In this document: positions 1 to 64,000 of the stretch, in pieces | How positions within the stretch are numbered: the first letter of the stretch is position 1 | Layout of the letters: the number at the start of each line of letters is the position of its first letter | Assembly: GCA_002170315.2 (NCBI GenBank) | Contig: NHFA02000025.1 | Location: 7,084 to 71,083, forward strand | Direction of reading: 5' to 3' | DNA length: 64,000 nucleotides | Source: Euryarchaeota archaeon TMED99 | GTDB taxonomy: Archaea > Thermoplasmatota > Poseidoniia > Poseidoniales > Poseidoniaceae | The notes under the pieces: model-generated | Told to the model about the DNA's origin: nothing | The model's input: only the letters and a program-made list of their open reading frames with translations | Databases searched by the model: none | Made by a program: the position numbers and the translations under genes

Positions 1-1
1 A

Positions 2-916
2 CATGAATTGTATGGCACTCCCTTTGTAGTTGCTCTTGCTTGTGCCTTGTTTTTGTATTCAAACCGTCGTCACGATGCGAAGAGAAATGCTACTCTTTTG
101 GCTGCTACACTGTTGCTCTCTCTTTTCCTCGCAATAGTGCAACCTACTGCTTTTGGAATGGATTCTAGCACAGCTATGTCCTCGCTTCTTGTTCGAGGCG
201 TGTTAGTCTGGCTCACTCTTCCAGTATTGCTCTTGGTCGTAATTCCGATGATGAAAGAAGTGGTCATTACCCAGGGTATAGAGCGTTCAAAAGTTCCAAT
301 TTGGAGAAGGATTCCTCTAGGAGCACATCTTGTTCACCTCGGTCTTTTGTTGCTGTTAATTGGCCATGCTTACACCACAGTTCTGGTCGATAGAGGCGAT
401 GCAAGCCATCGAGTCACGATGGTCAAAGATGAAATTGTTGTCCATGGCAATTATGGATACGAATTTACTGGCTTACGCCTTACTTCAGAAAATCTCGAAG
501 TCGGTGATGGCTACGTTGGTATAGAAATCAATGTCTATGAAGTGAACCAAGGCAGTATTGGAGAGATGATTGGAACCGTTGAACCAGGCATGTTACGCTT
601 CGATACAACTACAGATTCCGGATTCGTATTGCAATCCAAATCCCGCTCCGAAGTCGATACGTTGACGCGCTGGAGTGGCGATATTGTATTCATTTTTGAC
701 GGAAGTCAGGCCAATGGATTGATGCAGCAAACCGCACAAAATGGGTCGGATTCAGTCCAGATCGTTCGAGTGACCGTTTACGACCTGCCGGCGTCTCATT
801 TGGTATGGCTCGGCTGGTCGACAATGCTGTTGGGGATGGGCGTGGTGGTTCTGGGAGGAATGAGCCAAAACGATAGACGAAAAGCCATCCCCGTCTCCTC
901 AAAGGAAGAAGAGTAA
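2..916 (+). CDS. ccmF: Cytochrome c maturation protein CcmF-like, C-terminal part (5' end outside window)
   Basis: The frame is open back to the window edge; the listed ORF 8..916 merely begins at a TTG. The layout matches the CcmF/NrfE C-terminus: a TM helix GAHLVHLGLLLLLIGH, an extracytoplasmic segment of about 170 aa, and a final TM LVWLGWSTMLLGMGVVVLGG resembling the conserved W-I-W-x-G-G..L-G-G end. Confidence 0.6.
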   Translation, partial: HELYGTPFVVALACALFLYSNRRHDAKRNATLLAATLLLSLFLAIVQPTAFGMDSSTAMSSLLVRGVLVWLTLPVLLLVVIPMMKEVVITQGIERSKVPIWRRIPLGAHLVHLGLLLLLIGHAYTTVLVDRGDASHRVTMVKDEIVVHGNYGYEFTGLRLTSENLEVGDGYVGIEINVYEVNQGSIGEMIGTVEPGMLRFDTTTDSGFVLQSKSRSEVDTLTRWSGDIVFIFDGSQANGLMQQTAQNGSDSVQIVRVTVYDLPASHLVWLGWSTMLLGMGVVVLGGMSQNDRRKAIPVSSKEEE

Positions 917-986
917 ACAACTTCCTCGCCAATGCAATTATGAAGGGGGCGATGGTCGCCGAACTACCCGAAAGGGAGGTTATACT

Positions 987-1820
987 ATGGAAGATGGAAC
1001 AATTGTCCACGTTGATTACGAACTTTACAACAATGAAACAGGTGATCTCATTGAGACCACCCGTGAAGCAGTCGCCAAGGAACACGAATCTCTTCAAGAG
1101 GGTCGTAAGTACGAACCAATGGTCTGTATTGTTGGCGGTGGCCAACTTATTCCTGGATTTGAAGCAGCTCTCAGCGAAGCAAAGAAAGGCAAGGAAACTG
1201 AAATTGTCATCGCTCCAGAAGACGCGTATGGCGAAAAAGATGCTGAACAAATTGAAACCATCAGTATCGATAAACTCATTCGAGCAGTTCAAGACCCGAA
1301 TGCACTCTACATCGGTGCTCCTGTGACCATTAACGGACGTCAAGGGCAACTTTCCTACCTCGCAGCCGGTCGTGCACGAATCGATTACAACCACCCAATG
1401 GCTGGTAAGTCTCTCAAATATTCATTCAACGTCGTCGATGTTGTTGAAGGAAAAGAAGACAAGGTCACCGCTTTGCTTCAAGCAAATACTGGCCACTCTG
1501 GCTTTGACGTCAGTTTTTCTGGCGACGATCTCTCAATCGTTTTGCCTCAAACTATGCTTTTCGATACCAATGCGGCTATGCTTAAGTTCCGCTTGGTTAC
1601 AACAATTCGTGACGCAATTGAATGTGGTAAAGTATCCTTCATTGAAGTTCACGAACCACGCGGATTCGGTGTTGAAGAAGACGCTGATGAAGACAGTGGT
1701 GAAGACCTCTCGTCTCTTTCTGTCGCAGAACTCAAAGAACGTTGCAAGGCAGCCGGCCTCCCAGTAGGTGGCAAGAAAGCAGATTTGGTTGCTCGACTTT
1801 CTCAAGAAGAAGAAGAGTGA
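987..1820 (+). CDS. FKBP-type peptidyl-prolyl cis-trans isomerase (archaeal long type) with C-terminal SAP motif
   Basis: FKBP/SlyD-like blocks VHVDYELY and IVGGGQLIPGFEAALSEAKKGKETEIVIAPEDAYGE are present, with an insert-in-flap region. The C-terminal LSVAELKERCKAAGLPVGGKKADLVARL is a canonical SAP helix-extension-helix. GGGAGGT lies 6 nt upstream of the ATG. Confidence 0.85.
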   Translation: MEDGTIVHVDYELYNNETGDLIETTREAVAKEHESLQEGRKYEPMVCIVGGGQLIPGFEAALSEAKKGKETEIVIAPEDAYGEKDAEQIETISIDKLIRAVQDPNALYIGAPVTINGRQGQLSYLAAGRARIDYNHPMAGKSLKYSFNVVDVVEGKEDKVTALLQANTGHSGFDVSFSGDDLSIVLPQTMLFDTNAAMLKFRLVTTIRDAIECGKVSFIEVHEPRGFGVEEDADEDSGEDLSSLSVAELKERCKAAGLPVGGKKADLVARLSQEEEE

Positions 1821-1905
1821 ACTGAAGTGTTTGAACTTCAAGATTGAACAGCATTTTGCCCCAAAGGATATTGATGGGGTGCCAAAGGCGTAAACAGGGA
1901 TTGTC

Positions 1906-3294
1906 ATGCAGAGTCTCGAAGAACTTGAGGAACAACTCGCATCAAAACACCCCTCTCTGCCTTCAGATGTCTATTCACCTCTCGAAAAAGGCACTTTATG
2001 GCTCGCCGTTTTTGGGCTCGTTGCCTTTCTTGTGAGTTTTCTCTTTGCAAATGATGTTGTATGGGATGATGGCCTTAAGCCGATTATTTGGGACCCAATC
2101 ATGGAAGATGCAGGTTCGGCAGGAGATGCGGATTACAATTCAATGAATACCCTGATTTACACCTTGAGCATGCTCGCAAGTGTTGTTGTATTGCAAGCAT
2201 TGTTTCGAAAAGCCGATTTTCCAGCAGATGACCGCATGCTCCTTGCCCTTCTCACATGGGTCTGTCTTGCCCCAGTTTTGCGAGTTTTAGAGGATGCAGA
2301 TTTCTTTGGCTCCGAGATGGATTGGTTATTCATATCGCCGATAATCCATCTTCACCTTGCATTATGGCTGATTGTTGTTGCTGGCCTTTCCCAATTTCTC
2401 GCCTCGCAGTGGGATGGAATTGAATCCGATAGAATAGAGGGTAAAATTCGTAAAGCACTCCTTCCAATTCTCTTTCTCATGCTCTTTTTCCACTGGGCTT
2501 TCTTGTATCAACCCGCATACCTTGCGCATGAACAGATGGGTATGTTTTGGATTGTTATCGGTTTTGTCGTTTCCTTTGCAGTTCTTCTTGGCATTGTATT
2601 TCAGACCAGAGGCTGGCCAGCAATCACCAGAGGCATGTTTGCATTTGGGGCCTCAGCAAGCGTTCTAGGTCTGTTTCATTGGTTTCAATTCCTTGATACC
2701 CCTTGGACTCAAGAGAGTTTACGGGTCTCGGAATCGATCGCTTGGTGGCCGCTCTTGGTCGTCTTCGGCATACCAGGTGGAGTTTGTTACCTCATGTATC
2801 GACGTGGGTATGAAGACGCACTTCAACTCAAATTAACCGGTTATGAAGCAGGCGTCTTGCCAGAAGGTGTCAGCGTCAAAGCATGGGAGGATGCAGGCGA
2901 TGAGATTGAGAATCATCCAGTTGAGATGCTTTCGCGAACCGCCTTGCTTGCAAGTCCAATGGTTCTCGCAATGGTTTTCGGGCAGTTATGTGACGGTTTT
3001 GCAACAATGGTTGGCATTGATTACTTTGGCTATGGTGAAAAACACGTCGTAAGCAACCAAGTCATTGTTTACGGAGGGGAACTCAATTCTATGCTTGGAA
3101 TCGAATTTGGTGAAGGAGCTTGGCTCTTTGCTTTGCTCAAAGCCGTTTTAATCGGGGCAATAAGCTGGATGTTTGTTGAAATGAAAGTAGAAAAAAGGCA
3201 ACGCCACATACGTATTTTGATTGTTCTTGCCGTCTTAATTGTAGGATTAGCACCTGGATTAAGAGACATCGGTCGACTCATGCTCGGGGTTTGA
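1906..3294 (+). CDS. Polytopic membrane protein, probably DUF63 family
   Basis: There are at least 9 hydrophobic helices. DADYNSMNTLIYTL...LAPVLRVLEDADFF and DGFATMVGIDYFGYGEKHVVSN match my recollection of the archaeal DUF63 signature. The family call needs an HMM check. Confidence 0.5.
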   Translation: MQSLEELEEQLASKHPSLPSDVYSPLEKGTLWLAVFGLVAFLVSFLFANDVVWDDGLKPIIWDPIMEDAGSAGDADYNSMNTLIYTLSMLASVVVLQALFRKADFPADDRMLLALLTWVCLAPVLRVLEDADFFGSEMDWLFISPIIHLHLALWLIVVAGLSQFLASQWDGIESDRIEGKIRKALLPILFLMLFFHWAFLYQPAYLAHEQMGMFWIVIGFVVSFAVLLGIVFQTRGWPAITRGMFAFGASASVLGLFHWFQFLDTPWTQESLRVSESIAWWPLLVVFGIPGGVCYLMYRRGYEDALQLKLTGYEAGVLPEGVSVKAWEDAGDEIENHPVEMLSRTALLASPMVLAMVFGQLCDGFATMVGIDYFGYGEKHVVSNQVIVYGGELNSMLGIEFGEGAWLFALLKAVLIGAISWMFVEMKVEKRQRHIRILIVLAVLIVGLAPGLRDIGRLMLGV

Positions 3295-3368
3295 GAACAA
3301 ATGTTCGCATAACTGAACTGTAGTAGTGTTAAAGACGGCGCCCTCCTCCCTCGGTATGAGGGGTGAAG

Positions 3369-4979
3369 ATGGACCGATTACCTACCCGTGTAAATCGTAG
3401 TGACCCTGAGTTCTTAGAACACAAACAGTTCAATCAATCTCTCCTTGATACCTTGCAAGAGCGATTAGCCGTCGCTTCAAATGGTGGAGGAAGCAAGTAT
3501 GTTGAACGCCATCGAAGTCGAGACAAACTTCTCGCCAGGGAACGGATCGAGAGAATAATTGACCCAGGAACTGCTTTTTTGGAACTCTCTCCACTCGCTG
3601 CTTTCGAACTGTACGATGGTCGAGCGCATTCAGCAGGAATCGTAACAGGCGTAGGCATGGTTCACGGCCGAGAATGCCTTTTTGTCGCGAATGATGCTAC
3701 CGTAAAAGGAGGCTCATACTATCCAATGACTGTTAAGAAACACATTCGTGCTCAAACAGTTGCTCATGAAAATCATCTCCCTTGCATCTATCTGGTCGAC
3801 TCAGGAGGCGCATTCCTTCCAATGCAAGACGAAGTATTCCCTGACATCGGGCATTTTGGCCGCATCTTCCGTAATCAAGCACGAATGTCAGGAGATAAGA
3901 TACCTCAAATTGCTGCAGTACTCGGCTCCTGCACCGCTGGAGGAGCTTATGTTCCCGCAATGAGTGATGAATCGATTATCGTCAAAGGTAACGGTACAAT
4001 TTTCCTTGCAGGCCCTCCGTTGGTTAAAGCGGCAACTGGTGAAGAGGTCACGGCAGAAGAATTGGGAGGGGCAGACGTCCATACCGCTCAGTCTGGTGTC
4101 GCAGACCATTTCGCAGAAGATGAAACTGAAGCATTACGCATGGTCCGAAATATCGTAGAAAATCTCGGCCCTCGTACGCTTGCGCCCTCTGCCAGCGCCC
4201 CTCCTGAATTGCCTTCACATGATGTTGAAGATTTACTGGGTTTGATTCCCAGCGATAATCGAACACCGTTTGACATCAAGGAAATCATTGCCCGAATTGT
4301 TGATGGTTCTCGTTTCCATGAATTCAAATCCCGTTATGGCACGACCCTGGTATGCGGTTTTGCGCATATTCACGGGCACAAAGTAGGCATTGTTGCCAAT
4401 AATGGTATTCTGTTCTCTGAATCATCCCTCAAGGGCGCTCACTTTGTTGAGTTGTGTGGGCAGAGAGGAATTCCTCTGGTCTTTTTGCAGAACATTACTG
4501 GATTCATGGTCGGTAAAGCGTATGAGGCAGGCGGTATCGCTAAAGATGGTGCTAAATTAGTCACCGCAGTCTCTTGCGTTAACGTTCCTAAATTCACAGT
4601 GATTATTGGCGGCTCTCACGGAGCAGGTAATTACGGAATGTGTGGCAGGGCTTACGACCCTCGATTCTTATTCATGTGGCCTAACAGCCGAATCTCAGTC
4701 ATGGGTGGTCCTCAGGCTGCAGATGTTTTGACGACCGTCAAACAAGACCAACGTGCCAGAGAAGGTCAGCCGGCCATGGTTGGCGAAGAACTCGATTCAT
4801 TCCGCTCACCAATTCTTGAGAAATACGAAACTGAAGGAAGCCCATACTACTCAACTGCTCGCCTATGGGATGATGGAATTATTGATCCGAGAGACACTCG
4901 AGATGTCCTCGGTTTATGTTTAGCTACGGCCCGAAATGCGCCACTACCTGACGATAGATTCGGCGTATTTAGGATGTAA
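3369..4979 (+). CDS. mccB: 3-methylcrotonyl-CoA carboxylase beta subunit (carboxyltransferase)
   Basis: Collinear signature blocks: [92 protein letters not shown] and C-terminal FGVFRM. ATG 3369 (GAGG 7 nt upstream) is preferred over the listed GTG 3363. Confidence 0.9.
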
Positions 4980-5021
4980 TATTTATATTGAAAAATTAAA
5001 AATGCAATTGGAGTTTTTTAG

Positions 5022-5879
5022 ATGGTAATAATCGACACACCCCCGCAAACTGAACTGGTTTCTCTTGAAATCCAAGATTCAGGTTGTCACATTAAATTGA
5101 ACCGAGAAGAAAAGTTCAATGCCCTCAATATTCAAATGATTACCGAACTCTGCACACTTTTTGATTGGACTGCAGAACGCAGTGTTGGAGTCCGGGGAGA
5201 ACTGTTTGACTCCAACGGCTTGCCTTTTCTACGAACACTTGTTCTTTCCGGAGCAGGACGTCATTTCTGCGCAGGCGCAGACATCAACATGATGCGTGAT
5301 GCAGGGGCGAACTCTCCAGAAGAGAATCGAATTGATTCTGAACGTCTTGACCGATTATTCAATGGATTGTGGTCACATCCATGTTTTACCATTGGCGCAA
5401 TTCAAGGCGTAGCATTAGGTGGCGGCGCTGGACTTGTAGCCTGTCTTGATCACGTCATTGCGACATCCAATGTTAAAATCGCATTGTCCGAGGGTAAACT
5501 TGGCATTCTTCCAGCGGTGATTGGGCCCTATGTCTACCGACGTCTTGGCTCTGCATGTTTCCGTAGACTTGCAATGCAAGCCAGCAGAATTGGTTCAGAA
5601 GAAGCTCTTCGAACAGGTTTCATTGAAGCGGTTGTCGATACGGTAGACCATCTTTCCCCTGCTGTCGATACTCTGGTCGAAGAAGTGCTCAGCACTGGGC
5701 CACAAGCCATCACATTGGCGAAAGAATTGACGCTTGAGTTTGACCGATGGACTGGCAGTGATGCTGAATTGCGAGAATTTACGCTTGACTTCACTAGCCG
5801 TATGCGAGGTTCAAACGAAGGACAAGAAGGCCTCTCCTCATTTCTTGACAAGCGTCCTGCAAATTGGAAAAACGAATGA
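5022..5879 (+). CDS. Enoyl-CoA hydratase/crotonase family, probably methylglutaconyl-CoA hydratase
   Basis: Crotonase oxyanion-hole motifs LVLSGAGRHFCAGADINMM and AIQGVALGGGAGLVACLD are present. The specific function is inferred from its position between the MCC subunit genes. Confidence 0.8.
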   Translation: MVIIDTPPQTELVSLEIQDSGCHIKLNREEKFNALNIQMITELCTLFDWTAERSVGVRGELFDSNGLPFLRTLVLSGAGRHFCAGADINMMRDAGANSPEENRIDSERLDRLFNGLWSHPCFTIGAIQGVALGGGAGLVACLDHVIATSNVKIALSEGKLGILPAVIGPYVYRRLGSACFRRLAMQASRIGSEEALRTGFIEAVVDTVDHLSPAVDTLVEEVLSTGPQAITLAKELTLEFDRWTGSDAELREFTLDFTSRMRGSNEGQEGLSSFLDKRPANWKNE

Positions 5880-5888
5880 GGGGACGCA

Positions 5889-7400
5889 ATGGTCAGCAAA
5901 GTCTTGGTTGCAAATCGGGGTGAAATTGCTTGCCGTATTTTACGTGCCTGTCGTGAAGCAGGTCTCCAAAGCGTCGCCATTTATGCAGAAAATGACACCA
6001 AATCCTTGTTCGTAGAACTTGCAGACCAGGCTATTCTTTTGCAAGGAGATTCAATCACTGCAACCTACCTTAATCAAGAACAAATTCTTGAAATCGCAGC
6101 AACCACGGGGTGCGATGCAGTTCATCCAGGTTTTGGTTTCCTTTCAGAACGAGCAGATTTTGCACGTGCCGTTACGCAAGCAGGGATCCAGTGGATTGGT
6201 CCAAGCCCCTCTGCAATCGAGCGAATGGGCGATAAAATGACAGCACGAAAAACCATGAGAGATGCTGGCGTTCCAGTCATCCCTGGTGAAGAGATTGAAG
6301 AAGAAGACGAAAACGAGGCTCTCATAGCCATCCAACAAGCCAGCACTCGAGTCGGTTACCCGCTATTGCTGAAGGCATCTTCAGGCGGCGGCGGCAAAGG
6401 TATGCGTGCTGTTGAACGACCTGAAGACCTTGTTGAAGCGGCTCAAAGCGCACGTCGTGAAGCATTGGCTGCATTTGGTGATGGACGAGTTTACCTTGAA
6501 CGCATGCTCACCGGTTCAAAGCATGTTGAAATTCAAATTCTCGCTGACCGTCACGGTCGTACGATTCATTTGGGTGAGCGCGAATGCAGTGTTCAACGTC
6601 GCCATCAGAAAGTGTTTGAAGAAGCCCCTTGCGCTACAATGACCGAAGAGATACGTTCTGCTATGGGTAAAGCAGCAGTTGCTGCTGCAATGGCCGTTCA
6701 TTACGAAGGTGCAGGAACGGTCGAATTTTTACTTGCCCCAACTGGAGAATTTTTCTTCCTTGAGATGAATACCCGAATTCAGGTAGAACATCCTGTAACT
6801 GAATTGGTTACAGGTGTGGATATTGTTCGTGAACAATTACGCATTGCAGCCGGAGAGCCGATGTCGTGCGGTGACTTGAATCTTCGAGGTCATGCGATTG
6901 AAGTGCGGTTATATGCTGAAGATGCATCAAATAATTTCCTTCCTGCAATAGGGCCTCTAGCCGTATTCCGGCCACCGGAAGGACCGGGTATTCGTTTGGA
7001 TACAGGCGTGCGTCAAGGTGATGATGTCACTCCAAATTATGACCCAATGCTTGCGAAGTTGATTGTTTGGGCCCCTTCACGGGTCGAAGCTTTACAACGT
7101 ATGCGTCGGGCTTTAGACGAGTTTGTCGTCCTTGGAACAATCACGAATCTTCGATTCTTACGAGAACTCTGTGATGTGCCGGATGTCATTGAAGGCTCGA
7201 CTGACACCACGATGATCGACAGGCTATGGCCAAATGGTTGGTCTGCTTCAATTCCTGTTGAACTGGAAGATGGTGCTCTTATGGCAGCAGCTGTTTCCGA
7301 AAGTTCAGGATTGCATCATCAATCTCCTTCCAACGCTCAAGGAACTGAGCAATCCGGACCATTGAGTCCCTTTATGACGCTGAACAGGAGGTATCCTTGA
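5889..7400 (+). CDS. mccA: Biotin carboxylase subunit of methylcrotonyl-CoA carboxylase (alpha chain lacking the biotinyl domain)
   Basis: ATP-grasp biotin carboxylase blocks: KVLVANRGEIACRILRA, GYPLLLKASSGGGGKGMR, FLEMNTRIQVEHPVTE. The 503 aa cover the BC domain plus part of the BT region. The frame stops before any biotinyl domain. Confidence 0.9.
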   Translation: MVSKVLVANRGEIACRILRACREAGLQSVAIYAENDTKSLFVELADQAILLQGDSITATYLNQEQILEIAATTGCDAVHPGFGFLSERADFARAVTQAGIQWIGPSPSAIERMGDKMTARKTMRDAGVPVIPGEEIEEEDENEALIAIQQASTRVGYPLLLKASSGGGGKGMRAVERPEDLVEAAQSARREALAAFGDGRVYLERMLTGSKHVEIQILADRHGRTIHLGERECSVQRRHQKVFEEAPCATMTEEIRSAMGKAAVAAAMAVHYEGAGTVEFLLAPTGEFFFLEMNTRIQVEHPVTELVTGVDIVREQLRIAAGEPMSCGDLNLRGHAIEVRLYAEDASNNFLPAIGPLAVFRPPEGPGIRLDTGVRQGDDVTPNYDPMLAKLIVWAPSRVEALQRMRRALDEFVVLGTITNLRFLRELCDVPDVIEGSTDTTMIDRLWPNGWSASIPVELEDGALMAAAVSESSGLHHQSPSNAQGTEQSGPLSPFMTLNRRYP

Positions 7401-7870
7401 TGCTTCATCAATTCAGGACTGCACAAGGTGATATCGAGGTGACTGTAGCCAAGCAAGGAGATGTTTGGCACCTTGGAGAACATCAAGCAATTGTCGAAGA
7501 CGACGGAAGACTCTCAATACACTTGTCAAACGGAATGAAGGGTTATGCAACAACCGCCAAGGTTGGCGATGTGTGGTGGGTTCATTTTGAAGGCCACACG
7601 TTTTGCTTAGAGCGAATCGAGCCAGGAGCATCACAATCAGGTGACGGGGGTGGATTAATTGCCCCAATGCCAGGAAAGGTTCTCGAAGTCTTTGTCGAGA
7701 TTGGACAGTCTGTAGAAGCAGGTGAAACGCTCATGGTGCTCGAAGCGATGAAAATGGAACATCGAATCCTTGCTTCAAACTCTGGCGAAATTACCGGCGT
7801 TCATTTCGCAGCAGGTGAACAAGTTCAACAAGGTTCAGTATTGCTTGAAATGGTCGAAGATGAGGCTTAA
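7400..7870 (+). CDS. Biotin carboxyl carrier protein (separate BT-end plus biotinyl domain of MCC alpha)
   Basis: It carries the LMVLEAMKMEH biotinyl-lysine motif in a lipoyl/biotinyl fold. ATG 7400 overlaps the upstream TGA (TGATG), and GGAGG lies 8 nt upstream. Confidence 0.85.
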   Translation: MLHQFRTAQGDIEVTVAKQGDVWHLGEHQAIVEDDGRLSIHLSNGMKGYATTAKVGDVWWVHFEGHTFCLERIEPGASQSGDGGGLIAPMPGKVLEVFVEIGQSVEAGETLMVLEAMKMEHRILASNSGEITGVHFAAGEQVQQGSVLLEMVEDEA

Positions 7871-8748
7871 CGCTTCTTCCAATTGCCAGATTCGATGATT
7901 CGACTCTCCTCTTCCTTATCACGGTTGTAAGCATACGTCCAAGCCCACTCCATCCCTTGTTCAGTTTTGATTTGAACGATCGTTCTGATGAATAAGGAAT
8001 GGCTCGAATCGTAGCCATAAAATCCTTCAATTGTGTCAAGAGTTCTCAAGGTAGAATACATTTGGTCAATCTGGTATACCTCTCCATACACGACGCCCTT
8101 TTCGCCGGTTAACATTCCAGGATAGCCATCAAGTTCGATGAGTGCGCCATTGGTTGAGGCCGAACGCCCTTCTCCGATACTGCATTCTGAAAGAGTCGGG
8201 TGACGAAGTTCTCCCTCCATCAGCGTGCCATAGACAAAGAGGTTTTCGAGAGGGTAACTTGGTGCAAAATCTTCAATAGCGTTTTTTAATTCTCCAATTG
8301 GAAGTTTTCTCTTCTTCAACCCGTTTTCTATCAAGTCACAATAGAATGTAGTTGGTTGAATAAAGCGGTCTTCTCGCCTCTCCTCTGTGACGCAATACGT
8401 CAGCGCCTCGACAAATGTGCCGTTTGGCAGAATCACCTCAACCTTACGTCGAGCATATGCTCCTGCCTTGACGCCTTCTTTTCTATCCATGGCGCGCAGA
8501 GTATCATCATTCATTCGGAAAAGGACTCCAGGAACAGCATGGCCTCGACCAGTTTCAACCACATCAGCAGCTCCACCTTCTCTTGAATGAGAAAAATAAT
8601 GAAACTTCAACGAATAATTTGGCAACCAACACGGACTGAGTTCTACCAATCCTTCAGACCGGAGTTTTTTCCCTTCACACCAGGCCTGCCAGTCATCCCA
8701 ATCAAGGTTTGAACCGTAGCCAAAATACAGTGTACCTTCTTCATCCAT
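7867..8748 (-). CDS. Tandem gamma-glutamylcyclotransferase-like protein (GGCT-like plus AIG2/GGACT-like domains)
   Basis: The N-terminal half starts with the YFGYGSNLDWDDW (YGSN) motif. The second half starts with LFVYGTLMEGELRHP (the VYGTL motif of the AIG2/GGACT family). Confidence 0.7.
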   Translation of the reverse strand: MDEEGTLYFGYGSNLDWDDWQAWCEGKKLRSEGLVELSPCWLPNYSLKFHYFSHSREGGAADVVETGRGHAVPGVLFRMNDDTLRAMDRKEGVKAGAYARRKVEVILPNGTFVEALTYCVTEERREDRFIQPTTFYCDLIENGLKKRKLPIGELKNAIEDFAPSYPLENLFVYGTLMEGELRHPTLSECSIGEGRSASTNGALIELDGYPGMLTGEKGVVYGEVYQIDQMYSTLRTLDTIEGFYGYDSSHSLFIRTIVQIKTEQGMEWAWTYAYNRDKEEESRIIESGNWKKR

Positions 8749-8788
8749 GCTGTTAAATTACGGCTAGGCTATATCAAACCTTACCGAG

Positions 8789-10081
8789 TCATCCCCAAGA
8801 ACAAGGCTCGAGAATTTCTTGCCCACCCATCAATGGTTGCAAGACGTTGGGAATCTTTACTCGTCCGTCTTCCATTTGGTTTTGCTCCATTATGGCAACC
8901 AGAGCTCGAGAAGTGGCGACAGCAGTCGAATTGAGCGTGTGAGCAATCGGTTGTCCAGCGTGTCCAGGTTGGCCATATCGAATTTGCAATCGATTCGCTT
9001 GATAGTCGGTACAATTTGAACATGAAACGATTTCTTTGTATTGTTGAGCACCTGGAATCCATGCCTCAAGGTCATATTTTCGAGCAGCAACAGTTCCCAT
9101 GTCACCAGTGCAAATATTCACGACTTCGTAATGCATGTCAAGAGCATCCCACAAGTCAAGGCAGTTCTGTAACAGTTCTTCTTGAAGTTCCCAAGACTGT
9201 TCTGGAGTTGCAATAATGATCTGTTCAATCTTTGTAAATTGGTGAACTCTCCAAATACCTAAATCGGACTGACCATGTGAACCAACTTCTCTTCTAAAAC
9301 AAGGCGAGACACCAACGATGCGCAATGGTAAATCACTTTCAGGGATAGTTTCTCCCATGAACATGGCAGTAAGTGGATGTTCTGAAGTGGCAATCATGTA
9401 GTAGTTATCTGGTTCAACTCCATACATGACCGTCTCAAAGTCAGAGAGGTCGGTTACACCCTCATAGGCTTCTCTGTTCATCATAACGGGTGGTTGGACA
9501 AACGTGTAGCCGCGTTCTCGAATGAAATTGACAGCGAACTGCTGCAATGCAAAGTCCAGTCGCGCTAAGTCACCTTTGAGGAAAAAGAATCGACTACCAA
9601 CAATCTTAGCAGCGCGTTTGAGGTCAACCCATTTATTCATTTCAATAAGTTCGTTATGGGTCCGTGGTTCAAAATCAAAAGCCGGCTTTTCTCCATGAAC
9701 ACTGTGTTGCGTGTTTCCTGATTCATCAGCGCCTACCGGAACATCGGGGTGAAGGATATTCGGAATGCTCATGCGAAGGCGGTCACGCTCAGCCATGGCA
9801 AGGTCCGTTTTCTTTTCCATCTCGCTAATCTGAGCACCCAAATCAGCAACCTCGGCAAGTATGCGCTGTGCTGCTTGTTCATCGCCCGATTTTTTTGCGG
9901 CGCCAATGCCTCGAGCAGCCGTATTTTTCATCGCCCGCAGTTGATTTGTTTCGTGTTGGAGATTAATCCACTGTTGGTCAAGTTCGATGACTTGATTGAT
10001 ATTATCATGAGGTATTCCTCGCTTGTCGTGGTCCTTACGTATGACGTCAGGTTCATTTCGAAACATGTTCATATCGAGCAT
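8789..10081 (-). CDS. serS: Seryl-tRNA synthetase
   Basis: The N-terminal arm is MLDMNMFRNEPDVIRKDHDKRG. Class II motif 2 is SPCFRREVGSHGQSDLGIWRVHQFTKIE. ATG 10081 is preceded by GAGGTGA; the listed ORF starts at GTG 10090. Confidence 0.93.
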   Translation of the reverse strand: MLDMNMFRNEPDVIRKDHDKRGIPHDNINQVIELDQQWINLQHETNQLRAMKNTAARGIGAAKKSGDEQAAQRILAEVADLGAQISEMEKKTDLAMAERDRLRMSIPNILHPDVPVGADESGNTQHSVHGEKPAFDFEPRTHNELIEMNKWVDLKRAAKIVGSRFFFLKGDLARLDFALQQFAVNFIRERGYTFVQPPVMMNREAYEGVTDLSDFETVMYGVEPDNYYMIATSEHPLTAMFMGETIPESDLPLRIVGVSPCFRREVGSHGQSDLGIWRVHQFTKIEQIIIATPEQSWELQEELLQNCLDLWDALDMHYEVVNICTGDMGTVAARKYDLEAWIPGAQQYKEIVSCSNCTDYQANRLQIRYGQPGHAGQPIAHTLNSTAVATSRALVAIMEQNQMEDGRVKIPNVLQPLMGGQEILEPCSWG

Positions 10082-10091
10082 TCTCTTCACC

Positions 10092-12338
10092 TCACAACGT
10101 TATTCCAAAGTCCAAAATTGCAGTTCCTACGATGAGTAAGCCTCCAATGAGATAGCCGAGAATAGCGCCTCCATTCAATAACGGCAATCCTGCTTGTGCT
10201 CGACCACGTGCAACGTATGTCATCAGAGCAAAATAGCCAATTAATCCACCAAGAAGCGTCGTCATTGCGACAAGGAAACCGTCGTTTCCTTCGATATATT
10301 GAGCAGCAGAAAGAACCAGCATTCCTGGGAAAATCACATCGCCAAGACCCATGAACATGGCATCTTTTGATTTCTTTTTTGGAGCAGATGCTGGACGAGG
10401 TTTTGCGGGTGCATCAGTGTTCATTTCTTTCATAGAAACGGTTTCATCGATAAAGGAATAACCCTTTTCTTGCGGTGCTACCAAAAGAATCGGCAAGCGC
10501 AAACCAATCATCGTATCTGCCAAATCAAGCATATGCTTCGAGCGATAAACAGCCCATGCATCATACACAGCTGCAGCAATCATGAACACGATAATCAGAG
10601 TTGGAACAAAAGTAACACCGAGCATGACAACCACGCCAGAGCCGACAAGAACGCCAACGGTGTTGACCACATACCACTCACTGTGAACATATAACAAAAT
10701 CATCAAGAGTGCAGCGACAAGCAAACCAACAATCGTCGGACCGTCTTCAAGTTGTAATCCCTCAAGGGTCAACATCTCATTGGTTACTTCACCAGTCTCA
10801 ATGGCAACAGTGCCGTTATCATAGACAGCATGGAAGTAAGAAGAGTTCTCGTTTTGACCGAACCAAACGGATTCTAGGTTTTCAGAGATGGGGAATGAAA
10901 TGAGATTTTTCAAGGATTGTGAATAATGCCAATTTGCACTTTCATCAGTCGCCACAAGTAAATCACTGTATCCACTTTCATCAAGGTCAGTGATTCGAAC
11001 AGATTGGATAGAATCTGCGTATCCTTCAAGATTCATTTTCGTTTGAGCCACGAACTCATCAGCCTCTAGCCCGTTCCACATTCCATCGTTGGTTCTTTCA
11101 AATCCAACAACATCACCGTTTTCTTCACCGAGGAGTAAAAAGCCTTCATTTTCTTCAGATTCGTTGATTAAATTTTCTGACCAAGGTGAATGCCCATAGT
11201 CTGCACTGGTGAAATTGGTGGTAGCATTGATTTCAAACAAAACACTCGCTTGACTTCTCAAGTCATCAGGAGCATTTGGGTCAAATGCAGGTGCATTCTT
11301 TTCTAATTCGACAACCACTGCCATATTTGAGGTGACGATGAGTATTTTATCATCATCAATTAACTCTGCATACTCTACGCCAAATTGAGCATCCAGATTC
11401 ATTGGCAACTCCCAGCCAGCTTGATAGGCAAGCACTCCAGGGCTTTCTTCAAAGACATTAAATCGATGCAAACGATTGTCTTCATTGATGACATACATGG
11501 CATCATCAGCATAGAAAGCGAGTGAACATGCGCTGCCTAAAGAGCCTAAAAATTCCAGATTTGTAGAATTGTCAAGTTGATCTTCGACATAACGGTGGCA
11601 ATCATAAGAGCCTTGAATCTCTCCTGTAGCAGCATCGACATACCAAATGTGACCTTGATTCGTGAATGAATAATATTCATCGGAAACGACAACTCTCAAA
11701 TCAGCAGTATCTGTGTAGGGCAGACGTTCATGGGTAATGGTCCAGGCAGGTGTGCCGTCGACGATATCTTGTCCATGATAAACGCTGATTGAATCGTTCC
11801 ACATTGTTGGGCTTCCAATCAAAGAATTGGTAAGATGAGTGTTCATTCCATGGTGAGCAAGATAAGACTCTTCAAGTTCGTCCGTGCTTTGGTAGGCAAA
11901 GGGTTCTGGTTCCAAATCGAGAACCAAAACGTGGGCCAATGGAACAGTTGTATACATCAGAGCAATGGCTAATACGCCCATGATTCCATACTTGATGATC
12001 CACTCTTTCTTGTATTTTGCAAGCATTAAAATGGCCGCAGTGAAGATGAAAATCATAACCAGTTCAAGGGCTATGTAGCGCACTTGGCTTGCTCCAGCCT
12101 CTCCAAAAGCTTGTAAATTTGCCACATCATACCATGGACGGATAAACAGTGCGATTCCGATGGTCAATACAAACATGAAAACCATGCCCATCATTGAAGC
12201 AAACTGTTCCTTCATCATTGCAAAAAGGTTGTCTTCAGCCTTGAGTTCTTCTTGAACAGCCGTAAATTCCTCCGAAACCTTTCTGTCCGGCGACGAGGGT
12301 TCCGATTGTTCGCTCATACCCATTGCGAGTTCGGACAC
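10092..12338 (-). CDS. Presenilin/signal-peptide-peptidase family (A22) intramembrane aspartyl protease with a large extracytoplasmic insert
   Basis: The catalytic motifs lie in TM helices: AAAVYDAWAVY (YD), FMGLGDVIFPG (GxGD) and a PAL-like GLPLLNGG. An insert of about 380 aa follows the third helix and has beta-propeller/FG-GAP-like repeats (DLDESGYSDLLVAT, IWYVDAATGEIQG). Confidence 0.75.
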   Translation of the reverse strand: MSELAMGMSEQSEPSSPDRKVSEEFTAVQEELKAEDNLFAMMKEQFASMMGMVFMFVLTIGIALFIRPWYDVANLQAFGEAGASQVRYIALELVMIFIFTAAILMLAKYKKEWIIKYGIMGVLAIALMYTTVPLAHVLVLDLEPEPFAYQSTDELEESYLAHHGMNTHLTNSLIGSPTMWNDSISVYHGQDIVDGTPAWTITHERLPYTDTADLRVVVSDEYYSFTNQGHIWYVDAATGEIQGSYDCHRYVEDQLDNSTNLEFLGSLGSACSLAFYADDAMYVINEDNRLHRFNVFEESPGVLAYQAGWELPMNLDAQFGVEYAELIDDDKILIVTSNMAVVVELEKNAPAFDPNAPDDLRSQASVLFEINATTNFTSADYGHSPWSENLINESEENEGFLLLGEENGDVVGFERTNDGMWNGLEADEFVAQTKMNLEGYADSIQSVRITDLDESGYSDLLVATDESANWHYSQSLKNLISFPISENLESVWFGQNENSSYFHAVYDNGTVAIETGEVTNEMLTLEGLQLEDGPTIVGLLVAALLMILLYVHSEWYVVNTVGVLVGSGVVVMLGVTFVPTLIIVFMIAAAVYDAWAVYRSKHMLDLADTMIGLRLPILLVAPQEKGYSFIDETVSMKEMNTDAPAKPRPASAPKKKSKDAMFMGLGDVIFPGMLVLSAAQYIEGNDGFLVAMTTLLGGLIGYFALMTYVARGRAQAGLPLLNGGAILGYLIGGLLIVGTAILDFGITL

Positions 12339-12361
12339 TCATATGAGCGTCGCGCCTCTTA

Positions 12362-12378
12362 CGCCCCCTACGGGGGCG
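12362..12378. promoter_or_regulatory. Perfect palindrome / hairpin in a divergent intergenic region
   Basis: The structure is CGCCCCC-TAC-GGGGGCG. It lies 24 nt upstream of the presenilin-like start (12338, minus strand) and upstream of folC. Confidence 0.35.
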
Positions 12379-12440
12379 ATACAACATCGACCAATCAGTG
12401 GAGAACAAAAGGCCAAATCCCTCCATCACCCCGCCGATAC

Positions 12441-13736
12441 GTGGTTGAAGTGCGGTCCTGGCTTGAATCGTCAAAAAAGCGGGGTATGGCTCTTGGATTA
12501 CAAGAGACCCAGACCGTTCTTCAACGCCTTGATTTGACCCTGCCTAAACACATTATCCATGTTGCAGGAAGTAACGGGAAGGGGACCGTATGTGCCCTTA
12601 TGGCGACCACTCTTTCACTTGATGGTCGAGAAAACGTCCTTTTCACATCCCCTCATGTTACTCGAATTGAAGAGCGCATTCGCAGAAACGGTATACCGAT
12701 CTCTCCGAGAGAATTTGATGAGGCATTGGAGAGGGTTCGCCAAGCAGCTTTAGGTGATGAGAACAGTTCAGAAATTGAACTCACTTTTTTTGAAATCACC
12801 TATTTGGTTGCCATGGTCGCATCGCAAGGTAGCGAAGTTCTCATTCTTGAAACCGGCCTGGGTGGCCGGCTTGATGCTACCCGAAGTGGCCCTGCAACCG
12901 TTTCAGTTGTGACTTCAGTGAGCCTAGAGCATCGAGATATTTTGGGTCCTGATTTACCCTCTATCGCCCGAGAAAAAGCAGCAATTGCTCGGCCGAATTG
13001 CCCGATTGTTCTACGTGATCCAGAAGATGACGAGGTTCGTCATGCAATGCTCGATGAGGCCATGAATGCTGGGAACTCTTTGCTCGGAGAAACGCTTGAA
13101 TCGGCCGATGCCTCTTTTGTCAACATCACACATGGCATTGGAGTTGTTGATGAGGCTGAGGAATTAGCGACTGCAGTTTTTGAGAAAGTCGGATTTTCCA
13201 CCAGTTCAATCAAGAAGGCAAAGCGGATTTTACGATGGCCAGCCCGCATGCATCTCTTATCGAAGAGCGAAACTTCTTCTCATCCATATTTGCTTGATGC
13301 AGCACATAACCCCTCTGGATTACGTCGAATACTTCCCGAGTTAGAACAGTCCATCATTCAACATGCCCCACGCAATGCGAATGGTCCAGTATGGACTTTA
13401 CTTTTTGGAACCTCACCTCAGCATGATTTGTCTGAAATGCTTTCACCATTGCATGAGATGTGCAGTCGGATTCCACCAACTCAGATTGTATTAACTCGAC
13501 CTCATGGAGGACGCTACCCTGGGGTTGAAATTGAAGAATTACTCAAGGAGAAATGGCATCATCAGAACCCTTTGACCTCTCCTTCAGCACCACACGCTAT
13601 CGAAAAATTGGCATCAGATTCAGCGGACAATGTTGGACTTGTAATCAGTTTAGGTTCACTGTATTTGCAAGGAAATATACTGAATTGTTTTGAATGGGCC
13701 AGTGATGAAAACCTTTCTTTATTTGCGAAGCACTGA
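12441..13736 (+). CDS. folC: Folylpolyglutamate synthase / dihydrofolate synthase (Mur ligase family)
   Basis: The P-loop is HVAGSNGKGTVCALMA, and the Mur-ligase middle and C-terminal layout is present. The listed start 12252 overlaps the divergent gene. GTG 12441 or ATG 12486 is more plausible, so the start is uncertain. Confidence 0.8.
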   Translation: MVEVRSWLESSKKRGMALGLQETQTVLQRLDLTLPKHIIHVAGSNGKGTVCALMATTLSLDGRENVLFTSPHVTRIEERIRRNGIPISPREFDEALERVRQAALGDENSSEIELTFFEITYLVAMVASQGSEVLILETGLGGRLDATRSGPATVSVVTSVSLEHRDILGPDLPSIAREKAAIARPNCPIVLRDPEDDEVRHAMLDEAMNAGNSLLGETLESADASFVNITHGIGVVDEAEELATAVFEKVGFSTSSIKKAKRILRWPARMHLLSKSETSSHPYLLDAAHNPSGLRRILPELEQSIIQHAPRNANGPVWTLLFGTSPQHDLSEMLSPLHEMCSRIPPTQIVLTRPHGGRYPGVEIEELLKEKWHHQNPLTSPSAPHAIEKLASDSADNVGLVISLGSLYLQGNILNCFEWASDENLSLFAKH

Positions 13737-13771
13737 TAGAGAGTGAGTGTTTGAGAGGAGTGTTGAGGGCC

Positions 13772-14209
13772 ATGAGTGAGAAATGGGATATCCGGTTTTT
13801 AGAATTGGCTAAGCACATTTCCGGCTGGAGTAAAGACCCCTCGACCAAAGTCGGTTGTGTGGTTGTTGGCGAAGATCGTGAAATTCGCTCGACAGGGTTC
13901 AACGGTTTTCCTCGAGGAATCGATGATGATGAGGAGCGACTCACAGACCGTTCACAAAAATATCCGTTGATCTGCCATGCGGAAGAAAATGCAATAATGC
14001 ATGCTGCACGAATTGGTATTTCACTGAAAGGAGCAACTGCCTTTGTTACTTGGCCTCCTTGTTCACGTTGCGCTCGTTCCCTCATTCAAGCCGGAATCAA
14101 AGAGATTGTTTATCCTGAAACCGATGGCATTCCTGAGCGCTGGGTTGAAGATTTCACTATTTCGAATGGAATGCTTCTTGAAGCGGGCGTTTTGGTTCGT
14201 ACCGTTTGA
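13772..14209 (+). CDS. dCMP deaminase (ComEB-type cytidine/deoxycytidylate deaminase)
   Basis: Zinc motifs CHAEENAI and PCSRCARSLIQAGI are present, with a typical WDIRFLELAKHIS N-terminus. ATG 13772 is preferred over the listed TTG 13751. Confidence 0.88.
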   Translation: MSEKWDIRFLELAKHISGWSKDPSTKVGCVVVGEDREIRSTGFNGFPRGIDDDEERLTDRSQKYPLICHAEENAIMHAARIGISLKGATAFVTWPPCSRCARSLIQAGIKEIVYPETDGIPERWVEDFTISNGMLLEAGVLVRTV

Positions 14210-14256
14210 CTTTGTATTACCGACGCTTTGATGCTCTCTCGATACTTGGCAATTTT

Positions 14257-15210
14257 ATGCGAGGTGTCAGTACGGCAGTTCTTCTGACCCTGCTTCTGTT
14301 GAGTTCGGGGTGTACAGCACCTGCGACAGACACCGTTTCCTCCAACCAATCTCAGGAGCCAGAAACGCCAACTGAGCCTTGTAATGGATTAATCATTCTC
14401 TGCCTGCGAACCTATGATAATGTGACATTCCCCGAAACTCACAATTCCTTTTCGACCCATCAAGATGGAATCTACTACCCCGCAAGTAACCATCAAACTG
14501 GCCTTGATGCACAATGGAACGCTGGCATGCGTGCTTTCATGGTCGACACGCATTACGAGACACTTGGAGATGAGCAAATCGAAACGGTTCGTTTGTGCCA
14601 CGGCGATGATAGCAGAGGCTTCAGTCCATGCGCATATGGCACGGTTGATTCTGTGGATTGGTTCTCAAACCTTCGAGGAAAAATAGATCAAAACCCTCGA
14701 GATATCGTCACGCTCTTGGTCGAGAATTATGTTCAACCCGACCACCTCAAAGCCGTGTTCGAACTTTCAGGATTGTATGAGAAAGTCTACTATCATGAGT
14801 TGAATACGCCCTGGCCAACTTTGCTCGAATTAATTGAACAAAACACGACATTGGTCGTGTTTTGGGAACAGGGTGGTGATGCATCTCACCCTTGGATTCA
14901 TGATTTCCTTACACACAGTTGGACTACCAATTATGCGGAAGAAAACACTGAAGACATGAATTGTGATGTTTTGCGAGGAGATGTGGAACAGGAAGTTTAC
15001 CACATGAATAACTGGCTTCGTGGGCCTTTAGGATTATCAGACCCTACACGTGGTGACGAGGCAAACGATGTTGATTTCTTGATTCAACGAAGCGTAGAGT
15101 GTTGGCAACAACACGGAAAGCGTCCAACATTCATTGCTGTTGATTGGTGGGAAGATGGTGATGTTGTAGCGGCAGCAAAGGCAATCAATGAACTTGAGAA
15201 CTGGGAGTAA
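14257..15210 (+). CDS. Secreted lipoprotein, PLC-like phosphodiesterase (PI-PLC X-domain-like)
   Basis: It has a signal peptide with the lipobox LLLSSGC. ETHNSFS...NHQTGLDAQWNAGMRAFMVDTHY resembles the PI-PLC X-box catalytic region. Confidence 0.6.
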   Translation: MRGVSTAVLLTLLLLSSGCTAPATDTVSSNQSQEPETPTEPCNGLIILCLRTYDNVTFPETHNSFSTHQDGIYYPASNHQTGLDAQWNAGMRAFMVDTHYETLGDEQIETVRLCHGDDSRGFSPCAYGTVDSVDWFSNLRGKIDQNPRDIVTLLVENYVQPDHLKAVFELSGLYEKVYYHELNTPWPTLLELIEQNTTLVVFWEQGGDASHPWIHDFLTHSWTTNYAEENTEDMNCDVLRGDVEQEVYHMNNWLRGPLGLSDPTRGDEANDVDFLIQRSVECWQQHGKRPTFIAVDWWEDGDVVAAAKAINELENWE

Positions 15211-18200
15211 TCAATTCCAAAAACGCCGAGTTCTCGCATATTCAATTTCAGCATTATGAATCGTTTCAAGTAAACCTTCAATGTTATTCCGTTGAACTTT
15301 TCTCAACACTCGTTGAGCGGTTGCTTCCCCTATTCCCCTACCCATTAAGCAGAGGATGGCTTCATATCCTCTTGATTGGACAATTGAAGCGTTTTTCATC
15401 ATTCTCGCTTGGTCTTTCTCGTCTTCTGAACCAACCCATCCTTCCAACATTGATTGCATTCGTTCAGGGGCGCAAGCTAGCATTGAACCCTTGCATTTCA
15501 AGCAGTTTTTGATACCGCTGATTTCTGAATACCTGGCGACTCGAAATCGGCGTGTTGCTCCACATTTCAAACAGCAGAGAACGGCTCTTTCATTTGTTAA
15601 TCGGCTTTTTAGCTGATTTCTTACTTGCGCATTATCCCAATTGGGTAACAGCATATCTCTGCTGGAGTGGTTTGATAATCCAATCGGGCCTGAAGCAGTG
15701 ATTTTCAATTCAATGTTTCCTTTTTGTATGGCCCGTAATACATCTCTGACTCCTAAAACATCCATTCTCTCATGGAAAAGTTTTGACAAGACTTCTTCCA
15801 TCACAACTGAACCACGATATTTTCGTAAAAGAGCCTGAAGATTGATTTTTCTTGGGTCAACACCATGTCGTAATATTCCGAACGTTTTCGCAACTTGGGC
15901 AAATCGCCATCGAACTTGTCTGGAGTTGGGTAAAGTGACACTGAGCAATCCTTCAATCGCATCAGGTGGAGTATTCATCATCCAGTCAACCAAGTCTTCG
16001 GGGTTTACTGCACCGGTTTGTAAAGCAATCCGAGTAGGCTCGACGACCAATCGCCCCCATTTTCCAGATTTCGTCGATGCCATAGCCATAAGGAAATGGC
16101 CTAATCCTTCATTGATTCGAGATCCATGGCAGGAATTAATGACAATCGCATCTTCTCGAGTCTCAAGTGTCATCAAACGGTCAGTAGGAACATGACCAGT
16201 TGCTTCAACGTGGGCGGTAATCGATTCAGCCATGAGACCGAGTGCCTCATCATCAAAAGGATGTTCAGACAAGAGGGAATTGCGTTCCACAAAGATACCT
16301 TCAGTATCGATAATTGGAGTGTCAGTATCTGTATTTGGTTGATTTTCAAAAAGATGCAGGTCATCCGCAATCAGTTGCCGCAATCGTCCAATATCTCGTC
16401 CAATAGCTTTCGGAACGGGTGGTAATTCCCCCATCCATCGAGGGGCTTGTGCTTTATCGGAGACAGGTGCTACTAAAATTTCAGATTGTTCGGGGTCCGC
16501 ATCGATAATCAACCACGTTCTTCCTGCCATTACAAATTGGCGCCTGCTTCCATCATCGTCCTCGCCGCTGTCGTTGAGTGACAAGACAAAGGCTTCATCG
16601 ACGCTTCCTAAACTACGCCGTGTGACGGCATCTCGAACCCTATACGATTGCTTATCTGGAATCATTGAGAGATGGTTAGTCACCCATTGACGGGTTCTCC
16701 CAGCAGTTGAAAACCAACCGAGTTTGAACGGAATTGGAACCGGAACAGTTCGTTGTTTGAATACCTCTGGCACTTCTTCATCTGGAAGTGAAAACAATGG
16801 GCGCTCATCCGGCAGTGATTCGCCTTTTTTGACCGCCTCTTGTTGAGCAACTGCATAGACTGCTTTCGGCCATCGATACCACGGAACTTCGCTTGGGTCT
16901 GGCGTAAACCGTAGAATCCAACTGTCCGCTAATACGCGTAAAATCGCTTCGGAATCATGCCTTGACCAACCTTCAAATTGAGCGACTTTTGATAGAATTT
17001 CTGTCGCTTCATCGATGGCTACTGCGTTGAATGAATGCGCCATCAAGACCAATTGGTTTGCAGCAACCGATAAGGGTCGTTGGCGCCATTCAATCGATTC
17101 GATTTGGCCCAGCATGGCTCGTCGTCCGACAACGGCACTTTCAGCAATATCATCGGCATCCCATGACAAGAGATGTCCTCTTCCAACTCCTCCTAAACGG
17201 TGGTCTGCACGTCCAACGCGTTGAAGCATGCGGTCCACAGAGCGTGGGCTTTTGATTTGGATAATACGTCGAATCTTTCCGACATCGATACCGAGTTCTA
17301 GGCTCGAAGTACAAACGAGGCCCGCTAATTCACCACTTCGCAGTTTATCTTCCATATCTTGGCGAGTCTCTGCAGCAAGCGAACCGTGATGAACTCCAAT
17401 ATTGACATTCGGCGCCATACTCTGCAAACGATTGGCGATCGTTTCAGCATCACTCCGACTGTTCACAAACACCAAACAAGGCGGTTCAGTTTCTAACACT
17501 TCAATCAGCCTTCGGAAACTCGCATGTGCACGCGGTTGAATACTCATTTCTAAACCGCCAATTTCATCTTCCGGTAAACTCTGAGCACATTCAACTGTTA
17601 ACTCAGTGTCTCGATTACCCGTTGTCAACAAGGCTTTGCCCTTCTTGGGTGAGAGCCACTTGGCTACTTCTTCGGGATTACCAACGGTTGCAGAAAGCCC
17701 GATACGTTGAACAGGATGCCCTGAAAGCGCTTCAAGTCGTTCCAATCCTACCGATAATTGCCATCCACGTTCACTGGCTGCAAGGTCGTGAACTTCGTCA
17801 ATAATCACTGCTTGTACACTCTTCAACAGTTCACGTAGATTTTTGCCAGTGAACATCAGTTGGAATGTTTCAGGAGTTGTCACCAGCAAGTCAGGAGGGT
17901 TTCTCGTTTGACGTGCTCTTTCACTCTGTTTCGTGTCTCCATGTCGCAGTCCAACCTTTAATCCAACAGCTTCAGAAATCTCGGTTAGTCTTCGGTCCAC
18001 ATCTCTGTTGAGTGCTCGTAAGGGAGTAATGTAGAGAATTGACAATGGCTTCCATTGTTCAACCAAGCATCTGTTCAGCATAGGAAGTACGGCTGAGAGG
18101 GTTTTTCCTGAACCGGTTGGTGCAACAATTATTCTGTCTCCACCTTCACATAATTCAGGTAGAGTCGAGACTTGGACTGGTGTTGGTTTCCAGCCCTTTG

Positions 18201-18252
18201 AATGCAGCGCTGCGGCCAATTTTGGTTCGAGGTTGGAAAATACATTTGACAT
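15211..18252 (-). CDS. lhr: Lhr-family ATP-dependent DNA helicase (SF2, DEAD/DEAH)
   Basis: Walker A is APTGSGKTLSAVLP and DExH is IIDEVHDL. Helicase C motifs are present, with a long Lhr-type C-terminal region ending in the Zn-ribbon CLKCGATRRF...CLKCKG. Confidence 0.88.
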   Translation of the reverse strand: MSNVFSNLEPKLAAALHSKGWKPTPVQVSTLPELCEGGDRIIVAPTGSGKTLSAVLPMLNRCLVEQWKPLSILYITPLRALNRDVDRRLTEISEAVGLKVGLRHGDTKQSERARQTRNPPDLLVTTPETFQLMFTGKNLRELLKSVQAVIIDEVHDLAASERGWQLSVGLERLEALSGHPVQRIGLSATVGNPEEVAKWLSPKKGKALLTTGNRDTELTVECAQSLPEDEIGGLEMSIQPRAHASFRRLIEVLETEPPCLVFVNSRSDAETIANRLQSMAPNVNIGVHHGSLAAETRQDMEDKLRSGELAGLVCTSSLELGIDVGKIRRIIQIKSPRSVDRMLQRVGRADHRLGGVGRGHLLSWDADDIAESAVVGRRAMLGQIESIEWRQRPLSVAANQLVLMAHSFNAVAIDEATEILSKVAQFEGWSRHDSEAILRVLADSWILRFTPDPSEVPWYRWPKAVYAVAQQEAVKKGESLPDERPLFSLPDEEVPEVFKQRTVPVPIPFKLGWFSTAGRTRQWVTNHLSMIPDKQSYRVRDAVTRRSLGSVDEAFVLSLNDSGEDDDGSRRQFVMAGRTWLIIDADPEQSEILVAPVSDKAQAPRWMGELPPVPKAIGRDIGRLRQLIADDLHLFENQPNTDTDTPIIDTEGIFVERNSLLSEHPFDDEALGLMAESITAHVEATGHVPTDRLMTLETREDAIVINSCHGSRINEGLGHFLMAMASTKSGKWGRLVVEPTRIALQTGAVNPEDLVDWMMNTPPDAIEGLLSVTLPNSRQVRWRFAQVAKTFGILRHGVDPRKINLQALLRKYRGSVVMEEVLSKLFHERMDVLGVRDVLRAIQKGNIELKITASGPIGLSNHSSRDMLLPNWDNAQVRNQLKSRLTNERAVLCCLKCGATRRFRVARYSEISGIKNCLKCKGSMLACAPERMQSMLEGWVGSEDEKDQARMMKNASIVQSRGYEAILCLMGRGIGEATAQRVLRKVQRNNIEGLLETIHNAEIEYARTRRFWN

Positions 18253-18338
18253 ACTCTCCCCACCCCTACGGAGTAAGGGTCTGGTCGACCTCTTTTGAGT
18301 ATTTGCAGAGAAGCGTGAATCAAACTGAGTTGTGAAAA

Positions 18339-21300
18339 TCAGTCTTCATCGTACTCTTCATCGTATTCGTCTTCGTCCTCTTCCTCATCTTCCCAGTCTT
18401 CTTCATCTGAGAAAACGCCATCAGCGTGGTCGATGGTGGTTCGAGATGCGACCGATGCAACGCCGATGAGAACGAGAATTGAGGTAATGATGAAGATTAA
18501 CGCAAGCGGGCTTTCACGTGCTTGGTCTACCCAACCAAAGTATTGAGCGTAAGCGATGTCAATTGAATGTTCAGCGCTGTTATCGTCATCATTCACTTCG
18601 ATAATGAGGTTGTCATAATCAACGACTACACGGATACGGTCGACATCTTCAGCCGACCATGTTGTGCTGACTCGTACCACTTCGCCACCGTTAATTCCAG
18701 CAACACCTACCGTGTCAAACGGCTTTTCATCATCGCCAGAATAGAAGGCTACCTTGAACAGTTGCTCGGTTGATCCTCCAACATTAATGACATCAGCATT
18801 GATGATAATGTTTGAACCTGGTGCGATGTGGTCATCAGAAAGTGAGATTGAGTTTACGCGTAGTTCTGGGCCAACCGCTCCCAAACGTATCCATTGACGT
18901 TCAAAATCTGTGTCGTCGACTGCAAGTTCAGGAATCGGACTTGCTTCAGAGTTTGAGACAACAGGGAATTGATTTCCCGCAGCATCATAGCCGGTGACAT
19001 AGAATCCAACGAAATCACCTTCTTGAACAACAATTCTTCCTCCGTCGGTCAAATCGACTGCACCGGTCCAAATTACATTTTGTCCATCTTGTTGCATACC
19101 GAGAAGAGTAGAACCTGCACCAATGGTAACCGTTCGAGTCGCATCACGCATAACCCAATGCACCATTTGGCTCGAACCGGTAAGGTCTGCGTCTTCAGTT
19201 CCGTGGAATTCAACTGGAATATTTGTGAGGTCATTGTTCAACGAAATATCGATGACATTCAGTGGTGAAATACGGCGAACAACACGTGGTGCTGCATCAT
19301 CGACAATAACTTGCAATGTTGTTGAAACCAGTGTTCCAGTCATGTCTTCTCCTCGTCCAGGGATATTGGTGATGGAGATGAGACATGTTCGGGTTGGAGA
19401 CGATTGGAGTGTTGAAGCGGATGAGAGGGGTACTTCGACCGAAAACTCTCCGAGTGAACTGATTGAGCCATCGCTCCACATCTTTTCTCCATCGAATACC
19501 TCGATGAGTATTCCTACGTCCCGAGGAGCGGCAACAGAACTACCCTCGTAGACGACACGACCAGTAAATGCCAATCGGTCATCCTTTCGAACTCGGCTTC
19601 CATCAGCTACAATTCCAGTTCTTGGTTCTGAAATATCTTCAACCAAATATTCTGTTGGTGAGAGCATCAAATCATTTTCAACTCTGAATGTATGTTCAAG
19701 TAACAATATTTGCGCATCATCGTCGGCTCCTCTTTCTTTGTAAACCAATGCCACGTCACCCATTTCTTCATCTGGCCAGTCCCAACCTATGACAAATTCA
19801 AAGGTTACAATAATCCAAGGCAAACCAGATTCATTGGTTGTTTCAACCATTGAACTGCTTGTCATGAGCGTGATGAAATCACTTTCAGACCAGAATGTGT
19901 TGTTGATTCCAGAATATGAAATACGCTGTGCGTCTCTCAAAGGATTCGGGCCTTCAAAGTCAAAGACAAGAGAGATGTGTTCAAAATCAATAGCGGTGTT
20001 AGCATCGATGAAACCGAGCGTAATGGTCTGCTTCATACCGGCAAATACAGGCGCGTTATCTTCGTGACCCATCCAATCCAATCCGGTGAATACAGCTGTT
20101 GAATCTTTACGGGTGCGGAATGTAGCATCATCGTAAAGGAAGCCTGGGCCTGATTGGAATTCATGCAAGACATCATCACTGTCCATTTGGGTGTAGTGCA
20201 ACGGATTTCCTGCTTGGTCTCCTCCAGCCCAATAGTACGAAACTCGGCCCATATTTGGGTTTCGAGAATGGTCAATCGTCGTGATAAACCACTTGTTCTT
20301 GGCTACGGTAGAATTGTGAACGGCCTTGGACATGTATTCTTGAGGGTCAGGTTCTCCATTTCGGTTAAGGTCATGATCGGATTCAACCCAATACATCAAA
20401 TCAAGCGCCATTGGATGACCAACATCATCGTTGATGAGTACTTTCACTTCTTGAACAGTACTCGCTGCCTCATAACTTTCGTCAATAGGCAATACAGCAG
20501 TCCGAAGAGGAGCGGTTGCATCGACTAAGAATGTGCGCTGCCAATCCGAATTTGGCTGCATTACATGCGTTGGTTCCTTCTCGTTATAGGTTTGAACCTC
20601 ATAGGTCAATCCGGACTCTACATCGATATCAGGAAGGTCGACTGAGATGAAGAAACTGCCGTTATTATTGGTCGTGTCTCGAGCAGTACTCTCAACCCAA
20701 CCGTTACGGGAAACACGAACGTCAAATGCGCTGTCTTTTGGTGCGTCTTCGGTGTTTTGGAACCACATCGCTCCTTGGAAGTAGAGTGTTTCTCCCGCAG
20801 CAACCCAAGAGTTATCTGGAACGTCGTCCAAAACCAATGCGCCATCATTGTCTCTAACCTTCAGCCAACCAAGTCCGAAGGTGCGGTTGACTTCCAGCCC
20901 AGTTGTACTTGTCAAATCAAGAGGAGAATATCCGGCGGAACCCGTATTATCTAAACATCCAGTTCTAAACCGGACATTGCTTTGGTCGGGGAACTCCGAG
21001 GTCACGTGGAATATCCAGTGTATTTCCAAAATTCCGTTAGAAGTAGAGGACCAAGAACTCGCATCTAATTCGATGTAATCTTCAGGGTCATTCGGACTAG
21101 GGAATATGTCTCCATTGTTCCAATACATTGTTGGATTTTTAGCAATTGAATTGGTGACGAGCGTGAGACTTGCTTCAGTCATACTGGTGGCATCTTCTCC
21201 GATGATGTGCCTTGTAACCACTTCATAGGGCTCCAATCGTTCATGGAGAATTTCGCCCTCAGGGATGTCAATGTCAAGATTGACTGTATTCATCGTATAG

Positions 21301-23411
21301 GTAATGGCAAATGATTCAAGAATCAAAATACCAGATGATTCAGCGACCAATTCAACTGTAATGTTACTGAATCCGGAGCCAGTATCAGGAATTAAATCAT
21401 TGAAGCGTTTGAGAATGTTATTTGCTCCACTGGAGGTTCCTGTAACGGTCAGTGGTCCAAGGAGCGCTCCATCCTGTGATGGCCGAGACCAACCAGATTT
21501 ACCACTGATGTCGATACCGGGTTCTATTGGAGCATTCGAGTGTTGTGCGATAGAAATATTGGAAATCGAAGGAGATACACCGGAATTTGATGTAGCAAGT
21601 TGGACTCGCATACACATGTAGTATCCAGTGCCGGTAACCGATTTGGTTTGATTCGATTGCGTATAGGTCATCACACCCGCACTTCCTGATGTACACGTAC
21701 TCGATGTTGTGAAGCCAAAGTAGACTCGAATAGAGGTACTGGCGGGTAAGGTCTCATCCCAAGTAATGGTCGCAGCGACAACGCTTTTCGTCCCCGAACC
21801 GACGTATTGGTAGGCATACATGTAGGAAGAAGTCACGTAGGAGGTGATGTATTCTATCCCCACTCCATCAAGGATTGGAGCCTTGGTAACTGTTCCATTG
21901 AGATGCGCTCTCCAAACGAACGATGTACTTGTTTGAGAAAAGGTGATTGTTTGCCCTGCTGAGACTTGCCTCCAGGTTGTTCCTCCATCGTTTGAGATGT
22001 CAACACTGATACTTGTTCCAGTAGGGACATAGCCGAGAATACTGCTAATTTTCAAGGTGTCAATCGCTTTTGAAGTGGTAAAAGTACTTCCCATAATCAT
22101 ACCTGAAGTCGAGGAATGCGTTCTCTCGTCATACAGCGCACCATCTCCGAAATTGTTGATCTTGTGACGAGTCGAGGTGCTGCAATATGCAGTGCTGTAG
22201 TAGTGGCAAGAGAAACTGTATTGGCCGGTTTCTGATTGGACCATACCATAATGTCCACCTTCAGGAACTGTAACTTCGCCCATGTGTTCAATGAAGTTAC
22301 CACGCATTGAGAAAAAGTGGTGATATGAATCGTAATTATATCCGACACCGCTCACGTATTGTTGGTCGTATTCGTTGTAAATGATGGTCGGCATATTGAC
22401 AATCATTCCAGCTCCGTATCGTGAAACGGTCGAGCCGGTTGCTAGTGTCCAAGTTCCCTGAATCGAGGATGGGGATGATTTGCTCACTTCATTGAGGTAA
22501 TGTGCGTTGGCAGAATACGAATACGTAGCAACATAGAGTTTACCTGTAGCATCATCGATATCAACACCGGTGACGTAGCTGTTACTGAAAGCGTTCCATG
22601 AACCGTCACAGCGCCATGATTTCGCAGTTCCAGTCGTGATGACAGACCATTTTGTGAGGTAGTAACTCGTGTAGTGAGCCGTGTAAACCGTCGTTCCGTC
22701 AACGGTTGCATCAACCATGTTGTAGTATGAAGATGAACTGCAGCCGTTGGTATTCAGAGATGCAGTGCCGATATAAGCGCCAGTCGTTGCGTTGATTCGC
22801 AGGATTGTTGGTGTGTTATACAGGCTTGAGGATGAATATTTCATGATATGATATTCATGGTCAATTAAAGCAACAACGCCAATGTAGCCCCATGAGGTGC
22901 TTGTGCTGACGCTAAATTGTGAGAATTTCTTTGTCAATCCGGTGTAACCTTGGTCTGACAAAGATACAAATTGTCCAGTGGTGTTTTGATACGCATTCAC
23001 TTTTGATTGAACATGAGCGGTTCGAGAGAAATCAATGGATTGAACAGATGGGTTGCCTTTGAGGGACATCGATTGAGATGCAACATCAACATTTGAACGG
23101 CTTCCTGATGTGAATGGCGATGGTGGACTTCCCGACCATGTACTGTCACCAGCGCCACCAAAGTGGGCATTGGTTGTGAAGTTCGTATACGTTGTAGAAC
23201 TCGCTTCGCCTCTCAAATTAAACTCGGCAGCTGTGACTTCTGCTCCATAGGGAATTGTGAGATGGCCGGCGGTACCATTTCCTGTACCCGAAAATGTGTG
23301 GCTGTAGGAGGATGTGCCGTCGGAAAATTGCGTCTCAACAGTTGCACCAGCAGCCATTGGGGCGAATAATGACACCATGAAGAGGAGCGTTAAAAAAAGA
23401 GCTTTTTGCAT
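18339..23411 (-). CDS. Giant cell-surface protein (1690 aa): signal peptide, repeated beta-rich modules, CARDB-like domain, C-terminal TM anchor, poly-acidic tail
   Basis: The signal peptide is MQKALFLTLLFMVSLFAPMAAGA, starting at ATG 23411 with GGTGA 5 nt upstream. The sequence is Ser/Thr/Asn-rich with many N-x-S/T sites. A CARDB-like segment (NADVINVGGSTEQLFKVAFYSG) lies near the end. The TM is LALIFIITSILVLIGVASVA and the tail is SDEEDWEDEEEDEDEYDEEYDED. Confidence 0.8.
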   Translation of the reverse strand: MQKALFLTLLFMVSLFAPMAAGATVETQFSDGTSSYSHTFSGTGNGTAGHLTIPYGAEVTAAEFNLRGEASSTTYTNFTTNAHFGGAGDSTWSGSPPSPFTSGSRSNVDVASQSMSLKGNPSVQSIDFSRTAHVQSKVNAYQNTTGQFVSLSDQGYTGLTKKFSQFSVSTSTSWGYIGVVALIDHEYHIMKYSSSSLYNTPTILRINATTGAYIGTASLNTNGCSSSSYYNMVDATVDGTTVYTAHYTSYYLTKWSVITTGTAKSWRCDGSWNAFSNSYVTGVDIDDATGKLYVATYSYSANAHYLNEVSKSSPSSIQGTWTLATGSTVSRYGAGMIVNMPTIIYNEYDQQYVSGVGYNYDSYHHFFSMRGNFIEHMGEVTVPEGGHYGMVQSETGQYSFSCHYYSTAYCSTSTRHKINNFGDGALYDERTHSSTSGMIMGSTFTTSKAIDTLKISSILGYVPTGTSISVDISNDGGTTWRQVSAGQTITFSQTSTSFVWRAHLNGTVTKAPILDGVGIEYITSYVTSSYMYAYQYVGSGTKSVVAATITWDETLPASTSIRVYFGFTTSSTCTSGSAGVMTYTQSNQTKSVTGTGYYMCMRVQLATSNSGVSPSISNISIAQHSNAPIEPGIDISGKSGWSRPSQDGALLGPLTVTGTSSGANNILKRFNDLIPDTGSGFSNITVELVAESSGILILESFAITYTMNTVNLDIDIPEGEILHERLEPYEVVTRHIIGEDATSMTEASLTLVTNSIAKNPTMYWNNGDIFPSPNDPEDYIELDASSWSSTSNGILEIHWIFHVTSEFPDQSNVRFRTGCLDNTGSAGYSPLDLTSTTGLEVNRTFGLGWLKVRDNDGALVLDDVPDNSWVAAGETLYFQGAMWFQNTEDAPKDSAFDVRVSRNGWVESTARDTTNNNGSFFISVDLPDIDVESGLTYEVQTYNEKEPTHVMQPNSDWQRTFLVDATAPLRTAVLPIDESYEAASTVQEVKVLINDDVGHPMALDLMYWVESDHDLNRNGEPDPQEYMSKAVHNSTVAKNKWFITTIDHSRNPNMGRVSYYWAGGDQAGNPLHYTQMDSDDVLHEFQSGPGFLYDDATFRTRKDSTAVFTGLDWMGHEDNAPVFAGMKQTITLGFIDANTAIDFEHISLVFDFEGPNPLRDAQRISYSGINNTFWSESDFITLMTSSSMVETTNESGLPWIIVTFEFVIGWDWPDEEMGDVALVYKERGADDDAQILLLEHTFRVENDLMLSPTEYLVEDISEPRTGIVADGSRVRKDDRLAFTGRVVYEGSSVAAPRDVGILIEVFDGEKMWSDGSISSLGEFSVEVPLSSASTLQSSPTRTCLISITNIPGRGEDMTGTLVSTTLQVIVDDAAPRVVRRISPLNVIDISLNNDLTNIPVEFHGTEDADLTGSSQMVHWVMRDATRTVTIGAGSTLLGMQQDGQNVIWTGAVDLTDGGRIVVQEGDFVGFYVTGYDAAGNQFPVVSNSEASPIPELAVDDTDFERQWIRLGAVGPELRVNSISLSDDHIAPGSNIIINADVINVGGSTEQLFKVAFYSGDDEKPFDTVGVAGINGGEVVRVSTTWSAEDVDRIRVVVDYDNLIIEVNDDDNSAEHSIDIAYAQYFGWVDQARESPLALIFIITSILVLIGVASVASRTTIDHADGVFSDEEDWEDEEEDEDEYDEEYDED

Positions 23412-23432
23412 ATGAATCACCGTTTTCCCTCA

Positions 23433-23449
23433 GTGGGCCTTTGGCCCAC
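23433..23449. promoter_or_regulatory. Perfect palindrome / hairpin in a divergent intergenic region
   Basis: The structure is GTGGGCC-TTT-GGCCCAC. It lies 22 nt upstream of the giant-protein ATG (23411, minus strand) and 99 nt upstream of the + strand gene at 23548. Confidence 0.35.
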
Positions 23450-23547
23450 GCTCTGCAAAGCATTTGAACTTCGCCCCGTACTGTCACTTTTCAAAGCGAT
23501 AGAAAAAAGAAGCCTCGCACCTCTGCTCACACTGAGGCGGACAAGTA

Positions 23548-23928
23548 ATGGGACTCATTTCGAACTGGTGGCAACAGCAACACGGACGGCAATTAGGAAT
23601 CACAGCAACACTTTCTGGTTCAATTGGAATCCTTTTCCTCGCCTCTGCGTATCAACTTCTTTTTTTACAAAATCATGTTTCATGGGGCGATTTTACCGGT
23701 CACGCCATCGGCATCGCCGTTTTCTCAGCCATAGCGTTGTTAATTGTCTTACCAGAATTTCTTACTTTGCGTGGCCATGTCAACACGTTGGAAGAGTTGA
23801 AAACCATAGAATCTACTTCCGAACTTCGCCGCCGAAAAGGGGAAGGAAACGAAGCAGCAGACGCATTAGGAGCGGGCCATTCAGTTTCATGGACGGCATT
23901 CCTTGAAAGCAAAGGACTTCGACGGTGA
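23548..23928 (+). CDS. Small membrane protein (about 3 TM) of unknown function, translationally coupled to the signal peptidase
   Basis: It has hydrophobic helices (ITATLSGSIGILFLASAYQLLFL, AIGIAVFSAIALLIVLPEFL) and a charged C-terminus. Its TGA overlaps the GTG start of the next gene (GTGA). It is preferred over the Arg/Ser-rich overlapping ORF 23406..23906. Confidence 0.5.
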   Translation: MGLISNWWQQQHGRQLGITATLSGSIGILFLASAYQLLFLQNHVSWGDFTGHAIGIAVFSAIALLIVLPEFLTLRGHVNTLEELKTIESTSELRRRKGEGNEAADALGAGHSVSWTAFLESKGLRR

Positions 23929-24953
23929 ACTTGAGGGGACAAGGCGTGAGTGACAGTGACCCGCTGAAGACATTGTTTCGGGAACTTCTTCTTGCTGCCG
24001 GAATGATTGGACTCCTCATTTTAGCATTGTATGCGCACACAGGTTCAATGCCGCCTTTGGTAGTTGTAGAATCCTCTTCAATGATTCACGATATCGATGG
24101 AGAGGTCGGCAGTATCGATGCAGGGGATTTGGTTTTAGTACACGATCAAGATTTTGATACCATCGTCACCTTTGCCGAAGCCACCGAACCTGGCAGTCCT
24201 CATTTTGGATATGCTCAGCACGGACTTGAAGGTGATGTCATTATCTACAAGAAGAATGGTGAAGCAGGCACGCCAATTATTCACCGGGCAATTATGGAAG
24301 TGGTCCCTCATAACATCACTTCTCCCAATCGCAATGCGACTATTGATGCCTCAAACTCAGAACATTGCCCAGAAGGAGGCACATATGATTCTGAATCACT
24401 GGATGAGAACGGAACCATGGGCGTTTGTGTCTTGACATGGGATGTACCTGGAACAGATGTCCGTGATGTCGAAAAAGTCACGGTTCATTTCGATGGAGTG
24501 CAGGCAGGTTTCTATGATTGCGACCGAATGGTACATGCAAATGTTGAGGCCTACCTTGTCGTTTGGGAATGGGAGCCTCGTCATGCTGGAATCCTTACTT
24601 TAGGTGATAACAATAATTGTTCGGTTGACCAAGGTTCGCAAGCGGTGAATGGTTCATCAGGTGTTCACAGTGCTTCAGGAACAGTTGGACCGATACGCTC
24701 ATCTTGGCTCATTGGCGTTGGGGGAGGAGAGATTCCGTGGCTCGGTACGGTGAAACTGATGGTCAGTGGAGAAGGTACACCGGGAACGACTTATGTCCCA
24801 AGTTCATCCTTTTTCATCTTGTTTTTCATCATTGGCAGTGTACTTGTCATTCCTATGCTCTTTGAACCACTCATTCGTCGATTGATGACCGGTGCACCTG
24901 AATTTGAACAGTCGCTAACTGAACATCAAAAGAAGATTCCAGAAGAGGAATAA
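23925..24953 (+). CDS. Signal peptidase I, archaeal/Sec11 type (S26B), enlarged
   Basis: There is an N-terminal TM helix. The Ser box is VVVESSSMIHD, followed by GDLVLV, the His box PIIHRAI and the GDNN box LTLGDNNNCSVDQ. An insert of about 110 aa lies between the His and GDNN boxes, and there is a second TM at the C-terminus. Confidence 0.75.
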   Translation: MNLRGQGVSDSDPLKTLFRELLLAAGMIGLLILALYAHTGSMPPLVVVESSSMIHDIDGEVGSIDAGDLVLVHDQDFDTIVTFAEATEPGSPHFGYAQHGLEGDVIIYKKNGEAGTPIIHRAIMEVVPHNITSPNRNATIDASNSEHCPEGGTYDSESLDENGTMGVCVLTWDVPGTDVRDVEKVTVHFDGVQAGFYDCDRMVHANVEAYLVVWEWEPRHAGILTLGDNNNCSVDQGSQAVNGSSGVHSASGTVGPIRSSWLIGVGGGEIPWLGTVKLMVSGEGTPGTTYVPSSSFFILFFIIGSVLVIPMLFEPLIRRLMTGAPEFEQSLTEHQKKIPEEE

Positions 24954-25808
24954 TCACCGTTCTATTGCTTCTTCTAAAGTCAAGTCTCCGCAAGCTACAG
25001 CGTATGCCATCTGGGAAGAAATCGTTTTACGGCCGTTGCTTTTTTTACGACTTTGGCGTTGAATTTCCCTGACTTCTCCTTCTGTTGGTTGAAGTTCTCG
25101 GAATTCCCACACCCGTTCTCCTGGAATCATGGCGATACGAATTGCAGAGATGACGTGATTATGACGCAGAAGTCCACGCGATGTTTTTGCTTCATTGACA
25201 ACTTCAATTTCCAGTTGATGAGTGAGGCAATCATTGATGATACGATCTCTGCTTAATGGCGCTCCATCACCAATCCGTATAACCATATTTTCAAAATCAA
25301 GCGCTGATGAAATGCCGATGATTTGGGCCGCTAAGTTCTCGATATGTTCGAATTGTGCTATTCCCAAAACTACCCCATCTGCTAGCCATCCAAGACCAGG
25401 GCGAGGTCCTGGGTCAATTCCAAAACTCAATTGATGAACATGACCAATTCCTCTCATCAGCCGAACAGCATTGTCAACCGCCTCCTTGACAGAATGAGGT
25501 GACGTCATTATCGGTTGTCCTTCATTGCGATACTTCACGACTTCCAGTTCGCCTCCAAACCAAATCATATCTGATTCAGGTAAGACTGCATCGTGTTCAA
25601 GAAGAATAAATCGAAGTCCACGCTTTTTGAGTTCTGTCATCAGCCGAAAAGCCAATTTGAAATCGATGGTGCGTATTGCAAGCCTTGGCACAATGAAATC
25701 TTGTTTTCCGAGATTAACTAAACTTCCGCTTTGTGGGTATTGATTCCACCCATTTAAACCTGCAAATATATACTCTCTCGAACCGAAGTCATCAAGAACG
25801 ATTGACAT
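24954..25808 (-). CDS. RNase H-fold nuclease-like protein (YqgF/RuvX-like domain) with an unknown N-terminal domain
   Basis: SFGIDPGPRPGLGWLADG and IRIGDGAPL...EIEVVNEAKTS follow the YqgF pattern (GxDxG...vGxP...DExxTS). The first ATG is 25808; the listed ORF starts at TTG 25853. Confidence 0.5.
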   Translation of the reverse strand: MSIVLDDFGSREYIFAGLNGWNQYPQSGSLVNLGKQDFIVPRLAIRTIDFKLAFRLMTELKKRGLRFILLEHDAVLPESDMIWFGGELEVVKYRNEGQPIMTSPHSVKEAVDNAVRLMRGIGHVHQLSFGIDPGPRPGLGWLADGVVLGIAQFEHIENLAAQIIGISSALDFENMVIRIGDGAPLSRDRIINDCLTHQLEIEVVNEAKTSRGLLRHNHVISAIRIAMIPGERVWEFRELQPTEGEVREIQRQSRKKSNGRKTISSQMAYAVACGDLTLEEAIER

Positions 25809-25820
25809 CGATGGAGAATT

Positions 25821-26498
25821 GTGTCGAGCCAATATGAGCGGGAACTGCGGCAAGTTCTTGCTGGTGTTCCCAAAGGTGTAGAATCCGTGATTCGTTCATG
25901 CACTCCTGTTGAAAAGCAGAAGATGCTTCAGGTGATTCAACGCCCGTTTTTAGTGGTTCGAGCTGCCGGTTCGGGTATGGAAGGAACCGGTGACTTACTG
26001 GCTTTACGTGGTGATTTATGCTTCCCGATTGAAGTCAAATCAACCCGTGCGACCAAACTCTACCTTTCCGGTCGAACAAAACTTCAGTATGAAGCGATGG
26101 TTCACGAAGGGGAGAGATGCAAACTTATGCCGTTGTATGCCCATCGCAGAAAAGGAGTTCGCGGTGATTCATGGAGAATTTTCCGTGTAGAAACGTCGAA
26201 TCTTACCGGACGTCTACGGCAACTTGAGAAATCAATTCCAGCCTTCCCAACGACGAGAAACGGTTCAGTGTATCTCAATTGGGAAGATGGAATGCCACTG
26301 CATGCTTTTGTAGCATTGGTTTGTTCCTCCGCTGGTTCAGAAAATCAGGCATTACATAATCTCAAAGTTCGCTCGTTTCGAAAGAATACGCTTGCTCAGC
26401 CTCTTCCATCAACACAACTCGAGGAAATACGTCCTGCTCAAACAATCACGGAAAAACCACTGGATGTTCTGGCAGAACTCGCCCGTCGTCGTTCTTGA
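25821..26498 (+). CDS. hjc: Holliday junction resolvase Hjc (PD-(D/E)xK) with a C-terminal extension
   Basis: The Hjc blocks are YERELRQVL, VVRAAGSG, GDLLALRG and PIEVKST (E...D...E-x-K). A GTG start has GGAG 4 nt upstream. An extra ~95 aa at the C-terminus is not typical of Hjc. Confidence 0.75.
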   Translation: MSSQYERELRQVLAGVPKGVESVIRSCTPVEKQKMLQVIQRPFLVVRAAGSGMEGTGDLLALRGDLCFPIEVKSTRATKLYLSGRTKLQYEAMVHEGERCKLMPLYAHRRKGVRGDSWRIFRVETSNLTGRLRQLEKSIPAFPTTRNGSVYLNWEDGMPLHAFVALVCSSAGSENQALHNLKVRSFRKNTLAQPLPSTQLEEIRPAQTITEKPLDVLAELARRRS

Positions 26499-27971
26499 CT
26501 AGATGTAAGGAATGAACATTACAAACAAGAGCATCACTAACAAGACAACAGAGGATAAACTCGACGCCTTGTTGGAGATATGTGAGACCCACATCGGATG
26601 GAGATTCCATAGTTTCGTCTTTTTTCCTATCTTTTTTATTCGATTAAGATTTCCGTTTAACCAATCTTTGAACAAATGTCCTCCGTCAAAAGGAACCATA
26701 GGAATGAGGTTGGTGAATCCGAGTAAGATATTGACCCACATGAGCCAGAAAAAGAAATTCACCAAGAACAAAAGCCCGGCGATTCCAAGAGTGTCACTGA
26801 TGATGCTGTCGGTTGGAACAAGCATTGCTTCTTGCACAGGATGCATAGATACACCTTGCATTTCAAAGGGTAGAATTACCATTTGAAGAATATGGAGTGG
26901 AGTGTAGATGATTTGAGCAACAATTCCCCCTTCAAATCGAGGAGAAAATGGACCTGCTAACCGATCGATACCAGAGGTGCTTTCACTGATGCCTTCGACA
27001 CCAAGAAATGCATCGCCTTGTTCGATTCCAATCGCCTCAAGATTCTCTGAACTCCATCCAAGTTCCGAATAGTACTCATACTTGTCTGAAAGCACCAATT
27101 CTACGCTTTCAAACGATCCATTTTGGTGTTGGACATCAACCGTTATCGTGTCGTTTGCACTGTATCCTTGAATGGTTGTTTGAAATCCTTCAATTCCGTG
27201 AATTTCTGTTCCATCAATTTGTAGAATAGTGTCCCATGGCTCTATTCCGGCATTGTCTGCTCCTTCGCCTTTGATAATGCCGCGAACGTGTGGATTGTCA
27301 GAGGATGATGTGAAATTTCCAGCCAGGCCACCGAGAAGTAACAAACATATGAACGCTGCAAACAAATTCGTTGCTGGTCCAGCAGCAAACATTCGCATAC
27401 GTTCTTTCCGAGGTGCTTTGTGAAGTTCTTGATATTGAGGTTCAGCGAATGCACCCAAAGGCAGAGGCCCTAATTGGAGTAGACCAAATGACCGGATACG
27501 CATTCCATGAGCACGTGCGAGTAACCCATGGCCAAATTCGTGAATGACCAAGGCGATAACAAACGCCATAGCACCCCATCCCAATGGAATCATCGGGTTG
27601 ATACCGGGAATTGCAACCAATTCACTTGCAGAAGGAGGACTTGCTGTTGGCGGGGAAAGCAGAGAGGATATGAAAGCGAGAATCATAAACAGTGCGACAA
27701 TAAACATGCAGAATAAGCACACCCAAAGGGACGCTTCACCATATATTCTCCAGAATCGTCGCGGGCGAGCAACACGTTCGAGAGTTTTCAGCCCCCGATT
27801 ACTTCGTACCATCAAAATTACACCAAATACTCGGGTTGCATCCCATCGGTCGAGTGTACCGTTTTTTTCCCAAACTCGGAGAAGAATATACCAACACAGT
27901 ATGAGGATGAAGACGAATTTCCAGTCGGCTTCTACCGACCCCCATGCTCCATCCATGGTGAGGGCAAACAC
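26499..27971 (-). CDS. Site-2 protease family (M50) zinc metalloprotease with PDZ-like insert
   Basis: The HExxH motif is LVIHEFGHGLLARAHG and the second metal motif is NLIPMVPFDGGHLF. A soluble PDZ-like segment lies between the membrane halves. GTG 27971 (AAGGAG 5 nt upstream) or ATG 27956 is preferred over the listed 28160, which overlaps the divergent gene. Confidence 0.8.
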   Translation of the reverse strand: MFALTMDGAWGSVEADWKFVFILILCWYILLRVWEKNGTLDRWDATRVFGVILMVRSNRGLKTLERVARPRRFWRIYGEASLWVCLFCMFIVALFMILAFISSLLSPPTASPPSASELVAIPGINPMIPLGWGAMAFVIALVIHEFGHGLLARAHGMRIRSFGLLQLGPLPLGAFAEPQYQELHKAPRKERMRMFAAGPATNLFAAFICLLLLGGLAGNFTSSSDNPHVRGIIKGEGADNAGIEPWDTILQIDGTEIHGIEGFQTTIQGYSANDTITVDVQHQNGSFESVELVLSDKYEYYSELGWSSENLEAIGIEQGDAFLGVEGISESTSGIDRLAGPFSPRFEGGIVAQIIYTPLHILQMVILPFEMQGVSMHPVQEAMLVPTDSIISDTLGIAGLLFLVNFFFWLMWVNILLGFTNLIPMVPFDGGHLFKDWLNGNLNRIKKIGKKTKLWNLHPMWVSHISNKASSLSSVVLLVMLLFVMFIPYI

Positions 27972-28040
27972 TCCTTCTCCTTGAAACTTGACAGGCACTT
28001 TCTCAACAAAGTTGATGATGGTTCGATTGAACCATAGGTC

Positions 28041-28583
28041 ATGGACTCCTACCAAGCAGCCCTCGAAGATTGGTGTGAAGAGGAATGGGGGCAATCTCCC
28101 ATGGCCATTTCGGAGTGGTTTGTTGATGATGAAGTTGCTCAAGTGTTTATGCGCCTCCATCGAAGTGTTTTGATTGCAAATTTTATCATAAATGAAGACG
28201 GTTCACTCGATTGTCAAGAACATCTCCAAATCCCTCTCGATCGTTGGAATCCAGGCTCTGTGCAGGCCATTCGAACAGCCGATGGACGTGTACGTTTCCG
28301 ACACCGTAATTTGGAGATTCATCTGGCTGCTCGACTTCGCGCTCCTGAATGGGGGAAAGCCTTACTCGAAGAGTGGCTAATGAGTCAACGTGGTGATGTT
28401 CTGCGTCCGCGAGACAGAACGCAACGCGTTGCTTCAATAAATCGAACAAAGATGAGCATTGAGCGTAATTTGAATCATTCGAATCTCGACGCAGTGCGAA
28501 TGGATTTTCTTGCTACAACGACATCTCTCACCTCTGTTGAATCAAAATTAGATTCAAGAATAGGGAACGATGAGTCTGAATAA
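28041..28583 (+). CDS. Hypothetical acidic protein (180 aa)
   Basis: The ORF has protein-like acidic composition but no motif I recognise. Its 5' end competes with the long version of the M50 ORF. Confidence 0.45.
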   Translation: MDSYQAALEDWCEEEWGQSPMAISEWFVDDEVAQVFMRLHRSVLIANFIINEDGSLDCQEHLQIPLDRWNPGSVQAIRTADGRVRFRHRNLEIHLAARLRAPEWGKALLEEWLMSQRGDVLRPRDRTQRVASINRTKMSIERNLNHSNLDAVRMDFLATTTSLTSVESKLDSRIGNDESE

Positions 28584-28584
28584 G

Positions 28585-29433
28585 TCAATTTAATTTGACC
28601 TTGTAGCGATCTCTTCCATTAGCATACATCGTAATTGTTCCCGTTGAAGAGACGCAGACGGCAATTCCTTCAACCAATTGTGAAATCGCTCGAGCAGCTA
28701 AATGGCGCCCTCCCTCTCCTGCTTTGGGTACAATGCCTGCGGGAACTTGGATATACCTTCCAGCATCACTCGCAATGCCGTCACGGTTAAACAAAATCGC
28801 TCCATCAAGCCATGCAAATTCTGCTAAAGTTTCATGATTTTCGTCGTACAAAACGCTGCGCTTTTCTGGACTGTGGCCCTTAAACGGATTGAGTACAAGT
28901 GCTGTCGTGTGCTTTCGCAATGCGGGAAGTGGGCCAATGGCGAACAATGCTCCAATGGCGTGCCCTTCTCGACCTCTGGAGCCAATGTGTCGGGCGAGTT
29001 GCATCATTTTTGTCAGTACTTCTAAATCGATATTGAAATCTTGTGCGAGAGATGCGAAGCGATTAGAATTGAGTGTGGATGTATCGATAATGAAAACACC
29101 GTCAATCGGTTCGGCCAGAATTACCAACATTCGCTCTCCACTCGAAAGATTCCCTTCACCGATGGCTTGCAAGACCAAATCATGCATGTGATTGAGGACG
29201 CTCAACCCTTGAGATGTGAGATTTTCTTCAAGTATGGAACTTCTAATCCCGCTTTCATTGAGTGCTTCTACCACACGATTTTGACTTGAAAGAACGGTGA
29301 GGGTAAGATCAGGTGGTAACACCTCTGCCACCTGTTTCACCTTACGTACGCTGTTAGCAAGCATCAACACAGACTGGAAAGTGCGTCGTTCTGAGGAGAG
29401 AGTACTCGATACCATCGCAGCGAGGTCAACCAT
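28585..29433 (-). CDS. dacZ: Diadenylate cyclase, archaeal DacZ type (c-di-AMP synthase)
   Basis: The C-terminal DAC domain motifs are HAIGALFAIG, LDGAILFNRDG, GGRHLAARAIS and AVCVSSTGTITMY. An N-terminal domain of about 120 aa matches archaeal DacZ. Confidence 0.8.
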   Translation of the reverse strand: MVDLAAMVSSTLSSERRTFQSVLMLANSVRKVKQVAEVLPPDLTLTVLSSQNRVVEALNESGIRSSILEENLTSQGLSVLNHMHDLVLQAIGEGNLSSGERMLVILAEPIDGVFIIDTSTLNSNRFASLAQDFNIDLEVLTKMMQLARHIGSRGREGHAIGALFAIGPLPALRKHTTALVLNPFKGHSPEKRSVLYDENHETLAEFAWLDGAILFNRDGIASDAGRYIQVPAGIVPKAGEGGRHLAARAISQLVEGIAVCVSSTGTITMYANGRDRYKVKLN

Positions 29434-29442
29434 GAAAACGCC

Positions 29443-30066
29443 TCAAGATGTAGAATCAAAACCAGGCAATTGGTCTTCAGTTTCTCTGTAGACAGTCCTC
29501 ATGTTCGAGATGAAGTTCTTTTCTTTAACTACAATTGTGTATTCTGAAAAGCCTGGGTCTTCCTCTCCATCGAGTTTGCCAAGAAGAATCTCTAATGTCA
29601 ATCGCGCACCCTCACGGTGTGGATATGCAAAAATTCCCATCGAGAGCGGGGGTGATACAATCGAAGTCACGTCTTTCATGTCTTTTAGTGTTGCAAAGAG
29701 ATTGGCGTATGTTTCAGGAAGTAATTCTCGACGAGCTTCATCTTGGTTCGGGCGTCGACAGTCAGGCCCAACAACGTGGATAATGTGCTTGTAATTCTGA
29801 GCAAGGTCATACGGTTCGGTGATTACATTCTGTGTAACTGCGCAAGGGGGGGCGTTGATTTTACGCATCTCCAGGCAAATATTTCGAGTCACCTGGGTTA
29901 ATTCAGCACCCGCTTTTGCATGAATGAGAGCATCCAATCCTTCTCTGCCTGAAAGCCGATTGTTTGCAGGAGTAATCAGGGCATCGCCGGAGTGGTTCCA
30001 AACATCGCCACCTACGACGCGAAGAATACCCCATTTACATGTTCGAGCCATATAGAGTTCTGCCAT
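29443..30066 (-). CDS. Macro domain protein (ADP-ribose binding / O-acetyl-ADP-ribose deacetylase-like)
   Basis: The macro motifs are GDALITPANNRLSGREGLDALIHAKAG, HIIHVVGP and SIVSPPLSMGIFAYP. Its stop lies 9 nt upstream of the dacZ start. Confidence 0.8.
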   Translation of the reverse strand: MAELYMARTCKWGILRVVGGDVWNHSGDALITPANNRLSGREGLDALIHAKAGAELTQVTRNICLEMRKINAPPCAVTQNVITEPYDLAQNYKHIIHVVGPDCRRPNQDEARRELLPETYANLFATLKDMKDVTSIVSPPLSMGIFAYPHREGARLTLEILLGKLDGEEDPGFSEYTIVVKEKNFISNMRTVYRETEDQLPGFDSTS

Positions 30067-30225
30067 CAGTCAACCATGAGGGGCCACCTTACTTATCAAG
30101 TTCGCAAATTAGTAATGAAAATGCCTCAAAAATCGATTTTTGTCTCCCCGCCTTTAAATTCGAGTGAACAAACCATGCATCACCATGGCGGCATTGCTAA
30201 ACGCTATTGCTGTTAGCCGAAGAAC

Positions 30226-33200
30226 ATGGACAGAAGAAGTTCAAGCCTTCTTATGGCTTTTCTGTTCATTTTTGGCAACCTTGCTACACCGCTCCTTGAA
30301 CTGAATCGCTCTGATAGTACTGATGCCGATTTGGTTGGAAAATCTCTTTTTAACGATGCCTTTGTAGGATTTACGAGTGAAAACTCGACCGACTTCTGGA
30401 ACCAAACCCCTTGGCCTTCACAAGCCCAACCGCTTGGCTTTGATTTTCTTACCGTTTACGATTATTCCGATGTGGGTGTACTGATAAACAACAACTCTGA
30501 TGCCAGTAAAACAATCGGATGGGCTTTTGTCAATGCTCGAAACATCAGTGAAGAAAACATCTTCTTTTTCAACCACTCCAATACGCCAACAAAAGAAACA
30601 ATTAATCGAAATGAATTCAATGAATATTTTGCAGCACCCTTTTTGGAATTACTTTCCAATCGCACCTCTACGGATGAACTGAATTATCTAGTGTCCACCA
30701 AAGGCATACCTCTCCGCATCAATGGGGGTAATGATAAGGCGAGTTTTGACCAAGAATTTTCTCTGCTTGGAGGCTCTTTCAACTCCAGCATTGGGGGAGA
30801 CTATTGGTTCGAACATGGATATGGCCCACTTGGTGATGGAGAAATGAAGGCTTTCTCTCGCGAGGAATATGGTTTCTTCCTGATGTCTCGCTTAACAGGA
30901 TACACCGTTGAAACAGCGCTTGGCCTCATTGAAAAGGCGAACAACAGTTTAGGTCAACGAGGTATTTTTGCCTTGGACTTAGCGACGAACCGTAATGAAT
31001 CCGGTTACAAATTCTGGAATGATGACCTGTATTTGGCCCAATCTGAACTCAATGGGAGCATGGGCTTGCCAACTGTTTTTGATGAGACTTCTGAATTTTT
31101 AACCAACCTCTCCAATGTAATGGGTTATGCTTCTTGGGGGTCAAATGACGGAAGTTGGGGTTCGAATTGGCTTCCAAATGGTGGATTTGATACCTCTGAC
31201 TCGACGTATTCCAGTGGATCGGAACATTGGAATTCGACCTTGCCGACACTTTCCTCCGGTGATTCTTTCCAATGGACGACGCAGACTGAAGTGAAAAAGG
31301 ATGGAGCCTCAGCACTGGAAGCCTCAGTTTCAGCCCAATGCTCCCAAGAATCCGGAAACGGCACTCCTGGAATCCTTGCAGAATTTTTCGATAACGATGG
31401 TGTGAGTTTCAATACAGGATCTATGCCATCGCTCATCGACCGAGTCCCCGACCATGTTCGGCTTGAATCCTCGCTGCAATATTCCTCTTCGGGCCAAGCC
31501 TACACAGGCTTAGATGACCGTTTCAAAAACAATTGGGGTGCTCGATTTAGTGGGCTTATCGAAATCCCTGAAGCAGGTAATTGGACCTTTTATCTGACCT
31601 CTGATGATGGTTCAGAACTGTGGTTAGACGGCCAAAGCCTTGTTACCAATTATGGTTCTCACGGTATGGTTGAACGTTCGCAATTTGGCCAGTATGAAGC
31701 TGCCAAATATGATTTCAAAATTGAATTTTTCCAAGGCGGTGGACCGCATGGCCTGCAACTCTCATGGTCGGGCCCCAATCAGAGTAAATCGTTCGTTCCA
31801 CCCTCGGCATTTTCACTCGCTGAAAATTATATTCCCTCCGTAAATAACTTGATTCATCATTGGGATTTCGAAGACGGAAGCGGTTTGTCTGCACTGGATT
31901 CAGTTAATTCGAGTACGAATTTCACGCTAAAAAACATGAACTCAACCAATTGGCGCACATGTGTCGACGGGGGGTGCCTGTGGTATGACGGCGTCGATGA
32001 TTCCTTGGAAGTCGATGTCGATGATTGGGTTGGAAACTTCACTGTGAGTCAGTGGGTTTGGGCCAACTCTACAACATTACCGACCTATTCCTCGGTCTTC
32101 GCAGTCGACCATAATTCGGGTTCCAACGCATCATTCCAGCATGCCGTTTTCAGCGGAGAATGGCGCTTACATAACAATCAGTCGTATTCATTTGGTCAAA
32201 TTGAAGCTCAAGAATGGGCGCACTTGGTGACCGTTTTTGACAACGGCTCGACGCGCCAATACCTCAACGGCGTCTTGGTCCGAACGACGACTCTTCCATT
32301 GGGCGCCCTCAATAATATTGAATTGTATAAGTTGGGAGTAAATCGCGGAGGGAATTCATATTTCGAAGGCATGATTGATAACGTCATGATTTGGGATTCG
32401 GCCTTAGAACATAACGAGATTACGACTTTAAATCGCGACATTTACAAAGATTGCTCAGCATATTCTGGTAATGGACAGGCAGTAGCTTCCGTAGAGCAAA
32501 CCTATGAGTTTCCAGAGTATCTGCAAGATCATGCTTGGATCATCAGCCTGTATGGCCAACGTATAGGTGATGTTTATGGAGATTTTTCAATTGAAATTGA
32601 GGGTCTTGATGAGAACGGAACAGTCCTTTCAAGCAATCAATCTGATGGGAAGAATTTTGCTCCTTCATGGGAATCAAGGAGTTTACGTTTCCGTCCTGAC
32701 AGCAATGTTAGTGCTTTCAGAATTCGGGTTCCGTTAGACATTGTGGCCACTTCTACAGACGGCTCGATTTATTTGGATACAATGAATCTACGTCCTATTC
32801 GGCCGCATAATTCTTGGATGGATGGCTCAATTGCAGAAACAGCTGTTTCGACCAGTGGGCGCTCTTTCAATTGGGATACGAGCTATGGCCAATCACTGAT
32901 AGCAGATTTACTGGAGGATGGAGTCTCAGGCGCTAAGGGCTATGTTTACGAGCCATACCTTACTGCTGTAGGAACGCCGAGTACATTGATGATGATGTAT
33001 GCAAAAGGTTTCAATTTGGCGGAATCTCATGCTGCAGCTAACCTCCAGGCAGGTTGGATGGGTGTCACCGTTGGTGACCCGAAGATGGCTCCTTATGCGG
33101 ATTTGAATCATGACATTAACCTCGTTGACGTTCGTCAAATTCAAAATGCATCGTATATGCAACCAACTCAAATTCAAGTGGCGATTGAAAATTTAGGAAT

Positions 33201-35517
33201 GGCTTCTTCGAATGGCACTCTTCTGGTACAAGATATTCAAGGGAATATTGAGATGTACCGTGGAAATCTAACTTTACCCAGCGGAGATAAAAACGGCTCA
33301 AGTATACTGTATAACCTGAGTATCACTCCTGAAAAAACGGGTTGGATGGATCTGCGTATTCGATATTCGAATGCAAGCAGTGATGCTCCTGAACGAAACT
33401 TAGCGAACAATATGGTTACAATGCGTATATGGGTGAACGCTCCACCAACGGTTGAACAAATCTACTGTGATGCTGAAGTTTACGCTCGTGGAGATAATTT
33501 CATCTGTACCATTGAAGCAACTGATGACATCAATGTCACATCAGTCGTGGTTGATTGGGCGGTAACGCAGAACCTTTCCAATCTCTCAGATGTACAGTGG
33601 GTTACACGTTCAACGGGCCAAGTAGATGCATTGCGTTGGCAGTCTTCCATTACTCTCCCAACATCTCTTGAACTTGGATTTTTAGTTTTGAGAGCAACAG
33701 CATTCGATGAGAGTCAACAAATTGGAGTCTCTCTTGAAACAGATATCGCAACGGTGGTCGATGCACAAGCTCAATGGTTTGGCCCTCATTTCGAGGGAGT
33801 CGATTCACCTTCGTGGTCGGGTATCAATCAACTCCCGTATCGTCCAACAGGTGGATTATTCCGTGGAGAAGCAGTCAATGTGACGATGTGTGTTTTGGAT
33901 GCAGATTATGACCTCTCTGAACAACAGCCCCTTCTCACTGCCTCTGCAGGCCATGTCTCGAATCTCAGTTATGTTGCTCAAATTGATTCAAGTCACCATT
34001 GTTACATTGGGTCTTATCTTCGTAATGCCAGTACTTCACTCGAAGACATTGTTTTTGAGATTCGCCAATTGGATGGAGCGCTTCTTCAATCGCGCATTCT
34101 CTCAGTAAGCGATCGAGCACCTCATGCAACAATCGAAATCGTTGATGAAGAAGGTCTTCTTTTGGACAGCGTTCGCGGTGGGGGGAATGAATACGTACGA
34201 CTCTCTATTTCAGATTCAGACGACCCTTCTTCTTCAGTTACTGGAGATTTGCAAGTCCAGTGGCCAGGTGCTGAACTACGCACCATTCCTGTCGATGCAC
34301 AAGATATTGGCTCCGCTCTCATCATAGAGTTGCCAAATATTGCAGATGCATTAGAGGGTGGAGAACTTGAACTTCGACTCGAAATGACTGGTCAACATGC
34401 TGCATCATTTACTGAAATTTTCACTCTACCTTTACTTCTCACTACTCCCGAAGTTCTTTCTTCCCACATTTGTGATGATCAAGGCCCAATTACCTCATTA
34501 CGATTTGGAAATACTGGCTACCTGCTGGTACATCTGCAAAGTGAACGGCCGATTCTTTCGATGCAAACAACTCTCAGTCAGCTAGGTTGGTCGGTTTCTG
34601 CTCCATCTTTGGGTGAAATCGCATTTAATGACCCATCGATCCAAAACTGTCTTTCTTCCCATTCATCTCATGACAGTGATGGACAATTGCACAAATTCAG
34701 ATTACGCCTCGATGGAACTTTTATTGATGGCGAAGGGCAAATTTTGTTTAATGTTCGAGATGTTGATGGATTGTCGAAGTCATTGAATCTTCCAATTAAA
34801 TTCTATCATGCTGCTCCACAAACGATGCTCATGGAAAATCAAAATCTGACTGCGGGTGATTTGCTTTCTTTCTCGGGTTTTGTGACTGATGCTGATGGGA
34901 TTGATGATTTGACCTGTGAGGCACGAGTCACACATAATCAATCACAATTAGCACAATTACAGGTGACGCTTCAACCTACAAATTTGACATATGCAAATAT
35001 AGAATTTCAGTTTCCAACTACCGGTGTATTGAGTAATTTGACTTTAGAAGTTGAAGTGACATGTATTGACTCATGGTTACAATCGAATTCTTCTACCCTT
35101 GAATTTACTTTATTGCCTGAAACGGTTTGTGAATCATGCCAACAAACCAATTCAGAAGGTGACGCAGTCGAAACTTCCTTTTCCAAGGTCAGTATCGCGG
35201 TTTTTGCTTTTGTTACGCTCATCGGTTTACTTGGCTTGACCCTGTTCTTGAAAAGGGAGAAAGAGATAGAAACACCGTTGTGGGTTTCAGAGAATGGTGA
35301 TGTTGAAATTCCTCATGCCGATTCTGATGGTTCTTCAGTGAAATTGCAAAAGCCTACTGGATGGTCGAATGAACAGTACCGTCTTTGGCTTGAAAGTGAG
35401 ATGCCAGATGGTTGGACATTGGTGCAATGGGTCGTGTTCAGTGGTGAACAGATTGAACTTCTTGACCATCAAGAAAAAGATAAGAAAAGAGATCCGTTAA
35501 ATGAGGAAATGGCGTGA
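30226..35517 (+). CDS. Giant cell-surface protein (1763 aa) with PA14 and LamG/concanavalin-like domains, CARDB-like modules and a C-terminal TM anchor
   Basis: It has an N-terminal signal/anchor (LLMAFLFIFGNLATPLL). The PA14 domain lies at about 31369..31790 (GILAEFFDND...WGARFSGLIEIPEAGNWTFYLTSDDGSELWLDG...LQLSWSGP). The LamG_3-like domain lies at about 31855..32430 (HHWDFEDGSG...FTVSQWVW...WAHLVTVFDNGSTRQYLNG...IDNVMIWDSALEHNEI). A CARDB-like segment starts at about 33115. The TM is VSIAVFAFVTLIGLLGLTLFL, followed by a Trp-rich tail. Confidence 0.85.
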   Translation: MDRRSSSLLMAFLFIFGNLATPLLELNRSDSTDADLVGKSLFNDAFVGFTSENSTDFWNQTPWPSQAQPLGFDFLTVYDYSDVGVLINNNSDASKTIGWAFVNARNISEENIFFFNHSNTPTKETINRNEFNEYFAAPFLELLSNRTSTDELNYLVSTKGIPLRINGGNDKASFDQEFSLLGGSFNSSIGGDYWFEHGYGPLGDGEMKAFSREEYGFFLMSRLTGYTVETALGLIEKANNSLGQRGIFALDLATNRNESGYKFWNDDLYLAQSELNGSMGLPTVFDETSEFLTNLSNVMGYASWGSNDGSWGSNWLPNGGFDTSDSTYSSGSEHWNSTLPTLSSGDSFQWTTQTEVKKDGASALEASVSAQCSQESGNGTPGILAEFFDNDGVSFNTGSMPSLIDRVPDHVRLESSLQYSSSGQAYTGLDDRFKNNWGARFSGLIEIPEAGNWTFYLTSDDGSELWLDGQSLVTNYGSHGMVERSQFGQYEAAKYDFKIEFFQGGGPHGLQLSWSGPNQSKSFVPPSAFSLAENYIPSVNNLIHHWDFEDGSGLSALDSVNSSTNFTLKNMNSTNWRTCVDGGCLWYDGVDDSLEVDVDDWVGNFTVSQWVWANSTTLPTYSSVFAVDHNSGSNASFQHAVFSGEWRLHNNQSYSFGQIEAQEWAHLVTVFDNGSTRQYLNGVLVRTTTLPLGALNNIELYKLGVNRGGNSYFEGMIDNVMIWDSALEHNEITTLNRDIYKDCSAYSGNGQAVASVEQTYEFPEYLQDHAWIISLYGQRIGDVYGDFSIEIEGLDENGTVLSSNQSDGKNFAPSWESRSLRFRPDSNVSAFRIRVPLDIVATSTDGSIYLDTMNLRPIRPHNSWMDGSIAETAVSTSGRSFNWDTSYGQSLIADLLEDGVSGAKGYVYEPYLTAVGTPSTLMMMYAKGFNLAESHAAANLQAGWMGVTVGDPKMAPYADLNHDINLVDVRQIQNASYMQPTQIQVAIENLGMASSNGTLLVQDIQGNIEMYRGNLTLPSGDKNGSSILYNLSITPEKTGWMDLRIRYSNASSDAPERNLANNMVTMRIWVNAPPTVEQIYCDAEVYARGDNFICTIEATDDINVTSVVVDWAVTQNLSNLSDVQWVTRSTGQVDALRWQSSITLPTSLELGFLVLRATAFDESQQIGVSLETDIATVVDAQAQWFGPHFEGVDSPSWSGINQLPYRPTGGLFRGEAVNVTMCVLDADYDLSEQQPLLTASAGHVSNLSYVAQIDSSHHCYIGSYLRNASTSLEDIVFEIRQLDGALLQSRILSVSDRAPHATIEIVDEEGLLLDSVRGGGNEYVRLSISDSDDPSSSVTGDLQVQWPGAELRTIPVDAQDIGSALIIELPNIADALEGGELELRLEMTGQHAASFTEIFTLPLLLTTPEVLSSHICDDQGPITSLRFGNTGYLLVHLQSERPILSMQTTLSQLGWSVSAPSLGEIAFNDPSIQNCLSSHSSHDSDGQLHKFRLRLDGTFIDGEGQILFNVRDVDGLSKSLNLPIKFYHAAPQTMLMENQNLTAGDLLSFSGFVTDADGIDDLTCEARVTHNQSQLAQLQVTLQPTNLTYANIEFQFPTTGVLSNLTLEVEVTCIDSWLQSNSSTLEFTLLPETVCESCQQTNSEGDAVETSFSKVSIAVFAFVTLIGLLGLTLFLKREKEIETPLWVSENGDVEIPHADSDGSSVKLQKPTGWSNEQYRLWLESEMPDGWTLVQWVVFSGEQIELLDHQEKDKKRDPLNEEMA

Positions 35518-35722
35518 AAGATTTCTTCTTTCAGGAGCAGTACTCTTACGATGGATTTTGATATCGGAAATACCTTTTTTCTAAACGATAGACTGCGGCT
35601 TTACGAGTGAAAATGTGCTCTTGCAAAGGGCCACTGCGGCGCTTATAGGGCGCAGTATAGCGTTTTATCGCCCCAAATACTATATACCTGACTAAGGTGT
35701 CAATTATCGGAGGTAATCCAAA

Positions 35723-35986
35723 ATGTCTGATAAAAAATACTTTGTTCTCATGGAGAACGGAAAAGATACGAGCCAGGTTTTTGCTAGCAAACAACCCCGT
35801 GGCGCAGCCCTCAAAGCTGCAACCCGCGGACATACGAACATACGCCTACGTGAGCGTGGCACCAAGCGTGTCCACGTCTTTACTGGCAGCATTAGCATGG
35901 TTCCAAAGCCAGCTAATGGACCTGCTTGGCTTCCTGACAAGATCAAGAAGGCCAACGTCAAGAAGTCCGGAATCGAACACCTTTGA
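35723..35986 (+). CDS. Chromatin protein MC1 (non-histone archaeal chromosomal protein)
   Basis: The 87-aa basic protein is collinear with the MC1 family as I recall it: FVL..., KQPRGAALKAATRG, IRLRERGTKRVHVF, PAWLPDKI..VKK. GGAGGT lies 8 nt upstream of the ATG. Confidence 0.85.
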   Translation: MSDKKYFVLMENGKDTSQVFASKQPRGAALKAATRGHTNIRLRERGTKRVHVFTGSISMVPKPANGPAWLPDKIKKANVKKSGIEHL

Positions 35987-36061
35987 TTTCATATCGACTT
36001 GATAGTCAGTTCTTCAAACTTGAAACATCGAGTTTGTTCCCGTAAGGGTCGCCGCTTCATT

Positions 36062-36077
36062 TCTCTCTTCGGAGAGA
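36062..36077. terminator. Small hairpin (6 bp, UUCG-type loop) between convergent MC1 and sdh-operon ends
   Basis: The structure is TCTCTC-TTCG-GAGAGA, 10 nt beyond the DoxX-like stop. There is no strong T-tract, so support is weak. Confidence 0.25.
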
Positions 36078-36086
36078 TTTGAAGCC

Positions 36087-36488
36087 TCATCTCTCTTTCT
36101 TCAAAGGCCATTTCGCAATCCATAGCGAAAGCCAAATCATTCCAACTTGGATGCTTGCTCGAACGATATGTCCTGTCGTTGAAAAATTTGTTCCGCCAAC
36201 GGTAATGTCATTGACCCACATATTCAGATTCGCCCAATACACAAGGACAAGAAATACAGCTGTTGAAAATGCAGCCCTCCTTCTCGAAATTGGTACGATT
36301 AGCCCCACGCCAAGAATCACTTCAACAAGCCCACTCACATAAACCCAAAATTCGGGAAAACCGAGAATCTCCGGGACGATGGGTGTAAAAAAACCGGTAT
36401 TGGTGAAATGTTGAATTCCTACCCAAGTCAGTGCACTACCGAATACAATGGCAGACAATGCACGTGCACTTTCGTACGCTTTTGACAC
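36087..36488 (-). CDS. Small 4-TM membrane protein (DoxX-like), last gene of the sdh operon
   Basis: It has four hydrophobic helices and a DoxX-like feel (FTPIVPEILGFPEFWVYVSGLVEVILGVGL). The GTG start lies 10 nt after the sdhB stop, with GAGG upstream. Confidence 0.5.
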   Translation of the reverse strand: MSKAYESARALSAIVFGSALTWVGIQHFTNTGFFTPIVPEILGFPEFWVYVSGLVEVILGVGLIVPISRRRAAFSTAVFLVLVYWANLNMWVNDITVGGTNFSTTGHIVRASIQVGMIWLSLWIAKWPLKKER

Positions 36489-36498
36489 AAAGATCGCC

Positions 36499-37266
36499 TC
36501 AGTAGCGTACTTTCTGGCGTGTTAGAGTTCGCCAAATTCGCTGGAGAGGGTCATAGTATCGGTCGACAACGCGTTCTTTCAACTGAATGATTGCATCGTC
36601 GGTTATCTGAATGCCAGCAGGACAAACTTCGGTACAACATCGAGTGATGTTACAATATTCAATTCCAAATTCCTTTTTGATTTCAGGAACTCTGTCTTCG
36701 AGATCCAGTGGGTGCATCTCATATTGAGCAAGGCGAACGAGATTTCGAGGACCAGCAAAGTCATCGAACATGGCATGGTCACGAAGGACGTGGCATGTGT
36801 TCACACAGAGGAAACATTCGATACATTCACGGAATTGTTGAACCCTGTCTGCTTCCATTTGGTTAAATTCCCAGTTCATTTCTTCTGGTCCTTTAATCGG
36901 TTTAATTTTTTGAGCCATTTCGTAGTTCCACGAAACATCTGTCACCAAATCCTTGACGTGAGGAAAGGCTTTCATCGGACGAATTTCAATTGGTTGCCCT
37001 TCAGGGGTTTCAGCAACAACATCACTCATACGAGTCATGCATAACAACCGTGGACGCCCATTGATTTCTGCTGAGCATGAACCACACTTGCCTGCCTTGC
37101 AATTCCAACGAACCGATAAATCAGGTTGCTGTTCATATTGAATGCGATGTACACAATCCAAAACGACCATGCCTTCATCGAGTTCAATAGTAAAATCTTC
37201 GAGAGCAGCCTCTTCACCTTCTCCACGAAGGATTTTGAAATCTTGTTTCTTACCTTTGAGAGTCAT
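36499..37266 (-). CDS. sdhB: Succinate dehydrogenase / fumarate reductase iron-sulfur subunit
   Basis: The three Fe-S cluster motifs are CKAGKCGSCSAEINGRPRLLC, CIECFLCVNTC and CTEVCPAGI. The ATG overlaps the sdhA stop (TAATG). Confidence 0.92.
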   Translation of the reverse strand: MTLKGKKQDFKILRGEGEEAALEDFTIELDEGMVVLDCVHRIQYEQQPDLSVRWNCKAGKCGSCSAEINGRPRLLCMTRMSDVVAETPEGQPIEIRPMKAFPHVKDLVTDVSWNYEMAQKIKPIKGPEEMNWEFNQMEADRVQQFRECIECFLCVNTCHVLRDHAMFDDFAGPRNLVRLAQYEMHPLDLEDRVPEIKKEFGIEYCNITRCCTEVCPAGIQITDDAIIQLKERVVDRYYDPLQRIWRTLTRQKVRY

Positions 37267-39119
37267 TACTCTTCACCTCCGGCTTGTTCTGCAGCACGTT
37301 CAGCAATCATCGTTTTCACTTCTTTAATGGCGTCTTTAAGGTCAGAACGCATTTCTTCTACAGGTTCTTGGCGTATCTTGATTTCACCATCTTCCATGTA
37401 AACAATGTTGACTATCTTGCCCCATTTTTCAATTTCACCAGGGAAATCTTCACGGGTATGGCCACCTCGACTTTCTTCTCGAGTAAGAGCTGCAAGGGTT
37501 GCAGCAACAGAAACATCAACCATATTTTTGAGATCGAGTGCTTGGTGCCATCCAGAGTTATATTTCCGAGAGGTACCAGGGAAACACTTCGATTGACGCT
37601 CATCAAAGGCCTTCAAATCCTCCATTGCCTCAGTCATTTCTTCCTTCGTTCGGATAATGCCTACCTTGGCTTGCATCATGTCACGCATGCCATCATAGAT
37701 GAGTCCTGGATTTTCGCCTTCTTCTCTTTCAAGCGGTGCGAGCATGACTTCAATTGCAGATTGTACCTGTGCATCATCGATACTCGGTTGAGCAAGGTCC
37801 TTCGCTCGCTTCGAAGCGAACTCTCCAGCACGTTTTCCAAATGTGATAAGGTCAGAGAGAGAGTTTCCACCAAGGCGGTTCGCTCCATGCAAACCAGATG
37901 CAACTTCGCCACAAGCGTAAAGCCCGGGAACATTGCTTTCTTGAGTCTCTGCGTTCACACGCACACCACCCATGACATAGTGTGCTGTTGGTCCAACTTC
38001 CATTGGTTCTTTGGAGATGTCAACACCTGCTAATTCTTTGAATTGGTGATGCATCGAAGGAAGTTTCTTCAAAATGGCTTCTTCTCCACGATGTGAAATG
38101 TCGAGGAAAGCACCACCATGAGGGGAGCCACGTCCTGCTTTAACTTCTGAATTGATGGCCTTAGCCACAACGTCTCGAGTAAGTAATTCAGGAGGTCGAC
38201 GAACTGTGGCTAGTTTTCCTGAAACGACTTCTTCAACCCATTGATCTGATTCTTCAATCGAGTCAGCATGGTCGCCGGCAAACATTTCAGGAACATAATC
38301 GAACATGAAACGCTCGCCTTCTGAATTGGTTAATCGTCCACCTTCTCCGCGAACACCTTCGGTCACCAGAATTCCTCGAACTGAGGGTGGCCAAACCATA
38401 CCGGTCGGGTGGAATTGAACGAATTCCATATCTCTTAATTCAGCTCCAGCCCAGAGGGCAAGAGCATGCCCATCGCCAGTGTATTCCCATGAACCAGAGC
38501 AGACAGACCAGCAGCGTGTGATTCCACCAGTTGCAAGAATTACAGATTTACCGGAGAAGGCATGGAAGTCACCATCAACTCGCGTATAAGCGACACACCC
38601 GGTCACTCTATCACCTTCTTTGAGCAAGTGTCGAACGGTGTATTCCATGAAGATATCAATTCCTTCGTGAATACCCCTTTCCTGTAAAGTTCGAATAAGT
38701 TCCAAACCCGTAGCATCTCCAACGTGGGCGAGTCTTGGGAAAGTGTGTCCTCCGAAGTTTCGCTGATTAATTGTATTTTCAGGAGTGCGGTCAAAGACTG
38801 CACCCCATGTTTCCAGTTCACGAACTCTATCGGGCGCTTCTTTGGCATGGTATTCAGCCATACGCCAGTCTGCAAGCCACTTACTTCCTTTCATGGTGTC
38901 ATGAAAGTGAACTTTCCAACCATCACGGGGATCGGCATTTTGTAAGGCAGCAGCACAACCACCTTCGGCCATAACCGTGTGTGCTTTACCAAGCAAAGAT
39001 TTGGTGATAATTGCAGTTTTTGCACCACTTCTTGCCGCTTCAATTGCGGCTCGGAGGCCAGCGCCACCTGCGCCGATGACGATAACATCGTATTCGTATT
39101 TCTTGTATTCTTCAGTCAT
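37266..39119 (-). CDS. sdhA: Succinate dehydrogenase / fumarate reductase flavoprotein subunit
   Basis: The FAD dinucleotide fold is [19 protein letters not shown]. The covalent-FAD His region is [10 protein letters not shown], and HPTG and [11 protein letters not shown] blocks are present. ATG 39119 lies 5 nt after GAGGTGA. Confidence 0.93.
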
Positions 39120-39129
39120 TTCCATCACC

Positions 39130-39945
39130 TCAAAATACAAACAGCGCCATATCGCTCAAATATCCTTCACTCACGGCTAAAACCCAAAGGTCGCCAAAGA
39201 AGACAAAAATCAATGAAGTCCAAAACCAGAACCCGTGTGAGCGATTCAAAACACTGATGCTTCCAAATAACTTACCACGAATTCGACTGATACCGGTAGT
39301 CCATCGGTCTAAAGCCCCACCAGCGAGGTGCCGGAGTGCATGGCATGATGTGACATACATGGTCAAAAGAAATGCTTCAATTCCCATTACAAAAGTTCCG
39401 ATAGACATTCCATAGCCATCGTCAAAGTGTAGCGTGTGCGTAACATCCCACCACTTAATGACCAAAATAATCATTGCAGCATAGAGGAAATAGCGGTGAA
39501 GATTGTTAATGATAAACAGTCGCTTTTCACCTTTGTAACCGAGTGTTTTGTTGATGTCTGGCTCATCAACCCAGCAGGCAGTAGGGCTTGCAAAGAATGT
39601 CCGATAGTATACGCGACGCATGTAATAGCAAGTGCCTCTGAATCCGAATGGAATCCACAGCACCAGTATTGCCGCATTGACCCAACTTGGAGCATCTGTC
39701 TCTCCCCATTCCTTAAGTCCGAATAATTCCCATTCGAGAACGTTCGGAGAAAAGATTGGTGACATCACCTTTGAACCTTCGAGTTCGTAGGAAATCGATT
39801 CTGGGAAGAGGAATAATCGCCATGCAGTATAGAGCATTGCAGCTGTAAGGCCAATTCCCATAGCCAACGGTTGTTTCAACCAATTGTCAATACGATTTGT
39901 ACGTCCCAGCCCGTTAAGAACTGGAAGTTTAATGCCTTCACCCAT
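39130..39945 (-). CDS. Putative succinate dehydrogenase membrane anchor / cytochrome b-like subunit
   Basis: It is a 5-6 TM protein encoded immediately upstream of sdhA, with its stop embedded in the sdhA ribosome-binding site. The assignment is by operon position only; I see no classic SdhC motif. Confidence 0.45.
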
Positions 39946-40006
39946 GGTTTTCACCGGCAACCGCACTGGCTGCTAAATTGCTCTACTCCGCTGGGGTCTT
40001 TGAGGT

Positions 40007-40630
40007 TCACGCATCAACCGCCTGTTGTTCAAGGAATGAAAAACCTTCATCAAAAACAGTTTCATTTGCCCAATAGGTCTTGGATTGCCACGCAAGAACT
40101 CCATTTTCAGCAATAACTTGCAATGTTGGAGTACCCGGGTTTCCATATGCGGAGTAAATTGATGCGCCGGTATTTTCGCCAGTGCCAAACTCATAGGCCT
40201 GAGTGTCTGATGTTGGAAGAGCAATGGTCCATGGAGTGTAGTGCGACGATCCATCTCTTGACCCGAAGACATCCATAACATCATCCTGAGATTCAAATTC
40301 ACCCCAGCGGTGAACACTAACAATGGTGATATTGGAATCGCTTAATTCCCCATTGTCCATTTTCTCTCGAATCATGTCAGTCCAGTCGTGACATCCTGTG
40401 CAACCCGAACCAATCCACAAGAGCATGACTGGGCCATTTTTGAGTTCTTCTTCCAAGTCAAAGACACTGCCTCCGTCTTCGTTTCGGTCCAATGTACTCG
40501 ATTCAAAAGTCAGTTCAAATGGAAGGGGTTTCTCTGCATTTTCAGATTCGATGTTGGAAGTTTCCATTTCAATGCAGCCAGGAGTAAGCAAGGCAGCAGT
40601 CAACAGTGCGAAAATAATTTTACGCAACAT
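40007..40630 (-). CDS. Thioredoxin-like lipoprotein (CxxC)
   Basis: The signal peptide with lipobox is MLRKIIFALLTAALLTPGC. The redox motif is WIGSGCTGCHDW in a thioredoxin-fold-sized domain. The start overlaps the 3' end of the desaturase gene by 11 nt. The listed 377-aa ORF is an artefactual upstream extension. Confidence 0.65.
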   Translation of the reverse strand: MLRKIIFALLTAALLTPGCIEMETSNIESENAEKPLPFELTFESSTLDRNEDGGSVFDLEEELKNGPVMLLWIGSGCTGCHDWTDMIREKMDNGELSDSNITIVSVHRWGEFESQDDVMDVFGSRDGSSHYTPWTIALPTSDTQAYEFGTGENTGASIYSAYGNPGTPTLQVIAENGVLAWQSKTYWANETVFDEGFSFLEQQAVDA

Positions 40631-42254
40631 GTCCGTCACCTGTTGGACCTTTTGCTGCTTGGGCTGGAGCAGGGTTACGTGGTTTAACCTTAGGGCGTCG
40701 AACATCTTGGAACCATGAGTCAACACCGTTCCAGTCTGCACGAATTCCAAGGTCAGCGAGTAATAATTTACTGCTGATTCGAGCACTTTCAAAAATTGTA
40801 GGCAGTCCACTTCCAGGATGGGTTCCGCCTCCGACAATATACAGGTTCTTTGCTTCTTCAAATCGGTTTTGAGGACGCTTCCAGAGCATTTGCTTAAGGT
40901 CGTGAGTGAGGTTAAACACTGCGCCTCGATAAATATCTGAAGCACCCCAGTCGTCTGGAGTGACAATGGTTTCTGAAACGATGTGGTCTTCGATATCATC
41001 GTATCCAAGTTTTGCAAGTTGCTTGATGATGAGGTCTCGATAATCAGACTTGATATCATCCCATACGATGGTGTCATGCGTGTTCGGAACAGGAACCAAT
41101 ACGTAGACTGTTGAGTGGCCTTCTGGAGCGAGACTGTCATCAGTCATGCACGCGTTTTGAACGTAGACAGAGGGGTCATCCCATGTCAGTCGGTGATTGG
41201 TAATTTCTTCGAGGTTCTTTTCGTAGGATGAGGATGCAAAAATCTGATGATGTGGCAAATCATATTGTTTATCAACACCAAGATAGAGCATGAAGGTAGA
41301 ACATGAATAACCCTTTTTCTCGAGTTTCTTATTGGACCACTTCTTTCTCTTTTCATTCGGCACAAGTGTCGTCATTGCGTGAGCGAAGTCGGCATTAACA
41401 ACGACTTTGTCGGCACGAATCTCTTTGTCTTCTATTCGAACGCCTACGACTGTTTTCCCTTCATAAATTAAGGACTTAACAGGGGTGTTGCAATGAATCT
41501 TGACGCCAAGGTCTTCGGCAATTTCACCCATGCGTGCTGTGATACTTCCCAATCCGCCTTTTGCATGGAATATTCCGTGTTCATACTCGAGGAAAGCGAG
41601 AATTGTAAACAGTGAAGGGGCATGGAATGGACTCATTCCCAGATACTTGGTTTGAAAGGACATGGCAAGCCGAACTCGCTCATCGTCGAAGTGCTTACTC
41701 AGGTCTCCAGCAACACTTGCCCAAGGTTTCAGAACGGTCGCTACACGAATTGCTCTCTTTGTCAAAACATTGAGAGGGCTTGTCCAAGGAGTTTGCAAGC
41801 ATTGTTTTGAAAGGTTGAGCTTTTTGCGGTTTTGAGTAACATAGTTTTTGAAACCGTTGGCATTTTTATCGCCAGCCAGTTCACGGATTCTTTCGGTCAT
41901 TTCCTCAAGATTACTTGTCGCATCGATGTGACCTCCTGCGCCAAATACGAGGCGATACATTGGATCAAGTGGCATTAATCCCAGTTCTTTGTGAGCGTCC
42001 AATCCAATTGCTTGGAAGATCTCTTCAATGACTTCAGGATAGTGGAAGAAAGTCGGACCTCTGTCAAAAGTATAACCATCTTTGTGGATGAGTTTGGTTC
42101 TGCCTCCAACTTTACTTTCTTTTTCTAAAACGGTAACGTCGACGCCGGAATGGGCGAGCAGCAGTGCACTTGCGAGGCCTCCAGGGCCAGATCCAACAAT
42201 GATTGCTGTAGGTTTAGTCATTTCAGCCATAGTGCGATGTCCAATATTCAACAT
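40620..42254 (-). CDS. Phytoene desaturase family (CrtI-like) FAD-dependent oxidoreductase
   Basis: The dinucleotide fold is TAIIVGSGPGGLASALLLAHSGVDVTVLEKESKVGGRT. Length and the C-terminal GGGTHPGSGLP block are typical of CrtI/CrtD. The substrate is unknown. Confidence 0.8.
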   Translation of the reverse strand: MLNIGHRTMAEMTKPTAIIVGSGPGGLASALLLAHSGVDVTVLEKESKVGGRTKLIHKDGYTFDRGPTFFHYPEVIEEIFQAIGLDAHKELGLMPLDPMYRLVFGAGGHIDATSNLEEMTERIRELAGDKNANGFKNYVTQNRKKLNLSKQCLQTPWTSPLNVLTKRAIRVATVLKPWASVAGDLSKHFDDERVRLAMSFQTKYLGMSPFHAPSLFTILAFLEYEHGIFHAKGGLGSITARMGEIAEDLGVKIHCNTPVKSLIYEGKTVVGVRIEDKEIRADKVVVNADFAHAMTTLVPNEKRKKWSNKKLEKKGYSCSTFMLYLGVDKQYDLPHHQIFASSSYEKNLEEITNHRLTWDDPSVYVQNACMTDDSLAPEGHSTVYVLVPVPNTHDTIVWDDIKSDYRDLIIKQLAKLGYDDIEDHIVSETIVTPDDWGASDIYRGAVFNLTHDLKQMLWKRPQNRFEEAKNLYIVGGGTHPGSGLPTIFESARISSKLLLADLGIRADWNGVDSWFQDVRRPKVKPRNPAPAQAAKGPTGDGHVA

Positions 42255-42397
42255 ATAAAGAACCGTTTGTTCCCTTGAAATTGAGAATGAAATATTTCGT
42301 CTAAAACATGACTCCCGAGTTCCTTCTCATCATTCAATAAGCATGATAAGGGTCGCGAGAGTGGGCGTGTTACAGCCTTGAGTTGTGCGGTGGAATT

Positions 42398-43648
42398 ATG
42401 GCCGATTGGAGTACAAAGAATCCTTACATGACTCAAATTACTGAGAATTATATTCTCAACGGTGAAGGTTCACGAAAGGAAACTCGTCACATTGTGTTTG
42501 CATTGGGCGATTCCGGTATGGATTACAAAGTAGGCGACGCTCTTGGAGTTGTTTCTGAAAACCCCCCTCACATTGTTGAAGAAATTATTCAGCTTCAAGG
42601 ATGGGATAGGGATCAAATTGTCGAAACTCACAATGGCGAGCGAGACCTTTACACTGCACTAAAGAAAGATTTTGAAGTTCACATGGCAAACAAAAAGTTT
42701 GTACAGTCACTCGCAGGCAAAGTTGTTTCATCAGGAATGAAAATCTCCCTCAAGATTGTCGCTCGTAGTCGCTCCAGCGACCAGTGGGAGTCTTCTGAAT
42801 CTTCAGCCAATCCACCAGGCCTCGCTTCAAGTATAGCAAGCGATGACCCTTCTTCTAAAGTCGAAGCATTACTTGGCGACGAAAAAGCGATTGAAGATTA
42901 CTTGTGGACTCGAGATTACATCGACATAATGAATGAATTCAATGTCAAATATTCTCCAGAAGAATTTTTCGAATTGGTGGGAAGACTCAAACCTCGTCTC
43001 TATTCGATTGCTTCTTCTCACGACGCTCATCCGGGATTTGTTGAACTGACAGTTGGAATTGTCCGATTTGAATATCACGACCGGCCTCGAGGAGGGTTGT
43101 GCACTCTCTACATGGCTGACGAAATTGACACTTCAGGCCAACCTATTGGAGTCTTTATGTCTCCAACAAAATCCTTTATTTTACCAGAAGACAAAGATGT
43201 AGACATTATCATGGTGGGGCCTGGAACCGGAATTGCTCCATTCCGTGCTTTCATGGAACAGCGGGTTTTTGACGGAGGAAAAGGCCGAAACTGGTTATTC
43301 TTCGGCGATCAATCATCGAAGACTGAGTTTTACTACAAGGAACAAATCGAAGGCTGGATGGACAGTGGTGATCTCTACCGTTTCACAACGGCTTGGTCAC
43401 GTGACCAAGCAGAGAAAATCTATGTTCAACATCGTCTCAAAGAACACGGCGAAGAGATTTGGCAATGGTTCGAGAACGGCGCCTATTTCTACATCTGCGG
43501 TGATAAGACCTACATGGCGAAAGACGTTCATCGCGCCTTAATCGAAATTGCAATGGAACATGGTGGAATGTCTGAAGACGATGCAACTCACTTCATTGGA
43601 ACGACCATGATGAAAGAACAGAAGCGATACTTACGTGACGTCTACTGA
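42398..43648 (+). CDS. CysJ-like FAD/NADPH-binding oxidoreductase (no flavodoxin domain)
   Basis: The FNR-family motifs are RLYSIASS, MVGPGTGIAPFRAF, YVQHRL, FYICGD and C-terminal YLRDVY. The N-terminal FAD-binding beta-barrel resembles the sulfite reductase alpha component. Confidence 0.8.
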   Translation: MADWSTKNPYMTQITENYILNGEGSRKETRHIVFALGDSGMDYKVGDALGVVSENPPHIVEEIIQLQGWDRDQIVETHNGERDLYTALKKDFEVHMANKKFVQSLAGKVVSSGMKISLKIVARSRSSDQWESSESSANPPGLASSIASDDPSSKVEALLGDEKAIEDYLWTRDYIDIMNEFNVKYSPEEFFELVGRLKPRLYSIASSHDAHPGFVELTVGIVRFEYHDRPRGGLCTLYMADEIDTSGQPIGVFMSPTKSFILPEDKDVDIIMVGPGTGIAPFRAFMEQRVFDGGKGRNWLFFGDQSSKTEFYYKEQIEGWMDSGDLYRFTTAWSRDQAEKIYVQHRLKEHGEEIWQWFENGAYFYICGDKTYMAKDVHRALIEIAMEHGGMSEDDATHFIGTTMMKEQKRYLRDVY

Positions 43649-43656
43649 ATCGTTGC

Positions 43657-43706
43657 TTTTTTCAAAATAAAAAAGGCCCCCATTCCCTCCAAAGAAGGAA
43701 CAGGGG
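43657..43706. terminator. Bidirectional terminator region between convergent genes
   Basis: A T6 tract (43657..43662) lies 9 nt after the + strand stop. An imperfect hairpin CCCCaTTCC...GGAAcaGGGG spans 43678..43706. On the minus strand it is followed directly by GCCTTTTTTATTTT, downstream of the MIP-like gene. Confidence 0.5.
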
Positions 43707-43758
43707 CGGCTCTCCAAATCATTCAGATTTGGTGTTTACTCAAATCGAAGTATTGTTT

Positions 43759-44442
43759 TCACTCTTCGCTTGCATCATCTGCAGTGGCAATCATTTCATC
43801 GATCTTCATGCCCATAAGAGCACCAATACCAATAACGATACCATCAACAAGCCAAGGAACAGTTACTGCCATCGCATCTCCAGTGCCGTTCATGAGCATG
43901 GAAGCCATGTCTGAAGCGGATTCAAAGTTCACGATACCCGCCAAGGCCATTACAGCAATTGGCATTGCCCAATCATTGTCTGTTTTGGCATGGATTTGAC
44001 CAAGAATTGCACCAGCAGCAATTAATCCACCAACGACCCACATTGCTTCAGTCATCGTGTAACCAGCCATATATGCTTCTTGACCATTAGGGAATGCAGT
44101 TTCATATGTGATAAACTCCGGTTGTAAATTAACCATCAAAATCGCAGCAAGAACCGCACCAACAATTTGTGTGATTAAGCGAATAATGGTGCTTGTCCAC
44201 ATACTTTGGTCAGTCAAATCGTCAGAAGTCATAGCATGCATCCATGTTACAGGTGGCAAGATGTGAGCTCCTGAGAATGCCATCCAAGCGATTCCAAGTG
44301 CCAGCATTCCACCGAGCGTTGCCATTCCCAATCCAACTAAGGCTGTTCCATCGGCAGTAGCTACTGTAATGCCCATGATCAACCATGTGACAGCAAAAGC
44401 GCCGCCAAGTTCAGTCATTATATCTTTCATTTTCATTTCCAT
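43759..44442 (-). CDS. MIP/aquaporin-like channel protein with degenerate NPA boxes
   Basis: The six-helix layout is collinear with aquaporins. FSGAHILPPVTW sits where SGAH(L/I)NPAVT is expected. The second half-helix region (IVNFESASDM) lacks NPA. GGAGGGG lies 8 nt upstream of the ATG. Confidence 0.5.
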   Translation of the reverse strand: MEMKMKDIMTELGGAFAVTWLIMGITVATADGTALVGLGMATLGGMLALGIAWMAFSGAHILPPVTWMHAMTSDDLTDQSMWTSTIIRLITQIVGAVLAAILMVNLQPEFITYETAFPNGQEAYMAGYTMTEAMWVVGGLIAAGAILGQIHAKTDNDWAMPIAVMALAGIVNFESASDMASMLMNGTGDAMAVTVPWLVDGIVIGIGALMGMKIDEMIATADDASEE

Positions 44443-44486
44443 TTTTTTTTCCCCTCCTAAGAGTTAACTGCTAATTTTTTTACATA

Positions 44487-44494
44487 GTATATAA
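44487..44494 (-). promoter_or_regulatory. Candidate archaeal TATA box for the MIP-like gene
   Basis: The minus-strand TTATATAC lies about 48 nt upstream of ATG 44442. That is consistent with a short 5' UTR carrying the GGAGGGG SD. Confidence 0.35.
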
Positions 44495-44623
44495 CTCGCG
44501 GGGGGTTGAAAACCGCAAAAAAAGCGTTTTTAAGGGGTTTTTTCCGGTGCCGGTGTTGCTAAAAACACCTGCTTTATTTTGGGTGCCTTTCCAGTTTCCT
44601 TCGGAAATTTTTTGGATTTTCCT

Positions 44624-45097
44624 CTATTCGAGACCAGCGACTGGAAGTGGAACACTGGTAACCGGAACTCCTTGTTCAATTGCCCGTTCTTCCATTCGTT
44701 TTGTCCAAATAGAATCGGGGCCTGGGAAAGAGAGCATGTGTGTTGCCCTTTCAAGCATCGTTCTTGCTAAAGTAGCTACAGCCTCCGGTCGTCCAGAATC
44801 ATGAGCCGAGTTCGGGCGAGGTGCATTCCATGCTTCGGTAAAAACAGCAAGTTCGATGTTGTTGTTATTCGCCCAACGTTCTGCCAGATAATCAACTCCA
44901 CTCGCTCCTCCAATAATGATGAGATCGGGATAACTGTTTGACTCCACCCATTGTTCAAGTTGTTCTTCAAGCCAAGAGTAGTCATAAAATTTTGAGTTAC
45001 CACAAATGATTAGATTCACAATTCGCCCATCCTTATTCAAATCAATTCCTGCTAAGCGGTCGAGGGCCTCCGCTCCAGTTTGGTGTTCGCGCATCAT
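44624..45097 (-). CDS. SLOG-superfamily protein (DUF2493/YspA-like)
   Basis: LIIIGGASGVDYLAERWA is the Rossmann-like GGAxGxD motif of DUF2493/DprA-like SLOG domains. The start is set at ATG 45097; the listed upstream extension is low-complexity and AT-rich. Confidence 0.55.
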   Translation of the reverse strand: MMREHQTGAEALDRLAGIDLNKDGRIVNLIICGNSKFYDYSWLEEQLEQWVESNSYPDLIIIGGASGVDYLAERWANNNNIELAVFTEAWNAPRPNSAHDSGRPEAVATLARTMLERATHMLSFPGPDSIWTKRMEERAIEQGVPVTSVPLPVAGLE

Positions 45098-45295
45098 GTC
45101 ATCATCGCCGTCATATGATATCAAACTTGCGGAGTTTTTCTTGAAAATGAAAGAAAAAGTGTGTTTTCTAACCGCTTTATGTAAAAAAATCTTCCAAAAA
45201 GAGGAGTTCGGAGAAGAAATATTACAGAACAAAAAATACATTTTTGTCTCGTTTGAACCGTTGGCATCATAGAGTAATTCCTCTTCGACTCAGTT

Positions 45296-46636
45296 ATGGC
45301 ATTCAAACGTGTACTCATTGCCAACCGTGGCGAGATTGCCCTTCGTATTCTTCGAACGCTCCGTGACATGGGGATTGAAGCAGCGATTATTCATGGTCGA
45401 GAAGACCGATTATCGCTACCAGTTCGTTTTTCAGATATCGCTTATGCGAACTACAAGAAAAATCCATTGGACACCTATCTGGATATCGAATCCGTCATCC
45501 ATGCAGCCAAAGAGATGGGTTGTGATGCTGTTCACCCTGGTTATGGCTTTCTCGCAGAAAATGCAACTTTTGTTCGTCGATTAAACGAGGAGGGCATCAC
45601 TTTTATTGGTCCTTCAGCCGATGTCATTTCATTGCTCGGAGATAAAATAGAGGCGAGAGCAGCTATGGAGGCAGCAGGTTTGCCGACTGCCAAAGGCTCT
45701 TCAGAATCCATTTCCGACCCTGAGGTTGCTACAGCATTGGCACAAGAAATTGGCTACCCTGTCATCATTAAGGCTGCTGCAGGAGGCGGTGGAATTGGTA
45801 TGCAAATAGTGGAAAAGGCTGATGAATTTGAAAATGCTTTGAAACTCTGCCAGTCCAGAGCACGTTCAGCCTTCGGCGATGAGCGAGTCTTTGTAGAGAA
45901 GTATATTCAAGGCGCTCAGCACGTCGAGTTCCAAGTTCTCGGTGACGGGAAAAAGGCGATTCACTTCGGTGAAAGGTTTTGTTCAATTCAACGCCGACAC
46001 CAAAAACTCGTAGAGGAAGGGCCTTGGCTTACCGATGAGAAGCGAGAAGAGATTGGAGCATTGGTCTGTAAAGGTGCTGAAGCAGTTGGCTACAAAGGTT
46101 TAGCGACATTTGAATTTCTTCGTGATGCGAATGGTGATTTTTACTTCCTTGAAGTCAACCCCCGTGTTCAAGTTGAGCATACGGTGACTGAACTGATTAC
46201 TGGATACAATTTAGTGGAACTGGGAATTCGTGTAGCTCAAGGTGAGGCTCTTCCAATTGACCAAGAAGATGTAGTTTGGCGAGGCCATGCGATTCAATGC
46301 AGGCTCAATGCAGAAGATCCAAGTAAATTTATTCCGAGTCCTGGTCGTCTTTGGGAATGTCACTTTCCTTCTGGTTATGGGATTCGAGTCGATACACATG
46401 CATATCCTGGTTACGAAATGCCAGGTTGTTTTGATTCTCTGTTGGCAAAGTTGTTGGTATGGGGCAAAGACCGAGATGACGCAGTAAGGCGAATGAGAAC
46501 CGCATTAGACGAAACGGTGATTTCAGGCGTCGAACATTTAATTCCGCTTCATAGGAGAATTATGGATGAAGAGGATTTCCTCCAAAGAGACATCACCATT
46601 CAATACATCGATATGCATCAAGAGCTACTCGGATAA
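45296..46636 (+). CDS. accC: Biotin carboxylase (AccC/PycA type), stand-alone
   Basis: The blocks are KRVLIANRGEIALRILRT, GYPVIIKAAAGGGGIGMQ and FLEVNPRVQVEHTVTE. It is 446 aa with no carrier or transferase gene adjacent. Confidence 0.9.
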   Translation: MAFKRVLIANRGEIALRILRTLRDMGIEAAIIHGREDRLSLPVRFSDIAYANYKKNPLDTYLDIESVIHAAKEMGCDAVHPGYGFLAENATFVRRLNEEGITFIGPSADVISLLGDKIEARAAMEAAGLPTAKGSSESISDPEVATALAQEIGYPVIIKAAAGGGGIGMQIVEKADEFENALKLCQSRARSAFGDERVFVEKYIQGAQHVEFQVLGDGKKAIHFGERFCSIQRRHQKLVEEGPWLTDEKREEIGALVCKGAEAVGYKGLATFEFLRDANGDFYFLEVNPRVQVEHTVTELITGYNLVELGIRVAQGEALPIDQEDVVWRGHAIQCRLNAEDPSKFIPSPGRLWECHFPSGYGIRVDTHAYPGYEMPGCFDSLLAKLLVWGKDRDDAVRRMRTALDETVISGVEHLIPLHRRIMDEEDFLQRDITIQYIDMHQELLG

Positions 46637-46644
46637 GCAGTGGA

Positions 46645-47607
46645 ATGAAACGAAAGGGAGAAGTACCCTCCATCGTTGGCCGAATCATGGATGTATTAAT
46701 CGTCGGTAGTGTTGCATACGACAGCGTAGTTTCTCCTCTCGGTCACGTTAAGGATGCTTTAGGTGGTTCTGCTACCTATGCTGGACTTGCATGTTCGTTT
46801 CATGCAAAGCGCCTTTCGCTTGAACAGATTGGGTTGGTTGGTGTGGTCGGTGAAGATTTTGCAGATGCTGACCGAACCCTTTTGGCCAACAGCGGTCTTG
46901 ACCTCCAAGGAATTGAAACCGCTAAAGGAGAAACATTCCGCTGGGCAGGCTCTTATCATGGTACGATGGCTGAAGCACAAACCCATGAAACGCATCTCAA
47001 CGTGTTTGAACACTTTGAGCCGAAGGTTCCTGAATCTCATCAAAACCCAAAAATTACCTTTTGCGCAAACCTTCATCCTCTACTTCAATCAAGTGTTCTT
47101 CACCAAGCAACACCCAATCGTCTCTCGATGCTTGATTCGATGAATTTGTGGATTGATATTGCTCGCGATTCACTGGTAGAAGTGATGCAAAAAGTCGACC
47201 TCGTCATCATTAATGACGGTGAAGTTCGAATGTTAGCGGATGATGAGAATTTGATTCGTGCTGCTCGAAAGGTAATCGAAATGATTGGTGTTCAAACTCT
47301 TGTCGTTAAACGGGGAGAACATGGAGTCATTGCTTTTCACGGCCCAGACATCATATCACTTCCTGCCTATCCAACAGAGAATGTAGTTGATCCGACAGGT
47401 TGCGGTGATACTTTTGCTGGTACCATCGCTGCACACTTGGCTTCAGGTAATGGAGAATTAACTCGAGATGAATTGCGTCATGCTCTCTTGTCTGCAACAG
47501 TCAGTGCGAGTTTCACACTCGAGTCTTTTGGAATACAAAGTTTGCATTCTATGACGCAAGAGATGTTTCAAAATCGTCTTGAAGCATTCAGTCATATGTT
47601 GAACTAA
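46645..47607 (+). CDS. PfkB-family sugar/nucleoside kinase
   Basis: It has a ribokinase-like fold with the C-terminal signature DPTGCGDTFAGTIAAHL and an N-terminal VLIVGSVAYD. Confidence 0.8.
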   Translation: MKRKGEVPSIVGRIMDVLIVGSVAYDSVVSPLGHVKDALGGSATYAGLACSFHAKRLSLEQIGLVGVVGEDFADADRTLLANSGLDLQGIETAKGETFRWAGSYHGTMAEAQTHETHLNVFEHFEPKVPESHQNPKITFCANLHPLLQSSVLHQATPNRLSMLDSMNLWIDIARDSLVEVMQKVDLVIINDGEVRMLADDENLIRAARKVIEMIGVQTLVVKRGEHGVIAFHGPDIISLPAYPTENVVDPTGCGDTFAGTIAAHLASGNGELTRDELRHALLSATVSASFTLESFGIQSLHSMTQEMFQNRLEAFSHMLN

Positions 47608-47609
47608 TG

Positions 47610-49289
47610 TTAGACATCGAGCCGGGGTAATCCTGCTTGACCTGCGTGTTCGGCGTGGTGAGTTTTACTGTCTTTGAGTTCTTCAAAAGAAACATCGTCA
47701 AGGTGGGGTGCCGGTTGTATCTCTTCTTGGATTTCTTCTTCAACAATTGTTTGTCGTTCAATCATATGAGCGAGCATAGGTTCAATTTGGTGGTCAGGTA
47801 ACTCTCCGCCACGGCTTTGTGCTAAATTTCGAATTGATTCAATTGCCTCTAATTGGTGTGTTTGAGCACTACGTTGTCGAAGTTCTTGGGTTGAAGTGGA
47901 ACCTAGAGTTTTGCTTGAGTTTGAACGTCGGACAAGTAAACGTGAAGCCAAACCTGTTGCACCTTCAAACATTTGTGCAGCCGCTGGAACAACCATCTCT
48001 CGAATTCGATTCCCTTGATTCCCCATTGAACGAGCCTTTGGTCGTAATCGTGAACCTCCACGATTGAGATCCTTTGGTCGCAAGCGACTGTTTCCGCTTT
48101 GAGCGCGTGATTTTCGTTCTGAAGGTATCTCAGGAAGAACAGGAGTTTCACGTCGCGCCTGTTCGATAAGAGACACAGTCTCTTCTTCGATAATGCCCGG
48201 TAGAATTGCATCGGGGGAACGGAATGCCTCCATATCAGCGTGTGTCTCCATCCCCTTTGTAGTGGCATGGAGGCCAGGAACATGAGCTCCATCCTTATTC
48301 ACGAAACTCGGAAGATATGAACGAGGTATTTGTGTTGGTAGAGGTGCTTGATATTCATGCGGCATGTCAATATTTGCTGCTTGAGCAATGTGCTGGTAAG
48401 AGGGGGTTGGCATCTGTTCTTGGTAAGCGGGTTGAGGTGCTTGTGGGTGAGCAAGGAATTGTTGTCGAGGTTCATTCACAGGTTGATGAGGCTGTGAAAG
48501 GGAGCCGCGTCGGTCATGAGCATTGGCAATTCCACGCTCTAGAAGACCATGACCCATTACGTGACGTTCGGGCAGTTGCACAGCCTCTTCGCCATGCATC
48601 CAATCCGCAACAGTGTTTTCAGTTTCATCAAAGTCGAGGTCTATGCCGTCATCAAATATGCTGCTTGAAAGAATCGAATCAGGTAGTTCTTGTTCGGGAA
48701 GTTCATTCTTGAGGAATGAAGAGATTGATGTTGGTGCATTCAGATGAACCGGCTCAACAGGAACTTCTTGGAGATTGAGTGAACTGGTTCGCGGAAATTC
48801 CATATCGCGTTGAAGGATGTCAAGTCCAATTCGAGCATCCTCGAGTGTCATGCCACTTTCAATTCTTTTTAGCAAAGTCGCTAATCGCATGAGAGAGGCA
48901 TCGTTACCTGTGATGGTATGACAGTCGCCAGCCTCTGTATCAAGGGTAAGCGTTGGTTTTCGAGTACCTATCCATCCAAGAATCATGACAAAACCCAAGA
49001 CTGCAGTCACAATTCGCATTGAATCGAGAATGAGTATGCGTTGAGCAACATAAATTAATCCGCCTCCGAACAACGCATATGCGAACGAAATCAGCCGAGT
49101 ATGATGGTGATGAACTCTCGTGATCTGCGACAAGCGTAAATCGAGCGTGTGACCTTTTCGAGTTTCAAGAGAAAGCATACGCTCATCAACTGAAGCACGG
49201 ACTTTACCCGAGCCTGCTAAGTGCAATGATTTGAAGACCTCATGATCTTCTGCACTTGCAGGACCTTCCTCCTGTTCAATAATGCGCAT
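47610..49289 (-). CDS. Hypothetical membrane protein with a long Pro/Gln-rich disordered C-terminal region
   Basis: The N-terminal soluble segment is followed by two TM helices (LISFAYALFGGGLIYVAQRILIL, IVTAVLGFVMILGWIG). After that come about 400 aa of low-complexity, P/Q/E-rich sequence. I recognise no motif. Confidence 0.5.
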   Translation of the reverse strand: MRIIEQEEGPASAEDHEVFKSLHLAGSGKVRASVDERMLSLETRKGHTLDLRLSQITRVHHHHTRLISFAYALFGGGLIYVAQRILILDSMRIVTAVLGFVMILGWIGTRKPTLTLDTEAGDCHTITGNDASLMRLATLLKRIESGMTLEDARIGLDILQRDMEFPRTSSLNLQEVPVEPVHLNAPTSISSFLKNELPEQELPDSILSSSIFDDGIDLDFDETENTVADWMHGEEAVQLPERHVMGHGLLERGIANAHDRRGSLSQPHQPVNEPRQQFLAHPQAPQPAYQEQMPTPSYQHIAQAANIDMPHEYQAPLPTQIPRSYLPSFVNKDGAHVPGLHATTKGMETHADMEAFRSPDAILPGIIEEETVSLIEQARRETPVLPEIPSERKSRAQSGNSRLRPKDLNRGGSRLRPKARSMGNQGNRIREMVVPAAAQMFEGATGLASRLLVRRSNSSKTLGSTSTQELRQRSAQTHQLEAIESIRNLAQSRGGELPDHQIEPMLAHMIERQTIVEEEIQEEIQPAPHLDDVSFEELKDSKTHHAEHAGQAGLPRLDV

Positions 49290-49384
49290 CCCAGCGCGCA
49301 AACCAACTGTGCTGGGTTATCAAACCACCGATTGTTCACAGTATTTTGACGGCGATATTCCACCTGTTTTTTCATCGCCGAACC

Positions 49385-50407
49385 TTATTCTATATGCGTG
49401 AGAATTGCATTACCCATTATGCGTGGTTTAGAATCTAATTGTGCGAGAAGTGTTGCTTCTGGATTTTCTCTTCGGATAAATAATGGAGATTCCCAATTGA
49501 CTTGCATTTCTTCGCCATCTATCGAGGCTATTCTCCCTACTACAAATTGCAGATCAACACTTGCATGAACAACATCTCCTTCGGCAAGTATTCTCTTTTG
49601 GAATGGAGAGCGGTTAAGTTTCATCGATGAGCGATGATGAGCAACAACTGCAAGCGGGATACTGGTATTGGTTTTCTTGTCTTCAACAGCAGGTCGAACC
49701 AAAAGTGTTCCACTTCCCAAATGCTCTTCCTTGGCATTTCTCAAAGCGAGTCCAACCCGGTCTCCGGCAACTGCAACGGGCACGTCATCATCCATGACTT
49801 GGAGAGACTTGGCATTTCCAGTTCCGTTTGCGGGGAGTAAGACGACATCATCATGCACTTTGACCGTTCCAGATTGGACATATCCAATAGCGACCAAACC
49901 AATCCCTTTGACATTGAAATACTGGTCAATAGGAAGGACAAGAGGTGCTTCAGCGCTGGCTGATAATTGTTCAGAGATATCATCCATGTGTTGATACAAT
50001 GTGTCGCGCAACTGTATGCCATCTGTTGAACCAAAAGTCCAATCTTTCAAGCCCGCTTGGTTGAACAACATTTTCACTTGCTCTTCATCGACCCATTCAC
50101 CTTGTGGGGGATTGATGACTGCAATTCCTTTCGTGAGATTTGCACTTGCGAAAGCAACCAGAGCCTCTCCTAAGGTTGCATTTACTTCTGTAATTTCCAT
50201 CAGGCCAATTCTAGCGGCAGAAAGGGCATTCAAAAATGGACGAAGGCGTTCAGGATATTTTGCTGGGCGAATGATGGAAAGTATACGGGGTCCATTTTGG
50301 CCAGGCTCTTTGTGGACATAGGTATGAACATCTCTTTGGTCCGTTGCTTTCGCAATCTCGCGAGCCAATTCATCTGAACCAATCATGGCAATATTGAGGA
50401 CAGGCAT
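49385..50407 (-). CDS. EF-Tu/SelB-like protein with a degenerate (non-canonical) G domain
   Basis: The EF-Tu domain II pattern is clear: LVLPIDQYFNVKGIGLVAIGYVQSGTVKVHDDVVLLP...AGDRVGLALRN. In the N-terminal domain IAMIGSDELAREIA replaces the GxxxxGK(S/T) P-loop, and there is no DxxG. ATG 50407 lies 6 nt after AGGTGGA. Confidence 0.6.
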   Translation of the reverse strand: MPVLNIAMIGSDELAREIAKATDQRDVHTYVHKEPGQNGPRILSIIRPAKYPERLRPFLNALSAARIGLMEITEVNATLGEALVAFASANLTKGIAVINPPQGEWVDEEQVKMLFNQAGLKDWTFGSTDGIQLRDTLYQHMDDISEQLSASAEAPLVLPIDQYFNVKGIGLVAIGYVQSGTVKVHDDVVLLPANGTGNAKSLQVMDDDVPVAVAGDRVGLALRNAKEEHLGSGTLLVRPAVEDKKTNTSIPLAVVAHHRSSMKLNRSPFQKRILAEGDVVHASVDLQFVVGRIASIDGEEMQVNWESPLFIRRENPEATLLAQLDSKPRIMGNAILTHIE

Positions 50408-50450
50408 GATTCTTCCACCTGAGTGGCCCACATCAATGTAGGGGTAGAAG

Positions 50451-50912
50451 TTACTTGTTCTTCATCGCAAGCATGTGTTCACGAATATCCTTGGCTCGTT
50501 CCCAATCAATTCTTTCTTCCTCTTCTTCAACAACGAATTGAGGAATGGGGATTGGTCGCATCATCGAATCGATGGCTACGAAGAAAAAGTATCCTTCACA
50601 AATTTTCTTTTTCTCCCATGTTGATTTATTCACTGCCAACGCTGTTACTTTCGAACAAGCAGTATGGCTGCTTGTAAAGACCACTTTACCCGATACTTCC
50701 AGCAAGTCGCCCTTTCGAGCAGGTGCAATAAAGGTCAATGTATCGATTGAAATTGTAACGAACTCACGGTGTGCAAATTTCGAACAAGAGATACCTCCAG
50801 CCTTGTCCATCAACGAAAGAAGCCGCCCTCCGAACAATGTGTCGTAGGTATTTGTATCTCCAGGAAAGACTTCTTCAATCAAGGTAGCAGGTTCTTTGGA
50901 ATAAGGTTCCAT
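50451..50912 (-). CDS. Acyl-CoA thioesterase (hotdog fold, YciA/ACOT-like)
   Basis: VFPGDTNTYDTLFGGRLLSLMDKAG...VTISIDTLTFIAPARKGDLLEVSGKV matches the acyl-CoA hydrolase hotdog pattern. Confidence 0.8.
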   Translation of the reverse strand: MEPYSKEPATLIEEVFPGDTNTYDTLFGGRLLSLMDKAGGISCSKFAHREFVTISIDTLTFIAPARKGDLLEVSGKVVFTSSHTACSKVTALAVNKSTWEKKKICEGYFFFVAIDSMMRPIPIPQFVVEEEEERIDWERAKDIREHMLAMKNK

Positions 50913-51002
50913 GTTTGTCCGGTAAGGTTCTCCCTCAAGAACTCATGTAGAGTTCTCACAGTGAGGAGGTGGTTTCTTGACCTTGAGGGATGAGCACCAA
51001 TC

Positions 51003-51674
51003 ATGGTCGAGGAAAAAGTGTGCATCGCTTTGGTCTCCGGCGGTATCGATTCACCTGTAGCTGTTGCTCGAATGCTGAAGCAAGGCTGGTTTATCCATCC
51101 TGTTCATTGTACTCAAGAACCGGTGACTGGTCCTGAAGCAGAGCAGAAAACCATTGCCTCACTGCGATTTTTACTCGATCTGAAAGGGTCTCTTGGTGAT
51201 GCAGCACGAGGCCAATTATCGCGGAAATTAACGGTAATTCCAGTTGCCGAACAATTGGCTTTGTTTACTGAAAAGTGGTGCCACACAGAATATTTCATTC
51301 ACATGAAGCGCTTGTATAGTTCCTTGGCAGATTTAGCCAGCGAGGAAGTTGGAGCCACGCATCTTCTCACAGGTGAAAATCTCGGTCAGGTTTCATCTCA
51401 AACACTTGGGAATCTCGGAGCGGTTGAAATGGTTACTTCAATGCAAATGTTGAGGCCGTTATTAGGTTTGGATAAAACTTCTATTATTCATATTGCTCAA
51501 GCATTGGGTACCTTAGAAACGAGTATCGGGCCAGAGGTCTGCGATGCTCTTGGACCATCCTTGCCAACGACAATAGCGAATTTAGAATGGCTTGAAAAAA
51601 GTGAAAACCGACTGGGTGGTTTAGAGCAAATCACACAAGATGCTTGGCATCAAAGACGAGTTGTTGAACTCTAA
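51003..51674 (+). CDS. ThiI-like PP-loop ATP pyrophosphatase (AANH domain only)
   Basis: The blocks are the PP-loop IALVSGGIDSPVAVARML, LLTGENLGQVSSQTLGNL and LRPLLGLDKTSIIHIAQALGT. The ferredoxin-like/THUMP N-terminal domains and the rhodanese domain are absent. Confidence 0.75.
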   Translation: MVEEKVCIALVSGGIDSPVAVARMLKQGWFIHPVHCTQEPVTGPEAEQKTIASLRFLLDLKGSLGDAARGQLSRKLTVIPVAEQLALFTEKWCHTEYFIHMKRLYSSLADLASEEVGATHLLTGENLGQVSSQTLGNLGAVEMVTSMQMLRPLLGLDKTSIIHIAQALGTLETSIGPEVCDALGPSLPTTIANLEWLEKSENRLGGLEQITQDAWHQRRVVEL

Positions 51675-51693
51675 ACTCTTGCTTTTTCTTAAA

Positions 51694-51710
51694 CCCCTCC
51701 GTAGGAGGGG
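51694..51710 (+). terminator. Perfect 7-bp GC-rich hairpin with a 3-nt loop between the thiI-like gene and the giant surface-protein gene
   Basis: The structure is CCCCTCC-GTA-GGAGGGG, preceded by a T5 tract (51683..51687) lying 9 nt after the thiI-like stop. It could be a terminator or a 5'-UTR element. Confidence 0.4.
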
Positions 51711-51776
51711 GTTCTTGGCCAAATGTCCGTTGCGATTATAGGTGAAGGAATCTTGGGAGTGAGGGTAGGTGAGCCC

Positions 51777-54700
51777 ATGACCCAAAACAACAGACAATTG
51801 AAAACCCCATTATTTCTCGTTTTCTTGATGGTATTAGCACCATTCGCAGCTGCTGCAAACGTGACTACATTTGGAAACGGAAACTCAACGACTGATATCG
51901 AATTGCGTGATGGTACTGCTTTTGTCGACGTTAATTCAGGAACGATTGACCTCCCTGCTTCTGAAACAGTGACCAGTGCTTCAATGGATATTTCCACCAG
52001 CATGGTCGAACACAGCGCTCATACCCGTGTCGATATCGAAACAATGCCACGTGTTTGGAATCCGATGTTTAACAACCAACTCACCAAATTTTCGAACGCT
52101 TCACATTTCATTTATGAAGAAGGCTCGAACGCCGTTCCGGTCAAGTTGAAGGCTGAAGGTTTCCTCACTGATTTTGAAGAAACTTCGGCAGGTTTCCTTG
52201 ACCATCGTGCTTTTGCACAAAATCAATTTGGATGGGATCACGGACCAATTGATGCGACCACTGTACCTCCGAACTCAAATATTCCAGACTGTTCAAGTGG
52301 CGACTATTGCTGGGGTACGGGATTGACTGATGATGATTATTCCAACGAATGGGCAGGACAAAATGGTATTACCTACCGCATGACTTCAGCTTCAATATTT
52401 GTTGATTCTTCATTGAAGAACCACATGGCTTTCTTCGACTCATGGCACGATCTTGACATGCAGACTGGCCAAGGAACAAACCCACCTGTTTACTACCGTG
52501 ACTGCGCATACATGGAGATACGCTCCTCATTCAATGATGATTTTGTTGACAATGACCCAGCGGGTTTTGCTCCTATTGACATTGACCTCTCCAATTCATC
52601 TGGTGTTGGTTATGGAAACGGATACTATGCTCGTGGAAGCGGTTCAACAGGTGCTGGACAAATTGATGCACGATGCCAAGGACTTGCTCAAGGCGATTAT
52701 GGTTTAGCAGGTTCATCTACTTCTGTTTCAAATCCAACAGGATGGGCAAATATCGCTATCGATTTGATTCAATATGTTGGCCAATATGTCCAATTCCGCT
52801 TTATCATGGAAGACAATAACATTGGTGGAACCGATGGTGGAAAAGCCGGTTGGTATATCGATAATTTCCGAGTTGGCGACCCGTTGCCTCAATCAGCAGA
52901 CATGTCAATCAATGGTTTCCTTCCTTCCGCTTCAAGTGGTGAGAACCAGCCCAATGGCTTTGGAATTGTCACTCTCGAATCTGAAACAACCAGTTCCGCT
53001 ACGATCTCAGTCGAAGTTCTTGATTCCGCAACCGGACAAGTCATTGTTGACCGTAACGGCAAAACCATGACCAATCTCCAAGGTAAAATCATTGAGTTGT
53101 GGGACATTAGTTCAACAGACCACCCTTCAATAGACTTCAAATTGACCTTTGATTCTGGGCCGAGCCGGCTCTCCTCTCCAGTGTTCCACGGATTTAGTAT
53201 AGGTACTCGGGTCGGAACAGGATTTAATCAAACAACTGGAATGATGATGGACATTGTTGACGGTGTATGGGAAACTCCAGGTAATGGTCAACCGATGATG
53301 TACACTCCTTTGGTCACTGATACAACCTATTCTCCGGTTCTCGAACGAAGTAATTTCGATCGCCCAATTACCCGAATCACGCCAATGATTCAGGACGACT
53401 GTTCTGAAGTCCCCGACCTCTCAATCATCGGATATGGCGGTGAAGGTTTGATCGAAATTGAGAGCGGAACTGAATATATTCTTCCTGAGCCTTTGTTTGG
53501 TTTTACCTCTCTCTTATCCTATCAAAATCCGTGTAATGTTGGTGGAATTTGGTTCGATTTGACGTTTGGCCATCACACAGAACACGTCCAACTCGACGTC
53601 GCTGCAGACGGTCAAGCTGATTGGGGCTTTGAAGAGCCAGCATTCGGAGGATTTGGCCGACAAACAACTTTCTTACAAAGCAAGATTGATGGAATTAACT
53701 ACGGTCAGGCTTCTTCTACTCTTACCATTGATAGCAGTGGTGTGGCAGAAGGTGCCATGTTTATGTTACCGAAGGGTGCAGAAGTAACCTCTGTTGATTT
53801 CGCACTTGACCAAGTTGGAATTCACTCGACCAGTGATCCTGTTGAAGGATTCGACCTTTCACTCTTGTCAGGTACTCAAGAGGTAATTCTTGGCTCAGTC
53901 GAAAACAGTACGCTTCTTTTCCCAGAATTACTTAGCGAATCGATGGATTTGAAAGACCCTCTCAATTCTCTTCTTTCAAACGCCTTGGTTCCTACCAGTC
54001 ATTACGATGCTTATGGAAATGAATGGCAAACGTTCAGAATGAAGGCGACTTCATCAAACGCCTCTACTGGCGCTCAAATGGTCGTTCGCGACCTCGATAT
54101 CGTGTACAACTATACCAACTCGCTCGGTAGCAGCGATGGATTGGACCGTGAACTCAACAAGGGTATTGCATTGTGGGATGGCGGTTCAACTGCAGAAGTT
54201 AAAATGAAGATATCTGGCTCTCTTGGAGGCGGAGTTCATCTTTCGAATCTCCAAGTGTCCACTTCAAGTGGATATGATAACTCGATTAGTTTGGTCGGAA
54301 ATCCAATTGGATTGTATCCAAACGGTGGAATCTATGAAATTGTCACCACTCATGCTGTTAGTTCGCTTACTGGAGCAAGTTTGTCAGAAGCAACATTGAC
54401 TTTTGAATCGAAGACTGGAGATGTGGTGCTCAGCTCTATCGGAGGCCTCTTCTCTGAATCCTCAGATCCTTTGGACCTCATTTCGCTTGAATCATCAAGC
54501 GTTTCACCTATCAGCGATGGAGAGCAAATCACATGGCGCTTTATTGTCAACTCAAACTGGGAAGATACCGATGAAGTACGTATCTATTCCGGATTAATTG
54601 CATCCAATGGCGTCAATGGTCTACCCGATGCAACTCTTCTTGCACCTGCTGGTGGTAATGCTGTAGAAAACGATGCAGTCATCACATCGTTCCAAGTACT

Positions 54701-57695
54701 CAACAATATTGGTATTGTTCAAGACCTTGATGACGGAACCTCTGGCCAGACTGTCAATGTTGTTGGTTCAGTTCGACTTCAAGATTTGTCTATCTCGCCA
54801 AACCCAAGTGGTTATTTCATGGTCCTTGAACAAAAGAGCATCAACAACACCGGTGGAAATATCACCATTGAATGGAACCAAGTAGCGAACCAATCCGGTA
54901 CTCCTAACGGAGATTTCAATTGGGACATTGACCTTGGAATGGCCGCAGGTCAAGACACCTACAGATTCCGTCTTGATGGCTATGAAGGTGGCGACACCTT
55001 GTGTCCTGCTGCTGAATACCGCCCTGACAGTTCGTGTGGTATTCCGTTCAATCTTTCAATCGACACACTTGACCCGAATTTGATGAGCGTTCGAATTCTG
55101 AATGGACAAGTTGACCCATCTCTTGACAGTAACTGGCGTGTTATGGTTGACGATACATGGGTTGTTCCTTCATCGAACCCGACCTCTACTGGTGATCAAT
55201 CGGTTCGAATCAATGCCAGTGATTTGCCAAACCCTCCTGAAGAACTCGACCTGAAGGTTTGGGTTCAATACGACCATGATACGAATTCCAACGGTCAACC
55301 TGAAGCAGACGAATACATCACAGTCACTGCTTACAGCGACGGTGCTGCACCATATGCAAATTATACCGCATCCTTTAATGACAATGCAAACGTTGGTCAA
55401 GACCCTGTTGGGAAGGTTAGCGTTTGGATTGAAGGATACGACAAGGCAGGAAACCCGATTAACGGCGGAGCACCTGGATTTGAAAATGATTATTTCACCT
55501 ATGTTTCAATGAACTCGAAATCTCCAGTCGTTCGTAATTTCTTCATCGATGACTCTCAAGATAATCGATTCTTGAAATCCAATCAACAACAATACAACGG
55601 AAAATGGAACCACACAATGTATGCTGGAAACGTATACCACCTTATTGTCGAAGCAAACGATGACAATGGATGGCGAGACATCGACTATTTCCGCATTGAT
55701 TTAGCTGATGACCGAGATGACATGACCGTCTATTATTATCCAAGAAACGAAACTGCGTGGACCAACAGTCCTTACATCGAAATCATTCCTGAAGATGGTG
55801 ATTTCAAGGGGCCACAGGTGCTTCGAATGAGCGGAAATGTTCTCATTGATCCGTTTGAATCAGATTTCTACTTGGATTTGCCAATACGCATGACTTGGGG
55901 TCTGCCTGGCGCTACAACTTCACTCAACAATCCAGTCTTGTATATGCAAGACCTTGATAATCCACGATACAGAATGCTACCTGCTCCTGGACGTCACATT
56001 CAAGACTGGCACTACAGCGACGGCATCCAACTTGATTATCGTGCAGATACGGTCAATAACCAAATGATTACACCAATTTTCACTGACCTCATGGAAACAC
56101 CTGGGTTGACCGAAGATGTAAGAAGCGGATTTGTTTATCCAGGAGACATTGTTTCATTCCAAGGTCAGTATGCTTATCTGGATGGAATCCTGAATGAAGT
56201 TTACATTACTCCCGAAATTGAATTGACACTTGAACTCACTCGGCAAAATGCTGACCCTGATGGTGCAAAAGGATATTTTGCGTATCCTGGAGAAGTCACT
56301 TACCACACCTTTACCGGTGGAGTGTTTGATATCAACATCACCGTTCCTATTAATACGAATGATTACACTTACACCTTCCGTTTGTGCCCTTATGATGCAA
56401 CCGGTGGAGCCGGTGGATCAAACGGCGAGTGTGGGAATGGCATTGAAGGATTACCATTCGGTGCGGTCGATACAACATCTGCTATCTGTGCATCAGGAGC
56501 ATCGTATGGGTGTCAAAGTTTCAATTTGAAGGTCGATGGAACCCAGCCTGTTGTTGTTCTCGATTCTTGGACGGTTAAGGATTCAAACGAAGAAACGCTT
56601 GCGAATTTCATTCCTACATCGTCATACCATTGCGTTGACGTTGAAGTCATTATTCGTGAACAACAAGCCTTGTTCCAAGGCGATGTTTCAGTTGCATGGA
56701 GTTTCTACAACGGGCCGAATCCAGACACAGATATTTGGGCAGTCTATCGAAATACGTTTGGACCTGAACCACAGTCTCAGGAACTCACAATTACACCCAG
56801 TGGTACTTCGTACTTCGCATCTGCAGAATGTATAGACCTGTGGCCGATTACTGAAGGTCAGTCCGAACCTCAAGCAGCCCAAATCACGGGTACTGATATT
56901 GTCTTCTGGCTTGTCGCTACAGACTCTGCGGGCTCTCAAGCCCTTGATGGCGGCAGTCCTGCTCAACCAATTCCTGGCACTACTGCAGAACATAAATCGA
57001 CGTATGAATTGATTTTCGAAGAAGCTTCCTTTGCAATTACAGATGTCGTAATGCGACCTGCAAAACCTGAAGTCGGCCAAGACATGGATTTGGAAATCAA
57101 AGTTCTGAATGACGGTACAATGGATGGTTCAACAGTTCTCAACATTCGCTCGGTCATCAATGAAGGCGTTCCTGTGTTTGAAGGCAATGTTTCGACCGGT
57201 GAAATTCCTGTTGGCCAATCCGCTTGGATTACTGTTACGCTTCAGCAATTTGATTTAGCGACCACTGGAATGTATTACCTCATTTCAGATGACGCCACGA
57301 ACGATATACTGTATAATGGTTCAAACCTTGGTGAAAAGTTCAATGTTAAGGTAGAGAGTCAGTCCTCAGATTCAAGTGGGTTATTCTTGATTCTCGCTAT
57401 ACTTGGAATCGCAGTGGCCGTTTTGGGTACGTTGGTCTTTGTTTTGATTCGACGTGGAAATGACGGTGATATGTTTGAAGACTATGAAGATGAAGACACC
57501 AAAGCATATGCAGAGTTACCAGGTCAATCGAAGCCACTTTCCGGGCCACCTCAAGCAGCACCTGCAGCGAATGTCTCGCCAGAAATGGCACGGGCTATGG
57601 AAACGTTCCCTCAATGGACTCAAGATGAAATCCAAGGTTACTTTGACCAAGGGTGGAGTATTGAAGCGCTACAAGATTGGGTTAACAGCCAGTGA
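51777..57695 (+). CDS. Giant cell-surface protein (1972 aa): signal peptide, repeated beta-rich modules, CARDB-like domain, TM anchor, acidic/Trp-rich tail
   Basis: The signal peptide is MTQNNRQLKTPLFLVFLMVLAPFAAAA, starting at ATG 51777 after AGGTGAG. The sequence is Asn/Ser/Thr/Asp-rich. A CARDB-like segment is VGQDMDLEIKVLNDGTMDGSTVLNIRS. The TM is LFLILAILGIAVAVLGTLVFVLI, and the tail ends in WTQDEIQGYFDQGWSIEALQDWVNSQ. Confidence 0.85.
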   Translation: MTQNNRQLKTPLFLVFLMVLAPFAAAANVTTFGNGNSTTDIELRDGTAFVDVNSGTIDLPASETVTSASMDISTSMVEHSAHTRVDIETMPRVWNPMFNNQLTKFSNASHFIYEEGSNAVPVKLKAEGFLTDFEETSAGFLDHRAFAQNQFGWDHGPIDATTVPPNSNIPDCSSGDYCWGTGLTDDDYSNEWAGQNGITYRMTSASIFVDSSLKNHMAFFDSWHDLDMQTGQGTNPPVYYRDCAYMEIRSSFNDDFVDNDPAGFAPIDIDLSNSSGVGYGNGYYARGSGSTGAGQIDARCQGLAQGDYGLAGSSTSVSNPTGWANIAIDLIQYVGQYVQFRFIMEDNNIGGTDGGKAGWYIDNFRVGDPLPQSADMSINGFLPSASSGENQPNGFGIVTLESETTSSATISVEVLDSATGQVIVDRNGKTMTNLQGKIIELWDISSTDHPSIDFKLTFDSGPSRLSSPVFHGFSIGTRVGTGFNQTTGMMMDIVDGVWETPGNGQPMMYTPLVTDTTYSPVLERSNFDRPITRITPMIQDDCSEVPDLSIIGYGGEGLIEIESGTEYILPEPLFGFTSLLSYQNPCNVGGIWFDLTFGHHTEHVQLDVAADGQADWGFEEPAFGGFGRQTTFLQSKIDGINYGQASSTLTIDSSGVAEGAMFMLPKGAEVTSVDFALDQVGIHSTSDPVEGFDLSLLSGTQEVILGSVENSTLLFPELLSESMDLKDPLNSLLSNALVPTSHYDAYGNEWQTFRMKATSSNASTGAQMVVRDLDIVYNYTNSLGSSDGLDRELNKGIALWDGGSTAEVKMKISGSLGGGVHLSNLQVSTSSGYDNSISLVGNPIGLYPNGGIYEIVTTHAVSSLTGASLSEATLTFESKTGDVVLSSIGGLFSESSDPLDLISLESSSVSPISDGEQITWRFIVNSNWEDTDEVRIYSGLIASNGVNGLPDATLLAPAGGNAVENDAVITSFQVLNNIGIVQDLDDGTSGQTVNVVGSVRLQDLSISPNPSGYFMVLEQKSINNTGGNITIEWNQVANQSGTPNGDFNWDIDLGMAAGQDTYRFRLDGYEGGDTLCPAAEYRPDSSCGIPFNLSIDTLDPNLMSVRILNGQVDPSLDSNWRVMVDDTWVVPSSNPTSTGDQSVRINASDLPNPPEELDLKVWVQYDHDTNSNGQPEADEYITVTAYSDGAAPYANYTASFNDNANVGQDPVGKVSVWIEGYDKAGNPINGGAPGFENDYFTYVSMNSKSPVVRNFFIDDSQDNRFLKSNQQQYNGKWNHTMYAGNVYHLIVEANDDNGWRDIDYFRIDLADDRDDMTVYYYPRNETAWTNSPYIEIIPEDGDFKGPQVLRMSGNVLIDPFESDFYLDLPIRMTWGLPGATTSLNNPVLYMQDLDNPRYRMLPAPGRHIQDWHYSDGIQLDYRADTVNNQMITPIFTDLMETPGLTEDVRSGFVYPGDIVSFQGQYAYLDGILNEVYITPEIELTLELTRQNADPDGAKGYFAYPGEVTYHTFTGGVFDINITVPINTNDYTYTFRLCPYDATGGAGGSNGECGNGIEGLPFGAVDTTSAICASGASYGCQSFNLKVDGTQPVVVLDSWTVKDSNEETLANFIPTSSYHCVDVEVIIREQQALFQGDVSVAWSFYNGPNPDTDIWAVYRNTFGPEPQSQELTITPSGTSYFASAECIDLWPITEGQSEPQAAQITGTDIVFWLVATDSAGSQALDGGSPAQPIPGTTAEHKSTYELIFEEASFAITDVVMRPAKPEVGQDMDLEIKVLNDGTMDGSTVLNIRSVINEGVPVFEGNVSTGEIPVGQSAWITVTLQQFDLATTGMYYLISDDATNDILYNGSNLGEKFNVKVESQSSDSSGLFLILAILGIAVAVLGTLVFVLIRRGNDGDMFEDYEDEDTKAYAELPGQSKPLSGPPQAAPAANVSPEMARAMETFPQWTQDEIQGYFDQGWSIEALQDWVNSQ

Positions 57696-58513
57696 GCGTG
57701 AAGCGTGTGCCCGCTCGACTCGATTGGGCCGACCAAGTCTGGGAAGACCCAGAAGGTGGCCGGATTTTGCTTCATGGGGTTTTGCCTACCATCGTTTACC
57801 CTCGTTTGATGCGGCCTCGTGAATCTTGGAATGGTCTAGCGTTGCTCGAATCACCAGATGTCGTTGATTTATGGCTTCAAGAAGAAAAAGATGAAGCGGA
57901 ATCTCCAGGAATCAATCTTTCACACGGTATGATCTCAGGCGGAGCTTTTGGAATTTTTTTGGATGAAGTTTCTATGGTCGAGGAAGTGACAAGTGGTCGA
58001 TTCCCCGACCCTGAACCTCGCCGATTACACCGAAATGCGGTCCGCCATGAACGCCCTGTGTTCTTCATTGAACCTACCGCTGATGATGAAGAATGGAATA
58101 AGCACTTAACTCGAGAAGCTAAAGCAGCCTCTCACTGGAAAAAATTGCTTGGAATGGTTTCTATTGGCGGGAAATGGAGAAAACGCGTGAAAAAGAATAT
58201 TTTTGATGCACAAAAGCCTCCTAAGGGCGTTTCCAGTAACTTCGGTTCTGCAGCAGTCCTCTCTGCCACTTGGTGGGATTTGAGCGAATGGTTAGTTGGC
58301 CCCGAAGTCTGCCAATCTCGCAATCAGCGTTACGCAGAACGATTACGTGGGGCACTGGCTACTCTTCGAGAACACTTTGGGGCAGATGCAGTCTTACTTT
58401 TGCCGCTCTACTTACCTCATCGAAATGATATACTTGAGGCATTGAACACTCTTCCCAAACAAGAGAAGATTAGTTTAAACACCACGTCACCCGATACTTT
58501 AGAGGAGGAATGA
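57692..58513 (+). CDS. Hypothetical protein (273 aa), translationally coupled to the giant surface-protein gene
   Basis: The GTG start overlaps the TGA of the upstream gene (GTGA). The composition is soluble and charged. I recognise no motif. Confidence 0.5.
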   Translation: MSVKRVPARLDWADQVWEDPEGGRILLHGVLPTIVYPRLMRPRESWNGLALLESPDVVDLWLQEEKDEAESPGINLSHGMISGGAFGIFLDEVSMVEEVTSGRFPDPEPRRLHRNAVRHERPVFFIEPTADDEEWNKHLTREAKAASHWKKLLGMVSIGGKWRKRVKKNIFDAQKPPKGVSSNFGSAAVLSATWWDLSEWLVGPEVCQSRNQRYAERLRGALATLREHFGADAVLLLPLYLPHRNDILEALNTLPKQEKISLNTTSPDTLEEE

Positions 58514-59049
58514 GTATGTCTGCAACAGCCATCGAAGTTCGAATTGAAAATCACCTGGTTCGCTTCACTCCTCCTGCCCCTATTGACAAACAGGCAGTCA
58601 TTTCTCAACTGGGCGGTCAAGAAACCAGTGGCGTGGTTATCAAAGTCCTTGACAAACCACGTGCTACCTTGGTCATTGATTCGGAAGGCCGAATCACTGT
58701 TCATGGAACTCACCGTGTTGAAGCTGCTCGAGCCGCTGCAAAGGAATTAATGCTTAGATTAGGTCTAAGTGATACGGGTCTTGAAACAGAACTCGGGCCT
58801 GTAGTAGCCTCTTTTGACTTTGGTCAATCAATAAACATCACTCAATTATCCGGTTCGTATCGTGCAGGAAGCGCAGTGTATGATGAGCGTCTTGGATGCA
58901 GCATCATTGAAGATTCACGTCATAATCTCACCTTACATGTTTGGCCGAATGGACGATGCATTGTTCCGAATGCTCGTCATCAAAACATTGTTGCAATGGC
59001 TGCTGTCTATTGGAGAACTCAATTAAAAGATGATAATCTCTTCATCTAG
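58510..59049 (+). CDS. tbp: TATA-box-binding protein (TBP) family, divergent
   Basis: It has the two-repeat architecture at the right size (about 180 aa). Repeat 2 begins VVASFDFGQSINITQLSG (compare N-I-V-A-S-x-D-L-G-x-x-I-x-L). Both repeats have the beta-strand then helix ending (ATLVIDSEGRITVHGTHRVEAARAAAKEL; LTLHVWPNGRCIVPNARHQNIVAMAAVYW). The ATG overlaps the upstream TGA; an alternative ATG 58516 lies 7 nt after GGAGG. Confidence 0.6.
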   Translation: MSMSATAIEVRIENHLVRFTPPAPIDKQAVISQLGGQETSGVVIKVLDKPRATLVIDSEGRITVHGTHRVEAARAAAKELMLRLGLSDTGLETELGPVVASFDFGQSINITQLSGSYRAGSAVYDERLGCSIIEDSRHNLTLHVWPNGRCIVPNARHQNIVAMAAVYWRTQLKDDNLFI

Positions 59050-59127
59050 ACTCCAAATGCTCTTTCTTGTTCCTTTTTCCCCCATGTGTTGAAATCGCAT
59101 GAACTCCAGCAATCATCGAGGGTCGCT

Positions 59128-60015
59128 ATGAAAGATGATGTCGAATGGTCCGGGCCGATTCTCGATAACCACTTTCATTTGAATCGTAATGGCCGCTTCC
59201 TCGAAGCCGCTCATGATTTCAAAAACGTTGGCGGCACTGATATTGTATTGGTCCATTGTCCCGATTTCTCATCCCCACCCACGACCAAAGAAGGCCATAC
59301 TGAATCCTACGCAGATACTGTGAAAATGGCTGAAGAAGTTCGCAAAAATGTTGGTCTTGGTGTTCGTGTTGTTCTTGGCCCCCACCCCGCAGCTTTTGCT
59401 CATCAATTCGCCGCTTGGATTGAAGAATCAGGAGAACAAGGAGCAGAACGTGCTGTAGAGAACTACCATCACAGTATTTCTACCGCAATGGATTTCATTC
59501 ACGAGGGAAAAGCCCACGCACTTGGGGAGGTTGGAAGGCCGCACTGGCCGGTAAGCGAACGCATTTGGGAATTATCCAATACACTGCTTTTGGAAACAAT
59601 GCACTTAGCCCAACAAGAAGGCGTTGCCTTACAATTACATGTTGAAGGTGAACTTGAAACGACCTATCGTGATATGGCTTCAATGGCACAAAAGGCGGGA
59701 TTAGCCGCGAATCGCCTTGTCCGACATTATGCTCCTGCTAATATCTCTCAACACGTGACTCAGGGCGTCACTCCGAGTGTCCTCATTGGAAAAGGAGCCA
59801 TCGAGGAATTGATGGCGACAGTCAACTCATGTTCTCATGGTTTCTTTTTAGAGACCGATTATATGGATGATTTACGTCGACCAGGTGCAGTTTTGGGTCC
59901 AAAAACAGTTCCGAAGCGAACCAAGCAATTACTTGATGCAGGTTTGGATGAAAAATACCTTTGGAAGGCTCATCAAGAACTTGCAGAAGAATTGTATGGG
60001 CCCAGTATTTCTTGA
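59128..60015 (+). CDS. TatD-related metal-dependent hydrolase (archaeal type)
   Basis: The amidohydrolase-fold metal ligand pattern is ILDNHFHL (HxH), ALGEVGRPHW, LQLHVEG, VRHYAP and FLETDYMDD. ATG 59128 lies 4 nt after GAGGGT. Confidence 0.7.
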   Translation: MKDDVEWSGPILDNHFHLNRNGRFLEAAHDFKNVGGTDIVLVHCPDFSSPPTTKEGHTESYADTVKMAEEVRKNVGLGVRVVLGPHPAAFAHQFAAWIEESGEQGAERAVENYHHSISTAMDFIHEGKAHALGEVGRPHWPVSERIWELSNTLLLETMHLAQQEGVALQLHVEGELETTYRDMASMAQKAGLAANRLVRHYAPANISQHVTQGVTPSVLIGKGAIEELMATVNSCSHGFFLETDYMDDLRRPGAVLGPKTVPKRTKQLLDAGLDEKYLWKAHQELAEELYGPSIS

Positions 60016-60090
60016 TGCGACTCAAGGTTTCACCTACCAAATATCCATCACCTTCATGTGTGAAAGCACATACCGGTCACTGTGGCAAGT

Positions 60091-61200
60091 ATGCGGAAGT
60101 CATTGATTCTCGGACTTGTTCTAAGTCTCTTTCTTGCTCCATGCATGATTCTTCCTGCCTCAGCGCAGGACTCGCCACTCCCTGCAGTTGAGTTGAATTG
60201 CGGTTCTGACCCCGTTATGGACGTCCACCCAACTTCGGATGCCGAGGCTACATTGGTTTGTACTGTGACTAATCCTACCTCAGCGAGTGAAGAGATCAGT
60301 ATTACCACATTAGAATGGGATGGCGTCTTAGTCGAAATGACCTTGAGTGAAGATTCCTTTACCCTCGCTGCTGGAGAGGAAGATACCTTTGAGATTCTTT
60401 TCATCGGGCAAACCAAGATACCTGCAACAATTCAATATTCCTTTGAGATTGAAGCCAAAGTCGAGTCATGGAATAATCTCCCGTATGGGCAGTTGCCAGA
60501 TGGCCCTTGGGTTGTGAATACATCTCACATTGGAGATTTGAATATTGAAAGTTACGGAATGGTTGAATTGTTACTTTCCGATGTGACCACACGGTATATG
60601 GAACTCAGCAGCGAAGTTGAGTTTAGTTTTCAAGTGACGAACAAAGGTAATGCGGATGATAAACTCGAGGTTGTCTTTGCAAACGCTGCTGACCTTGAAG
60701 CCGCAGGTTTCACTTTTCCTGGTGGAACCTATGTGAGCGAAAATGTACCCTATCAAGGAACTTCGGGAGTCAAGACACTCTCTATTCGAGCACCTTCTGA
60801 TGTCAGTTCCGACCTCCGCATGCCTCTGCTCATTCGTGCCCAAAGTGGAGATGACGATTCTGCTGAATTCAGTGAAATAAACATCCAACTCGACATCAAA
60901 GCAGCCAGCAGTTCAGGTGGAATCGATGGCTTAGATTCATTGAGTTCTGATGATACTCTACTGTATGTTTCTATTGCTGGCGGCTCGATTCTTGTCATAC
61001 TTTTAATCGTAGTTTTCATTCGAGTTGTTACCAAAAGAAAACCAAAAACCAACGATGTTCCTCAGGTGACTCAACCAATCATTCTACCCGATGAGCCTAG
61101 CGAAGTCTCAGGTGGTGAAGATTTTGATGATTTCTTTTCTGATTTGGACCAAGAACCATCGTCGGCTGATGAATTTGATGATTTATTCGATGATTTGTAA
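60091..61200 (+). CDS. Cell-surface protein (369 aa) with signal peptide, CARDB/NEW-like beta modules, TM anchor and acidic Phe/Asp tail
   Basis: The signal peptide is MRKSLILGLVLSLFLAPCMILPASAQ. The modules resemble FSFQVTNKGNADDKLEVVF. The TM is LLYVSIAGGSILVILLIVVFI, and the tail ends in GGEDFDDFFSDLDQEPSSADEFDDLFDDL. Confidence 0.75.
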   Translation: MRKSLILGLVLSLFLAPCMILPASAQDSPLPAVELNCGSDPVMDVHPTSDAEATLVCTVTNPTSASEEISITTLEWDGVLVEMTLSEDSFTLAAGEEDTFEILFIGQTKIPATIQYSFEIEAKVESWNNLPYGQLPDGPWVVNTSHIGDLNIESYGMVELLLSDVTTRYMELSSEVEFSFQVTNKGNADDKLEVVFANAADLEAAGFTFPGGTYVSENVPYQGTSGVKTLSIRAPSDVSSDLRMPLLIRAQSGDDDSAEFSEINIQLDIKAASSSGGIDGLDSLSSDDTLLYVSIAGGSILVILLIVVFIRVVTKRKPKTNDVPQVTQPIILPDEPSEVSGGEDFDDFFSDLDQEPSSADEFDDLFDDL

Positions 61201-61288
61201 CCTCCTCGGCTTTCAAAAGAGGGTCGCTGAACCACTGTTTTCTTCCTTCCAACAGAGGCAACAGTCATAGGTTGAGTGTTACGGCCAA

Positions 61289-61309
61289 CACCTACCCATT
61301 GGGTAGGTG
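61289..61309 (+). promoter_or_regulatory. Perfect 9-bp hairpin with a 3-nt loop that contains the fabI Shine-Dalgarno in its 3' arm
   Basis: The structure is CACCTACCC-ATT-GGGTAGGTG, followed by CTTTT and then ATG 61315. The AGGTG at 61305..61309 is the only SD-like element for fabI. Confidence 0.5.
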
Positions 61310-61314
61310 CTTTT

Positions 61315-62109
61315 ATGCTCAAATTACAAGGAAAGACAGCCTTCGTATTCGGAGTCGCCAGTGAGGATTCGATTGCATGGGCAATTTGCGAGCAATTGGC
61401 CGCAGCTGGAGTGACACTTTACCTCGGCTACCAGAAGCGTTTCATGAGTCGAATATTCCAATTGAAAGACAAGTTGCCTCAAATTGGGGGGTTCTATCCT
61501 CTTGATGTAGAAGAAGACGCCACGACCAGAGAATTTTTTGAAGCATTTGAGAAAGAACACCCTGGTAAGAAAGCAGACATTCTGGTTCATGCTATTGGTT
61601 TCGCACCTCGTGCTTGTTTCGACCGGCCAATACTTTTTGTTGAAGACAGCGACATCAATACCGCTATGACGATTTCAGCGAATTCTCTGCAACGGTGCTT
61701 GAAACATGCATTGCCTTATCTCAACCCAGGCTCTTCGACGATTACACTTACGTATGCGGCAGCAAATCGGTTTGTTCCGAATTATGGAATCATGTCGATG
61801 GCCAAAGCCGCTCTTGAATGCTGGACACGAGAACTGGCGTGCCATCTTGGCCCTGAAGGCCATCGAATCAATGCAATCTCCTCTGGTCCTATCCGGACCA
61901 TTGCTGCAAGCGGTGTGCCAGGTTTTGACAATATTCTCGACCATGTAGAAGCGAACTCTCCACTTCGAAGAAACGTCAGCCAGGAAGATGTTGCAGGAAC
62001 AGCATTATGGCTTGCAAGTTCGCTTTCAAGTGGCGTGACAGGCCAATGTATCTATGTTGATGGTGGTTATTCGATTACGATGGTGCCTCAGAGCATCATG
62101 AATGAATGA
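61315..62109 (+). CDS. fabI: Enoyl-[acyl-carrier-protein] reductase (NADH), FabI type
   Basis: GKTAFVFGVASEDSIAWAICEQLAAAGVTLYLGY and NYGIMSMAKAALECWTRELACHLGPEGHRINAISSGPIRTIAASG are the FabI SDR signatures (Y-x6-K). ATG 61315 lies 5 nt after AGGTG; the listed ORF starts at GTG 61276. Confidence 0.88.
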   Translation: MLKLQGKTAFVFGVASEDSIAWAICEQLAAAGVTLYLGYQKRFMSRIFQLKDKLPQIGGFYPLDVEEDATTREFFEAFEKEHPGKKADILVHAIGFAPRACFDRPILFVEDSDINTAMTISANSLQRCLKHALPYLNPGSSTITLTYAAANRFVPNYGIMSMAKAALECWTRELACHLGPEGHRINAISSGPIRTIAASGVPGFDNILDHVEANSPLRRNVSQEDVAGTALWLASSLSSGVTGQCIYVDGGYSITMVPQSIMNE

Positions 62110-62118
62110 GGTGAATAT

Positions 62119-64000
62119 ATGGTGAAAGACGGTAATGGGAAAGAAGTCCAAGGACTTGAACAAGGTCCGTTTGAACCGATAGCCATTATCGGCGTATCTG
62201 CTCTCATGCCAGATGCTCCAGATATCGAGACTTTTTGGCAGAATATTTTGGATGCCAAAGTCAGTATTCGGACGATTCCAGAACATCGCTGGATTGGGCC
62301 TGTCGACCATTTTTTCAGAGAAGGTGGCCCCGGTAATATCGAAGAAGGATTTACTTATGCTCGAATTGGTGCGGTCGTCGAAGGCTATGAATTTGATTGG
62401 CGACGTTGGAAGCAACCCCCGGGAACATTAACTCAAATCGATCTTGCTCAACAATGGGCCGTTTCTGTAGCTGCTGCGGCAATTGAACAAGCAGGGTATG
62501 ATGGAGATTCCAAAGATATTGACCGTTTGCGTACAGGTGTTGCTTTTGCCAATGCCCTTGGTGGTGAAAATCGTAATCTCTCCAACATTCGAATTTATTC
62601 GAATCACACCAAAGAATTGGCCAAGTCTCAAGGGATGCCGGAGGAAAACAGTGCTGCATTCATGGAGTCGATTATCGAAGGTGCACCTCGAGTAAATGAA
62701 GACACGATGCCTGGTGAGTTGGCGAATGTGGTTGCTGGACGCGTCTCAAATTTACTTGATTTGCAGGGGCCGAACTTCGCAATGGATGCTGCCTGCGCAT
62801 CATCATTAGCGACTTTGATGGATGCGTGTAGGCTTCTGCAAATGCGACAAGTCGATGTCATGATTGCAGGTGCTACGGACCGAAGTATGGATGCTCCCAC
62901 CTTTGCGAAGTTTAGCGCCATTGGAGCGCTATCTGCAACACATTCTACGCCGTTTGATGCTGGAGCCAACGGCTTTGTCATGGGTGAAGGAGCAGGTGCT
63001 TTTGTTCTCAAACGTCTTTCGGATGCAATCCAAGATGGTGATGAAATTCATGCGGTAATTCGTGGTGTTGGTGGTTCATCAGACGGACGAGGAAAAGGCA
63101 TCACTGCACCGAGTCAGCGTGGTCAAATCCAAGCGATTGCACGTGCTTATTCTCAAGCAGGATACGAAGCAACGACCGTCGAACTCATTGAGGCACATGG
63201 AACTTCGACGAAGGTTGGAGATGCGACCGAACTCGGGACACTGTCCTTGCTCTGGGACGGAAAACCGGCAGGCGAACATGTTGCTGTTGGTTCAATTAAA
63301 TCTCAAGTCGGGCATTTGAAGGCAGCAGCAGGTATTGCAGGACTCATCAAAGCCGTCATGTCTCTCCATCACCGAACCATTCCTCCCTCTGCAGGGTTCA
63401 CTACCCCGAACCCAACTGTTGATTGGAAGAGTAATCCATTTTTTGTTCCTACTCAAGCACGAGAATGGCCTCGTCCGACCGCAAACCCTCGTCGAGCAGG
63501 CGTCTCAGCATTCGGCTTTGGTGGTACAAACTATCACGTGGCTTTGGAAGGGTACGAACCAGATTTCCACGCTGAATTAGCTCAAAATTGGGATCAAAGA
63601 TGGGATGCCTATGCAGAGACAGAATCAACCACTTCGCCTTCATCCGATGCCATATCTGTCCTCGATTCATCGGCCAAACCCTCGTTAACGCATGAAGAAA
63701 TGAAAGCCATTGAAGGGGGAATCCTCTTACTCTCTGCCACAGATTTATCATCTCTGCATTCGAAACTCGAAAAGATAGATTTTGCTGGTACTCATTTCGA
63801 TGAGGACCCTCGTGGTTTGCGACTATCTTCCGCATTGAATGCGGCTTCTTCAGAATACGATTCGTCTGAAGCCTTCCGCATGTGTATCGTAGCAACTTCA
63901 TGGGGTGAATTCCACAAGCGGACAGAACTCGCTGCAAAAGCGATGAGTGACCCTGAAAAGTGGGGCTTTTTACAAGCACAAGGCATCTTGTTGACCAATG
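62119..64000 (+). CDS. Type I polyketide / PUFA-synthase-like multidomain synthase, N-terminal ketosynthase domain (3' end outside window)
   Basis: This ORF is not in the supplied track. I translated frame 1 by hand from ATG 62119, and it is open for all 627 codons to the window edge. The KS motifs are FEPIAIIGVSALMPDAPDIETFWQNIL, NFAMDAACASSLATL (active-site Cys), IEAHGTSTKVGDATE (His), GSIKSQVGHLKAAAG (His) and VSAFGFGGTNYHVALE. About 150 further codons of post-KS linker follow. Confidence 0.88.
   Translation, partial: MVKDGNGKEVQGLEQGPFEPIAIIGVSALMPDAPDIETFWQNILDAKVSIRTIPEHRWIGPVDHFFREGGPGNIEEGFTYARIGAVVEGYEFDWRRWKQPPGTLTQIDLAQQWAVSVAAAAIEQAGYDGDSKDIDRLRTGVAFANALGGENRNLSNIRIYSNHTKELAKSQGMPEENSAAFMESIIEGAPRVNEDTMPGELANVVAGRVSNLLDLQGPNFAMDAACASSLATLMDACRLLQMRQVDVMIAGATDRSMDAPTFAKFSAIGALSATHSTPFDAGANGFVMGEGAGAFVLKRLSDAIQDGDEIHAVIRGVGGSSDGRGKGITAPSQRGQIQAIARAYSQAGYEATTVELIEAHGTSTKVGDATELGTLSLLWDGKPAGEHVAVGSIKSQVGHLKAAAGIAGLIKAVMSLHHRTIPPSAGFTTPNPTVDWKSNPFFVPTQAREWPRPTANPRRAGVSAFGFGGTNYHVALEGYEPDFHAELAQNWDQRWDAYAETESTTSPSSDAISVLDSSAKPSLTHEEMKAIEGGILLLSATDLSSLHSKLEKIDFAGTHFDEDPRGLRLSSALNAASSEYDSSEAFRMCIVATSWGEFHKRTELAAKAMSDPEKWGFLQAQGILLTN

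What the first reader, a model, noticed from the sequence alone, without database searches (positions are those of the whole stretch)
61315..64000. Unlisted open-ended ORF: type I PKS / PUFA-synthase-like ketosynthase directly downstream of fabI in an archaeal gene neighbourhood
The ORF track shows only short antisense ORFs after 62109, because the real frame never reaches a stop inside the window. Reading from ATG 62119, 10 nt after the fabI stop, I get 627 uninterrupted codons.

The N-terminus (FEPIAIIGVSALMPDAPDIETFWQNILDAKVSIRTIPEHRW) is the hallmark start of multidomain type I synthases (PKS, PfaA-like PUFA synthases, HglE-like glycolipid synthases). It is not that of FabB/F/H. The full Cys-His-His triad is present (DAACASSL, EAHGTSTKVGD, KSQVGHLKAAAG), so the KS looks active. 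About 150 further codons of post-KS linker suggest an acyltransferase domain follows.

The same strand upstream carries a TBP-like factor and archaeal-style surface proteins, with small intergenic gaps. Archaea build isoprenoid ether lipids and, as a rule, lack ACP-dependent condensing enzymes. A FabI plus iterative type I synthase locus in an archaeon therefore points to a horizontally acquired fatty-acyl, polyene or hydrocarbon pathway of unknown product. FabI, rather than the FMN-type PfaD reductase, is also an atypical partner for this synthase class.
Basis: partly seen in the sequence, partly recalled or inferred. Interest (0 to 1): 0.8.

Follow-up and report, generated by a model that had tools for sequence, protein, structure and literature searches.

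The report
Archaeal fatty-acid-type megasynthase operon start
The window ends inside the first gene-and-a-bit of a conserved three-gene operon (enoyl reductase, a 3,000-residue PfaA-like "Type R" lipid synthase, and its activating enzyme) that every sampled Marine Group II archaeon carries, giving these abundant ocean archaea a bacterial-style, carrier-protein-dependent route to fatty acyl chains that archaea are generally said to lack.

Summary
ATG 62119 opens 627 stop-free codons encoding an intact PfaA-like ketosynthase, 9 nt after a genuine fabI.

The window is from a Marine Group II archaeon (Ca. Poseidoniales). It is not a chimera: its last 12 kb is colinear with six independent MAGs.

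In 41 Poseidoniales species the full gene is about 3,000 aa. Its domains are KS1–malonyl-AT–KS2 (FabF-like, catalytic residues intact)–3–4 tandem carriers–KR–DH. It is always preceded by fabI and followed by a divergent Sfp-type PPTase.

The core matches the bacterial "Type R" secondary-lipid synthase of Shulse & Allen (2011), whose product is unknown and which was never reported from archaea.

Asgard homologues fuse a FabK/NMO-type enoyl reductase to the N-terminus and a PPTase to the C-terminus. This is colinear with the Poseidoniales gene order, so FabI is most likely the trans enoyl reductase of a complete reducing cycle.

Poseidoniales sequences are monophyletic (99–100% bootstrap), which fits one ancient transfer followed by vertical descent.

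Unexpectedly, almost all carrier domains in the family carry Thr where the phosphopantetheinyl-Ser should be. This includes cultured myxobacteria.

Most likely function: saturated acyl-chain synthesis, possibly for the ester lipids proposed for MGII. The product has not been demonstrated.

The parts
61201..61314 (+). Conserved leader/promoter region of the operon. It contains the box AACAGTCATAGG (61260-61271) and the palindrome/hairpin CACCTACCCA-T-TGGGTAGGTG (61289-61309), whose 3' arm contains an SD-like AGGTG 5 nt before the fabI ATG.
   Evidence: Column identity is 83% among 6 species. The 'AAC..TCA.A' core is near-invariant in 23 Poseidoniales sequences. The 17-mer occurs once in the window against 0.07 expected. 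The hairpin is present in some clades only and its stem is invariant. There is no Rfam match. Its function was not established.
61315..62109 (+). fabI: SDR-type enoyl-ACP reductase, inferred to be the trans-acting ER of the synthase.
   Evidence: Pfam adh_short_C2 E 7.5e-70. All top NCBIfam hits are FabI, but below equivalog cut-offs. All top PDB hits are FabI and Y-x6-K is intact. It is present directly upstream of the synthase in 41/41 Poseidoniales loci at 62-99% identity and is the best-conserved gene of the neighbourhood. It occupies the position of the fused ER domain of Asgard homologues.
62110..62118 (+). 9-nt intergenic spacer with SD-like GGTGA, indicating operon-internal translation start.
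   Evidence: Sequence read directly.
62119..64000 (+). 5' 1,882 nt (627 codons) of the ~3,040-codon Type R / PfaA-like synthase gene, cut by the window edge. It covers KS1 (aa 19-484, about 62173-63570) plus the KS-AT linker. The AT domain starts about 10 codons beyond the window.
   Evidence: The full-length orthologue L001:10001-19129 (93% aa identity, 85.7% nt) has KS1, AT(640-968), KS2(~1159-1620), 4 carriers(~1720-2130), KR(2504-2647) and DH(2726-3030).

Best explanation
The window ends inside a three-gene operon, fabI - synthase - PPTase. [quoted passage not shown] The synthase is an iterative type I enzyme of the PfaA-related 'Type R secondary-lipid synthase' kind. Its domain order is KS1 - malonyl-specific AT - KS2 (a second, FabF-like, catalytically intact ketosynthase in the position earlier annotated as CLF) - 3-4 tandem carrier domains - KR - PKS-type DH.

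Inferred mechanism:
1. The adjacent divergent Sfp-type PPTase activates the carriers.
2. The AT loads malonyl units.
3. KS1 and KS2 condense.
4. KR and DH give a trans-2-enoyl thioester.
5. FabI, acting in trans, reduces it.

The module therefore runs a complete fatty-acid-type reducing cycle and makes a saturated or mostly saturated long acyl chain on the carrier. There is no thioesterase, so release is probably by acyl transfer (for example to the PlsC/PlsY-type acyltransferases reported for MGII) or by an unlinked hydrolase.

What is shown: the domain content, catalytic-residue conservation, gene order, distribution and monophyly. What is inferred: FabI acting on this synthase, the degree of reduction, chain length, release route, the lipid destination, and that Thr is the phosphopantetheine attachment site.
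For: Domain architecture and motifs:
- establish the architecture.
- The AT has GHSLG plus HAFH, the malonyl signature.
- The KR has GGGSGVTAA plus YSAAN.
- The DH has HxxxGxxxxP.
- All KS1, AT and KS2 catalytic residues are conserved in 35/35 Poseidoniales sequences, and in at least 27 of 32 others at every site.

Gene order:
- The order fabI-synthase-PPTase holds in every Poseidoniales locus with enough flank. fabI is present in 41/41. The PPTase is present in 24/26, plus a divergent one in L035.
- Spacing is tight: 9 nt with an SD-like motif in the window, and 6 nt or overlapping at the synthase-PPTase junction.

ER link:
- All five Asgard homologues fuse an NMO/FabK-type ER domain N-terminally and an ACPS domain C-terminally to the same core.
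- This is colinear with the Poseidoniales gene order, so it looks like a non-homologous ER displacement.
- Malonyl-CoA-supplying carboxyltransferase genes are linked in Asgard, Elusimicrobia and Chloroflexi.

Family and descent:
- The architecture equals Type R of Shulse & Allen.
- Poseidoniales are monophyletic at 100/100 and 99% bootstrap, and the gene tree follows the MGIIa/MGIIb split.
- The locus is not a chimera.

Literature context:
- MGII lack G1P dehydrogenase, have G3P dehydrogenase, and are reported to have PlsC/PlsY (PMC6461757, PMC6431249, PMC6962369).
Against: - No product is known for any Type R synthase (PMC3098273).
- Bacterial Type R clusters have no linked ER, so the ancestral product may not be fully reduced.
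- No thioesterase or acyltransferase is present in the operon or in the 64-kb window.
- The carrier domains have Thr in place of the canonical Ser. By established knowledge (E. coli ACP S36T is not modified by AcpS), Thr should block phosphopantetheinylation unless the dedicated PPTase accepts it.
- FabI scores below NCBIfam equivalog cut-offs.
- Only 627 of about 3,040 codons lie in the window. The rest is inferred from orthologues at 93% identity.
- Expression was not tested.
Confidence: 0.6

Rival explanations
1. The operon makes a specialised secondary lipid or polyketide and not bulk fatty acids. Examples would be a very-long-chain hydroxy/keto alkyl chain like heterocyst-glycolipid aglycones, a long-chain diol, an olefin precursor or a partly unsaturated chain. 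FabI would reduce only some cycles, and the two KS domains would partition chain-length stages.
For: The family belongs to the 'secondary lipid synthase' radiation, whose characterised members make PUFAs, heterocyst glycolipids and phenolic-lipid alkyl chains (PMC3098273). Two active KS domains and tandem carriers are typical of such systems. Bacterial hosts of Type R already own FAS II, so there the product must be something extra.
Against: Poseidoniales are not known to have any other ACP-dependent FAS (literature statement, bioRxiv 2024.07.05.601840). Order-wide conservation and very strong FabI conservation fit a housekeeping role better. An ER was independently recruited in two archaeal lineages.
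Confidence: 0.22
2. It is a bona fide omega-3 PUFA synthase (PfaA), as in marine Gammaproteobacteria.
For: The best NCBIfam model is TIGR02813 omega_3_PfaA, for both the KS-AT and the KR-DH regions. Tandem carriers are present.
Against: The score of 933 is below the 1010 cut-off. No pfaB, pfaC or pfaD was seen in the 10-kb flanks whose ORFs were read, and the five upstream genes (four unrelated genes and fabI) are conserved across the loci. There are no FabA-type dehydratase/isomerase domains, which are needed for cis double bonds. The ER is FabI.
Confidence: 0.04
3. The carrier domains are not phosphopantetheinylated because Thr cannot be modified. In that case the protein is a relic, or it works on CoA-bound or otherwise untethered substrates.
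For: 217/227 and 345/349 carrier domains have Thr at the Ser position. The alignment to the Ppant-Ser of PigH, AcpM and CurA is unambiguous.
Against: A PPTase is linked or fused in Poseidoniales, Asgard, Elusimicrobia, Chloroflexi and myxobacteria. These PPTases are mutually related and keep the SxxHS, GxDxE and WxxKE motifs. The Asgard protein has no other carrier for its fused PPTase domain to act on. The near-identical tandem repeats are under obvious purifying selection.
Confidence: 0.1
4. The fabI/KS segment is a bacterial fragment mis-joined to an archaeal contig.
For: GC is slightly higher (0.482) in the last 2 kb. The nearest non-archaeal relatives are bacterial.
Against: Window 52116-63998 aligns as one colinear segment to six independent MAG loci. 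The same junction is present in 41 MAGs, including contigs of 0.7 and 1.5 Mb. The tetranucleotide profile is within the window's range.
Confidence: 0.01

Closest known systems
Type R secondary-lipid synthase cluster (Shulse & Allen 2011, PMC3098273): pfaA homologue KS-MAT-CLF-ACP(3-6)-KR plus a downstream PPTase, in Roseiflexus, Ca. Solibacter/Koribacter and Elusimicrobium
   Same: The domain order is the same, there are 3-6 tandem carriers, a PPTase gene lies immediately downstream, and an acetyl-CoA-carboxylase subunit is occasionally linked. KS1 groups with sequences from the same taxa. The PPTase has the P1b'-type hShxH motif, as VSIGH.
   Different: It is in archaea, as an order-wide core gene, with fabI fused into the operon. 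The 'CLF' keeps Cys-His-Lys-His and is FabF-like, so it is a second KS. A PKS-type DH follows the KR. The paper does not mention the Thr carriers. The product of Type R is unknown.
PfaA of the pfaABCDE omega-3 PUFA synthase (NCBIfam TIGR02813)
   Same: It is the best-scoring curated model for KS-AT and KR-DH. It shares tandem carriers, an Sfp-type PPTase partner, and iterative use of malonyl-CoA.
   Different: The score is below the family cut-off. There is no PfaB, PfaC or PfaD and no FabA-type DH/isomerase. There is an extra KS2 between AT and carriers. The ER is FabI (SDR) and not the FMN-type PfaD. The carriers have Thr instead of Ser.
Type J cluster (pfaD-ER gene followed by pfaA homologue; Planctomyces limnophilus; PMC3098273) and the Asgard fused ER-core-PPTase proteins found here (L067 and others)
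   Same: The ER is encoded directly 5' of the PfaA-like core, giving a minimal ER-plus-synthase module.
   Different: Those ERs are of the FMN/NMO (PfaD/FabK) type. Poseidoniales use the unrelated SDR FabI.
Enediyne PKSE (KS-AT-ACP-KR-DH-PPTase) - recalled from general knowledge, not tested
   Same: It is an iterative PfaA-related core with KR and DH and a dedicated (fused) PPTase, as in the Asgard version.
   Different: PKSE has a single carrier, no second KS and no ER, and makes conjugated polyenes. No enediyne accessory genes are present here.
Bacterial type II FAS (FabF/FabB + FabD + ACP + FabG + FabZ + FabI)
   Same: The same chemistry is predicted. FabI is of the type II kind, and KS2 is FabF-like (136 bits to TIGR03150).
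   Different: All functions except the ER are fused in one 3,000-aa polypeptide. KS1 is type I/PfaA-like. There is no discrete ACP.

Membership tests
Type R secondary-lipid synthase (Shulse & Allen 2011) | A single pfaA homologue with order KS-MAT-CLF-ACP(3-6)-KR | tested here: met
   The full-length orthologue at 93% identity has KS, AT, a KS-like domain, 4 PP-binding domains and KR (then DH). The same order holds in all full-length Poseidoniales loci, with 3-4 carriers. The window itself shows only the KS and linker.
Type R secondary-lipid synthase (Shulse & Allen 2011) | PPTase (pfaE homologue) gene directly downstream, with the P1b' motif hShxH | tested here: met
   ACPS/4PPT_N hits for L001:19136-19894 and L010:19122-19907. 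The gene is present in 24/26 loci with flank, plus a divergent one in L035. The VSIGHS motif is visible in the alignment. It lies beyond the window edge.
Type R secondary-lipid synthase (Shulse & Allen 2011) | The proximal KS groups phylogenetically with Type R reference organisms | tested here: inconclusive
   In the NJ tree, Poseidoniales KS1 falls in a clade with Roseiflexus sp., Acidobacteria and Elusimicrobia sequences, to the exclusion of myxobacterial PKS. Support is 73%. The exact reference strains and other Pfa types (A-T) were not available, and no ML tree was run.
PfaA / omega-3 PUFA synthase (TIGR02813) | Score at or above the curated cut-off (1010.1 bits) | tested here: not met
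   The full-length orthologue scores 932.9 bits. The window fragment scores 365.5 bits.
PfaA / omega-3 PUFA synthase (TIGR02813) | Partner genes pfaB (AT), pfaC (KS-CLF-DH2, FabA-type) and pfaD (FMN ER) in the cluster | tested here: not met
   The genes flanking the synthase are a surface protein, p273, a TBP-like protein, TatD, choice-of-anchor-T and FabI upstream, and the PPTase, small membrane proteins and a peptidase downstream. Unlinked copies elsewhere in the genome could not be excluded.
FabF/FabB type II ketosynthase | Stand-alone ~410-aa KS reaching the FabF equivalog cut-off (493.75) | tested here: not met
   The window fragment scores 207 bits on TIGR03150 against 365 on PfaA. The protein is multidomain.
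FabI enoyl-ACP reductase (for the upstream gene) | SDR fold with the Tyr-x6-Lys catalytic dyad, and best similarity to characterised FabI | tested here: met
   adh_short_C2 scores 236 bits. The 60 best PDB matches are FabI/FabL/InhA, and YGIMSMAK aligns to Thermus YNVMAIAK. Caveat: NCBIfam FabI equivalog cut-offs are not reached (227 against 391).
Phosphopantetheine-dependent carrier domain (PF00550) | Conserved Ser of the (D/G)xDS(L/I) motif as the attachment site | tested here: not met
   Thr replaces Ser in 217/227 carriers of the fetched loci and in 345/349 in database hits. The position was verified against PigH, AcpM and CurA. The fold-level Pfam match itself is met.
HglE-type heterocyst glycolipid synthase / OLS olefin synthase | Phylogenetic placement with HglE/OLS, and partner genes (hglC/D/G; sulfotransferase-TE) | not testable with these tools
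   No reference sequences for these families could be obtained. No such partner domains were seen in the flanks.

The most novel reading that the evidence does not exclude
Marine Group II archaea, and in a fully fused ER-KS-AT-KS-carrier-KR-DH-PPTase form Asgard archaea, possess a self-sufficient carrier-dependent type I fatty acid synthase. This enzyme would be the missing source of acyl chains for the ester-linked, G3P-based or mixed membranes hypothesised for these lineages. Its tandem carriers would be phosphopantetheinylated on threonine by a co-evolved, highly divergent PPTase, a carrier chemistry I could not find described.
Probability: 0.3. Interest if true: 0.92.

Novelty: new variant of a known kind. 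Interest (0 to 1): 0.72.

Why it matters
Textbook and recent primary literature state that archaea lack FAS I/II and almost universally lack ACP and its synthase (bioRxiv 2024.07.05.601840). At the same time, the membrane lipids of MGII, among the most abundant archaea in the surface ocean, remain unknown. Their genomes lack G1P dehydrogenase but carry G3P dehydrogenase and PlsC/PlsY-type acyltransferases (PMC6461757, PMC6431249, PMC6962369).

A conserved, apparently complete reducing megasynthase operon gives a concrete, clonable candidate for where MGII acyl chains would come from. The Asgard fused version bears on the origin of eukaryotic fatty-acid membranes.

The locus also gives the orphan 'Type R' synthase class a context that constrains its chemistry, because an ER was recruited twice. 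It exposes a family-wide Ser-to-Thr change at the carrier attachment site that can be tested directly in cultured myxobacteria.

Tried and rejected
**Chimeric assembly:** rejected, on colinearity with six MAGs and the tetranucleotide profile.

**Ordinary FabF:** rejected.

**True PUFA synthase:** rejected, because the score is below cut-off and there are no pfaB/C/D genes or FabA-type DH.

**KS2 as a chain-length factor:** rejected, because Cys-His-Lys-His is retained in 65/67 sequences.

**The top PDB hit 7zma as a special relative:** rejected. The chain is 1,690 aa and matches in 2 stretches. I recall it as a two-KS bimodule, so the score is summed.

**Structured RNA or riboswitch upstream of fabI:**
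- RNAalifold gave no consensus and Rfam gave no hit.
- The hairpin stem is invariant, so there is no covariation evidence.
- I left this as a side note.

**Literature:**
- They found no paper describing this synthase in MGII or Asgard, and none on Thr-phosphopantetheinylation.
- Villanueva 2017 and Dibrova 2014 are not held, so I could not see which MGII 'fatty-acid genes' they listed.

**Other dead ends:**
- The look-up of encoding contigs for P0352 returned nothing. The neighbouring P0065 worked.
- The PPTase has no detectable solved relative by sequence. It could not be submitted for structure prediction because it lies outside the window.
- The FabI donor lineage could not be determined, because the 120 best hits appear to be all Poseidoniales (the minority that carry names are Poseidoniales, MGII, Euryarchaeota or Thermoplasmatota).
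- Several PPTase ORFs were mis-extracted. Only the correctly extracted ones were used.
Full report
**1. The observation**

Translating window 62119-64000 (+) gives 627 codons without a stop. The ORF is missing from the mechanical ORF list only because it runs off the window. Pfam assigns ketoacyl-synt, Ketoacyl-synt_C and the KS C-terminal extension to residues 19-484. About 143 residues of linker follow.

The preceding ORF is a genuine FabI:
- adh_short_C2 scores 236 bits.
- All best solved relatives are FabI, and Tyr-x6-Lys is intact.
- Its real start is ATG 61315, because homologues are 263-264 aa.

Nine nucleotides separate the fabI stop from the synthase ATG, and they contain an SD-like GGTGA.

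**2. Whose DNA is it?**

The window encodes several archaeal markers:
- an archaeal PSH presenilin
- a TBP-domain protein
- an Hjc resolvase
- giant CARDB/PA14/LamG surface proteins

A scan of one genome per GTDB species found 41 loci from Ca. Poseidoniales (Marine Group II) MAGs with 59-93% identical orthologues. Some lie on contigs of 0.7 and 1.5 Mb.

The last 12 kb of the window aligns as one colinear segment to six of these loci, at 85.7% nucleotide identity to UBA91 (L001). The tetranucleotide profile of 61300-64000 (r = 0.857) lies inside the spread of the rest of the window (0.883 ± 0.035). A mis-join is excluded.

**3. What lies beyond the window edge**

In L001 (93% aa identity) the gene is 3,042 codons. 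Pfam, NCBIfam, PDB and motif analysis give these domains:

| Domain | Residues (L001) | Key features |
|---|---|---|
| KS1 | 19-484 | Cys/His/His intact |
| AT | 640-968 | GHSLG plus HAFH, the malonyl signature |
| KS2 | ~1159-1620 | closest to FabF; LACAS, SHETYTP and TKGFTGH retained |
| Carrier domains ×4 | ~1720-2130 | tandem repeats |
| KR | 2504-2647 | preceded by a pseudo-KR region; GGGSGVTAA, YSAAN |
| PKS-type DH | 2726-3030 | HxxxGxxxxP |

There is no thioesterase.

The next gene, 6 nt downstream or overlapping, is an Sfp-type PPTase. It is so divergent that no solved PPTase matches it by sequence.

All catalytic residues of KS1, AT and KS2 are conserved in 35/35 Poseidoniales sequences. 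At each site they are also conserved in at least 27 of the 32 others.

**4. Conservation**

tblastn with each gene or domain shows one fixed order in every Poseidoniales locus with enough flank: p273 - TBP-like - TatD - choice-of-anchor-T - fabI - synthase - PPTase.
- fabI is present in 41/41 loci at 62-99% identity, the best-conserved gene of the neighbourhood.
- The PPTase is present in 24/26 loci. L035 carries a divergent one, recognised later.

NJ trees of KS1-AT-KS2 (1,455 columns) and of KS1 alone recover Poseidoniales as a clade with 100% and 99% bootstrap. The internal branching follows the MGIIa/MGIIb split. KS1 is 45-51% identical to every other lineage, so no donor stands out.

The simplest history is one ancient acquisition before the radiation of the order, followed by vertical descent. 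FabI clusters with hundreds of members show that the locus is abundant in marine metagenomes.

**5. Which known kind is it?**

The best curated model is PfaA, but below its cut-off (933 against 1010 bits; window fragment 365 against FabF at 207). No pfaB/C/D genes and no FabA-type DH domains are present, so it is not a PUFA synthase.

Shulse & Allen (2011) described a 'Type R' cluster in Roseiflexus, Ca. Solibacter/Koribacter and Elusimicrobium:
- It has one pfaA homologue with KS-MAT-CLF-ACP(3-6)-KR.
- A PPTase gene follows it, sometimes with an ACC subunit.
- Its product is unknown.

That is this architecture. The nearest non-archaeal relatives here come from the same groups, plus Actinomycetota and Anaerolineae. 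That paper does not mention archaea or FabI.

- The 'CLF' is a second, intact KS.
- A DH follows the KR.
- The archaeal versions have recruited an ER.

**6. Why FabI belongs to the machine**

The five Asgard (Promethearchaeota) homologues are 3,500-3,800 aa proteins. In them, an N-terminal NMO/FabK/PfaD-superfamily domain and a C-terminal ACPS domain are fused to the same core. A carboxyltransferase gene lies upstream and an α/β-hydrolase gene downstream.

So the domain order ER-core-PPTase in Asgard equals the gene order fabI-core-PPTase in Poseidoniales. The ER function is supplied by unrelated folds.

Bacterial hosts have FAS II, whereas archaea are reported to lack FAS I/II and almost always ACP (bioRxiv 2024.07.05.601840). 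A dedicated ER therefore has to travel with the synthase in archaea. With KS, AT, carrier, KR, DH and ER, the module can run full reducing cycles. This is inference from anatomy, not demonstration.

**7. An unexpected feature**

All four carriers read DLEGELGIDTVKQAEIM. A Thr occupies the position of the phosphopantetheinyl-Ser, as verified by alignment to the Ser of PigH, AcpM and CurA.

An HMM survey gave these counts:
- Among the fetched loci, 217 of 227 carriers have Thr. Only L035 has Ser, and the rest are degenerate copies.
- Among the 120 best database hits, the count is 345 Thr to 4 Ser. The Thr set includes cultured Stigmatella aurantiaca DW4/3-1 and Corallococcus sp..

Every T-carrier system examined has a linked or fused PPTase. 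These PPTases are mutually related and keep catalytic motifs. In the Asgard proteins the fused PPTase has no other possible substrate.

I therefore infer, at about 60%, that Thr is the attachment site for a co-evolved PPTase. I found no literature on this, but my searches are limited to the held library.

**8. Meaning**

[quoted passage not shown] IPL-GDGTs were absent from MGII-dominated waters (PMC6962369).

None of the MGII genomics papers I could read names this synthase. Public records label its fragments merely 'polyketide synthase, partial'.

The operon is thus the obvious candidate source of acyl chains. The product, chain length, release route and destination remain undetermined. A specialised secondary lipid is a serious rival.

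**9. Verdict**

The feature is a new archaeal, ER-equipped variant of the orphan Type R PfaA-like synthase. It is order-wide in Marine Group II and has an unexplained Thr carrier site.

Noticed in passing
window 61201-61314: The fabI leader is unusually conserved (83% column identity across species). It has a near-invariant box AACAGTCA(T/A)AGG (61260-71). It also has a perfect palindrome/hairpin CACCTACCCA-T-TGGGTAGGTG (61289-61309) ending 5 nt before the ATG, whose 3' arm holds an SD-like AGGTG. The hairpin recurs with different loops in some clades (L026-28, L031, L037, L038) and is absent in others. This could be SD sequestration or a DNA operator. There is no covariation and no Rfam hit.
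   Followed up: partly
L067:6152-19983 (also L048, L060, L064, L070): Asgard (Promethearchaeota) genomes encode a fully fused 3,500-3,800-aa protein: NMO/FabK-type ER - KS - AT - KS2 - 3-5 Thr-carriers - KR - DH - PPTase. A carboxyltransferase gene and a biotin/lipoate-ligase-family gene flank it upstream, and an α/β-hydrolase (candidate releasing enzyme) lies downstream. This is a self-contained FAS-like module in the archaeal lineage closest to eukaryotes.
   Followed up: partly
L001:15101-16400 and all family loci; L081:3972-7913; L083:10001-13648: Tandem carrier domains with Thr instead of the phosphopantetheinyl-Ser (LG[IV]DTV) are a family-wide trait. They occur in bacteria, Asgard and Thermoplasmatota, and in a differently organised multi-KS cluster of cultured myxobacteria (Stigmatella, Corallococcus) that also has its own ACPS gene. 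The precomputed Pfam annotation calls these PP-binding hits only 'faint'.
   Followed up: partly
L035:9965-18696: One divergent Poseidoniales lineage (UBA552; also P0298 and P0343) has a shorter synthase (2,704 aa) with two carriers that carry the canonical Ser (LGIDSI). Its downstream 206-aa PPTase is much more divergent and has no Pfam hit. This may be co-variation of carrier residue and PPTase, but n=1.
   Followed up: partly
L042, L044, L046 (N-termini of the synthase ORFs): Other Thermoplasmatota homologues carry one or two extra Thr-carrier domains N-terminal to KS1. They have no fabI or PPTase within 10 kb, and their neighbours are unrelated (lactate permease, glutamine synthetase).
   Followed up: no
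window 51723-59049: A 1,990-aa surface protein with no Pfam domain is followed, with 4-nt overlaps, by a 273-aa protein and a 179-aa protein. The 179-aa protein has a weak single TBP-repeat hit, far below the TBP family cut-off (21.6 against 181 bits). This trio is syntenic in nearly all Poseidoniales loci, so the 'TBP-like factor' is probably not the general TBP.
   Followed up: no
window 3363-7870 and 45296-46636: A cluster of carboxyltransferase, enoyl-CoA hydratase, biotin carboxylase and biotinyl carrier resembles a methylcrotonyl-/acyl-CoA carboxylase (leucine catabolism) more than an ACC. A second stand-alone biotin carboxylase lies at 45296-46636. The source of malonyl-CoA for the synthase is therefore unresolved.
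   Followed up: no
window 10092-12338 (-): The presenilin-family PSH protease homologue is 748 aa. The PSH model matches mainly residues 534-732, which suggests a long N-terminal extension.
   Followed up: no
window 28585-29433 (-): This ORF has a DisA_N/DAC diadenylate-cyclase domain, suggesting c-di-AMP signalling in this archaeon.
   Followed up: no
protein database hits P0001-P0120, P0241-P0360: Although the gene is about 3,000 codons on long contigs, every database protein for it is 1,392 aa or shorter and mostly labelled 'partial', 'polyketide synthase', 'acyl carrier protein' or 'SDR'. Fragmented gene calls, perhaps from the repeated carrier region, may explain why the locus has gone unremarked.
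   Followed up: no
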